A DNA stretch of 63,114 nt, filler included, from Reticulomyxa filosa (GCA_000512085.1; 26 parts of 26 records of this genome joined end to end with filler, not necessarily neighbours in it); one strand, 5' to 3'. Counted from the whole stretch's first letter, positions 1 through 63,114 are shown. Program-made: numbers and translations. The notes: a model not told the origin generated them from the sequence alone.

Positions 1-132
1 AAAAAAAAAAAAAAAAAAAAAATACGTATACGTAATGTTTTCTGGTGACATGATAAAATGTATATACAGATAAATCTCTTTTTTTTTTTTTTTTTGTGCA
101 CCTTGCGTAAACTTACCTCGAAACTACTCAAC

Positions 133-549
133 TCTATGAACTATGTTGTTAGAATGCAAATAATGTAAGCCGCTGGCAAACTGCCTTGAAAAGTATTGTG
201 CCAACGGCTCTTTCAATGGCCCGTTTTTCTCGACGTAACGGTACAAGTCGCCACTGTTGCAATATTGCATCACCAAATAAATGTGGTTGCTCGTCTGGTA
301 CGTGTGCAACAGCTGGACAATGTTCTCGTGCTCGCACTTTTGCAAGATGTCGATCTCTTGCTTTAAGTTGCTCTGGTGCTTGCTACTCATATTTATTCGG
401 TGCAAATTTATCGCCTTCACCGCCACTTTTTCACCTGTTTTTACATGGCTGCTCTCATACACTGTTGCAAACGAACCAAAACCTATCGACTTTTCCAATA
501 CATAATCACCCACTTGCTTTCTATTTTCTACCCGAAGTCGAGCATGCAT
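133..549 (-). CDS. ATG1: ATG1/ULK-like Ser/Thr kinase, exon 1 (partial)
   Basis: VGDY..IGFGSFATV, VAVK, EIDILQ, HENIVQL, YLVMQYCNSGDL, GLHYLHSNNIVHR. A GT donor follows HR, just before the expected D of HRD. Overall pattern matches plant/protist ATG1. Confidence 0.75.
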
Positions 550-798
550 TTTTTATTATTTATAAATAATTAATATTCACTTCCAATTTGAAAAATCCTT
601 CTTTTCAAAACTGTTTGTATATTTCTCTTAAACGAGTATCGTTTTTCCTTTTTGTCCACTGATTAAACAAAAAATTAAAAAATTAAAATTAAAATGAAAT
701 AAAGTTATGAGTTTGCGGCGAGTAGTTGAAAATTTGCTTTCTTTTTCCTTTTTTTTTTCTTTTTTGTTAGTTTGGAAGAATTGACGCACGTGTCAATA

Positions 799-1665
799 AT
801 GCTTCGTGGGAAAGAAAAAGGACTTCAAAACAAAGATTTAAATGCAGACGAAGAAGTGATCGATTTCGGGCCTCCTCCCAATCTAAAACTCCGTGAATTG
901 ATACTTGACTCATTAACAACATTTATCAACAACAGCTCAGAGAGACAGCATCCTTGTGGGAACGACGGCACATATTGTTACACATGGGGTGCTGGGTAAG
1001 TTTGACTATTTTGTTTGTTGAGTGCTTTTTAGCAATATAATTAAAAAAACGTTGTTGACATATATACGTATATATATGTATGTGTACATGTATGTGCATA
1101 CTTATGTATGTGTTCAGTTATCACGGACAACTGGGACGCAAGGTAGGTCGTGGGCGTAAAAAATACGCAGTGACTCCAGAGTTTGTACACTGTGTGGAGC
1201 CAGTGAAGCACGTGTCATGTGGCGGTTTGCACACAGCGATTGTAACAGGTATTTGTCAATGTAACCGCCCAAAAAAAAAAAAAAAAAATTGACACTTTAA
1301 TCTATGTTGCAAGTCAATACTTAAAGAAACAGGACATGTGTATACGTTTGGTGATAACAAGAGTTGTCAGTTGGGTCACTCGACGGACCGGTTTGAGACT
1401 CCACCCACGCCGCAATTGGTAGAGGTACTTTCGAAAGCGACGTTCATCGTGTCGATCGCCTGTGGCTACGCGCACACCGTGGCATTGTCGAGCGACGGCC
1501 AGCTCTTTGCCTGGGGCGAGTCGAAGTACGGCCAAACTGGGCTAGGGACCACACGAAACCTGATCGAGTCACCACAGCTAATCACATTTGCATCATGTCC
1601 AAACAACTCCAAGCCACAAACTACGACGTCACAAGCATTGGCTCTTCCCACATTTGATTCTGGCA

Positions 1666-1704
<39 letters not shown>

Positions 1705-1949
1705 TGAAAAGTTTTGCATTTGACCAAAGTGCAAGGAGTGGAGTCAGTGCAGCGACGGGCGACTCGTCGAGCAATGAAACGTCATCCAGCACAGATCGAG
1801 GCATTCTTGCGAATAATAATAGCACGGCGATGCCTCTCCTTTCCTTCTCCTCCAATGACAACGCTTTCAACAAAGAAGCGCCACCTTTTTTTGTTCAAAT
1901 CGCATGTGGCGATAGGCATACCATTGCGAGGACAAACACTGGACTGGTA
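799..1949 (+). CDS. RCC1-repeat protein (partial, >=3 exons)
   Basis: Splicing out 996-1117 gives TWGAGYHGQLG. Further repeats: VSCGGLHTA, YTFGDNKSCQLG, IACGYAHTVAL, FAWGESKYGQTG, IACGDRHTIA. Confidence 0.9.
1668..1703 (+). repeat. (AAT)12 encoding poly-Asn inside the RCC1 gene
   Basis: Direct trinucleotide repeat. Confidence 0.95.
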
Positions 1950-2049
1950 NNNNNNNNNNNNNNNNNNNNNNNNNNNNNNNNNNNNNNNNNNNNTTAATTA
2001 ATTAANNNNNNNNNNNNNNNNNNNNNNNNNNNNNNNNNNNNNNNNNNNN
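1950..2049. other. Artificial contig spacer N44-TTAATTAATTAA-N44 (first of 25)
   Basis: Identical 100-nt block with stops in all six frames. It recurs at ~4545, 9156, 12723, 14874, 16109, 17694, 18794, 20251, 21364, 22490, 24522, 26887, 31165, 32973, 34429, 42677, 45684, 47326, 50479, 51999, 53172, 56085, 57398 and 61732. Confidence 0.99.
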
Positions 2050-2886
2050 CTTACGTACACCAACCAAAACATTCGACCACCTTTTTTTTTTTTTTTTTTG
2101 AATGAATTGGATGAAGAGGGGAAAAAAAAGATAGTCAAAAGTTTGTGTTGAAAGAAGGGCAAGGTTAAAAAGAGTGAAAAATAAAATAAACAAAAAAAAA
2201 AAGATAACAAACCAATGTGTGGTATTAAATGTAGCCCTTGACTGACAAGGCCCAAGAAATTAAACAGGAAATGATCAAAGCCGTGATGTATCAAAGTTGA
2301 TGTTACTAATGTATGGTACCTGTTCAATTTCCAATTTCTTATCGAAAACACAAAATGATCAGTCAGCGTTTCTTTTGACACTGGACACGAGGAAAAATTA
2401 TCCTTATTTAATTCTTCCTGTTTGCAATTTTGTGTTTGTTCTTAAAAAATGCACCGTTTGTACGATATTTTCCAAAGACAAACCAACGCTCTACCCTCCT
2501 TTTTTGCTCTTCTCCTCTCATTCATATCCTCACGTTAAATACCTTCTCGAGAATAAATGGATATTGAAGCAAAAAAAGACTTATTAAATGAGGAGTCGCC
2601 ACAGGCAGATGTATGTTGATATTCATCCCCATTTCCTTGTCTTCCCTTTTTTTCCGTTAAAAAAGCGTTCTCTAAGAGCAACAGGAACAGTAAAGAAAAA
2701 GTTTCCTAGCAAGCGATTGATAAAACAGCGCCGGAAACATAATACGTTTCAAATATTGCAAAGAAAGATGAGAATTCCTCAACAACGACAACAAAAAATT
2801 ATTGATTTTGCCAAATGTTGTTGCACCCAAGGTTCCTTCTCTTGTGAACACAACAATTTCAATAAAAAAGGGAGTGGGAACAAAAT

Positions 2887-4424
2887 TCACGGTGTAGTTT
2901 CATCTTTGATAGACTTAGGAGCAGGGTTGTGAAATGGTGGCATTGAAAAATACGGGTTGGAGGCATATTTAGAAGAATCAATCAAAGAGCTTTCATGTGC
3001 AAACAATTGGTCCCACGTTTCCACGCCAGTTGTCTTCAAAAGTGAGTAGCAAATGCCCATAGACCAAAACAAAGCATTTTTATTTTGAGACGACAGTTTC
3101 CACAATTCATCACAATCTTTGAGTTCTTCTTTAAATGATCGGATGGTGATCAAATCCTTAAATGATATGAGCTCAATCCTTTCTTTGTTCGGTGTCACAC
3201 TCTTATCAAACCATGTCAGTTTGAAATGAATACCGTTGTATTCTTTAAATAAAGGCGCAACATCTGTCAAAATATACACATATATGTGCATATACATAAA
3301 CATAAAAACAGAAATCATATATGTTAATCGATCATCCTGATAGCAAAATACAACGGAATACATACCAAAGTTAGGATTACGAGCATTTAACGCAATTAAA
3401 ATATTTTTTTGAAACTTTGGAAAATGTAAAATTCCGTCGTTTGCATCAAAGTGTCCTGTCAACACTGCCCAAATCTTGGCTTTGTCAATTGGCCTTGCAC
3501 AAGTGATTGGCAAAGCTGTGTGTTTGCTTTGAATTTTTTCCAGTGCTGCCCTGTGTGTATGTATGTGATATGTTCACCCAATCAAAAAATGAAAAATAAA
3601 AAATGAGGTTGCTTCTTCTTTTCTCACACCTTTGGCAAGATAGTAATAATTTCCACACAAGACAGACACAACTTTAATTTTTCTTCTTTAAAGCCCGTGA
3701 TGCTGTTGGTTTGGTTTGGTGAGACATTTCCAGCATGTTTTGAAGCAGGGCCGCCTTTGTGATCTTGTCCTTCCTTTGTGCGCTCCGTCTCAGTTAATTT
3801 GGATTTTTCGCTCTCGTTCTTTTCCTTTGTTTCTTTTTCCCTGTCCTTGTCCTTATCATTATCTTTGCCTTTTCGAAAGGACAAATGAGCCGGTAGTTTG
3901 GAGTTGGGAGAAGGACTGCGCAATCGTCTTCGGCCGTGTCTTCTGCGGTAATACGAGCGTGATCGACTTTTACTCTTGCTTCTGCCTCGGCCATTATGTT
4001 TGTGTCGATGTCTGCCTTTGCTTCGGTCGCTTCGACTTCGACTGCGGCTGCGACTTCGACTGTGAGTGCGAGTGCGACTACGACTGTGACTCGGACTACG
4101 GCTATGGCTGCGGGTCCCGCTCTTGCTTCTGCTCCTACTCCGACTACTGCGACTCCTGCTTCGACTCACGCTGCGACTTCGACTGTGACTTCGGCTGTTG
4201 CTTCTGTCGCTCTTGCTCTTACTTTTACTTTTGCTTTTGGTGCTTCGGCTGTGCGAACGAGACGAAGAAGAGCGTCTTGTCCATTTTTCAACACATTTTC
4301 GTTATTCGCGCAATGATATATCCATACACATTATATATGTATATATGCATATATGTACACAACAAACACATAATATTTTTATTTACAACGATATTAAATT
4401 GGAAGGGGAAGGGAATGGGACCAT
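2887..4424 (-). CDS. RS-rich (SR-like) protein, multi-exon; ends uncertain
   Basis: Long Arg/Ser dipeptide tract (~3920-4260) then a charged region. Downstream exons at ~2887-3560 have no family I can recognise. Start codon at 4424 is tentative. Confidence 0.55.
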
Positions 4425-4644
4425 AAAAAAACTCATTAGGATTCAAAAAACAAGGTCACTTAAAACGCTCACTTTTTGTTACCAACTTTGATCGTCTAAA
4501 AAACATTCAAAAGCTATAGTTTAAAAAATGCAAAAATAAGTCCANNNNNNNNNNNNNNNNNNNNNNNNNNNNNNNNNNNNNNNNNNNNTTAATTAATTAA
4601 NNNNNNNNNNNNNNNNNNNNNNNNNNNNNNNNNNNNNNNNNNNN

Positions 4645-7600
4645 GGTCGGTATTCTGCCATTCCTTGCGTTGCACCGCTTTTATCAGGATAAATTGTACC
4701 ATCATCTTGCACTAGACCGATTCGGCGATTCCCTTTCGCAGCATTGTGAAAATCTTTACCGGCTTCATTTCCAATGGCATATCCACAGGTCGGACACTTT
4801 GCGCTTTCGTTTGTTGCTGTGCAATCGGTTACAAAGTACAAGTGATTGTTGGGACATAGCCAGGCTCCAGATCCAGCCATCGCCCGAAGCAACGAGGCAC
4901 TCTGATCTTCCGGCATTGCTAACAGATATTGGCTAGCGTAGGCCATTGGGTTGTGGAATAGAATACTCAAAGGCGACTGTGGCAAAGATAAGACCACTCC
5001 AACTAAATGCCAAGCCAACCGATATATTTGCACATGCTCCAATGTTGCATTACCATTTTGATTTTTGAATAGTGAACACTCCGAATCACTTATTGCTAAT
5101 CTATCATACACATATGTTGCCCCTTCCCATTTGTGTATTTTAACGAATTTATTTTAATGAAAATACGTATACACAAAACTGTGAGAACAAAAATCGTACT
5201 CGGTCATGACATCGTGTAGATTGTGCACCTTGTAAATGATCATTGAAATATCTACTGATACTTCTTGTAAATTTCGTTATAGTGTCGAAATGGCTTGTGT
5301 CATTTTTCAAATACAATTCCGTAAATATACCTGTATTATTATTATTATTATTTAATTCAAACAAACATGAAATAACAACTCAATTCCAATCTTTTTTAAA
5401 AATGGAGTTTGTTTGTATGCTAACCAGCAATGAAATGTATAAAGCGTTTTCGATCAAAGGTTTGCCAATCAATTTGATTGGAAGTGAAGGCATTTGCAAA
5501 AACGGTGTGCATTTCTTTGAAGGCATTGTCCAATTTTTGGTTATTGCTATATTCCAATAATTGAAAGATATCATTGGAAGGTATATTTTTGATACGATCA
5601 CTTTGTTGTTGCTTGTCACTAATTCCTACTGAAAATCCAAACAAGCTCTTGAATTTTCTACCATTTAAATGCAAAGCGGCAGTGGAGCCTTTTCTTCTCC
5701 ATAACTCGACCATAAGGTAATATTTCAAGCCTTGACGTATCTGCCGCTCCATTTCAGCTGTTTTACTTTGATCGCATCTGTATAATTGTCCAATACTGCT
5801 ACACTCTTGTCCCGACAAGTAGAGTTGTATACGTTTTTCTTTGCCTTCCAACCAAAAGTGTCTGATTCCCTCCTTTCCATACGCATACGAAATGGCCATG
5901 GTTCGACTTATATAATGTGACAAATAATACGTCCACATTTTGCACTCCGCAATGGTTAACAGTATATCTAACAGACTCCTATTGTTTACTTTCTCTTTTA
6001 ATGTTTCTGACAATCGAACGAACTTTTGCACATCAGGTTTATCTTCTTGTTCTAGTCGTTTGCGATGCACCATTTCACGGAAGTGCAAAAAGTGTTCTTG
6101 CGCTCGAATCAACAGCACTGCAAATTCATTGTTCAAGTCACACGCTTGCAAATGTTGCATCAAAAGATTACGAACATTTTGATGCTCCTTTTTATTTTTT
6201 TCAAAAAAAAAAATTATTTGTTCGTTTATATTAGCCCTACTCCAAAAAAAAAAAGGAAGCAACTCCAAACTTTTTTTCGTATAATTGAAATCAATTGTGA
6301 GCCAATCTCCATCTTTGTAAAAGAAGTTGGAGCGAATAGCAACGTATTAGGTCTCCCTCCAATCCATTGAATTAACTTTTCGGCAAAGTCATTGGAGATC
6401 GTATATCCAATTTCGTGACGATGACTAGCAGCAGTCTTTAAGCCAAATACGCCGACATAGTTTTGAACGAGCCATTGCAATATCTCATTGATTTCATGTT
6501 CATTAACGCGGTCTTGGTTTAATGAATTCTGAACAAGGACCAATAGAGCGTTTAAGGAATCTATATTGTCAAACTGGCAATTGGCAAAGCGCTCTTTAAT
6601 TGAACGAGTGAGTGCACCATTTCTGGTTTGATACTTGGTGGCAGTGATACATAACATTGACAACTTCAACAAATCCCATCGTTGACTCAAATCTTTTGTC
6701 AAGTCTTTATTAGGACATCCTTGATTCAGCCACTGCACAACACGTTCAAATGCTTGTGAAATCGACGACAAATGGTCTAATTTATGTTTCATGTTTTCAA
6801 TCAATGTAATCTCCAATGATTTTTCCACAACCTCCAACACAATTGCGAGCATTTTCGCTACATACTCATGCAATGACAGTTGCTCCTTCCAAACGTTATC
6901 CATATTTTCCAAGTCTCTCTTTGAGTGGTCATGCACGACTGATAACACGTCCACAAAACTGCAAAGCAAATCATCATGGGACCACAATATTGCATATACT
7001 TCTGTCACCTGGAATCTAATTTCCTCCACTACCACTGCCTCTGTCTTTTTCTCTTCCTGTTCTTGTTCAACTACGACAAAGTCATCGCTTTCCTGCTTGT
7101 GAAATGGCTCCACTTCTTTCATTTCCTCGTTTTCTTTGTTTATTGCCTCCAAGTCCTCCAATTTGTCCCACATATTCTCTTCTTCACTCACACTTTCGTC
7201 ATCGCTATCGTGTGTTGTCTTTTTTCTTTTTTTTTTTTGATTTTTTTCTGGCTCTGGTTCTTTCGTTTTTTCATCTTCCTCCACCACCTCTTTTTTCTCT
7301 TCTTCTTCCTCTTCTATCTCTTTTTTGACGATGGCAACATCCTTCTTCGTTTTGGAGCCACTAAAAATTTTGAGAGCGTCCATGGATGCATGATCCATAA
7401 ATTCACAGATATGATTAATCAATATATTGTGAATTTGCTGCGGAAATCGATTCAAGCCAAATGTGGCATTGGCTTCCAAATGCACAATGTCGTGCAACAA
7501 TCTTTGCATCATGTCTCTGGACAAGTGGTTCAAATCGATCTTCAATGGCGTCGTTTGAATGAAAGCATGGATTTGCAATATCAAAAACTCCAACAAACGT

Positions 7601-9153
7601 TCGTTGATATTCTGTTTGGTGCGTTCGTAGATTTCAAAACAAGTGTCACGGAATGAAGACAAGTGCGCATGAATACGAGCGCTGAATGGGAAACAAGCAC
7701 CATCAGGGATATCATCTCTGAGAACAATTTGACGATCTTGATTAGCTTGAGTGCGTTGAGATACTCGTACAATTTTGGGCTCACTCAAGAGTTGCAAAAA
7801 CAATTCGTCGATTTTGGCATTCGGCTCTTTTGTCGAACGATACAACGAAGATGTCCTGTTTTCAAACACAAGAGCCAATATTTCGGCCAACATCGACTTA
7901 ATTTTTTGCGCCAAATTTCCCATAAATTCACTTCTCAGCGATCCTCTTTCTCGCAATGGCTGTTTCAATACCGCTTTCAAACATGCAGTGGCTCCATTTT
8001 CAGGATCGGACAACACGTCTTGCAACCTGCCTCTCAGTGTACGTTGGAAATCCCCACCGTCAATTGGCTCTGAAAGAAGATACTGCTTTAATATTTGTAC
8101 GTCGTGATAGAATCCATCTTGGTTTCGAGTACTTATGGAAATAGAGTTAAGAGCCAGTTCGAATGAATTCTCCAACAATTTGGAGTTATTTGGTTCAATT
8201 CTTTCGCAAATTTGCGTGAGTGTGTTTTTATCAAAGAGATTGATATCATTGATTTGCACTTCGTTCAAATAATCCGCCGGCAACAGTGCATCAACAAATA
8301 CATGCTTCCACATGGAACTAAAGATTAATGGATATGATGGCTGTGCCAATGACTCTTTGGATTGTGTTTGGACACGATTAGTATATATCAGCATGACCAA
8401 TGTCTTCAATACCTCTACCGTTTTGTTTTCTTTGTTTGCCTTCAATTGACTCGTGTAAGCCTTTTCCACAAGATATTGCGTATGCAAATAATGCATCAAC
8501 ATCGATTCACTCATCACTGGATCGCACGCCAAGACTAACACTCCATGCATGTTTGGAGTGGAATGGTCACGGAAGAAATCCAGCATGTACGTAAACAAGT
8601 CCGTTTCTTGCACAAAATCACGGAGATCTTTGAGTCGAATTTCGGTCATTTGATTTGTGTCCAATATGCGTTTTCTGCCTTTCACAATCATTTGATAAGC
8701 GTCTGTCAATTCTTGCGCGGACTTTGGAACATAGCTACTTTGTGATAAATCATCTCGCGTGATTACATATGTGTGATTATTCTTTGTTAACACATAGCTA
8801 CCAATCAATTGAAAGTCGTGCGTTATCACTTTTGACAATACGTGTGGATTCCCTTTATTGGCCCCTTCTCGTTCCAATACATCCAACTATTTTTTGTTTT
8901 GTTTTGAAATTATATGTACGTATAATCAATCATTTGAAAAAAAAACAACATATGACTAAACGATGTCAGCATAAGCAATAAATTTTCTTCTCTGTTTGTT
9001 TCTATCATCAATCAAATGTTGCAAAGCAGTGTTTTGCAACAGCAATTGAAAGCATTTTTGAGACGCTTGTTCGATTTCATCAGTATTGTCTTCTTGCTTT
9101 TTTTCGTTAGGTTCATCGCGGTCGTGGGTTTTGGAGGCTGCCACTTCATTCAT
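4645..9153 (-). CDS. RNF213/mysterin-like giant E3 ligase, internal fragment of the C-terminal E3 module with RZ-type zinc finger
   Basis: Exons correspond to ORFs 8956-9153, 6271-8886, ~5425-6187, ~5200-5330 and 4645-~5100. Intron 6188-6270 is GT-AG, phase 0. Motifs WKHVFVDAL, ERGSLRSEF, FPFSARI and LLAMPED precede CPNNH-x6-C-x8-CPTC-x11-H (4746-4856). Similarity to RNF213 is from recall, not a search. Confidence 0.8.
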
Positions 9154-9255
9154 TANNNNNNNNNNNNNNNNNNNNNNNNNNNNNNNNNNNNNNNNNNNNT
9201 TAATTAATTAANNNNNNNNNNNNNNNNNNNNNNNNNNNNNNNNNNNNNNNNNNNN

Positions 9256-12189
<2,934 letters not shown>

Positions 12190-12822
12190 TGAAAATCACA
12201 AGCTTCAGGAGACAAAATTTTTGAATAAAAATACAAATGCTTTCTTTTGAATGATGTTTCAAAAGATGTCTTGTTAGAAGAAATTCGTTTTTTTTTTTTT
12301 TGAAAAAAGGTTACTATAACAGTTCGGCGTGATCAGTGCCTCTACAATTGTGCTGAAGATTTCTCTCCGTTTTATTTGAAGACATTTCAGCCAGAGCCAA
12401 AGTCAATTTAGGAAGCGAAATACGTTATCGACTTAAAGTAAAAACACTGTACAGTCTTGTCTTTGAATTTGAATCAAAACATTGTACAGTTGAAGAACGA
12501 TGAATCCTTAGATCTGACGTGCATTATAAAACATTTGAATTGTTTTGTCAGGTTAATGTTTAGTTGTACATAACATAGGAGTGCCAAAAAAAAGATTAAA
12601 AAGAACAAAATTTTACATCAATTAGCGGAAGCAACAGCGACAAACGAAAAAAAAAAAAATTGGCTTTGAAACTAAAAAGATAGAGTGCCCTGCTTTGCGA
12701 ACCTTTTTTTTTTTTTTTTTTTNNNNNNNNNNNNNNNNNNNNNNNNNNNNNNNNNNNNNNNNNNNNTTAATTAATTAANNNNNNNNNNNNNNNNNNNNNN
12801 NNNNNNNNNNNNNNNNNNNNNN

Positions 12823-13211
12823 TTTAGGTATGGCAGTTTTTTTTGCAATCTACTGTATTATCTGGATCAGATGATGAAAGTGTTCGTTTGTGGGATATTC
12901 GATTTGATCAACAAATCCAAGTGTTCAATGGACATACAAATACTGTGAATGCTGTTGAATATTCACCATTTGTAATAAAGAATGGTATTGGTAATTCAAA
13001 TGTGATATGTTCTGGGTCACGTGATAATACAATTCGTTTTCGGGATATTCGATCAAATAAGAATCAATTGTATATGATCAAAGGAGATGATAAAGGATAT
13101 GATGGAATAGTTTGTCTTAAATTTGTTGGATTGAAAAAGAAAGAGAAGACAAACAATGATTTGAATTTGTGTTATGGTTCAAAGAATGGCCACATTCGTA
13201 TTTGGGGATAA
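12823..13211 (+). CDS. WD40-repeat protein, C-terminal fragment (expanded family)
   Basis: SGSDDESVRLWDIR, FNGHTNTVNAVEYSP, ICSGSRDNTIRF, ends CYGSKNGHIRIWG*. Confidence 0.9.
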
Positions 13212-14565
13212 TGTACTGTTTTGTCGAATAAGAAATGAAATTTTTTTTTGAAACGTTTGATTAAAAAAAGTAAGATGGTATCAAACTTTTTGATTTGATT
13301 GAATGCAAGCATTGAAGGGTGTGTTTTATTTTACTTTGTTGTTTAAAAAATTTGAAAAAGCTGCGTTCAATGTTTTAAAGTTGAAAAGCATAATAGATAC
13401 TTGTATCAAATTTCAAAATAGTTGCAAAGTATTTTAAGTATTGTATTTTCTTCAATACTAATTTTTTAAATTGTTTTTTGTGTAGTATCGAACACTCAAA
13501 ACAGGACAAAATAAAAAGGACCGCAGTGTGCATTACCAAAAACAGAATTTCTCTTGAAGTAGGATATGAATAATCAATAATTCAAAAGAATGCAATGAGA
13601 TAAAAATATCTTTTTAATATCAGGAATAGTTTATCTTAAGATGGCTCTATGTAATCTATGGATGTATGCAAAGCGAATATATCCTTCATGATATCATATT
13701 CTATATCCATTTACACAATCTGAAAACAAAGACGTTGAAAAGTAATATTTGAAGAATCCGTTTATTACTATTTATTCTTCTTTTCGACCTGTTTGCATTT
13801 GCAAGATGGAATTAGGAAACTCTCGCACTGAACTTAAAACTCATTAACCACTTTTTATAAATCAAATTTATCCAAGCGATGTAAAAGCATATTGTAAAAT
13901 ATGATATCTGAGACATATATTTGCTTTGCATAATTTCGATAATTCAATTGATTGAATTAGTATACATTAATTTTTTTATGTTTTGATATCATTCATCAAA
14001 TTTAATTTGATACGAAGAAGTTATCTATGAGAACCTCTTATTCAATGCTCTCTGTCTAAAATAAGTTGTAATAATCAAGAAACTGGAATTATTATAAACA
14101 AAAACATTATATCCAGTTTTTCATGTTTTCGAATAGAAAAATTGATTAAAATTATTCTCAACAAGATGTACATTTAAGTATTTGAAAGTTCATTTAATGT
14201 TGTGCAAATTCACACTTTGCTTATTATGTCATTGTGGAAATAAAACAAGTGATAAAAAAGGATTAAACATAAAAAAGTGGAGACATTTACAAATATTTGT
14301 TCATAGTTCGATAATTTTCAATATATTCAACTGATTTGCTCTTTATTTGTAATATTATATTGTTAAATAACTTAACATTTTCAAAAATCATTTCATTAAA
14401 GTCATAAATTCGTCCTATTTTAATAATATCTTACAAGAAAGCATGATAGAACAAATTTTTCAATGCGATTCAATCAAATCAAACAAGTTTAATATTATCT
14501 TAATCCTCTTTAATCAAACTTTTCAAACAAAAACACTTCCATTTCTTGTTCAACAAACAAGTTAA

Positions 14566-14872
14566 TTATCCCCAAATACGAATGGGACCTTTCAATGAAC
14601 AATAACACAAATTCAAATCACATATAACATTCCTTGTATTCTCTTTCTTTGTCAATGCAATAAATTTAAGACATCTTATTCCATTATCTTCTTTATCGTC
14701 TCCTTTGATCATATGCAATTCACTCTTATTTGATCGAGTATCCCAAAATCGAATTGTATTATCACGTGACCCAGAACATATAACATTTGAATTACCAATA
14801 ACACTCTTTATTACAAATAGTGAATATTCAACAGACTGTACAACACTTGTATGTCCATTGAACCGTTGAATT
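14566..14872 (-). CDS. WD40-repeat protein, C-terminal fragment (not in ORF track)
   Basis: Manual translation: IQRFNGHTSVVQSVEYSLFVIKSVIGNSNVICSGSRDNTIRFWDTRSNK...LNLCYCSLKGPIRIWG*. Tail-to-tail paralog of 12823-13211. Confidence 0.9.
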
Positions 14873-16927
14873 TNNNNNNNNNNNNNNNNNNNNNNNNNNN
14901 NNNNNNNNNNNNNNNNNTTAATTAATTAANNNNNNNNNNNNNNNNNNNNNNNNNNNNNNNNNNNNNNNNNNNNTGTAAAAATAAAATAAACATTGAAATG
15001 AATTAAAAGAGAATTTGAAAAAAAATAAAACAAAATATTGAATAAATGATTTGATTGACAGAGATGAAGATAATTATGAGCTTGATGCATCAATTACAAT
15101 GAGTAAAGAAGTATAGACTTTATGTTATCAATTACATAGTAAAAAATGAACTTGAAATTTCTGTTGGTCAGATTATCCTATCAAAGTAATAGTTAGCTGA
15201 AACAAAAAAGCGCTCTCCAGTTTTTTTTTAAGTTCCTTTTCCACTTTCATTTTATTTTTTTATGTTTTCTTTTGGAAAAATTGCAAAAGTTCTTTGTTTT
15301 TTGCTTCAAAAAAAAATACAAAATAAGTATCAACTGGCCTTTATAATATAAAATAAGAACATTCAACAAAATAAAAAGCAATACTATTTACATTTTCGAA
15401 TATTTTTTGCTAGACCAGAACCGGAAACATCGATCATTTTTGATTATTTTGTTGTTTTCTAGTTTGAGTAATGATTTCATTTTGATTTAAACAAACATTT
15501 GTTAGTTGAAAAAAAAAGTCTTCATCAAAGAGAAGAAAACTAGTGATGCTCATGTCAAACATTTCTGCATTACTTGAACTAATCGCTGCATAGCAAAACA
15601 TGTTCGTTTTTGTATAATTTACAAAAACAACGCAAAAAAAATTGTAAATACCGTATACTAAAAATCATAAATTTGGTTCATGTGATATCAGCAAAACAAA
15701 TAAATAAATTGTCATAGTTAAATTTACTAATGTAATAACTGATACACAAAAGCCGCAAAAAATCATTTAAACATATACATTATAATTTCATTTACAAATA
15801 AAATATTCATTTCATTGAGTACTTAATTTGCATATCATTTGTACAAAATGTTAAATGTCTAGAAATAACTAATTTGATGTAAATGCTAAAATAAATCATT
15901 TCTGATATCAATCAATGTATATTGTTTTTATTAAACAAAAATTCACTTTAAATCCCAAATAATACAACTTTACAAAAAAAAAAGATACAACAATGTTAAG
16001 AACATTCAAATTCGAGAATTGAATCTATTGTATTTTACTGGCCAACACGTTTTATAAAAATTAGTGCAACGCGTTTTCGCAATATCATTCTCAAATTTTG
16101 ATATCCTANNNNNNNNNNNNNNNNNNNNNNNNNNNNNNNNNNNNNNNNNNNNTTAATTAATTAANNNNNNNNNNNNNNNNNNNNNNNNNNNNNNNNNNNN
16201 NNNNNNNNTTTTGTTTTGTTTATTGAATCTTTGTAAAGTTAAAAAAAGTTGACCAAAGTGGTGTCATGATTTGTACTGTCTGCATGCTTGGAAAATATTT
16301 TTATGATGCCTTATGTGGGGAGTCTACAGTGAAGAGCTTCACTAAATGTAATACGAAATAGTGTTACTCTCAATGAGAGTGACTTTCAGTAAACAAAGTA
16401 AATTAAAGAATAAATCAAAGACAAAAGAAGTAAGAGAGAAAACAAGTAAGAGGTAGTTTGTTGAGGAGGTTTAACCCAAAGGGAGCTCCTCAGTTCCATA
16501 AGCGTTCAGCCATGTGTGATAAGGGCTTACCCTACACTTATTTAACCACAAAAAGATAAAAGGAAGTTCTTGGATTGCAAGCAAATCATACAATAAATAC
16601 AACAAAGATCAAAAAATGACAAACTTTCGAAAAGACAGAAATGAAGCTTACAAATAAGATTTGCGCGGAAGTTTTCTTTTAATTGCTGACATATTCATTC
16701 CTTTTGTTTGAGATGGTCTTTGATGATAAAACAAGATTTTCAAAATTACTTTGATAGTATAGAGACAGAATTGAACATTTCTGAAACTATATTCGTAATT
16801 ATTTGTACATTCATTCACAACAAGTGGGTTTTTCCTTTTTTGACGAATTTCTAAAAAGGGAGTTTGAAATTGATAATATTTAATAAAAAGCGAAAAGTAA
16901 AGAATCAAAAAAGTAAAGGCTCAGAAA

Positions 16928-17636
16928 ATGAAGAGCATGGAAGATAAAAAAGGCCAGGGTCTGAAAATTGAAGCGGTTTCAGATTCTTTTGAACAGCAAT
17001 GCTTTGACAGAAAGTGGGTTTTAAAATTGAATGATCAAGAATATCTTAATAATTTTACTTGTCTTATTTGCAGACAAATTGTAAATAGTCCAGTTGAAAT
17101 TAATTGCCCACAACATGATAATTTAGAAGAGGCACTAGTTGTTGGAGAGAGTTGTTTGACACAATTTCTTAATACTAATAATAACTCTTGTCCTATCCAA
17201 CCGCATGAAAATTGTCGATATTATAAAATCAAGTCAATGCAAAAACAAATTTCGAATTTGAGTGTGATGTGCCCAAGACAATTTCAAGAAGATATTAAAA
17301 CAGTCGATTACAGAAATGAAAAAGAAGGACAGACGGTTGGAATGACAATATGTAATTTTAAAGGAAAATTAAGGGAAGTGAATGAACATTTAAAAAATGA
17401 CTGCCCTTTGAAATTTTTAAATTGTTGGTTTAAGCCTTTTGGATGTGACCATATCTGCCCGAAATACGAATTGGAAGATCATTTGACAGCGGATATGAAA
17501 ATGCATTTTGAATTAGTGACGAAATCATTTAATTCATTGCAGCAAACAATCCAATTTTATCAAGTTTGTATTTTTTTGGTGTTTTTTTTTTTTTTTTTTA
17601 AAAAAAAGAAAAAATAATTACAAATATGTGTAATAT

Positions 17637-17667
<31 letters not shown>

Positions 17668-17693
17668 ATAAAACAGAAAGAGATTAGAAAAAA
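16928..17693 (+). CDS. Atypical RING plus TRAF-type zinc-finger protein (N-terminal part)
   Basis: CLIC..CPQH..GESC..CPIQPH..C, followed by CPRQF..CNFKG..HL..C and CWFKPFGC..HL..H fingers. Intron at 17564-17676. Confidence 0.8.
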
Positions 17694-19149
17694 NNNNNNN
17701 NNNNNNNNNNNNNNNNNNNNNNNNNNNNNNNNNNNNNTTAATTAATTAANNNNNNNNNNNNNNNNNNNNNNNNNNNNNNNNNNNNNNNNNNNNTTTTTTT
17801 CTCCTCTAAATAGAATTGATGATTCAATAACATTGAGAAAAAGAGAACAACCAAGAGATGCAGAAGGCCATGAATAAAAAATTTTTTTGATCTTGATTGA
17901 GATAAAATCAATTTCATTTTCATTTTTGTGATTTGTGATTTAAATCTCCAACTTTCATTTTTGTTTGTGAGGGATGAGATGGATGATGAGAGGGAGATTT
18001 TTTAAAATTCAAACAAATTTTTTTTCAATACATTAAAAAAAATTTCCCGTCCTAAAAGTTTTAGGAATATTAACATGCTTTTCTTTTCAACATTTTGTAT
18101 TGGCTGCTGATATTGATAATAATTATTATTCACATTTTTCTTTTTCATAACCAGTTTCTTTCGTAATGCAGTTATCCGATTTTCATTAAAATATGCACTG
18201 CCAAATACAGATATAATACAATGCTGTATGAATATGCTCCAAGCGTGTATAATTTGCTTTCGTGCCTTTCAACTTCTTCGGCAATTGTATCCTTTTTTGA
18301 CAAGTCAACGACTTTTGTGCATTTTTAGCACGTTCACAAATCCATACACGACCGCGGCCTTTTGTTTGTCTTATGTTAAACTATTTCCGTTATTTTTTAA
18401 AATTTATTTACGTAAACTAACTATAAATGCATAATAAGATGAACACAAATTTATCGTTTTCGCCATGTTATTTTTTTCTACAAATAATGAATATTCAATG
18501 TTACGAATACTATTTGTATATTAATGCTGTAGCAAATTACAAATTATAATTTAATAACTATATGGCGAAAATTCTAGACAATACATATCATTTATTTATA
18601 AATAATTAAATTTATTCTCTTAAATATACTGTTTTATTTACTGATCCAGAACAAATAAATTGACTAAATCAAATTACATAAATATTTCTACAGTGTGGGA
18701 CGTCTGCTGATAGTGTTGGTGCACTAACTGTAATACAGAGGTGTTTACTTAGAAGAGAATCGGAGTTTCGTAAAACGAAAGTGATTTAAATAANNNNNNN
18801 NNNNNNNNNNNNNNNNNNNNNNNNNNNNNNNNNNNNNTTAATTAATTAANNNNNNNNNNNNNNNNNNNNNNNNNNNNNNNNNNNNNNNNNNNNATATATA
18901 ATGAAAAAAGAAGAATTATATAATAATTTTGAAATTTTAAATAAGATGATAATTATTTTAAAAAGTATCGTGCATGTGTATTTTTTCGGGACCCCCATAT
19001 ATATAAATGCATATAAATAAATCAAAAAATCAAATTTATTTTTTGTGATTTGAAGAATATTGTTGAATGATTAGAGAAAATTTTATTTTATATATTTATT
19101 TTTTTTGATTGAAAGTGCGGAACGTAAATATAATGATGATATTATCATA

Positions 19150-20250
19150 CATATTATCTAATGAACAGATTGTTATGTCCATGAATAATACAAATTTTGG
19201 GTAAATGTTGGAATGATTGAAGTGATTTATGATCAAATGATTTTTTTTATATTATCTATTGGATAATAATATCTATCACTTGTAATGATACATTTACCAC
19301 TTATATGCCCATCTAAAATTATAATAATACCACATATTTATTAGCATTAGATTGAAGATTAAAGTCTATAATTATTTGATAAATAAAATTAATTATAGCA
19401 ATTTTTGTGATTTTTCCACACAATGATATTATTTTATAGTTGAGTTCACTTCCAAATAAACTTTTAAATTTTTTAAAGAATTTTCTACATCTGGAAGATT
19501 ATCCCGTTTTGAATTATCGTTATATTCATTGATTGAAATTATAATAACTAATCCATTTTTAATTATTTTCATTTGATTATAATCTTGTTTACAAAGTTTA
19601 ATTTTTTTTGAAGAATGAGTATGCACGTAATCATGATATTCGTTATCGTGTTTTTTTGTTTGTTCCCATGTTTTATCATTTTTCTATTTAACAAATAACA
19701 AATACATTATATATTTTTATAAATAAAACAAATAAATAATAATAATAATACAACAAAATGTTATTAGCAATATAATCAAATTGATTTAATTGATTTTTTT
19801 TCATATTCAATTGTTCTTCTTCCATATTCACTTTTTTTCTTTTCATTCCTACTTGTTCTTTTACTCCCATTTGTTTTTTTCACGTTATCACTTTCTCCTT
19901 CCATATATACTTGGATCTCTTCATTCATTTTTTCTTCAATCAACCAATTACTCAATTTGGTTTTCATGTGTATTAACAAACTGTCACCTTTTTCCTTCAA
20001 CCCTCCAATAATATGTATAAATTCATTATTCAATCAATTTAATTAATACACAATATTAGTTTATTGTTATGTTAAAACGTATATCGTTTGATAAGTATTT
20101 GTCACTAAATAATTTGATAATTTTAATTGTAAAAATCATAAGTTGTCATAAGAACTTGTATACAGATCCTTGAAAACACTTTTCTGTCGAAAAACTCAGG
20201 ATTCATATAATATTCACATATTGTTTTCTTTTAATACTATTTAGAAAAAT
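19150..20250 (-). pseudogene. Degenerate Kelch-like plus caspase-like (peptidase C14-type) gene
   Basis: EFIHIIGG..HMKTK (Kelch-type end). Then NGLVIIISINEY..NLPDV, GIIIILDGH (His at 19305-19307), IITSD..IDNIK, SFQHLPKI, read across several frameshifts. Confidence 0.6.
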
Positions 20251-20684
20251 NNNNNNNNNNNNNNNNNNNNNNNNNNNNNNNNNNNNNNNNNNNNTTAATT
20301 AATTAANNNNNNNNNNNNNNNNNNNNNNNNNNNNNNNNNNNNNNNNNNNNCCTGAGTCAAGATATAGACAATCAGTAATTCAAAAAATTGCAATTATTCA
20401 ATATTTCAGGAATAGTTTATGTTTAGATAATTCAATGAATTGTATTTACAAAAAGAAGAGATTTCGGATAGACATTACAATATTAATCCAAATTTAATTA
20501 CTTGTATGGAATTACTTTCTTTTTTATTTTCTATATAATTGATATTTATTTGATGAATTTGATTTTTTTTTGATTGCCCTTATTGATGTAATTTATTATT
20601 TGTTTGTGTTGTAATGATTCATTTTTGAAATTCTTTCATTCAAATGTTTAATTTCATCCTATTTATAATTGTGATAAAACCAGA

Positions 20685-20820
20685 CTAGATGTTGTTAATG
20701 ATCTGAAATATTTTTCAGATGATCAAACCATTTTGTCTTGCTCAAAGGCAAAAAATAGAAGTTAACGACATAGTGTCATGCTCTTCTAACTTTATGATTC
20801 AAATTTGGGGATGTGACTAA
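20685..20820 (+). pseudogene. WD40 remnant
   Basis: DVVNDLKYFSDDQTILSCS and TIVSCSSNFMIQIW in broken frames. Confidence 0.5.
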
Positions 20821-21109
20821 AACTATTTTTTAAGTTTTTGTGCAAGACAACAATGAAAGTATTATTTGTTATTTCACTTAGGTGATTATTTTGTCTTTTC
20901 TTAAACATATATTTATATCTGTTTTCAAGCATAAAACATCAGTTCTTTAAAACGAAACAAACTATGTTCAGGAGCTATTTTCTTTTAAAAATCAAGGTAT
21001 TTTTTGCTTTTTTTATCATCAGTGGTTATAGTTTGAAGAATATGCATTTTTGACCATTTTCTTCTGTCAAAATGCATTTCAGTAAAAAAAGTTCATTTTT
21101 TTAATGCAC

Positions 21110-21363
21110 ACAAACACAAGGTAACATCATTGACTCTAGATACACTGAAGAAAGTGACATAAGTGTAAGCACAAAAAGAATTCAACAAGTCCTATTTATT
21201 ATGCTTTTCAACTCTTTAAAAAACATTGAATGCAACATGCCTAAATCGAAAAAAATTATGAAATGGTTAAAACAAAAAAAAATGAAAACAATGAATTACT
21301 GCAAATTCATCGATTTAAATCCAATTGAAAATCTTTGGTGGATAGTAAAGACAATGATTCACA
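21110..21363 (+). mobile_element. Tc1/mariner-IS630 DDE transposase remnant
   Basis: KWLKQKK..DLNPIENLW (21312-21338) matches the SPDLNPIENLW hallmark around the catalytic Glu. An upstream ISVSTKRIQQVL HTH-like piece is in another frame. Confidence 0.75.
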
Positions 21364-21630
21364 NNNNNNNNNNNNNNNNNNNNNNNNNNNNNNNNNNNNN
21401 NNNNNNNTTAATTAATTAANNNNNNNNNNNNNNNNNNNNNNNNNNNNNNNNNNNNNNNNNNNNACTTCAATCTCAAATCCCGTAAAACTGTAATGGCCAA
21501 AATTAAAGAGGGAAAATTTGAAAGCTGTCCAACGTTCTGTTTGCACAACAGCAAAGTTTTGGCAAGAAAATTGTTGATGTTTTATCCTTCATTTTCTGAA
21601 CTTATTATTCAGAGGCTGTTTTGAGTATTA

Positions 21631-22418
21631 ATGAAAGGGTTACCAGTGTTTTCACAAAGAAGCAATGTTTCAAGTAATGAAATAAACTTTAGTGCAGCAC
21701 ATTTGACAAGCAAATCAAAAACAAATGAAAGCGTGGAAACACGCGATAGTGCGTTTGAAAGGAAGGGCACGTCAAGAAATGCGTGGCATTTGAGCAATGG
21801 CTATGCTAATCGGGGAGGAGTATCACACAATTACCATTTGGACTGAGAGGAAAAGATGAAGAACACACCGGGAACATTGTCAGAAAGCGAGAAGAGTACG
21901 GGAACATGAAAAGAGTTATTTACTAACAAGCACAACAATTCAAAACAAAGCAAAAACAATAACAAATGGACAAATAAACAACAAAAGGTAGAAGAGAATG
22001 CAAGCACAATAGTTTCATTGCCATCCAAACAAAGAAAAGTAGATTTGTCAAAGTGGGCAAAAAGGAAGCCGAAAGTGTCGACGGTGGGTTTCATAAAGAG
22101 CACGACGGAAGTTTCTTCACCAACGCGAAAAGGTGTGAGTTTGGACAAGTCAGCAGTACATTCATCGGTGAAAGCAAATAGTAGTCATAATAGCAATGGG
22201 GACGACAATGGCGGAAGCGTGAAGTCCTCACGACCATTGAACCCGCAACGTATGATCGCGCCAACTGGTTTGATCCGTCGAGCATACCGCAGAACCCAAG
22301 GCACTTTCAAGAACTTGCATATCGAGCCAAAGCAAGCCACGTTACCGACCCCTTCACATGCTGATAATGAGCCCTCTTCGCCGAAGCAAATTGCATTGTT
22401 TTACGGTGCTCATCCAGG
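21631..22418 (+). CDS. Hypothetical low-complexity protein (partial)
   Basis: ORFs 21631-21846 and 22018-22440 share a frame. A 111-nt GT..TACTAACAAG intron (21820-21930) removes both intervening TGA stops. Confidence 0.5.
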
Positions 22419-22456
22419 TTATATTACTCAATCAAATTAAGAAGAGAGAAAGGGGG

Positions 22457-22489
<33 letters not shown>

Positions 22490-24049
22490 NNNNNNNNNNN
22501 NNNNNNNNNNNNNNNNNNNNNNNNNNNNNNNNNTTAATTAATTAANNNNNNNNNNNNNNNNNNNNNNNNNNNNNNNNNNNNNNNNNNNNTATTATTTAAA
22601 GCATATATTTCTTTTATATAATTCTTTGTATGGTATTACTATTCATGATATAAACTAGATACTCATTTATTAAAATAATTTTTAATAGTGTAAGAATATA
22701 TTACCAGCAAGAACTTTTGTTATACGACAAGGTGTATGTATCAAAATATGCTGTTTATCATTTCATTTTCTGTCTAAATATCAAATTACACTCTAATAAA
22801 TCAGCAAAGTCAATGACAATGTTTTTGGATCATGTCCTACACATTTCAAAAATGAAGAAATGTCGTATTGATTAAAAAAGAAATTACTTTTGAGCAAACG
22901 TATTAATTGGATTAACCTCCGTAAAAAAATCGCATCCAGTGATGACCACTATATATCCCTTTCTTCGCTTCTGTATATATCTAAATGGCATTTTTTTTTT
23001 TAGTTTTGTTGTATTTCGAGTATATTTCTTCGACAATCTATATCAAACAAACAAAAAACAATCAATATGTAACATGTAATAAATAATAATAACAATTGCA
23101 ATGTTTAATCTAAACTTTATTGACTCCCGATTCTTCGATATATTCAAAATTCAAAACTAATTCTTCCACATCATCAGCGATGTGATCTTTCATGAATTTT
23201 CATAAGTGATTTCAATACGATTCACTCCCGTTTTTTTGTTACCAAAAAAAGCGCTGTTTGCTTTTTTCAATATTTTCCAACAATTTCACAAAATGTATAA
23301 CTCTTTCATATCTTTGTCAATATACGGACAAAGAAATATGAAAGTCATATTTGAAACTATATTTGAACTCCCCCCTCCCCCCCCCCAAGGCCTCCAAACG
23401 AGGCAATCATTTCTCTCGCTTCAAATGGTCCAATGGCCAATGACACACCATATCAGCGGTTCCTGCAAATGAAAAATAATCAATCCCCTGTTTTGAATTC
23501 AATTCCAAACATAATGCAAATACTTGCACACTCATGCTCGAGTGCAATAAGTAGTTGATTAGGAATTTATTGATCCATATCCCAGCTTGGTGTGCCAATT
23601 GTTTCATCATCCCTTTGGCTTCTCATTCTAAATGGCCGGCACACTGTTATCCCCATTGAATTTTGTCTTCGTGCATGTTATCCTTATTATTTTCCAAATA
23701 TTAGATTGCCTTCTTTTTGCAATAGCTCAACGCGCCGCAAACACGGCCGATGTTTTCACACTCACTCCCCACTTATCGCTTGCAAGTTTTCTTGCATTTT
23801 CGACTACCTTTTTGTTTAATACTGGCCCATCACATCTTTTCATTTTATTTTTTTTTTTTAGATCGAGTCATATCACACACCATTTAAAAAAAACAAAAAA
23901 CAGACCATATAGATTCATTTTGGATCGATGAAGTAATAACAATTTGCTAGTATCTCTGTATCTTTTGTGGTTTATATTGTTTATAGAAAATGTGTTTGCT
24001 GAAATGATCAGACTTTACACATTTGGTTTTGTGAAACTTATTTTCCAAG

Positions 24050-24520
24050 CTTCATTCACAAAGGCAACCACTTGCTGTTTTTCGTTCAACAATACTTTCC
24101 GAAATCCAAATAGGGCAATGCTTGAGTATTGCATGGCACTGTTCCATGATCTAGGACAGGATATAATCGAACACTAGCTTGATGACCTCATCAACAGCGA
24201 ACACTGCAGTTGCCAAGAAGTTTCCACTCAGCCCATTCTCCAAAGATGCATCAGTCACTGCAAGGATTAGGAACGGTAACAACGTCTTGAGTTGTTAAAG
24301 TTGAGGCACATCCGAAACCTCCCCCGCCCAATGTTGCATCACCGTTATTTCACCTTTCAACACAATTGCCAAGAGTTTGGACTCACCAGGCTGAACGTTC
24401 AAATTTTCAAAGTGCCAGTAATTGGAATGCACAACAACAATATGTGTTGTATTTTAAGTAATTGATACACGCATGTGTTTGACTGAGGTTCAATCACATT
24501 CGAGACGAATGGTAACACCG
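24050..24520 (-). pseudogene. Degenerate coding remnant, family unknown
   Basis: Frame reading GVTIRLECD*..HSNYWHFENLNVQPGESKLLAIVLKGE..VDEVIKLVFDYILS*.. is protein-like, with higher GC and four internal stops. Confidence 0.3.
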
Positions 24521-27431
24521 CNNNNNNNNNNNNNNNNNNNNNNNNNNNNNNNNNNNNNNNNNNNNTTAATTAATTAANNNNNNNNNNNNNNNNNNNNNNN
24601 NNNNNNNNNNNNNNNNNNNNNCGCATGAATTTGATCTGCTGCACATATATTTCCAATTTGTGTGACGATTTTGTTGATGATTTGTGCGATAGTTGATGTG
24701 ATGTGTTGGCCGATTTAATAATTTTTGTGATTGTTGTTGATACTGCCTTGCCACCCGTTGGACGTGGTTGTGTAAAGGTTTGTGGGGTGTTGACAGCCAA
24801 CTTTTCATATTAATGATTTGGGCGTTATTTGTGGGAAAATATTGATACAGAATGCCGCCAGCCCAGAACTTCGATCACCAAGAAAAGAGAAAAAGAGTTT
24901 TTACAACTATCTAACGACACGTTCCATAAAAAAAGAATTTGTAACTTTCAATTTTAATTAACATATTTCATCAAAATAAAATACTTTTAATTCAAATATT
25001 TGACCAAGATAACTTTACAATACTTTTCATGTCAAACAGGAAAAAAAAGTTCTAGACCAAAAAAAGTTTTTTTTCGAAGATCTAAATCTATCAACATTTG
25101 AACAAGACCTTTCAAAGGAAAACTAGTACAGCGTTATTGCTCTTTGACATCTATGACTTCCTAAGTTTTCTTAAGTTTTGCTTACGACGCTGTCACAACG
25201 AAAACACAGTCAAGAGCTCCTAAAGTTAAGTTTGATAGTGCCCACTTTGTTTTTTTGTGTGTTATTTCACAATGAAAAATTTTAACAAACCAAAAAAAAA
25301 ACAGATTTCAAAATGAAACAAAAAAGAAAGCATGAACACAAAATACAGCAACAAACCCACAGTTCACTGTGAATAAAATAAAAACAAAAGGGATGTTATT
25401 GTCTTCTATTCTGATTTGTACTCACAAACTGTTTACCTGTGAACTCGGTGACAGTTTCTTCATCGTATGTGCCACTGATAAGCCACAATACGGTTCAGAA
25501 AGTGCACCATGCTATGACGTTGATGTTGAAAGATAGTAGCATATTCGTTTTGCTACATCTTCGAGCTTATCACTGGCGCTATCGCATTCACTTAACCTTA
25601 GAAGCTTTGAGCAAATAACATGGCAGTGTGGCAATGCATACAAAGTAATAATAAAAAAAAACGAACGAAAATAAACTTTTTTTGTTGATCCTATAGTTTT
25701 TTCTTTTTGGAGCTGCACACTTTTTACATGATGCGTGTGTAGGTTAACTCATTAAGGTATAAATAGTCTTAATGATCAAATATTCTTTGACATTAATAAT
25801 TTTGTATTTTTAATTTTTTAATAATAAATGAATCGATTCAAAATTTATTTTATTTTACAAATAATTTTTTTACTTAATAGCATAACAACTTGAAAAAAAA
25901 CTTAAAATACAGTTAGTGTTTTTTTTCTGTTATAAATTGAACAGTATTTCAAGGTGAATGATGTTGACACAACATCTGAAGAAAAGTATCTATTGATTAA
26001 TGTAATTACAAAAAATATTTTATTAAATTTGAAAAAAAATCGAAATTGTGAAATTTTTTAAAAATACCAAACAATTGGAAAAACTAATAAACTGTTAAAA
26101 CAAAACACAAAAAAGGGAGAAGTATTTTCAACTCTAAATCAAGTTTTTTAATATAAAAGTTCGTCATAACATTTGATTGGATTCATCTCCGAAAATGTTT
26201 TGTTGATTCACGAGCAGCTTTAGTTTCCAACTTACAGTTTGAGCAGGATCTCAAGTTGATTGCCATTGCACACGTAGTCCCAACTGAACTGCTTCGGATA
26301 GTGATAGTCCATTTCACACCGAATTTCTCGCATATGTCGAGCAGCATAATATTTCTTTGATTTCTTCCTGTGCACATAGAATTTCTTTTCCGCTCTTGGA
26401 CAATGTCTTGATATTTTTTTAATACTTGCTGGCCATGTTTCTACTGGTACACATAAGCTTTTGCTTTTTGCAAGCAATTGATCAATGTGCGTCAATGATA
26501 TCTTAAACAATCAGGCCTCTTTAATTATAATAACTCGACACGCAACTTTGATTCTTTATGCATCGTTATTTGTGACTATATTTGGACTTGCTTGGAGGAG
26601 TGCATTTCACTTCTGCTTGTAGGCTCCGTTTCGTGTTAACATCTGCAGAAACTTTGAATATTTAAATGTCCATATTTTCAACAAGTTATTTCTTTTTTTT
26701 GTTATCAAATCATGAATGGTTGAGCTCCACTTTGTCGGATGAGCTGTTTCCGCAGATATTAATTCTTTTCCATTTTGATAGAGTGTATTTGTGTCGACAT
26801 TTTGCTCATCTTCTTCATTGTGGTCCGGTCATCTCCTATACCTGTGCTTTATTTGTTGTAACTTTAGAGAAAAAACAAATTTGATANNNNNNNNNNNNNN
26901 NNNNNNNNNNNNNNNNNNNNNNNNNNNNNNTTAATTAATTAANNNNNNNNNNNNNNNNNNNNNNNNNNNNNNNNNNNNNNNNNNNNTGATGAAGCAAGGA
27001 GTAGTTCAACACCTTCACGCCCTCCCAGTGCAAAAGCTTCAAAAAAAAACATGTATGAGAAGATTTTGTCTATGCACCTTTAAACATACTAATCTAATTC
27101 CTTGTAGCAAACAATTATGCTTCCTTTATCTACAAACTATTTTGATATTATCATTTTTTTTAGTACAATCTAAAAAAGAGCTAATATTTGAAGATTATAA
27201 AAAAAAACAACATAAATTCATAAAGTGAAACTTTATAAGTTATTAAAAATAACATAATTGTGAATGGAAGACAGCAAATCTTCGTTATTGAACCAAAATT
27301 CATCCAAACAAAATTTAAAACAACCCAGACCGAAAGTTACTTTTTGATTTTTGAAGCTATACACGTATAAAACTGCAATAACCACTTCATTGTCGAATTT
27401 TTTGACAATCAACAAAAAAAAAAACTATTGC

Positions 27432-28542
27432 TTATCTAACAAGATTAAGATTAATATCAACTTTTTTGACGGTAGAATTGATCATGCATGTGACACATAA
27501 AGCATGCAGACCAAGTCCTTGACATTTGTCCTTTCCTTCATATTTATAGCCACAAATGAGCTTGTATGGCATCAAGCCAAGCTTCAACGACCCAATTACA
27601 CACGAAACATTGATCAATATATCGACGGTCCACAAGTCATCGAAATAAACAAACACAATATTGCTTGACAGCGTTTTAAAGAGCCATAAAATTGACCAAA
27701 CTTGACTACTTATCAAAGCCGTAAGTGCGACCACAGTAATACGCGTAGCAGTGTTAAGCAGGGTATAATCCTTTTCATCAAAAATGTCACCACTTTCCAT
27801 AATGCTTTCACCTGCATGTGATTGAACATATCAAAAAAAAATCCCAAGCATCCCCTCCTCTTCTCATTGTTGTGATCTATACCATCAAAAAAAAGATTAT
27901 ATGTACGTATACAAAACTATTTGCATATGGTCTTTTCTCTTCTTGGGATTTTTGTTTGATTTCGGTTGATGCTCGAGCCACAATGATTCTCAAAAGTGCA
28001 TTGACAAATAAACACAATAAAAAAGAACTGAAGAGAAAGTCGATAGCGAATAAGGATACGTTGAAAATTAGGACCATTTGATCTCGATTGCTCTGTAGCA
28101 TTTCTGAAGTTGTAAGATCGTTACCAATGAACACACCTATCACAGCTATCAAGAGGACATAAAGAACTACGTAAATGCTCTGATGGTAATTATGTGCACT
28201 TAGTGCAAACACGTTCTTTAAACGGTCCACCCACACCAAAAAGTACATCACACGTGTGCATGTCCACGCAATATTCTCTGCTGCCACCAACGTGTTCAAT
28301 GTGTTATCATCTGCCTTTCTGAAGAAGAGTAACCACCATGTTATATCGAAAAGCGACTCTGCAACTGAAAAAGCCACAAACAAAGTTACCAGAATCTTGT
28401 ACCGGTTTACACTTCCTTCGTCTACATCTTCGTCTCTTCGCCAGTAGAAATTATAACAAACATAGAATAAAATGCCACTTACATAACAAGTTGTCCAGCC
28501 TGAAAGAGCGCCAAAAAAAAAATATTCTGGGGCTATGGACAT
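27432..28542 (-). CDS. Multi-pass (probably 7TM) membrane protein, 2 exons
   Basis: About five hydrophobic segments in exon 1 and two in exon 2. Intron ~27812-27917. VDRL follows TM3 and a Cys-rich tail ends the protein. Confidence 0.7.
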
Positions 28543-29762
28543 CTTAAAAAGGGACAAACTTTCTTCTTTCAAAAAAAGAAAAAATATCGACGACATACTC
28601 AACAAAACACTGTTTTAGCACTCATTAACAGTAAAATTTCTAAAAATATAGAAAACAAAATTAATATTACAACTATTGATGAAAAAAATCACAAAAAAAC
28701 CCAAATGAAGATACTGCAAAAATAGAATGAAATACTTGTTGTTCAAGGAGGATTGACATCTATATTGTAGTGTAACGCTCTACTAATTACAGTAGAAGCT
28801 TCATATGAACGAGGGAACCTTTTTTCCTCAACAACCTTCGCTGTCTTTCTTCTTTCACTTTTCTGTTTTCTTATTTCTTGTCATTGCGTTGTTATCTTGA
28901 ATTATTAACTACTTTTGTTTGCTTTTTGAAAACACCTTTCAGTAAATACTTTCTTATTACACTTGGTGCTACCTCAATCCTCCTACAATATGTTATATTT
29001 TTTTTGCAAGTTGTTGTAATTACAAATTAAAAACGAATTAATTGAAAGAAAAGTTTGTGTAAAGAACTATAGAAACTGTTTGAACAAATGGGAAATTTTC
29101 AGGAAGGATTATGAAATGCAAATATTTAAAAAATGGTAACGAACACTTTGGCGAGTTAATTAAAAAAACAGATTATATACTTGAAATAACTGCACTACGG
29201 CATGTTACAACTATGAATATAATTTGCTTTTGTCAGCAAGAACTTGATCACTCGGGTTGACTGTTACCCTTTGTAGAGAATTTTGGTCAAGCACTAAGTG
29301 TAATACGAATGGCACTCTTTCGGTCAAATTTCAACAAAAAATGAAAGTAAATTAAAACAAGAACTAATAAATAAACACAAGAAAGTTAAAAAGGCGAAAA
29401 AGAAAAGGTTTAGGAAAAAAGGATTTTCACGTTTCAGTCGGAACTGCTCTTTACAGTAGTATCCTGTACTTTTGTTAATGTATTTCACAAAGTTACACAA
29501 GTATTGTATAGCATGAAAATAATACAGAGCGTATTACTTTTATTTAATTAGCTTATTTCTTTCCGCAAGAGTTATCCAATTACTATTGATTCATTTATTT
29601 GTGGTACTTGTGCAAAATATTACTGAGTCGCGTTTTAGCTTGATCAGAAAGCAACATTGTCAAAACTATTGATATTTTTAGTTGGAAAGCATGAATTGTA
29701 AGTTTAAATGGAGCAACTAGTTGAGCGTGAGTAAAGAAACAAAAAACAAAAATAATTCACAA

Positions 29763-31024
29763 ATGAATTTTATCCACGTCCCAAAGACAAATTCTGGACG
29801 AGATCTGATTCCTTCAAAGGAAAATATTGAGAAGGATGTGACCGAAGATGAGGATGAGGATGAGGATGACGATGACGATGAGGACAGCTTTGTGCCTACA
29901 CCAGGAGCGTCTGTTACAAAAGAGCCAATCATAGTAGATTGGGGTTCCTATCAAATAAAGTTGGGGACAAGGAAAGACAAGACACCACTATTGAGTGTGG
30001 AATCGGCAATGACGTATGCGAAAGGTAGTAAGGGAGAAAATGAGTCATCGAATATATCGGTTGGAGCACCGGCACTGAGAATGTATCGAGAAAACCCAAA
30101 CGAAACAAAACTGCAAACCCCATTGATCAACAAAGGTTCCAAATTTGATTGGGAATGTGTGGACGCATTGACGGATGCACTGTTATGGGAAGGATTAGAA
30201 TTGGAATCGTCTGAGCATCCAGTGTTTATCACACATCGTCACATGTGTTCAGAGATATCACCAGCGAGTTCCAGAGAATTGAACCATGGTAAATGGGATT
30301 GGCCATGTTTTGAACTGTCAAAAAAATTCAGAGAGGGGAGAGGATTGTGTGTGTGTGTGTGTGTAGACCCCTTTATTATCATGCATATGCATATTTACAT
30401 ACACATATACATATATACATATATGTATATATGTAAATATGAATATTACACGAACGAACGAATGAATGAATGAAAATAGAAGCCGCAATGAAATTTGTAG
30501 AAATGTATTTTGAAACTTATCACAATCCCAAAGTGTACATAACCACGAGTAATTTATTAAGTTTGTATGGCAGTGGATTGACGAACGGATTGGTGGTGGA
30601 AAGCGGTCACCACGGCTGCACGATAACGCCGATCCAAGAAAACGGAGTGATAACCTATGAGCACATATTTGGCAATCACGATTACTACGGCGGTCATGAC
30701 GTGACCAAGTTTTTTTTCAAGTATTTGAAAAACGATCACATCGAGCAGCAGCAGCTGATAGCGGAGCGTAGCAACAGTGGCAATCCAAAAGAAAGTGGTA
30801 ACACCAATATGAATTCAAACGCGAATGTAAACGCCAAAAAGAATAGCATGAAATCGAATAGTGTCAACAGCACGTTGGAAACAGGGACCATAAGTCCATA
30901 TTCCATTTTGCAATCTCATAACATGTACGACAGGACGGCAGTCGAGTGCTTGAAGCACAAGGCTTCCTTTGTTGTACACGACTATACACAAGTGGAACAA
31001 TACAAGACCGACATACAAAATCAG
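29763..31024 (+). CDS. Divergent actin-related protein (partial)
   Basis: PIIVDWGSYQIKLG, VGAPAL, P..KG..DWE, EHPVFIT, EMYFETYHNP, LSLYGSGLTNGLVVESGHHGCTITPI, YGGHDVT. Acidic N-terminal extension. Confidence 0.85.
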
Positions 31025-31133
31025 GTATGTTACTTTGTGTTTATTTGAATGGCATATACATATATGCATATATGTGTATATTTATTATATGTTTATATTT
31101 ATATTTATATTTATTTATACTTTTATATATATG

Positions 31134-31164
<31 letters not shown>

Positions 31165-32089
31165 NNNNNNNNNNNNNNNNNNNNNNNNNNNNNNNNNNNN
31201 NNNNNNNNTTAATTAATTAANNNNNNNNNNNNNNNNNNNNNNNNNNNNNNNNNNNNNNNNNNNNTTGAAAGAGTAAAATATAGATCAAATGAATTAATAA
31301 TTATACTTAGCTCAAATACAATATTATATAGTAAAAAAATTCTAGTATTCAATAGACATAGTTGTGTTTAAAACAATTCAAAATGATTCATTCAGTAAAA
31401 AGAACTTGCGATAATAATAACAATTGTATCGTATATTATAAAAAATATTGATATTTCAAATGTTTGAATAAAGATATTAAAATTATCAATGAATTATTTG
31501 CGACCGAATTTGAATATAAATTTATATATTTTGATTAAATAATGAAAATATATTACATTCAAAATATTCTTCAAAGCTTACTATATATAATATGTACGAA
31601 TACGATATATTAATTGTGGTTATTTGTGTGCATAGAAAATGATTATAATGTTAGTGACAGTGATATACGTTATGTATAATATTGATCCTTTATATATGTT
31701 CCAAAGATATTTGTAATTCATATCTTCCAGCGTTCGAATTACATACACAATTAGTGGATTTATATTTCAATAACGTTGACAGTTTGATCAACTACAAAAG
31801 GAAATGAAGCATTGTGAGTAAATGTATTAAAAATGTCATCATAAAAAAATATATGAGGTATTGTTTATTTAAACGAATGCCAGAAGATATCATGGTAAAA
31901 ATTAGTACAGTTTTTGTTATTATGTTGAAAGTCAACAAAAAATTAATAAGTTTCTCATTTAAAACTTTGCTTGATTTATTTGTCCAAATGTTTTTTTGTT
32001 TGATTGACGTGCAAACCTTTGAAATATCATTTGAAAATTCGCTAACATGAAGATAGAAAATCATAATCACGTAAACTCATAATCTAGTC

Positions 32090-32940
32090 AGTCATGTTAT
32101 AGAAAAAAAGAATAGAAATAATTTCAACAACATCATAATAGTCTATGTTTAGATTGTGCTAAGCGCTTTGGATACAACTCAAAATAATCTAAGTTATTTG
32201 GATTGCAAAAAAAGGCAATTTACTTTAGGAATATAATATAATTTCTTTCTCTTTTATTTTTATTTAGTTTAATCAATAATAAAACAAAAAAAGTAAAATT
32301 TTTGTCAAATTATGAAAATCACTGTAAATATATTTTTAATTTTGGAAAAAAGAATTTATCAACAACTGATAGTAGTCAATAACACTTTCAATGTTTGACA
32401 GCAAATCATAATGCATGCAGTTAATTTTAACAATAAAAACAGATTGAATTTATTATTTTGACAATTTTATTTATTAAATCCCTTTTCGATGAAATAAATA
32501 ATTATGTCTTAAGCTTTTTTAACTTTTCTCCTTGAACAAAATTAATGGTCTGTGCCAAAAGGAAGAGCTAAAATATGTCACAATAGTATTTATAAGTGAT
32601 AAATAGAAATAGAAATGCTGTATTGCCACTGTTGTTGGTATTGCTTTATTAATTTGTCTTTGTAAATGCATGATTTATATAATATAGCCAATAGTTTTAC
32701 TTTTGGTATCATTAATAATGTATTTGTTTATTTAGTTGTGATAAATAATATTTAACTCAAAAAAAAACTTGTCAATATATCCATGTTAGATTTGTTTAAA
32801 AAATAATGCTATATTTGCAAACAAATTGCAATAATGCAGTAGAATTGCATTGTAACGGACATGAAAATACAGAACAAATGTATTTGTTTGTAGAATGGTT
32901 CAGGTAAGGGTTTGATTTGTATTTAGGGATAGTGAACATA
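32090..32940 (+). mobile_element. Possible highly decayed non-LTR reverse-transcriptase remnant
   Basis: Ordered weak motifs: LDCAK/ALDT (~32150, frameshifted, LD..KAFD-like), VPKG (~32552, GVPQG-like), YLGI (~32920). No YADD found. Confidence 0.25.
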
Positions 32941-33162
32941 TGGTTTGCTGATTTGACTATGAATGAATTAAANNNNNNNNNNNNNNNNNNNNNNNNNNNN
33001 NNNNNNNNNNNNNNNNTTAATTAATTAANNNNNNNNNNNNNNNNNNNNNNNNNNNNNNNNNNNNNNNNNNNNAAAAAAAAAAAAAAAAAGGGGTAATATC
33101 ATGTGAGGGAAGTTTTGAACTTTTTTTAAAAATAAAATAAAATTTTTTCTTTTTTTTTTACC

Positions 33163-33464
33163 CTTTTTAATGCCACCACTGTTTCGTCACGTCCTTTGAT
33201 TGTAAATTCTTTGCGGACATTGTACAGAGTAATCACTGGCGGACCCAATTCTTTACCTTGAAGCGCAAACAAATTGGACAGCCGCTCTTCACCGGTTTCT
33301 TTGTCGGTTGTTTTGTTGTCTGCTTCTTCTACTGCTGGCTCATTCAACAGGGCCGGATTTTTCCGATTCGTTTCCGATTCATGTTGAAAATCTAATAGCT
33401 CCTCTGAATTTGCGGGTGCATTGTTTGACTTTGAAAAAAAGGAAGGTAAAGAAAAATTGAACAT
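33163..33464 (-). CDS. ABC transporter ATP-binding protein, exon 1 (partial)
   Basis: PVITLYNVRKEF..GRDETVVALK resembles the start of LolD/MacB-type NBDs. Walker A lies beyond the contig end. Confidence 0.55.
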
Positions 33465-33811
33465 TTGTTTCCACTTCAAAAAAAAAAAGGAACGGCAAAC
33501 TAAAAAGAAGGAAAGTTTTACGTAAAATGCGTTTTATTTAATGTAAAATATGAGCCAGCCAGAAATATAGATCTGCTACTCTTTCTTTCTTGGGAACTCA
33601 AGCAAATAATACACTATCGAGAAAAAAAAAGTACAAAATGGTCCTAAAGAAGGCCTGTTTTTGGTGTGTCAGGGTTTGCGTAGTTACCAAAAGCAAAACA
33701 CAAAACAAAAAGGAACAAAGTGACTTCAACAACGGTCGGGAGCTGTATTTTCTTGGCCTTGTCAAATAAAATTTTGTCATGTTATCCTTATCTTTCGAAA
33801 TTCGTGATTCG

Positions 33812-34344
33812 ATGGATCCAAGTCAAGGAGCGCGAGAATTTTTTCGCTCCAGACCGTCCAAAGGTGATATGTTAAAATTATTTAAAAAAAGAGGTGAGAA
33901 AAATTGTCTGAAATTTCAGAGTAAAAGAAAAAAAACAAACAAACAAACGGTACCTCGTGAGGTAGAAGACATTTGGAAATTGTTGGAGTTTCAACTGTGG
34001 GCGCACCAAGATAAAGAGCAACATGAAAGATTGTTTGAATGGTTGAAAGAATTGGCAAGTGGAGGACAAGGATTTGATGACACATTTTTGAAAAACCAAA
34101 AAATGGGCGTGTGTGGGAAAGAAATTAAAGGGAAAGAGCCAGTGTACAAGTGCAACACTTGTGCAGCTGATTCGACATGTATTCAGTGCGTGGAGTGTTT
34201 TGAGAATTCGGATCACACGGGACATGACGTTAAGCGAATGTTTGCAAGTGGCGGATGTTGTGATTGTGGAGACCCTGAATCGTGGGCTCCGAAGGGATTT
34301 TGTAAGTTCCATCAAGGACCCGACGCAGCTGCAAAAAACATTGG
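33812..34344 (+). CDS. UBR1: UBR-box (N-recognin) E3 ligase, N-terminal part
   Basis: CGKEIKGKEPVYKCNTCAADSTCIQCVECFENSDHTGHD..GGCCDCGDPESW..GFCKFH is a canonical UBR zinc finger. Confidence 0.88.
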
Positions 34345-34391
34345 TTAATGAAAGAATACATATTTTTTGTTATCTTTTGTAACAACTTGTT

Positions 34392-34428
<37 letters not shown>

Positions 34429-34528
34429 NNNNNNNNNNNNNNNNNNNNNNNNNNNNNNNNNNNNNNNNNNNNTTAATTAATTAANNNNNNNNNNNNNNNN
34501 NNNNNNNNNNNNNNNNNNNNNNNNNNNN

Positions 34529-37500
34529 GCATTTGAAAGCAAAAGCCAACTCAAAATTGTGTCCACAGCTACACAAGTGAAAGAAAAGAGATCTAAAAAG
34601 CAGAGCCAGTTTGATAAGAGATCAGTTAAAAGAGAAAATATGCAAGAGTTTCACGATGATGATGATGATGATGATAATGATGATGATGATGATAAAAGGA
34701 AGATGATAAAAATTCGATGAAAAACTCAAAAAGAAAAGGTATTTGATATCGTGTCAATGTTGACATTGGTGAAGAAAGCAGAGGAAGAAGCAAACCAAAT
34801 TAAGGACAAAAATGTGATATTACTTCTTGGAGGCACAGGCACTGGGAAATCTACCCTTGTCCATTTCTTGGCAGGATCTACGATGGAGCAACAAGAGGTG
34901 GACGGACGACCTCACATTTGTCCGACGAAAGTGAAAAACAAGGCTCTCGCCAATGTTAGGAGCAGTTCGAGCACAAAATCGGAGACCAGATATATCACCG
35001 CTGTTCCAATTGATTTGAAAGAAATGGGCGTATATGGAGACCAAGACACAGTTGTGCTTTGTGACACTCCTGGCTTTGAAGATACAAGTGGCCCTGAAGT
35101 CGATGTTGCCAATGGCATTGGTATCATTAAGGCGCTCCAAAATTGTAAGAGTGTCAAACCTGTGGTTCTCATCACCTATACTGCTTTGGGATACCGAATG
35201 AATTATATCCGAGAATTGGCTCGAACCTTGGTTGGAATTATCCCATCCATCAAAGATCATCTTAACACTTTTTCGTATGTACTCACCAAATTCCCTGATA
35301 AGGAAAAACAATTTTTCCATGCTATGGTGAAAGATACCCTCTGCAACATGGCAAAAGACGAGTCTAATGAGGGATACAAAGCGCTCTTGGCTGACATTGC
35401 AAAAAAAACGCAGAAACAGGTGATTGCGCCCAATTTATTGGAAGACTCTCCCAGCGAATTGTTGGAAAAATTGTCAGATGTCCAATACTTCATTCAAGAA
35501 CCAAGTGAAGTGTTCCAACCTTTCATCACTGAAAAATCCAGTACGGCAGTTCGGTTGCAAGTTGAAAAACACAAATCCAACATTTTACTTGCATTCAAAC
35601 ATCACAAGTATCAAAGTGCCAAAGATAAATTGGATGACCTTACTGGCTTAAATGCTGTTTTGAAAAATGATTACATTGAAAGTGATTACAATGATTGCGT
35701 TAAAAAATTGACCCAAGAATGGAATGAAAAAATTGAACTTGCCAAAAATAATTTGAACAAGGGTATGGCGGCCCCACATGCAATCAGCAAAGAGGATGTT
35801 TTGGCTTATAAAAAGACAATTGACGAACTCAAATCTGCTGATTCATTGAGAAGTCATTTGAAAGATGCGATTAGTGCTGATGCTTTGGTGCAAAACTTGA
35901 ATGATCAAACCCACCATTTGATTAGTGAAATTGAAAAGAATATGGAAAATGAAATTGCATTAAAAGTACATTTGGGCAAATTGGCACAAGTGAGAAACAT
36001 CTTTCCCAATTTTGCGCCTGTTTATAAACAAGCTTGTCAAACATTGGCAAATCGTTTGACCAATTCTGTAGATACTTTAAAAGAGTGTATCGAAAAGAAT
36101 AAATTTGAAGAAGTGAGAAAAGCTTTGGAGGCAATTATAAAAGTATTACCTCTTCAGCCCAATTTGGCTACCATGTTTGATGTCAAAAAAGAAATCAAAC
36201 AGTTAGAAACATTGTTGATGGCCCATTTAAATAATGTGACAGACAAAGGGCTTGTTGCAGTCAAAAGGGCCGTGAAGGATGAATCTGCCTCCAAAAAGGA
36301 AGAAAAAGATGATAATCCTTCTATTCGAATTGATAAACTTGCCAAACCTGATATCGAATTGTTGGAAATAAGCGCAACAATATTAGAAGCAGCAACGAAT
36401 GTATTTGAACCACCTTGTGAACATTTCAATCTTAGCAAACCAACAAAGGAATTATTTTATTCATTTTTAAATGAAATAATTGTTTATTTTGATAAAATCA
36501 GTCAAAAAATAACATCTCTTTTCGAAAAACAAAGATACCTTGCATTTGATGAAATCAAAGGATTTGTGAACGTGATGGATGATCTTCGAAAGTTAAAGGC
36601 AGTCGAACAAAGAACACAAAGATCTTATTTCCAAATTATTGAAAGAATATTTGGATTTGTACGTGATGTTCAAAAAGATGTGGACGTAATGCTTCCTTTG
36701 TTAATTAAACAAGACCCATCATTTGATTACAATCGACTTTTTGAATGTGTAGGTTGTGTGAGTCGATCAAAATGGATTGTCGAAAAGCAAGGAGGCGAAA
36801 GTACTGAATTAATGGACACCATCAAAGAGAAATTGATTGCGCATTTATGTGAATTACAACAATCATGCCAGCATTTGGAATTGGATTTGGATCATCCAGA
36901 TCATTTGGAACAAGGTCGAAGAGTGGTCAGTCATCTTGACAAATTGCGTAGTTTGGAGGCAATCATTCCGGAAATTTCCAATTATCGTAAAGATATTGAT
37001 GTTCAAATTGAACGTGCCATCAGAGCAACATTGTCAACAATCGAAAATGAATTTTCATTAGAAAAAAAAGGAGTGAATTATCAAAGAGAAGTCAAGGAAC
37101 AATTGGTGAAATTGAAAGTATATGCAGAAAGTCTTACTCATGCCAATGCATTTTTGCAACAAAAAGAATTAACGAGTGCACAAGATTTGGATTTTAGAAT
37201 TGGTTCCATTGAAGATGAATTAAAAACGAGCGAAAAAGCCCTTGAAGAAAAAAGAAAAGATTTTGATAATGACATTCAGAAAGTGCAGGAAAAAATAACG
37301 TTATTGGAGGATATCGGTTTTGAGTACCAAAGATTGGCCAAAAAAACGAATTGGAGAGATAAAAATATTCCACAAAAAGCTATTGACTTTTTGAAAGAGC
37401 AAGGATACAAAGCGATTGACGAAGTGGAGAGTGAAGAAGAAAAAGAAAAGGAAAAGTTTGAGCAACTTCAAGAAAGAGCAAAACAATTTGACGACACGCA

Positions 37501-39614
37501 AATAAAACAAATTGAAGAATTAAACAACAACTTGAAAAAATATCAACAAATTAAAAAAGAATTTCAGAAGTTACAATCAAAAGAAAAGATGGCATTTGAG
37601 AATGCCTCTGAATTTTTGAAGAGTCAAGATTTTTCAGAAACTGAAATCACAAGATGGATGAATAATGAACCTGAACTCGTTGAAAAGATTAAACAATATG
37701 AACGAGAAATTGAAAAATTTAAAAATGTGGGATATAACTTTGGTGTATTGAATGCCGCAAGAACAGAGAAGGTGTTGAATTATTCGAAAGAATGTAAATC
37801 AACTCCATTTTCTTTCACTGATGATCAAAGTGGAGATAAAAACCAAGGTACTTTGAAACAAGATCTTGGAAAAGCATTGAGTTCAGTGGAACATTATTTG
37901 AGATGTTATTGCGAATTTGTTCATAATCAACTTCGATCTTTGGATTACACTAAAATTCTAACTGTTTCAAAAACAGATGTAAATGATTTTGCAGATAAAG
38001 TTGAAACCATTTTGAATCGATTGAATGAAATATCAAAATTAGAACAGAATCATCCAGTGATATTTGCATTCTTTCCACAGGATATGATGAAACAATTGAT
38101 TGGCAAACTTGAGAAATGTTGGTTGGATTTATCTGATGAAATGATGAAATTGGCAAAACAAAGCAATTTACCAGCATTGAAGAGCAAGATATTTGTGACC
38201 AAAGCCTTGAGTGCATTGGATGAATATACCAAACTCAATTGTAAATTCCGTGACTTGTTTATGAAGTATCAAGAAATTTTATTTAACGATGTGATTGACA
38301 CTTCCAAAGTATTCAAAGCCATTGAAGGCCATCAATACACTGAAGTAGCAGCAGAAATGTCAATACTTAATCAACGTAAAGATGGAGATGGACAAGTGGA
38401 GAAAGTATTTGAAGAAGTGAAAGGCTCTCTTGCACGTTTTTTGAAAACCTTGACTAAAAGTACAATGATGAAGGTTTTGATGCTTGGAGAAAATGAAGTG
38501 GAGTTAGAAAGCGTGATACAATTGGAAGAACAGATGCAATGGATTGACGACGCAAAGAATTTTGTGTTTGAATATGTAGATAAGAAGACGCAACAGGAAA
38601 TTGAAAAGATTGAAAATGAAACAAAATCGGCAATTGAAAAATGGATGTTAAAGGTGTTGGGCACTGTGAAGGCAGCAATCAATTCTTATAACTTTCGAGA
38701 GGCGGAAGAGAAGATCCGACTCGTTCGAAAGTTTACTCGTATTTTGGGCAATCGATTTGATCAAATTTTCTTTGGTGACAACAAGGAAGAAAAGATGCAA
38801 GAAGGTGCTAGCAAGATTGTCAACCGTGTTGATGAGCTTGAAAAACAAGTGGAAAGTGTGTTGAAAGGTGTTGTAAGCAAATACAAAGATATAAAATTGA
38901 GTGGTTGTCAATTCAGCCCATATGCTTCCAATCCACCAAAAGATCTTTATGCTAAGTTGAGCAAGGTGATGGAATCAGCTACCACATCGAATTACAAAGA
39001 GGCATGGACAGAAATTGAAGAAGATATCACCAAAAAAGTTCGAGATCTATTGCTTGATGCCCGTGGAAAAGTAAGCAATTCAAATTCACGAGAGAGTGAA
39101 TCTTGTATTCGTCTTTGTGGGTCAGTGTTGAATTCTTTACCCGAACACATGCAAACAATTCTGAGAGATGAAGTTAGACAATGTCGAGATGATATCAAAT
39201 ACGAGGCAGAAACTTCTTTGAAAGAAGTGGAGCAAGTAATGCAACAAAAGAATGCCCAAGACATCAATGAATTACTTGATCGTTGCAACATTAATCAAGA
39301 AAAGACTATTAAATCTGGTGTGGACAAAATGGCTCGAGAGATTGTATCACGTATAGATAAACAGTGGATAGACGAAGAAACTTCAGAGGCACTTTCTAGT
39401 ATGGAAGAATTGTATCGCTTCAAAAATACATTTAAAAAGAAAATGCCAGACTTGGATCGATATTTTGTCAATGCCCGTGGTAGTTTGAGTAATAGTTTTG
39501 ATAAATATCAAAAACATATTATTACTACTTTTGAATCAGTGGATCGAGGTACAACTGGATTGGAATGGACAGAAAAGGCTTTTGATTTTGTACTTATTTG
39601 TTTGGAAATTAAAA
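34529..39614 (+). CDS. Giant protein, part 1: P-loop GTPase (AIG1/Era-like TRAFAC) plus long helical/coiled-coil region
   Basis: ORF 34751-39631. G1 GGTGTGKST (34829), G2 SET, G3 DTPG (35063), G4-like TKFP (35285). The same frame is open back to the contig start apart from one TGA at 34718. Confidence 0.85.
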
Positions 39615-42600
39615 GTCAATGCTGCTGGTGATGTTAACACGGACGAGTTGTTGCCACCCAATTTCAATGAAAAGATCAAAGAATTGGACAATAAGATCTC
39701 GACTTATTTTACATCCCTCCAACAAAAGTACAAAAAGAGCATCGAAACTATGAGCGCAGAGGAATTGCATGCCGTATTGAATACGGTGAAAGCGGTGGGA
39801 AGCGAAGGTCCATTCTTGCAAAAGGTGAAGACGTTTATGAGAAAAAAATCAGCTTGCGGCATCCCTGAAGACGCTTCTAGAATTATCACTTACTCGGAAA
39901 TAACGCGCGATCTGACCGCCCATTTGGAAAAAATGGCCGATGAGACAATCACTTATGGCATAGTAAATGATAAAACAAAAACAAATGGCGCAGCAAGAGA
40001 ACGCTTTTTTGGACAACTCAAAGAGAGACTTGACTTTTTAAAACAGGTGGCTCAACTGAAAAATCATATTCCCAATACTCAAAAATTGGAAAGCTGTGAA
40101 ATAATATTAGAAAAAGAAGCACAAGAGTTTGTTAAAAAAGTCACGGAAAATAAAAAGTGGAATTCAGCTAGTTGCGATCAAATCAATTTATGTTACAATT
40201 GTTTTGTTGCTATGCAAAAAAATGGAGTCCTTTCGAATGTTGTGAAGCCGCAACTTGAAACGATCGAAAATGTGGTAAAAAATCGAGTTGAACAACTCGA
40301 AAAAGAGGCTATAGGTGATTTGGATACTGAACATCTTACGTCTAAATTAGTATCAATGAAGGAAATGTCTGTATATATCTTTAGCTTCAAGAGTATGGTG
40401 GACAAACGTATCGATGAACTGCTTGGAGCTTATAAAAGACAAAGCAAAGGTGGTATGAGTGTTTCATTGCTCGCGCTGAAATTGGAAAAGGATCCAAGTG
40501 GAATTGGTAAAATGCTTGTTTCTGAACATAATGCGTTCAAGGGATACAACGTAGCATTGTTCAATGTTAAGACTCAATCACATGGAATTGACCACGTTTT
40601 GAAAAGAGTGGAAGCCAAAGGTGACAAAATAGATGCCGCGAAAATAGAGAAAAAATATGAAGAATTTGATTCAATATATCGGAAATTGATAAAAGAATAT
40701 CTGCAAGAAAAGCCCAATCTCACTACGTTGGTAAGCAATACAAAAATGATTACTCGTGGTATCGAACAAAAACCAGATGACGTCAATTGGAATGCAACAA
40801 TTCGAAATTGTATACCTAACCTAATGGCACACATTTTTGCATTGTGGACACTCCAAAATGCGCAATTCTATTTTGATGCAAAAGGTGCTGATAACCAAGA
40901 TTCTTATTTATTACAGCCGCATGCAGCCCAAGTTGTTTCTATATTCCGAATGCTGGGAATTGATGAAAATAAGCTGATCAACAATTTGATCCAGATCAGA
41001 ACTGGAGAAGGCAAGTCTGTGACATTAGCAATTGCTTCTTCCGTGTTGGCATTGTTAGGATTTGATGTGAGTTGTGCATCATACAGTGATTATTTGAGCT
41101 GCAGAGACTTTAAGAGTTTTGAACCATTGTTTGGTGCTTTGGGTATCACTGATCACATTCATTATGGTACTTTCAACAAACTTTGTGAAAGAATCATTAA
41201 TGATGGAGGTGATGTTCGTAAATTAGTGGAAAACATGATCATGCCTAATGATGATAAAAAGACTGTTGAAACTTCACGAGTGATTCGAGCCAAAATATTG
41301 TTAATTGATGAAGTTGATGTATTTTTCAATAAAGAATTTTATGGAGATTGTTATTCACCTGCTGCTACATTACGACATGATGTCATTACTAACCTGATTG
41401 ATTACATCTGGGCTAACAGAAATTCCTACCCCACTTTGGATGGCATTAGAGAATCAGAAGAATATGAAGAATGTTGTAATGTGTTGAAAGAATGGTCTGC
41501 ATTATTGGATGAGGCAATCAAAGATATGTTAAATGATATTCAAAAATTCGAATCTCATGGATATCAAGTGAGTAATGACAAAATTGGGTACAAAGAACAA
41601 GATAGTATTTGCTATAATATTCGTTATGGTTATAAGACATTATTTGCATATTACTATGAGAATGAACAAAATAAAATCAGTGATGAGAGTTTCAAAAATA
41701 ATATATTCATTTCATTTCAAATTGGTAATTTTTCTTATGCAGAGGTTCCTAAAAACTTCTGTTGTATTATGGGTGTGAGTGGTACATTGAAGACATTGAG
41801 TGCACCAGAACAAGAAGTTGTGGAAAAAGATTATCATGTTTCAAAACACACTTATATGCCATCTTTATTTGGTGATAATAAACTTATCTTTGCAGAAAAG
41901 AAAGATATTCTCATTGTGGAAGAATGTGATTACTTTACTACTCTTAAGAAAGAAATTGATGATAGATTGATTGGGACAAATCCTGCAACAAGAAGAGCAG
42001 TATTGGTATTTTTTGAATCCAAGAAACAACTGATGGAATTTTATGAATCCTCCAATTTCCTTGCAAGGAAAGAGAATGCAATTATAATGACTGAAGAAAA
42101 CACTCATGAAGAAAAAGAATATTTGGTTAAACGTGCAACTGGTTCTGGACAAGTGGGATTGTTTACTAGAGCGTTCGGAAGAGGAACAGATTTTGTATGT
42201 CTTGATCCGATTGTTGCTGCAAATGGTGGAGTTCATGTGATTCAAACATTCCTTTCTGAAGAATTATCTGAGGAAGTACAAATTAAAGGACGAACTGCAA
42301 GACAAAATAGCTCTGGTTCATATAGTTTGGTGTTATGTGAGAAATCACTTGAGAGATTTTTGATCACCAAAGCGGAAATTGACAATGCTCGAAAGGCAGG
42401 AAATTTTTATCCATTGCTTGATGCAAAGAGAACTGAATTCTTTAAATCCCAATATGCAGAAAGTAAGAAATATGTGGAATATGCTGCAAATGAACATAAA
42501 TTGGGTGAGGAATTGATTGCAGCCTTAAAAAAAAATAATGTGAATGCAGTGAAAAAAATGTTATGTGATCGAAACAAAGGAACAGAACTGGAAGATCTTT

Positions 42601-42676
42601 CAAGAACAATTGTTCTTATGGATGGAACTGGATCAATGGATCATTTGTTGCAGAAAGCCAAAAATGCAGTCAGCAC
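39615..42676 (+). CDS. Giant protein, part 2: SecA-like SF2 ATPase/helicase followed by start of a vWA domain
   Basis: PHAAQ, IQIRTGEGKS (41001), YSDYLSCRD, IHYGTFN, LLIDEVD (41307), GVSGT, AVLVFFE, FGRGTDF (42177), GGVHVI, QIKGRTARQ (42279). MIDAS-like IVLMDGTGSM at 42621. Joins part 1 by a +1 shift at A4 (39611-39614). Confidence 0.88.
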
Positions 42677-45278
42677 NNNNNNNNNNNNNNNNNNNNNNNN
42701 NNNNNNNNNNNNNNNNNNNNTTAATTAATTAANNNNNNNNNNNNNNNNNNNNNNNNNNNNNNNNNNNNNNNNNNNNAATGCAAAGTAAAGTTGACACTTA
42801 AAACGGCACCTTATAGAGATAATTGATTTTCTTCATGAAAAAAACAACATTCAGACATAATTGTGTAGTTTTTAAATATCATTTTGAATTTCGTTTTTTA
42901 TTAAATCTTTACTAATTGTTTAAAAAATTTAAATATTTTATTGATTTTTGAAAATTTTCAAGAAAAAGTTGACAAAAGTGACTTTATCGTAACAATGAAA
43001 TTTGCTAACTTTTTTAAAAATATTTCAGAAAGTGCTAACTCGTGATGTGTAGTTTTTTTAATAAATGGAGTTCTACAGGTTGTCAGACAGGAGAAAAGTT
43101 TTAATTCAATTACTGTTTCTTGTTTTTTAGTTTTTTATTCATCTTTTTTGTTGTTTGTTATCTTAAACGCTTGAACTAAGATTATATTGAGTTAATGTAT
43201 CGTTTTATTGACTTCGCTGGGTAGTAAAGTGATAATGATATAATTGACTTAACTGTGGTAGTTGAAGTCGTTATGCTTGAGATAAAAACAAGAACGATGT
43301 CAAGATTGATCGCATTCACATGAACCTTCACCACTAGTGCAATCAGAAATTATATTTGTTGATTTATCTTTTATTTCACACTTACAAGTATTGAAAACTA
43401 GCTCGCACAATAATGCAATTCGATATGATTTTGTGTTTTATTTTGCTTTTCAGATGACGTATACTATGATTTGATGTTGGGATTATTGTTATATAATTGG
43501 TTGATAAAATTGTGGATGATCAGTCGATTCTACTAATATGAGCTGTTAGTGCAGATGATTTGGTGCGTGGATTACCTAGAAAAGCGAAGTCATGATTATT
43601 GGACAATAAACTGATTTTAGTGTTTTGCCGTCACCAGGCCAGTGGATTATAGAAAATGTCGATTATCGAATGTCTTATTAAGTTCAATCTAGAACACTTT
43701 ACAATGAATAGATAATGAAATGTCGATATTGTCTTCAATTACGATTGCAATAAGAACTGTAGTTAAAAGTACAATATGATAATCATAAATCGATTTGGTT
43801 CAAGACAATGTTAGGTGGTCTACTTGATTGCAATTTGGAGTATATTAGTGAAAACTTTTTGACATGTTTGCACGAGGTTTGTGTCATGTCGGAACAATCA
43901 AGTACATAATTCCAGTTCAAATCAATGTCCATTTGCAGGATTGCTCAAGTATATATACGCAATGGCGCTTTGTATGAAGAGTTATTTGCTTTTTTATGTG
44001 ATATAGTTTTGTCTACTAATTGAATAGCTGGAGTATGTTATACAATGACGAAAGCATTAATGCTGGATTGTATTATTCTATATTTTGCGAAATAAGAATA
44101 AGATCTACTTTATTTAATAATGATGCAATTCGAATATTAACATAATTGTTTTTAAATGCAGATTGTATGATGATATTAAATTCGATCATCATCTGATGCT
44201 TTGCAATATCTACTTTGATCCATTGTTCATGTATTATCAGATATTTGCCACATCCAAGAGAATGTTCACTGGATACCAATTCAATTTTGGACGTTTCATT
44301 ATAAGTACAACAGCGGCATAAGAACCACAGCAATGTACAATACAATGACGATTCATTGTATTCGGTGGAGCAATTTGATATTTTTCACAACAATTGTGGA
44401 GACTACATAGAATATCAATACGAAAATGAAAAAGTTTATTTGCCTTCTCCACCGCTAAGAAGTCATATCATAAATTCCCCTTTTCGAGCGAGGCCTGTGC
44501 GAAGACACCTGATGCAAATGTTTGAGAACGAACAAGATTAGCATAATCAAGAAAATGTCACACTAGAATTAGAAGAAGATATTAATAAAAAATATTCTAA
44601 TTGTAAATTTTTTTGTGTTTTTCCAAGTGTTTCTAAACACTATTTTCTAAGTACATTCTAAAAAGTTTTTATCTTTCAACTTGTGGACTTTTGTTGTATA
44701 TTGAAAAAACTAAGTAATACTTCTTAAAAAATTTCTGTATAATATTAAAAACTGTTTCCCAAAAAGTATGCTTATAACTAAAAAATTTTGGAGTAAAAAA
44801 TTGTAGTAAAAAAAAGCTATATAAAAACGCTTCTAGGAAAAGAAAAAGAAAATTCTTTATTGGGAAATTTCTTTAGTACTTTCTGAATTCTTAATTTTTA
44901 ATAAGTTTTAATATTTTTCAATTAAATTTGTTTTAATTCATCAAAATAGATATAATTTCACATTATCTGTATGATTTCTGTAACCTCAAGAATTTTCAGT
45001 CTTTTCAAAAAATAAAATAATATCTTTTTGAAAAATTTTTTAGTTCAATTCGTGTTTCATTACTTTTGCTTGTAATTTTATTAAATCATAAACAGAATTA
45101 ATGCAAAAAAAAAATTTTTGAAAAGTTTTTTAGAACGTATAATGAAAAGGAAGATAAAAATAAAGAAAGCAAACTTAATTTGGGTAATCATGTTGCTGCA
45201 TATCATACTGTGTATGAATATAAAAGAAATATAAAAAGAAAAAGAGAACTGTAAAGAAAAAGAGCTGAACTATTGGAT

Positions 45279-45652
45279 AGCATACACACATACAAACCGT
45301 TTTCGTTAACTGATCCCATTCATCCAATGACGGACGAACAAAGACAGTATTGCATACAATGCACAAACATTGCTGCGTCTTATGTCGTTGAAGTTACTTG
45401 TGCTTATGTCTGCAACACTTGTCTAGATACTCCAACCTTGCTGTGTTTGCTCTCAAATGTCTATATATGCAGGGAGAACTAAGAAAAGGATTTTTGTGGA
45501 CGTGGACTGCTCTACGAACCAACAGCAATTATTACCCAGCTTTGCGAATGCTGGTGTACTTACACATACGCGAAGGAAACATTGACAAAGCCTTGGAAAT
45601 GCTCAAAAAACGAAAACCAGTACCAATTGACAAGTGGATTACTTCCAACTAG
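45279..45652 (+). CDS. Hypothetical protein fragment with a TPR-like helix pair
   Basis: YYPALRMLVYLHIREGNIDKALEML, spread over two spliced ORFs. Confidence 0.35.
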
Positions 45653-45829
45653 TTTTCTATTTATTATTAACATTTTTTTTTTTNNNNNNNNNNNNNNNNN
45701 NNNNNNNNNNNNNNNNNNNNNNNNNNNTTAATTAATTAANNNNNNNNNNNNNNNNNNNNNNNNNNNNNNNNNNNNNNNNNNNNGAATATTTATCATTCCT
45801 TTTTTTTTTTTTTTAAAAAAAAAAAGGTA

Positions 45830-45993
45830 CAAAACAGATTTCTTTGAGTTGAATGTCCGTCCGTCCAACAATAAAAAATTCATGGAAAGGGTCTTGCAAT
45901 TCGCCTTGGGTTATCCATTTGCCAATCATATCAAAAATTGGACGACAAATCTATTTCACGCACACATATACATATATACATATAAATAAATAA

Positions 45994-46031
<38 letters not shown>

Positions 46032-47285
46032 GTATAATTTATTTGTTTGTTTATTGAAAAGTTGAAAACGTAACATGATCCAAAATATTGCATGTGAATT
46101 GGTGCTGAAATTCATCTCCAGTTCGACAAAATTTGAAAATTTGCGAGACAATCATTCCACCACAGCTGCCCTTCACAGCTTGGCAAAACAGATTTAATAA
46201 ATGAAAGCGCTGCAGTGGCTGCTCGAAATACGAGCGCAATCGATCCAATGTCATTTTTTCTTCGGCCACACAATTTCGGTCCAATGACCGTTGCAATTGC
46301 TCGTGTAACACTCTTTTTATTTTTTTTTTTTTTTATTTTCAATTGCTTACTGGTCATTTCTTTTTTCCAAATTTTTTTTTAAAAAAAAAAATTTGGAAAA
46401 ACAAACAACAATACCCAAAGAGTTGATATAGCGTGGTCACTTCTTCATCCAATGCACCTAAAAAACTCTGTTCATTTGTTTGTAGTAACAATGGAAATGA
46501 GTTTTTTCTACATTTTTCAATGCCGAACAAATGGGCATTTGCTCAACTTGCAACACCAGACCATCATTGCTGGATGAGGCGGATCTGTGTTCTTTGATGA
46601 ATTGACCCACTCGAATATGCAATACGCCCAAATTGCACATTTCTCGGATTTGACGCCTTTGGCTTGGCAGCAGTCGCAACTACACAGACAATAGAAAGAT
46701 AGAGGGAAGACAATTCAATTCAAATTAAACATGAAAGAAATAAGTAAATAAACGTGAGATTTTGCTTGGACATTTGTCCAATCCCGTGTTTCAATAAATG
46801 TGGTTTCGAGTCCTTGGCATGCATACAATATGTCACGTATCAGCAGTAATTCGTCTACAAGTTCGCCTTTTAACCCTGTTTTCATTAGACGCCCCCCCCC
46901 CACACACACATATATAACATATAAAATATATATTTTTTTATATCTATATAAAAAGGGTCTTTCGTTTTTGCTTTGTTGTACTTTTCTTTTTACAAAAAAA
47001 AAAAAAAAAAAGTCGGATTTGTTCTTAATGTTGTTCTATGCATTTTTTTTTTTTTTTTGTAGAGATTCATATGCAACCTGGAGGCTCAAATGTCGATAGG
47101 GAGGGTTTGTCCAAACGATGGAAAGGATTTGTTTGCAATTCGTCCATGTACTGTTGCTGTTGCAACTTGCTCGAGGCATACGGATGTGGGTGTTTCTCCA
47201 CAGCAGGGATGTGATAAATCGGCGGCGTCGAAGTCGAGCTAACTTTGTCATTACGAGCTGATTTTGGCTTGCTTATTGAGAGTTG
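45830..47285 (-). CDS. TUBGCP3: Gamma-tubulin complex component 3 (GCP3/Spc98), GRIP1 region, multi-exon, partial
   Basis: LIRDILYACQG, IREMCNLGVLH, GLVLQ, MTLDRLRSYFEQPLQR, GSCGG..RTGD, CRPIFDMIGKWITQGELQDPFHEFFI. Confidence 0.85.
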
Positions 47286-47287
47286 AT

Positions 47288-47325
<38 letters not shown>

Positions 47326-47934
47326 NNNNNNNNNNNNNNNNNNNNNNNNNNNNNNNNNNNNNNNNNNNNTTAATTAATTAANNNNNNNNNNNNNNNNNNN
47401 NNNNNNNNNNNNNNNNNNNNNNNNNATTTCATTTAAGCAAAAGTTTGAAAAGTTTTTTTTTATAAATCATATTGTAAATTTTTGCGTCGGTTCATTTTAA
47501 AGGATTTTTTTTTTATATGTTAATGAAGACAGAGTTTTTTGAAACGCAAATGTTCGACAGTTTGTTTTTTAAATAAGAGAAAAAACTTTTAAAAAAGGTT
47601 TATAATCCCTGTACGCAGGAAAAGTGAGTAAACCTAAAAATTCAGAAAAAAAAATGAAAACTAGGTTATTTCAAGGGTCGCCATTTGGAGTGCTACTGTT
47701 ATAATTGAGGATAATGGTTCAGAAATACCTAAGTGTTTTGCTTTTTACAAAATTATTGAAAAGTGCCTTTATTTAACGATAATTTTATACTAAAAGTGTG
47801 TTGATATCACATTATATCTGCTTCATTACTCTTTCTTGATTTACATGATTTTTGCACTGAATGATGCGAGGTAGAATTTTTCCACTCTTTTCATGTCAAA
47901 AAAAATTTCATTTTTAAATAACAAAAATAAAAAA

Positions 47935-49091
47935 TTAAGAAATTTGGAGGGGTTTGGGTCCAACTTTCGTTCGCACTTCGCATATGGCTTTCAAGTCCAA
48001 AGCACTTTTTTGCAGTTCCGTGAATTTTTCGTCAAGTTCTTTATTTGAGTTGATTACATTTTCCAAACTAGTATTTTCATCCGAGATATTTCTTCCACAT
48101 ATCACATCAGCCATTTCTTTTTCTATTTTATCGACTATCACACATCATAAAAGTTTTAAGAGACGATCTTTGCATTACAAAAAGCAAATATAGAAACAAA
48201 ACAAAAGGCATTGTCATCATTATCATTTGTGGATGAACAAACAGCATCCAATTCTTTCCATTTTTGTTGTAATTTTTGTTGTTGTTCATTACTCCATCGC
48301 GATTTATTCAATTTGTTCAATAAATCTATCATTGTTTTCTCTTCTTTATCCAAATTTTCTTGGGCCTCGGTCAACGCATTATTCAATTGAGTGATCTCGT
48401 CATTGTCGCCCCCTGCATTTTCTTTATTCTCTGTTTCTTTCTTATTTGTTCTTGTACTGTCGTCACTGTTGGGTTTTGGTGTCCTTTTTTTTTTTTTTTT
48501 TTTTTTGTGATTAAGATTTAAAAAGAATGGCATCGAACAATGAGAAAAGTAGACGGAGTTTTGTTAATCACTACTAATTTTTTTTTTTTAGAAACGGGTT
48601 GTTTGTACGTTTTTTTTTTGCTTAGTCAGACAAACTTTAAAGAAACGTGATTGGGAACATCGAATAAAAACATCTTGTGAACAGCTAGTGATCTCCCCTT
48701 CAACATCTGGCAAGCTGTTTGAATAACTTGATATTCTGATTGTTGTCCTTGTTGGGTTTTGCCGTTTGGTGCATCAGGCAGTCCATTTTCTTCTCGATAT
48801 GTTTGTAAGTGCTCATCGATCAATTGGTTCCATGTTCGCTCTAGTTGTTCTATTTCTGATGGAGCGCATTGTAATTTATTCACTGATTTTGTATTTACGT
48901 TCCATTGGCGCAGTAACTTTGCATCTTGGGTATGTCTTAGTATTGGGTGCGATTTAGACATTATATACACCCTTTTTTTTTTTTAATAGTTGTTTGTTAA
49001 CATGATGACAATCTCCGATTTTTGAGCAAGAAAAAACGAAAACGTATGTTGTTGCTCTTTTACTTTTCTTTATCTCCAGCATTTGCGACAT
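47935..49091 (-). CDS. Hypothetical coiled-coil protein, multi-exon
   Basis: Chain of same-strand ORFs separated by poly-T/poly-A introns. No family recognised and the start is uncertain. Confidence 0.5.
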
Positions 49092-49336
49092 TATTGACGC
49101 ACTTTTCCTCTGTTGTTGCTGCTTCCATCTTTGAGAATTGTTTATAGGCTTACTCTTAAATATATCCACAATTATAAAAGGGATACCCCAGATTCACAAA
49201 GACCGAAACTTCACCGTTAAGAAAGTGTTTGTTTTTGCAAATTGTCTCGAAACAACGTCTTTTTGTTTGTTGGCAACAAAACACTCTAAAAAGTTTTTTT
49301 TTGCTTATCCTTTTAAGAAAGGGACCGTCGAAAAAG

Positions 49337-50110
49337 ATGACCCAAACAATAAGTCGTAAACTTCAAATTTTGTGCTTGCATGGATTCAAGCAACATGGAC
49401 AAAACTTCAAGCATCGTTGCAATTCTTTACAGAAAGTGTTGCGAAACTATGCGGACTTGCACTTCATAGACGCTCCTCACAAGCTACCAACACTGACTGA
49501 AAAAGACACAACCGGAAATGAAAGCGAAGTGAAGAACGACAACTACTTAACCTGGTGGAATACAGTAGAAGAGAAAAATGCAACAGATAAGATTCACAAG
49601 ATACGCTATGATGGACTATCGGAAAGCATCAGACTTATAGCGGAGGTAAATGAGAAGAATGGCCCATTTGATGGAATACTGGGGTTTTCCCAAGGGGGCG
49701 TGCTATTGGCAATATTGTGTGCTCTGAGAGAGCGTGAAAAATTTGTACAAACAAAAAGTGACGTTGTAAAAACTCCTCTCAATACAAATTGGAATGAAAG
49801 TGTACTGAAAGATGTGGATACTTTAAAGTTTAAATTTGCGTGGATTGTTGGAAGTTTTAAACCAAGGGATTCTTCTGTGGTTGACATTTTTAATATTTGT
49901 TCACAAAACACTCAAGAGTCTATCAAGCTTGAAATCCCCACTATGATCGTTGTTGGAAAAGGTGATGATATTACTCCTTTGGACACTGTTGTTGATTTAA
50001 GTAGGTGTTTTAAAAATCCTTATCTCGTCATTCACGATCGAGGCCATTATATTCCTGTTTATGAGGAAGTCAACAATAAGTATATTGTCTTCTTAAAGCA
50101 ATTTCTTTGA
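49337..50110 (+). CDS. Serine hydrolase FSH1/OVCA2 family
   Basis: ILCLHGFKQ, FIDAPH, TWW, GPFDGILGFSQGG (nucleophile Ser), GKGDDI, HDRGHYIP. Single exon. Confidence 0.92.
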   Translation: MTQTISRKLQILCLHGFKQHGQNFKHRCNSLQKVLRNYADLHFIDAPHKLPTLTEKDTTGNESEVKNDNYLTWWNTVEEKNATDKIHKIRYDGLSESIRLIAEVNEKNGPFDGILGFSQGGVLLAILCALREREKFVQTKSDVVKTPLNTNWNESVLKDVDTLKFKFAWIVGSFKPRDSSVVDIFNICSQNTQESIKLEIPTMIVVGKGDDITPLDTVVDLSRCFKNPYLVIHDRGHYIPVYEEVNNKYIVFLKQFL

Positions 50111-51189
50111 TTGTAATGCTATTTTGACAAGGGCACTTTTAAATTGAAACAAAACAATTCAACAATCTTTAAATCAAACTTTTTAAAAAATAAATTGTGT
50201 CATCGTATATGTCCATATTTCTGCTAAAAACACAGTTTTCTTGTTTTCTCTTAATTTTTTGGAAGCAAAAAGTATTTATTTGAAATCTCTTATTTTGTTA
50301 TCAATACTTACTGAAACACGTATTGTAGCGCCAAATCGCAAAATAAGCAAATATTATTATTATTTGTAAATTATTTGCTTAATTTAATTATACTATTATC
50401 TTAAATGCACCTTAGATTATAAAAAATATGCGTATGTTAACAGTGGGAGTACTAAAGTGAACAAATTGCCATTGACATNNNNNNNNNNNNNNNNNNNNNN
50501 NNNNNNNNNNNNNNNNNNNNNNTTAATTAATTAANNNNNNNNNNNNNNNNNNNNNNNNNNNNNNNNNNNNNNNNNNNNTCAGCAATAATAAAACATATTT
50601 TTTTTTATTTTATTAATTATTTTTTAACATTTGCATTATCTTACACTTCAAAAAAAAAATTTTTATTCAAATTTCAAGTTGATCTTCTTTATTAAAAAAA
50701 ATTACAAAAATGCAATTTTTTTTTCCACAAATAAGAACAAATTTAATAAAAAATTTTTTTAAAGAGAAAATTATATTTACTTTTTCCACAGAGAGGTTTT
50801 TTCAAAGGGGCATATTTTTTAAAAAATTAATTCAAGATAGGATATCATTTGCATGCTTTATATTAAACCAAAAATATGGACAAGAAACGGTGCAAACGAA
50901 CGAAAAACAACAGTAAAGAAATAATGAAATGTTGTTTTTTACCAAATCAGGACTGAGAATTAAATAAGACTATGATAAAAACATTTTCCAATTTCATCTT
51001 CTAGATGTTGATATATATGTTGTACAAGTCTATGAATATGGATATATATGTGTAAATAATGTTATTTTAATATTTCGTTGATATTGATGGATGATCGTGA
51101 AAAATATGTTGACAGTATCATATTTAAATATTAAATTCGTGAAACAGATGGAAAATATTTAGAAATGCTATTATAGATAAAATTTTTGA

Positions 51190-51300
51190 ATATAGCAATG
51201 TTGCATGAAGACAACAAATGTGTGCATTTGATTGGAGGAAGATTTGGCTTATGAAAATGTGTAAGACAAATCGCACTGAACATGAACAAATATATTGGTG
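51190..51300 (+). pseudogene. Kelch-like remnant
   Basis: AMLHEDNKCVHLIGG resembles the IHIIGG segment at ~20000-20030. Surrounded by stops. Confidence 0.35.
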
Positions 51301-52098
51301 AAGAAAAAAAGGAGAAAACTAGTATTGATAATATGTTGTAATAACTTTGAAAAGTGATTGTATCAATGTAAATGGAAAAATTACTTTAGAAAATGCATAT
51401 ATGTCATTCAAAACGAGTAATCATTATTTTGTTTTGTAAAAAAAAAGTTAATTGATGAAATTTTGTTGAATATGATTTGAGGAAAATAAACAAACTGAAA
51501 GCAATGGAGGGAAAGTTAATGCATCGAGTAATTCTTTTAATTGTATGTTTACTTGGATTAAAAAAAAATAAAATAACAGGCTGAATATGTGATAATAAAT
51601 GAAATAAAAATATTGCTAAAATTAAAAAACTGTATATATGGAGAATTTATTCAAAAAAATCATGAGTTTGCAAATGGAAAAATGATTAAATAAAAAGAGA
51701 ATGTGCAAAAATATAACAGAATGATTCAAAAAATAAGCTAATTGGATAAAAAAAGTGGAACTGCTTTATGCTGATATTCGTTTAAAAATAATTTTCTTTC
51801 ATTTGTTTTTGAAGTTATACTTATTAATCAAACTAAACGAAAAATAAAAAGAAAAGTAGATATTAAATCAAAGAAAATCAAAAATGAAAAAGTATGCTTA
51901 CAAGCAAACGGAGGGCACTAACACAACTTTTTTTTGCAATTAGCTATAAAAGTTGATCAGAAGTATACGTATCATATATAAAAAAAAATATACACTCCNN
52001 NNNNNNNNNNNNNNNNNNNNNNNNNNNNNNNNNNNNNNNNNNTTAATTAATTAANNNNNNNNNNNNNNNNNNNNNNNNNNNNNNNNNNNNNNNNNNNN

Positions 52099-52421
52099 TT
52101 CGATCTGGTCAACAAATTCAAGTGTTCAATGGACATTCAATTACTGTGACATGTGTTGAATATTCACCATTTGTAATAAAGAATATTAATGGTAATTCAA
52201 ATGTGATATGTTCTGGATCAACTGATAATACAATTCGTTTTTGGGATATTCGATCAAGTAAGAATGAATTGTTTATGATCAAAGGAGACTATAAAGAAGA
52301 TAATGGAATAATTTATCTTAAATTTATTAGATTGAAAAAGAAAAAGGAGACAAAGAATATTGCACATGATTTGAATTTGTGTTATGGTTCACTCAAGGGT
52401 CCCATTCGTATTTGGGGATAA
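52099..52421 (+). CDS. WD40-repeat protein, C-terminal fragment
   Basis: FNGHSITVTCVEYSP..ICSGSTDNTIRFWDIR..CYGSLKGPIRIWG*. Confidence 0.9.
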
Positions 52422-53271
52422 TTTTCTGTTTTATGAAATAAGAAATAAAAGTGTTTTTTTGTTTAAAGAGTTTGATTAAAGAAAAATAAAGTGATATTAA
52501 ACTTGCTTGATTTGATTAAATGCAAGCATTGAAGGATGTGTTTTATTTTGCTTTGTTGTTTCAAAAAATTGAAATAGTTGCATTCAATGTTTTTTAAAGA
52601 CTTGAAAAGCATAATTAATGAAAATTGTATCCAAATATCAAAATATATTCCAAGATATTTTAAGTGTTGTATTTTTTGTATAATCGAGCAAGATTATTTT
52701 GTAGTAATTCATGATAGAATTCTTTACTGTTTAGAAGAACACCGAATATTATTTAAAAACTTGAAATATTGTTGCTGCCATTGAAGAATGCAGTGATAGA
52801 TATAAAAAAAGGCAAGCAAATAGTGAATCGTTTTAGATGATGCATCAATCAAAACACAATATATGGTCATGGATTAATTGTGGCTACAAGAAAAGGATTA
52901 TAGATGGACTATACGAAATATAAGTGCTTACTTGCATCAAGTGTATTGGAAAACACCACGATGGCAAAACAAAGTGTTTTTTATTTTATTCCAAAACTAT
53001 AAAATAGCAAATTATGAATTGCGCAAAACATCAAGTTAACTCTCAAAAATCTGATGTACTTTGTCTAAAGAAAATGTGCAATCTGTCGAGCGTTTGTATT
53101 ATATTTATATGCAAAGATATTGACTGTTTAAAATAATTCCAATTTCTTGATTATTACAACTGGTTTTAGATNNNNNNNNNNNNNNNNNNNNNNNNNNNNN
53201 NNNNNNNNNNNNNNNTTAATTAATTAANNNNNNNNNNNNNNNNNNNNNNNNNNNNNNNNNNNNNNNNNNNN

Positions 53272-53667
53272 CAGAACAAATGAATTGACAATTATCAAAT
53301 GTTGAATAATCAACACTCCACACAATATTTGTATGCCCAGTGAATGTATTGATTAATTTGGATGATGAACGAAATGTATCAAATATGAAGGCAGTATATA
53401 TCTGTGTTAAGTATATTTGAATATTTTGATTGATATTTTAAAAAAAGAAAGAACAAATGAACTGACATAATTGACAACAAGTTTGTTAAACTCATTAATC
53501 CATCCTAATTTAATGTTTAATGTTCGAATCCAATGATGAATAATTATTTGGGTCTCTTCTTCTTTTGACTGTTTCAACTGTAAAACCCAATTTTTGTCAA
53601 AACAAGACTTTTGAAGAATTGGTCTCAAGTCCAGTTTCGCACTATCTTTGCTTTTTTCTTCTTCCAT
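53272..53667 (-). CDS. WD40-family gene, N-terminal part, with a RING/TRAF-family leader (chimeric)
   Basis: MEEEK..SCFDKNWVLQL fused to EEETQIIIHHWIRTLNIKLGWINEFNKLVVNY. Intron 53402-53466, then FDTFRSSSKLINTFTGHTNIVWSVDYS. Confidence 0.8.
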
Positions 53668-55246
53668 TTTACTCAATTTTTTTCTTTTGGTTCTTGGTCT
53701 CTTGGTTAGATGACGTAGATGAATTGATTCTGGAGTTGTTTTTTTGAAGTTTTCTTTAGCTGGGGCAATTTTGTTTTTGGCCAACTCTAATTTATTTTTT
53801 TGGTACAAAAATCACACCATTTGAAAAAAATCATGTCATAAAGTTCTTTTTACTTTTAAAAATTAAAAATGATGATATATTCTAAATGCTGAAATCATGC
53901 GAGAAGAGATTTAACATTTATTGTTAAAGATTAGACTTTATTTGTAAATTCATGTAAAAAAGAATACAGCGTGTTTGTCCTTACTTGATTGTTTCCTACC
54001 AAAAGGAGAAAACTTTAGGACTTTTCAAATAATTTAAAAGTTCAATTGCAGAAAGGATTAAAAGTAAAAAAATTTGCTACCAGTACAACCTTTGAGTAAT
54101 TTTCTTTTCTTAAGAATGAAATGAAAGTGCTACATCATTTAAGAACTGTAAAAAAGAAAAAAAGAGGAACCGAGTAGTTTTTCTAGGAACGCATATTCAA
54201 AATTATCTCGTGTGCAAATGATTACACGATTAATTAAAGAGGTAAAATATTTCAGATGATGCATCTTTTTCTTCATAAATAGTACTTTTGAAGGTATCCA
54301 AATTAATATTGTGTTTAATACTCATTGTTGCAACATATTCCATCGAATAATTTTATTCTTTTCCAACAATTCTTTAAAAAAAACAAAGGAAGACATATAA
54401 TTCAAACAATTTCTTATTTAATGTCAATCTGTTTTTTGTTTTTAAAAATAAAATTATTATTTTGGAAAATCTATATTTTTTGATGAATGGATAATTAAAT
54501 GAAGAATATAATTTCCTTTTTTTTTTAATGCAAAGTAGAAGAATTTCCTATTTGAAGATTTTCCTGCTCAAAATAAATCCAAATTTATAAAAATCAATCA
54601 TCATTACTTTTTGTCTTTTTTTTAACTTATTTGCATTTGCAAGGGAGAATTAGAAAATTCTCACACTGAACTATTTCTGGACATAAAATTCCTCACTCCT
54701 TTTTTTCTGAAAATTCAATTACATCTGTTTTCCCCTTCTAAGAAAAGAGTCCACGTGACTATTGCAATCAATAGTAGAAACAAGCTAAAAAAAGTCAAAA
54801 GCAAAGATCTTCTAATAATTACGTCTGTTATGTCCAAATTCAAAATATAAGCAAAATATCACTTGAAAGGACAATGAAAGTACTATTACAAAGTTAAACT
54901 CTTTTTTTGCAACAACAAGACAAACTATTAAATCTTTGTTACAAAAACCCATTTGTTTTCTAAAAATTCTTTAAAACTACAAAAAAGGTTAAACAACTGT
55001 TTTCAAAGATTTTGTTGAAAACCTTTTGAAAAAAAAACTTGTGATGTATGTATGCACATACTCAGTTTTGGCAAATTCTTTTTAAAAAAATTTCTTGTCT
55101 TCATTGAAAAAAAAATCAAATGTATTGCTAAAATCCATTTTTCATGTTGCTAAAAATATTTTTTAAAACACCTTTCATTGCCCTTGAAAAAAAAAAGCTC
55201 AATATCTTTTTTTTTACATCAAAAACGATCTTAAGAAAAAAACAAA

Positions 55247-56084
55247 ATGATAACTCTTGGCAATGAGAAGCAAATTTCAACACAACTAGCGTTGGTAAGC
55301 TTTATTACAAGCTTTCAGAAAGTCTGTTGCCTTTTTTTTCGTTTATCGTATTTAATTTGTGATCAAAACAGTCTGAAGAAAAGGTTCAAGTAATTGTACA
55401 ACATTGGGTTCGAATATCGAAAATCAAATTAGGATGGATTCATGAGTTTGACAAATTTGTTGCCAATTATGTTAGTTCATTTATTCTTTCTTTTTTTAAA
55501 ATACGAATCAAAACATTCCAATATTACTTAACATAGCTTTCTACTGCCCCCACGTTTGACACATTTCGTTCATCATCCAAATTAATCAATACATTCACTG
55601 GACATACAAGAGTTGTGTGGAGTATTGATTATTCAACATTTGATGATCGTCCATTCATTTGTTCTGGATCATATGATAAAACAGTTCGTGTATGGGATGT
55701 TGATAATAAAAAACAAATTCAATCACTCGATGGACATTCAAGTAATGTGTATTGTGTGAGATTTTCATCATATCATTATCATAATTATCGTCAAAATGTC
55801 ATTTGTTTTTCATCAAATGACAAATCAATTCATTTTTGGGATTTCAAACATAATATGCAATTAGAAATATTCAATGGACACACAGAATGTGTTTATGGTA
55901 TTGAATTTTCACCATTTAATGGTGGTAGATATTTGTGTTCTGGATCTGCTGACAACACTCTTCGTTTATGGGATGCTGGAACATCAAAATCATTACATGT
56001 TTTTAATGGACATACAGACTATGTTTGGTGTATTGATATCTCACCATTACAAAGCAATAATAACAAGAATGATAATAAAATGAA
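55247..56084 (+). CDS. WD40-repeat protein, N-terminal part
   Basis: Introns 55295-55371 and 55471-55536. HWVRISKIKLGWIHEFDK followed by several GH..WD repeats. Confidence 0.9.
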
Positions 56085-56194
56085 NNNNNNNNNNNNNNNN
56101 NNNNNNNNNNNNNNNNNNNNNNNNNNNNTTAATTAATTAANNNNNNNNNNNNNNNNNNNNNNNNNNNNNNNNNNNNNNNNNNNNTACGAGACTT

Positions 56195-56689
56195 CAGCAA
56201 GTGGTGATGTCGTATGCTTCGAAGGTAAGTTTCAATCAAATTAAAATAGATAAAATTCAAAACTATCCACTTACAAAATTGAACAAAACTATTGCAAAAA
56301 CAAAACAAACATAAAAATTGTTGAAACATTTCAAGTAGTTGGTTTCCTGGCCTTCGTGAGCCTTTTCTTTGATTCTTTAGGTTCCAGTTCTTCTTTGGTT
56401 TTCGGACCTTCGGGGCCATCGCAACTCGGCATCTCATTAAGATGCGCGGAAAGCACTCGCTCCAGCAGCGTGCGAGGAGCAGCAAGTAAATGCTGGAAAC
56501 TAAAGAAAAGGCCACGAAGACCCGGAAACCAACGACTTGAAATGCTTCGACAATTTTTATGTTTGTTTTGTTTTGTTTTTTGCAATAGTTTTATTCAATT
56601 TTGTGAGTGGTGATAACGTAAAGTGTTGAATTTTATACATTTTAATTTGATTGATATTTACTTCGAAGCATATGATATGTTATTTGTTG
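56195..56689. repeat. Long imperfect inverted repeat (arms ~56195-56375 and ~56496-56689) around a ~120-bp GC-rich core; foldback/MITE-like
   Basis: Arms align as reverse complements, e.g. tatgcttcgaag..caatcaaattaaaat..aactattgcaaaaa..catttcaagt.gttggtttcc.gg.cttcgtg. Confidence 0.9.
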
Positions 56690-56864
56690 GTTACTTTTGT
56701 AACGTATTGAATTATTTAGTACTGTATTCATGTTTGAATCTCAATAACAATTCATCTGCGTTATGCCACGATTGAAACCATGCTTGTGTTTGATGTAATA
56801 ATAGCTTATTATTCATCCACCACATTAATCCCTTTGTGTTTTTTTGTTGTTTTTTTTTAGATAG

Positions 56865-57397
56865 GTTGCAGTGGGGGCGTGTCAAGTGTTGGAATATTCT
56901 CGCTTCATCCGCGACTTAATTCTTGATACCGCATCAGGAAATGCTCGACAATCTTTTGATATTGTACAAATAATCGTTTGATCCAACTTTGCCAGTGATC
57001 GACAAATGATCTTGCGTTCACTAAATGTCAATGAATGCATAACAATCTTCTCGAATGATTGTGCTTCCATCAAGTTATCTAATGTCTATTCCATTGCCCT
57101 ATAAAATAGAAATTCAATCCATGATTATTCAGGAATGCCGCTGATCTATGTTGTTAAATCAAATCTGGTTGTTTGCAACAAGGTCCACTTTATCATTATC
57201 AGGAATTCCAGAATGACCTTTAATCCAATAAATCTCTGGAACACTGTCCTCATTAAATGATCTTAAGATCTTTTGACAATCCATAATTGGCACTTTATAG
57301 ATGTCAGGATAAGCATTCTTCCGTGATGGAATCTGTAATGATTACCAATATATTCCAATGCAAGTCTCATTGCATCGATCTCTGATCCAATATTGGT
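56865..57397 (-). mobile_element. Non-LTR (LINE-like) retrotransposon 3' remnant: RNase H and downstream region, degenerate
   Basis: LVIITDS, then (frameshifted) PEIYWIKGHSGIPDNDKVDLVA (WIKGHSG at 57207-57227). Followed by LTFSERKIICR/TGKVGSNDYLYNIK, a decayed Cys/His region and an A-rich stretch. Confidence 0.75.
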
Positions 57398-57589
57398 NNN
57401 NNNNNNNNNNNNNNNNNNNNNNNNNNNNNNNNNNNNNNNNNTTAATTAATTAANNNNNNNNNNNNNNNNNNNNNNNNNNNNNNNNNNNNNNNNNNNNTTT
57501 TTTTTTGTGGGTTTTTTTTTTTTTTTTTTTTTTTTTTGTTGTTGTGGCAAGTACTGCAGAGAGAAAGAAGAGGGTCCAAACAAAGATGT

Positions 57590-58004
57590 ACAAAACTGGA
57601 ATGATTTTCATTGCATACGAATGAGCCAAACCGTTCTCCGTTTTGCACCTGACCGAATACACTTGACAAGTAGTCCCATCCATTATCGCATCTATAATCT
57701 CATACACAGGATTCGTCGAAGAGCTGTTTTCCATCTTCGAAATCCCATCTTCTTTGTTACTTTTTTGTGTTGGATAATCCAAAGACATTGCTGATTCATC
57801 CGATGAAAAGTTTGAAGGTATGAGTGTTGGTGTCAATCCTGGAGGGGTCTCACTTGCGAGAGCCCAACTCTCATTTATACAGCTTAGGCACAAATTTGTT
57901 GTGATCGAGTCTGCTCGATCGTCTTCCGAAGGCAGTAAATTTGCTGCACGCTTTGCCTCATCATCAAAAGAAAGACTTTCTAAAAAATCTTTTAGTGAAG
58001 ACAT
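57590..58004 (-). CDS. Protein kinase, N-terminal exon (subdomains I-II)
   Basis: YEIIDAIMDGTTCQVYSVR..YAMKII, followed by an intron and the contig end. Confidence 0.6.
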
Positions 58005-59282
58005 TTCTAAATATGATACTTATGTCTTTGGATACTCCTTGTCAAGGGGGTATTAACCTTATTTTAGTGTTATTGTTAAAGAATTCGAGCAAACAACAAA
58101 ACTAAGACAATTTCTTCTACTGAGGGCGGGGAAAAAGGTGTTATTTTTCCCCTTTGGCAATTTTAATTCTGGCAGTAAACATCTGCGCACTGTTTTGTCA
58201 GGAACAAAAACCTGTTTTAAAAGTTAATTAGTTAAAGAGACTTGCAGAAAAACAACTACTTATCATTGATTTTTCCTTTTAGTTAGCAAACGACTTCATT
58301 AATTGTTTGTTCTTCACGTTTTCGCTGTGACGATTGTCTTTTTTGAGACAAATGATACATTACTTAGAAAAATTAGTGTGAAACTTTTATAAAATCTGTT
58401 AGCCTTCAATTTAATAGCTCAGGATGGAAATTGGAAAAAGGTTAGAAATTTGTTCTGGAATTTTGCTGAAAAAGAAATTTCTGGAAAACAAAACCAGCGA
58501 CTTTTCAAATATTGCACTGATTTTAATTTTGTACTTCAACAACTAGCAAATATATTTCAAAGAATTGAATATTTGTAAAGTTTTTAAATAAAATTTTAAT
58601 TCGTGCATATGGTACGCATATCGACTTTCTCAATTTTCGGATTATTCGTTCCAAATGATAGATTACGCCGTATATATTTCAGGGATGAATTCTTTGATTT
58701 TTCGCTATGTAATCACTCTGAAGAAATAAAACATGAATTGTCATAATTGACCTGGCCATAGAATTTCGAATGAAATTATAAGTATATTTATGACTACATG
58801 GTTTTGGCGAGTAAAAAAATAATTGCAAAACACAAGGCATTGAGTCTTGAATATAAAAGGTACATTTATATCGTTTGCCATATTCTAAAACAGTGTTATT
58901 TTTGTAACAATTATGACTTAAATCTGTCTAACCACTTTTTTTTCATGAAATAGAAATAATTGAATGACGGCAGTTGACGACAACATCTTTTATTTTAATG
59001 ATGGAACGATTACTGTTTTTACTTTGTGAACAAATGTGACATGTTTTGAAGTTTAATCATTGCAATGCATTTGAAAAAAGTAGCTATTTCAAAAATATTG
59101 GCAAACGCGCAATCGTGCATTTTTTCTTGTTTCTTCTAAAATCTTTATGCATTTCAAAGTTCAATTGTACAGTATTTCATCTGTCCATAAACCAATTTAG
59201 AATTGTACAACGCAAATCACAACAAGAAACAACAACAACAACAAAAAAGGATATTGAAATTGCAAAATTTGTCCCCCTTCTT

Positions 59283-61360
59283 TTATTTGGCGATTTTTTG
59301 TTCTTTTTTATTTTCCTTTTCTGATAATTTGGTTTGAATAAGATTCATTAATGGTTGATAACCGTGTTGAATGACATAAACTCGTTTATCAATTTCATGG
59401 GCTCGAGTTAGCATCTCCTTTGCTTTTTGATACTCTTTGAATTCATCTAAAACACATAATTGCGCAAAATGAAATAAATCTTCAATACTTTCAGTGCGAT
59501 ACTTTAAAGCTAATTGATAGTGGGAATAAGCTTTTTGTAGAGGTTGTTCAACCATGTTAAGTTGCACCAAGGTATCACATTTGTGATGTAAATGCAAAGC
59601 ATAAAAGTGATGGAAATACCACTCTGCACGAGGATTGTTACAAGGAAACAGTTTGTATTGATTGATGACTCGAAGCCACTTCATAAACAATTTGGTTGCT
59701 TGGATCACTTTGCCACTGACAGAAAGTAAATGTGCATACGCGCATTCCAACTGAAACTTGTCATGTACGTGATACTTACTCAACCTCGTCACCGGGGTTG
59801 TGGCAATTCCTAGCCGAGCTAGAGCATGCAAATTCCTTTGATGGTCCATTTGGTCTTCTGACGCCAATATGGAGTTATTGCGAGTCCGTTTGGCAGTTTT
59901 TTCTTCTTTTCTTTCCGCTTCTTGTTCCTCTTTTTCTTCATTTTCGATCGGTTGCGTTGTCACTCTGCGTATGTCATGTATACATGGAATTAAAAATAAG
60001 CAAATGAATAAATAAATAATTGTATATGATTTCTCTCCTCTCATCTCTTATGTAACATATACAGTACATGCATATGCATGTTAGTTATATATATACATAT
60101 ATATGTATATATGTACATATATGTATATTAATCTTCGAAAAGATAGAAAAAAAGAAGTTGTAACTCAAATTTTTTCCATGTATCGACAACACGTTTCATG
60201 TGCCCTTCAATGGAAGTATAAGTGGAATAGTTTTGAGGAGACTCGGCATATTGTAACATGTTTAAAGAATACAAGTCATCTTGGGCTAAATCGTAGGAGA
60301 CTTGGTGTTTGACGACTTCTTTAAAATACGTGAAAATGATACTGTAGTCGCCTTCGCATCCCCAATCCGTCAAAAAGATCACATATTCACAATAGTAATA
60401 AGAAATGCTTGCCAAGTAAGGTCGAACATAGTATTTTTCAAACCAAAAGAGTATATCTTTGATTTCGTAATCGTCGGGGTAATGCTTCATTATCATTGCA
60501 CGCAACAAATAACACCCGATTTGATGTTTGTTTTCTAATATATATTTATTATATATGTATATATGTATACATGTATATAAAAATGTATAACATTTATTTA
60601 TTATTATGGTTAGCATTTGCATAAAACAAAACTTTTGAGGATAAATAATGTTTTTTGCAAGGCTTCTTGAAAGCGGTTGTCCCAATACAAATAGCCCGCC
60701 CAGCGATATTGAAATCTCAAGTCTTTGCAGTCCTTGTCTTTTTCCAAGGCAAAGTTCCAATGTCTTTTGGCTTGTTCGAGATCTCCTTTCAGGAGATAGC
60801 ATCTCGCAATCTCCGCGTAATATGTGCAGTCGTCAGGGTCTAGATGCAAGGCTTTGCGATAGTTGATAATGGCGAGGTCATATTTGTGTTGATCTCTTTT
60901 CAATTTTGTATGTCATTATTATTATTATTATTATTATTATTAATACTATTGGAATAATGGATCATACATTTTGTCGATAATGGGGAAAAAAAAAAAAAAG
61001 ATTGAAACTTAAGAACATCGCCCAAGACACTGAAAGAATAACCATAATTAGGGTCCAATTCAATGGCCTTTTGAATGAGAGATTCGGCCAAAGTTAAGTC
61101 GAGCAATCGTTGGGCGACAAAGGCATAGCGACGATAAAAGACATCAATATCGAAATAAGGTTTGCAAGGACGAAATTTATCATTTTCCTCATCATTTTTA
61201 TTTTCTGTCCAATACAATGCGATCAAATGAGGATGTTTTATTTTAGGATATTGTGGAGCCAATTTTTTAACTTCGTTGTTTTCTAAACCTAAAGCCTCAA
61301 TGATTTCGATTGCACGAATCATACATTTGCAGCATTCATAATTTTCTCCGCGTTCTTGTT
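59283..61360 (-). CDS. TPR-repeat protein, multi-exon (5' end uncertain)
   Basis: AESLIQKAIELDPNYGYSFSVLGDVL, YDLAIINYRKALHLDPD, LEQAKRHWNFALEKD, YQKAKEMLTRAHEID. Confidence 0.8.
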
Positions 61361-61649
61361 TGTGTATGTTTATGTCATATTCTATTCTGGATTGTTTTTT
61401 TAGTCGCAGTGATTGCGTTTCTCTTGGCTCAAGTTTTAAGATAAAACAGAGATTTTAAAAAAAACAACAATAACAACAACAACAACAACAAACAAACCAA
61501 AGTGATATCGACTATAGAAATAGATGTAATCAGGATTGTTTGGATTGAGGGACATCAAATGATCCAGCAACTCTTGGCAAGCATCAAAGTCTCTAATCAT
61601 ATGTGTTCACAGTCACACCAACAAAAGAAGCAATGAAGAGTGAAAGATA

Positions 61650-61673
61650 TACATATATGAATATATGTATATA

Positions 61674-61731
<58 letters not shown>
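61650..61731. repeat. (AT)n microsatellite at contig end
   Basis: Direct dinucleotide repeat. Similar intronic tracts at ~9820-9880, 31050-31164 and 45960-46030. Confidence 0.9.
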
Positions 61732-61869
61732 NNNNNNNNNNNNNNNNNNNNNNNNNNNNNNNNNNNNNNNNNNNNTTAATTAATTAANNNNNNNNNNNNN
61801 NNNNNNNNNNNNNNNNNNNNNNNNNNNNNNNTTTTTTTTTTTTTAAAAAAAAAAAAAAATAATAAATAA

Positions 61870-63058
61870 CATTAATAATAATAATAAAAACAGATAAACA
61901 AAAAAACGAAACCCATGACTGATGGTCCGGATTATCTAAATTGGCATGGACTTGCTGAATTTGTGACAATGGGAGCAGAATGTTCCATTTCCGACAAACA
62001 AAGTGAAGCAGTTTGATATAGTTGAAAAGCAGGTCGTTGCAAAGGTCTTTGTCTTGCTGGGAGCACATGTTGCTTTGACGAAGGGGCTTGAGGATATGAT
62101 GAAGAAGGAATTGGAGTATTTTGCTTGTGCCGTACAAGATGGTGTTGGAGTCGCGATAGCCATGGATGTGGGAAAAGTGGGAATAGTGAGAGGTGGTTTG
62201 AATCAGATCGAGTAATTGTTTCCAGTATTTGCAGGCTTTTTGAATTTCCAAAGTGTAGTTTTTGTGGTTGATATCTTTGTTAGTTGTATCTGCATTACCA
62301 TTCTTGTATTGTGATGGAAACCTTACTTGTAGCAAGGCTTTGGCTAGTTCCCAATTCCATTCAACAACAGAAAAAGAAGAAGAAGATAATGATGATGATA
62401 ATGATGATGATGATGGCAATGATGATGGCAATGATGATGATAGTTGTGAATGAATATAAATAGAGTTATAATCAGTAGTAGTCTGCAAGAGCTGTGTGAT
62501 ATGTGCAAGATACATGCTACAAGTAATACAAAAAGTGGACGCATCTGCGACCAGACGAAACGAGATACGTGTCGTGTCGTCGCGAAACGTTTGCTTGTTG
62601 TGATTGTTGACAGCGGCCAACGTGACCCACCAAAAATGAATGCGATCCAAGTCATGCGATTTCGCGAATATTCGAAATGCCTTGTTCATAAAGCTTTGGG
62701 CGGGATAGAAAGGCCACAGTGTAAGCACCTCCTCACTCGTAACTGCATACTTGTCATTTGCCATATGTCGCAGTACAGGAGGCGGCTGTTTGTCCAACAA
62801 ATGCAACAAGTTGTTGGCGAGTTTGGAAAACTTCCTTAATGACAATTGCGACGTCAGCAAACTGCGATACAATATACGCCCGCAAGCAATGTCACTATAG
62901 AAGGCGCATGAATTGACTGCCTTCGACACCTCTTCCAAATAAAGTGTTGTGTGCACTTTTCGATTCGCCTTTGTCATATCCATCTCCGCAATCTTTGCCG
63001 CTTTTGCTAGCAATGACGTGCACAATTCGTACAGCTCCGCATGTTGACGTTGGGTCCT
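61870..63058 (-). CDS. Hypothetical helical protein with a poly-Ser tract (partial)
   Basis: ~400-codon open frame flanked by poly-A/T introns. No family recognised. Confidence 0.6.
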
Positions 63059-63114
63059 GTTGTTTTTTTTTTTTTATGACACAAGACTGTTTTCCAAAAT
63101 AAATGATCGAGAAG

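Follow-up and report, generated by a model that had tools for sequence, protein, structure and literature searches.

We identified on one contig of the foraminifer Reticulomyxa filosa a member of a large and conserved family of giant proteins, a family without a name, in which a GTPase domain, a helical stalk, a SecA-like ATPase, and a vWA domain are joined in this order. The contig spans 8,148 bp (positions 34529 to 42676 of the window, i.e., the whole 63,114-nucleotide stretch, filler included, in which 26 records of GCA_000512085.1 are joined end to end) and matches the NCBI protein RFI_33142 at 100%. Family members are soluble proteins of 2,700 to 3,600 aa, composed of a variable N terminus, a GIMAP/Toc-like G domain, a stalk of ~1,700 aa, the SecA-like ATPase, and a vWA/MIDAS domain, and in single members, a C2, U-box, or ankyrin domain is found at the N terminus. 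The family comprises 4,127 representatives at an E value of <1e-3 and 914 at <1e-30. Among the best 150 representatives, the GTPase precedes the SecA-like domain in all 64 with a length of 2,400 aa or more (median spacing, 1,875 aa), and 56 of these 64 also contain the vWA domain. The complete homologs P0016 and P0028 have the full domain order, and both coding pieces of the contig match full-length homologs. The fusion suspected in an earlier note on this DNA is therefore genuine and conserved, the order being kept in every long representative. No functional study of the GTPase-stalk-SecA-like-vWA architecture was found in the literature.

SecA is the membrane-translocation motor of bacteria and plastids. 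In the present family, giant soluble proteins of the eukaryotic cytosol and of intracellular bacteria contain as one module a SecA-derived motor, which probably includes a substrate clamp and is accompanied by an immunity-type GTPase and a MIDAS domain. The family allows the repurposing of a motor to be tested, is a candidate participant in conflicts between protists and bacteria, and provides a marker of host-symbiont gene exchange.

Domain composition of the RFI_33142 protein

All features lie on the plus strand. The P-loop G domain (34802 to 35416), delimited by an AlphaFold2 model (pLDDT 88), Foldseek, and invariant columns, contains G1 (GGTGTGKST, 34829 to 34855), switch I (SET, 34979 to 34987), G3 (DTPG, 35063 to 35074, followed by D..GPEVD.AN), and a degenerate G4 (TKFP, 35285 to 35296). 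Its assignment as a TRAFAC-like GTPase agrees with the modelled fold, for which the top Foldseek matches were GIMAP7, GIMAP1, GIMAP2, and Toc34 (E values of 3e-7 to 1e-4), followed by GBP1 and atlastin, with a likeness to mitofusin as well. GIMAP/AIG1/Toc34 GTPases represent a septin-related TRAFAC clade. As in these proteins, G1, G2, and G3 are kept, and they are invariant in the family (columns G37, G40, G42, K43, S87, T89, D115, and G118). In contrast to them, the family has no match to Pfam AIG1 (weak matches to MMR_HSR1, RsgA, and generic P-loop models were obtained instead), bears its own signature (D-T-P-G-F-x-D-T-x-G-P-E-V-D-x-A-N), and adds the ~1,700-aa stalk after the G domain. It also differs in G4, where the T-K pair is present in 25 of 32 sequences and an Asp occurs at +3 in 4 and at +4 in 7 of the 32; because this guanine-specifying Asp is not conserved, specificity for GTP is unproven.

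GIMAPs, Toc34, septins, and GBPs pair across their nucleotide sites, and a G-domain homodimer of this kind was predicted here with an ipSAE of 0.61 (best control, 0.00). The modelled pair is symmetric and makes its contacts through the P-loop, switch I, and switch II; the runs concur in at least 88% of contacts, with a partner pLDDT of at least 83. Of 30 proteins solved as pairs, 21 reached the ipSAE mark applied; of 23 solved as single chains, none did. The pass may be due to memory of solved GIMAP/Toc dimers.

The stalk (35417 to 40922; ~1,700 to 1,830 aa, including a frame change) was delimited by homology, models of its ends, and composition. It is conserved in the family (a Legionellales homolog is 27% identical over 807 aa, with an E value of 2e-67), and it matches no Pfam family and no Atlas entry. 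Of the ~1,800 aa of helical or coiled-coil sequence proposed previously, both ends proved helical in AlphaFold2 models, and the middle is judged by composition (2 to 3% Pro, 3 to 5% Gly, and rich in E, K, and L). Sequence analysis revealed no transmembrane (TM) segment, hydrophobic membrane segment, membrane anchor, or signal sequence; the protein is soluble by this measure.

The SecA-like DEAD motor (NBD1, insert, and NBD2; 40923 to 42359) was recognized by Pfam, NCBIfam, PDB profiles, Foldseek, VIA-align, and hhalign. NBD1 includes Walker A (TGEGKS, 41001 to 41018), DYLSCRD (41088 to 41108), and Walker B (IDEVD, 41304 to 41318), with YGTFN at 41163 to 41177; motif III (GVSGT) lies at 41772 to 41786; and NBD2 includes GRGTD (42177 to 42191), GGVHVI (42225 to 42242), and motif VI (QIKGRTARQ, 42279 to 42305), which reads KGRTARQ..SGS. 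Every motif listed in the earlier note, as well as the acidic tract, was found on this strand and in the order given there. Walker A, Walker B, and both arginines of motif VI are invariant in the family. The motor matched Pfam SecA_DEAD (E value of 2.7e-10) and Helicase_C (1.3e-5) and the NCBIfam SecA/SecA2 models (residues 791 to 934 of the frame-1 piece, 39615 to 42674). The SecA-type ATPase proposed from the motifs is borne out by the PDB profile search, which placed 24 SecA sequences on top (E value of ~1e-17; next family, 1e-3), and by Foldseek, in which the top 36 matches of the motor model were SecA/SecA2. VIA-align to SecA 6itc_A gave a Z score of 30.9 with 516 residues aligned, and hhalign to E. 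coli SecA gave a probability of 98.8 and an E value of 7e-17.

The motor shares with SecA/SecA2 the motifs TGEGK[ST], DYL..RD, DEVD, G.[ST]GT, and RGR..RQG..GS; it also has an insert where SecA carries the PPXD, and NBD2 is followed by a long scaffold helix in both. The insert comprises ~140 aa between Walker B and motif III (41349 to 41762, from VIA-align and hhalign), and the hhalign alignment is continuous across the PPXD region of E. coli SecA (residues 221 to 377). Pfam SecA_PP_bind matched neither this insert nor those of the homologs. Judged by its position and by these alignments, the insert is probably PPXD-like, with the substrate clamp kept. Beyond NBD2, the range aligned by VIA-align extends to residue ~747 of SecA, and a single 41-residue helix (42408 to 42530, from model secondary structure) corresponds to the first helix of the SecA helical scaffold domain. 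In the model, this helix and a short one fill the ~95 aa from motif VI to the start of the vWA domain, compared with ~300 aa in E. coli SecA, leaving no room for the two-helix finger, the helical wing domain, or the C-tail, all of which are absent after NBD2. These are the parts of SecA that push the chain into SecY. SecA-style pushing therefore cannot be assumed, and the description of the motor as polypeptide threading is doubtful. The family further differs from SecA/SecA2 in its low identity (15 to 20% only), in the setting of the motor, which shares a soluble ~2,700-aa polypeptide with a GTPase and a vWA domain, and in the location of its eukaryotic members, which sit in the cytosol without SecYEG.

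The contig ends within the vWA domain, such that its first strand and MIDAS start (42594 to 42674, delimited by homolog tails), including the MIDAS motif DGTGS (42621 to 42635), are present. The earlier claim of a vWA domain holds for the MIDAS of the homologs, and the contig itself contains only the first ~27 residues of a tail that comprises ~210 aa in full-length homologs. In the homolog tails, D-x-T-x-S and a later D are invariant. A Pfam search of 22 homolog tails matched VWA in 6, VWA_2 in 5, and VWA_4 in 3, with a best E value of 5.8e-6 and most matches below the cutoff; VWA_2 also matched homolog P0039 (E value of 5e-5), and the tail had no PDB sequence match.

Reading frames and integrity of the locus

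The single contig-filling frame of ~2,700 codons that had been reported is in fact interrupted twice: 63 codons are followed by a TGA, 1,631 codons, a surplus A, and 1,020 codons in the next frame. The 63-codon open stretch (34529 to 34717), which runs off the 5' edge of the contig and contains the acidic tract (34655 to 34693), is the counterpart of a poorly conserved acidic linker before the GTPase in the paralogs. The TGA (34718 to 34720, frame 0) lies inside this linker, just past the acidic tract, in a region where the frame of the paralogs stays open, and could be a nonsense change or could stem from an error in the assembly; the first ATG 3' of it is at 34757. The second interruption lies within the stalk, at an A4 run (39611 to 39614). 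Frame 0 stops at 39629, and coding resumes in frame 1 from 39615; in the alignment to paralog P0004, frame 0 codes through K (39611 to 39613) and frame 1 from V (39615 to 39617). Homology to P0004 on both sides of the junction indicates that the run contains one extra base and that an indel, rather than an intron, accounts for the frame change. The contig contains no introns and no other gene, and the NCBI models of the RFI_33142 gene and its paralogs mask frameshifts as false introns.

Given the TGA and the frameshift, this copy may be dead. With one stop and one frameshift within 8.1 kb, and with frame changes on other paralog contigs too, the locus could be a recently inactivated pseudogene of an expanded family in which both lesions are true mutations, a reading that we consider somewhat unlikely. 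All three frameshifts inspected, the one described here and two in paralog contig L035, fall in A-runs, and each paralog contig examined has ~1 frame change per 2 to 5 kb, which looks like systematic assembly error; the assembly was presumably built from pyrosequencing reads. Also against inactivation, the dN/dS ratio to the nearest paralog, RFI_02028, is 0.16 to 0.18 (at a dS of 0.5 to 0.6), which indicates purifying selection; constraint on the copy would thus have lasted until a recent time, unless the lesions arose in the assembly. The catalytic motifs are intact, and the copy deviates at none of the 58 columns that are invariant in the motor alignment. The pseudogene question concerns this locus only and is separate from the function of the family.

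Candidate functions of the family

Taken as a whole, the data are best explained, if tentatively, by a cytosolic protein-extracting or -remodelling machine with a role in host-microbe conflict. The pairing of G domains across their nucleotide sites would allow nucleotide binding to control whether two long arms assemble. The MIDAS site of the vWA domain, at the opposite end, would bind a target or adaptor protein through an acidic residue of that protein, and the SecA-like clamp ATPase would grip and pull a polypeptide segment, so that the outcome would be extraction or remodelling of proteins in the cytosol and not membrane translocation. Eukaryotic copies may act on ingested or resident bacteria or their compartments, and the copies of Legionellales, Coxiellaceae, and Wolbachia may represent host-directed effectors or mimics. 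In its logic only, such a machine resembles midasin/Rea1, in which an acidic tract and a very long helical linker likewise accompany a motor driven by nucleotide, and in which the MIDAS domain at the end of the protein captures a protein ligand for the motor to pull. Midasin is not a relative, however: its motor is an AAA+ ring and not SecA-like, it has no GTPase, and the sole sequence match is the P-loop.

Remodelling of proteins in a conflict between host and microbe would be a plausible role, and a conflict or defense role fits the distribution and the lineage-specific expansions of the family. Conflict genes typically have a patchy range and expansions, but such a pattern is not proof of a conflict role. 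The PADLOC anti-phage models matched neither piece of the protein and matched a bacterial homolog at the P-loop level only. A bolder form of the proposal is a new class of cytosolic machine, in which a SecA-derived clamp ATPase, released from the SecY channel and connected by a 1,700-aa stalk to a GIMAP-like GTPase that dimerises and to a MIDAS adaptor, would unfold proteins on bacteria or on the compartments that contain them, or extract these proteins, and which would be traded between phagotrophs (for immunity) and intracellular bacteria (as counter-weapons or mimics); in this full form, it is doubtful.

The same machine could instead serve as a scaffold or remodeller of membranes, phagosomes, vesicles, or the cytoskeleton in large phagotrophs, copied by intracellular bacteria to manipulate host trafficking. 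GIMAP, atlastin, and GBP-type GTPases act on membranes, and the likeness of the G domain to GBP1, atlastin, and mitofusin would suit such a role, as would the C2, U-box, or ankyrin domains of single members. Legionella, moreover, often acquires host trafficking proteins (PMC4256840). We consider this cell-biological role unlikely in view of the very patchy range, the lineage-specific tandem expansions (41 to 77% identity), which are unusual for core machinery, and the lack of a membrane anchor or TM segment in the sequence.

Since SecA is a close cousin of DEAD-box helicases, a nucleic-acid substrate is possible, and the SecA-like module could be an SF2 helicase or translocase that acts on RNA or DNA as a sensor or remodeller, with the vWA and GTPase domains serving in signalling or assembly. 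Helicase motifs I, II, III, and VI are retained, and the structural matches next after SecA in Foldseek/VIA-align are DEAD-box helicases, DinG, UvrB, and Mfd (Z scores of 21 to 23). However, SecA is better by ~10 orders of magnitude in E value and aligns over 500 to 518 residues compared with ~320 for DEAD-box helicases (~190 more, including the PPXD-like insert), and Pfam revealed no nucleic-acid-binding accessory domain in the window or the homologs, which makes a nucleic-acid motor decidedly unlikely.

Taxonomic range and origin of the contig

The range of the family is patchy and limited to bacteria-eating (phagotrophic) eukaryotes and intracellular bacteria. Eukaryotic members were found in bdelloid rotifers (including Adineta vaga, on scaffolds of 17 to 18 Mb), Hexamita, the choanoflagellate Helgoeca nana, and eukprot transcriptomes, and another member lies on a contig with eukaryotic neighbours. 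Bacterial members belong to Legionellales, Coxiellaceae, Wolbachia, Simkaniaceae, and Parachlamydiales. The architecture is not limited to protists, full-length copies (L004 and L008) being present in true chromosome context in Legionellales. The family is expanded in bdelloid rotifers, Reticulomyxa, and Hexamita, with lineage-specific tandem expansions; R. filosa encodes 12 further proteins with 41 to 77% identity to the RFI_33142 protein, and two family copies lie in tandem on its contig ASPP01003559.

The same domain types have been noted in other proteins of intracellular bacteria held to be eukaryote-derived or host-directed. Legionella fallonii lfa2470 (SecA DEAD-like) is listed as eukaryote-acquired (PMC4256840), and GIMAP-type GTPase and SecA-like domains are noted among host-directed effectors of Amoebophilus (PMC3482391). 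These are passing mentions without the fused architecture or a function test, compared here by description only (PMC4256840, PMC3482391).

In a quick tree with a single outgroup, the family forms its own clade (SH-aLRT of 100); between it and the bacterial proteins, E. coli SecA and others that are SecA-like, lies a branch of 2.63 changes per column. The family does not group with canonical SecA orthologs, and the sequence does not represent the contaminating canonical SecA against which the earlier note had proposed a tree check. That the contig is symbiont or culture-contaminant bacterial DNA and not foraminifer nuclear DNA is highly improbable: it lacks introns, contains only the family gene, and has full-length homologs in Legionellales and related MAGs (47 to 54% identity in the motor), but the nuclear location of the family is firm in Adineta vaga and Hexamita, the GC content of 34 to 39% is that of other R. 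filosa contigs compared, the additional R. filosa members, including tandem copies, are many for one bacterial genome, and the five R. filosa paralogs included in the tree group together (SH-aLRT of 100), apart from all bacterial rows.

Conserved fusion of a G domain, a SecA-like motor, and a vWA tail

The protein encoded at positions 34529 to 42676 (+ strand), which make up one entire contig (8,148 bp) from Reticulomyxa filosa, a freshwater foraminifer, genuinely belongs to a large, unstudied family whose architecture is both unusual and conserved. When the motor part was used as the query, an exhaustive search matched 4,127 cluster representatives at E values of <1e-3 and 914 at <1e-30. Among the best 150 representatives, a G domain is located upstream of the motor in 64/64 proteins with a length of 2,400 aa or more, with a median G domain-motor spacing of 1,875 aa, and 56 of these 64 long representatives also contain the vWA tail; the shorter entries look like fragments. 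Judged from this tabulation of architectures, which the earlier note had proposed along with a tree against canonical SecA and a dN/dS analysis, the GTPase-motor fusion is real and its order and spacing are fixed.

The domain assignments of the earlier note (i.e., a TRAFAC-like GTPase, a SecA-type motor, and a vWA domain with a MIDAS-like DGTGS) were all upheld. A model of the G domain (34721 to 35800; 32-sequence alignment; pLDDT 88) matched GIMAP7, GIMAP1, GIMAP2, and Toc34 best in Foldseek, followed by GBP1 and atlastin. PDB searches with the single G-domain sequence yielded nothing useful, and those with its profile yielded P-loops only, plus septin-9 weakly. Across the family, the G1 motif, the Ser/Thr of switch I, and DxxG do not vary, and neither does a family-specific signature that follows G3. 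The family G4 motif reads F-T-K-(F/Y)-x and its Asp is not conserved; therefore, guanine specificity cannot be claimed for this domain. The homodimer was modeled as a symmetric pair via the P-loop, switch I, and switch II, with an ipSAE of 0.61 versus 0.00 for the best control; among proteins solved as pairs, 21 of 30 attained this mark, and among those solved as single chains, 0 of 23 did. Contact agreement between runs was at least 88%, and the partner pLDDT was at least 83. These models support a putative GIMAP-like pairing of G domains, and the high score may be memory of solved dimers. A trafficking or membrane role for the family, for which GBP1 and atlastin among the matches could speak, appears unlikely; no TM segments were found along the whole window protein.

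The motor comparisons all favor SecA. Pfam identified SecA_DEAD (E = 2.7e-10) and Helicase_C, and the NCBIfam matches were limited to SecA and SecA2 models. A 15-sequence motor profile searched against the PDB retrieved 24 distinct SecA/SecA2 sequences (E = 1e-17 to 1e-10), the next being Mss116 at 1e-3. For the AlphaFold2 motor model (pLDDT 86), the top 36 Foldseek matches were all SecA/SecA2, and the next family was about ten orders of magnitude weaker. VIA-align superimposed 516 of 641 motor residues on substrate-engaged SecA (6itc_A; Z = 30.9), versus ~320 residues for DEAD-box helicases. A nucleic-acid substrate, toward which the DEAD-box matches might point, is less probable still than a trafficking role. 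The motor is also aligned by hhalign with Escherichia coli SecA (probability, 98.8; E = 7e-17), unbroken over residues 99 to 592. Because this alignment runs through the PPXD, the 140-aa insert between IDEVD (Walker B) and GVSGT (motif III) is probably a PPXD homolog; the Pfam PPXD model had no match in it. Only a single 41-residue helix and then the vWA domain follow NBD2, which leaves no room for the two-helix finger, wing domain, and C-tail of SecA.

The contig end truncates the vWA domain after 27 residues. In the 210-aa tails of 22 homologs, D-x-T-x-S and a later D are invariant; Pfam matches of these tails were weak (VWA, VWA_2, and VWA_4), and a PDB search with the tail profile gave nothing useful. 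The stalk matched no known family in the ESM Atlas or Pfam and shares 27% identity over 807 aa with the Legionellales homolog. The regions 5' of the GTPase in 57 members have no common domain, with C2, U-box, and Ank occurring once each. The U-box (E = 4e-8) is N-terminal in P0039, a full-length member (L001; also L005, a Pseudomonadota MAG), and a large ankyrin-patatin gene lies nearby.

Distribution, phylogeny, and possible role

The family is present in several copies in R. filosa and in many in bdelloid rotifers, including copies on Adineta vaga scaffolds of 17 to 18 Mb, as well as in Hexamita inflata and the choanoflagellate Helgoeca nana. One metagenomic contig carries a member with Tudor-SN and serine carboxypeptidase genes as neighbors. 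For bacteria, a scan of 185,579 species genomes identified 31 loci, some on Mb-scale contigs. Those with a named lineage are nearly all from intracellular bacteria (i.e., Legionellales, Coxiellaceae, Wolbachia, "Ca. Bandiella," Simkaniaceae, and Parachlamydiales); many of the remainder bear no label beyond gammaproteobacterial or proteobacterial MAG, and a small number are labeled otherwise (Bacteroidetes/Bacteroidaceae or Kapaibacterium). The Legionellales copy (3,272 aa), whose homology to the window protein extends from the G domain across the stalk, has dnaE on one side and a PARP-ankyrin gene on the other; recJ is close by. No relatives were found in IMG/VR, on which ground a viral origin was rejected, and a PADLOC search returned no match.

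In a quick ML tree rooted with E. coli SecA, the family forms a single clade (SH-aLRT, 100) separate from canonical SecA, on a branch with a length of 2.63 changes per column. The copies from R. filosa group together as one clade (support, 100), indicating a lineage-specific expansion. Members from bacteria and from eukaryotes are interleaved, the bacterial ones being basal, and a single eukaryotic clade was not rejected by the AU test (P = 0.072). Given this P value and the very long root branch, we name no donor. Our literature search on the family yielded two studies. Gomez-Valero et al. (PMC4256840) placed Legionella fallonii lfa2470 [SecA DEAD-like] in a list of genes taken up from eukaryotes, and Zhang et al. 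included GIMAP-type GTPase and SecA-like domains among host-directed effectors of Amoebophilus (PMC3482391). Neither contains the fused architecture or a functional test.

Taken together, the comparisons establish one soluble protein that joins a SecA-derived motor with predicted ATPase competence, a GIMAP-like G domain, and a tail with a MIDAS motif in fixed order and spacing and that is under purifying selection. In such a protein, the G domains would pair under nucleotide control to assemble two arms, the MIDAS site would grip an acidic residue of the target, and the SecA-like clamp would hold and pull the polypeptide. The resulting device would be a remodeling or extraction machine, not a translocase; midasin is the closest analogy in logic and is not a relative. 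Both the confinement of the family to phagotrophs and intracellular bacteria and its expansions point to host-microbe conflict. A polypeptide-pulling machine of this kind acting in host-microbe conflict is our tentative reading, to which we give slightly less than an even chance. The earlier interpretation, a repurposed SecA threading motor coupled to a GTPase sensor and a vWA adaptor, is partly supported: the joining of the three modules stands, and threading is doubtful, as the SecA finger, wing, and C-tail are lacking.

Several neighboring or related loci were also observed. In the Legionellales MAG (L004), the PARP-ankyrin gene (14832 to 17162, minus strand; PARP catalytic domain plus ankyrin repeats) lies downstream of the giant gene at a distance of ~2 kb, with a 633-aa ORF lacking a Pfam match in between, and its product looks like a host-directed effector. 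Wolbachia wCon (L014) has adjoining giant frames at 7361 and 11909 (1,515 and 3,299 aa), both with SecA-like modules. A 2,136-aa frame from 8453 on a 3.8-Mb gammaproteobacterial MAG contig (L026) contains two SecA-like modules in series (aa 510 to 1015 and 1377 to 1942) of a more SecA-distant bacterial group outside the family clade. For the window segment 40752 to 42674, the ESM Atlas gave a cluster of 543 "SecA P-loop/SecA DEAD-like" proteins (87% labeled Eukaryota, most commonly Chordata), a hint that relatives with SecA-like modules may also occur in vertebrates or in samples associated with them.

Reading frames and gene model of the contig

The earlier note had described a single contig-filling frame; family membership and architecture were confirmed, and the single frame was not. 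The contig has two long + frames. Frame 0 runs from the open contig edge to an in-frame TGA (34718 to 34720) and then from 34721 to 39628, and frame 1 is free of stops from 39489 until the contig ends. Pieces of the window protein were searched separately, with the frames unjoined and the stop not read through. The first long frame is 100% identical to RFI_33142 ("hypothetical protein, partial" in NCBI; P0001), and 12 further R. filosa proteins match it at 41 to 77% identity. The TGA sits within a weakly conserved acidic linker that the paralogs translate. The paralog P0004 aligns colinearly to frame 0 as far as ..FDFVLICLEIK (end 39613) and to frame 1 starting with VNAAGDV (start 39615), which places one extra base in the A4 run at 39611 to 39614, where the frame changes. 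The same colinearity refutes a 67-nt GT-AG intron (39549 to 39615) joining both frames and also rules out both RFI_33142 introns (GSLSN-INAAG and SGSY-TEIDN). That model begins 3' of the P-loop; one false intron skips the frameshift, and the other (SGSY-TEIDN) deletes a family-conserved segment after motif VI.

Compared with its nearest paralog, RFI_02028 (contig L038), the window copy has a dN/dS of 0.16 to 0.18 at a dS of 0.5 to 0.6, indicating constraint, and it retains all motor columns that are invariant across the family. These results suggest either that the copy was under purifying constraint until recently or that the TGA and frameshift are assembly errors. Paralog contigs show like frame changes every 2 to 5 kb. 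On the 22.5-kb contig L035 (ASPP01003559.1), both tandem copies (1 to 6549 and 10001 to 20725) contain them, and the two inspected, at about 1950 and about 18600, are in A-runs (A10 and A2 where A3 was expected, respectively). A young pseudogene, which the stop and frame change would fit, is possible but less likely than not, and that the locus (GC, 30 to 42%) is non-nuclear DNA is very improbable; both are matters separate from family function. Other R. filosa paralog models are also split into separate "genes" (RFI_03864/03863, 06773/06774, and 29278/29276).
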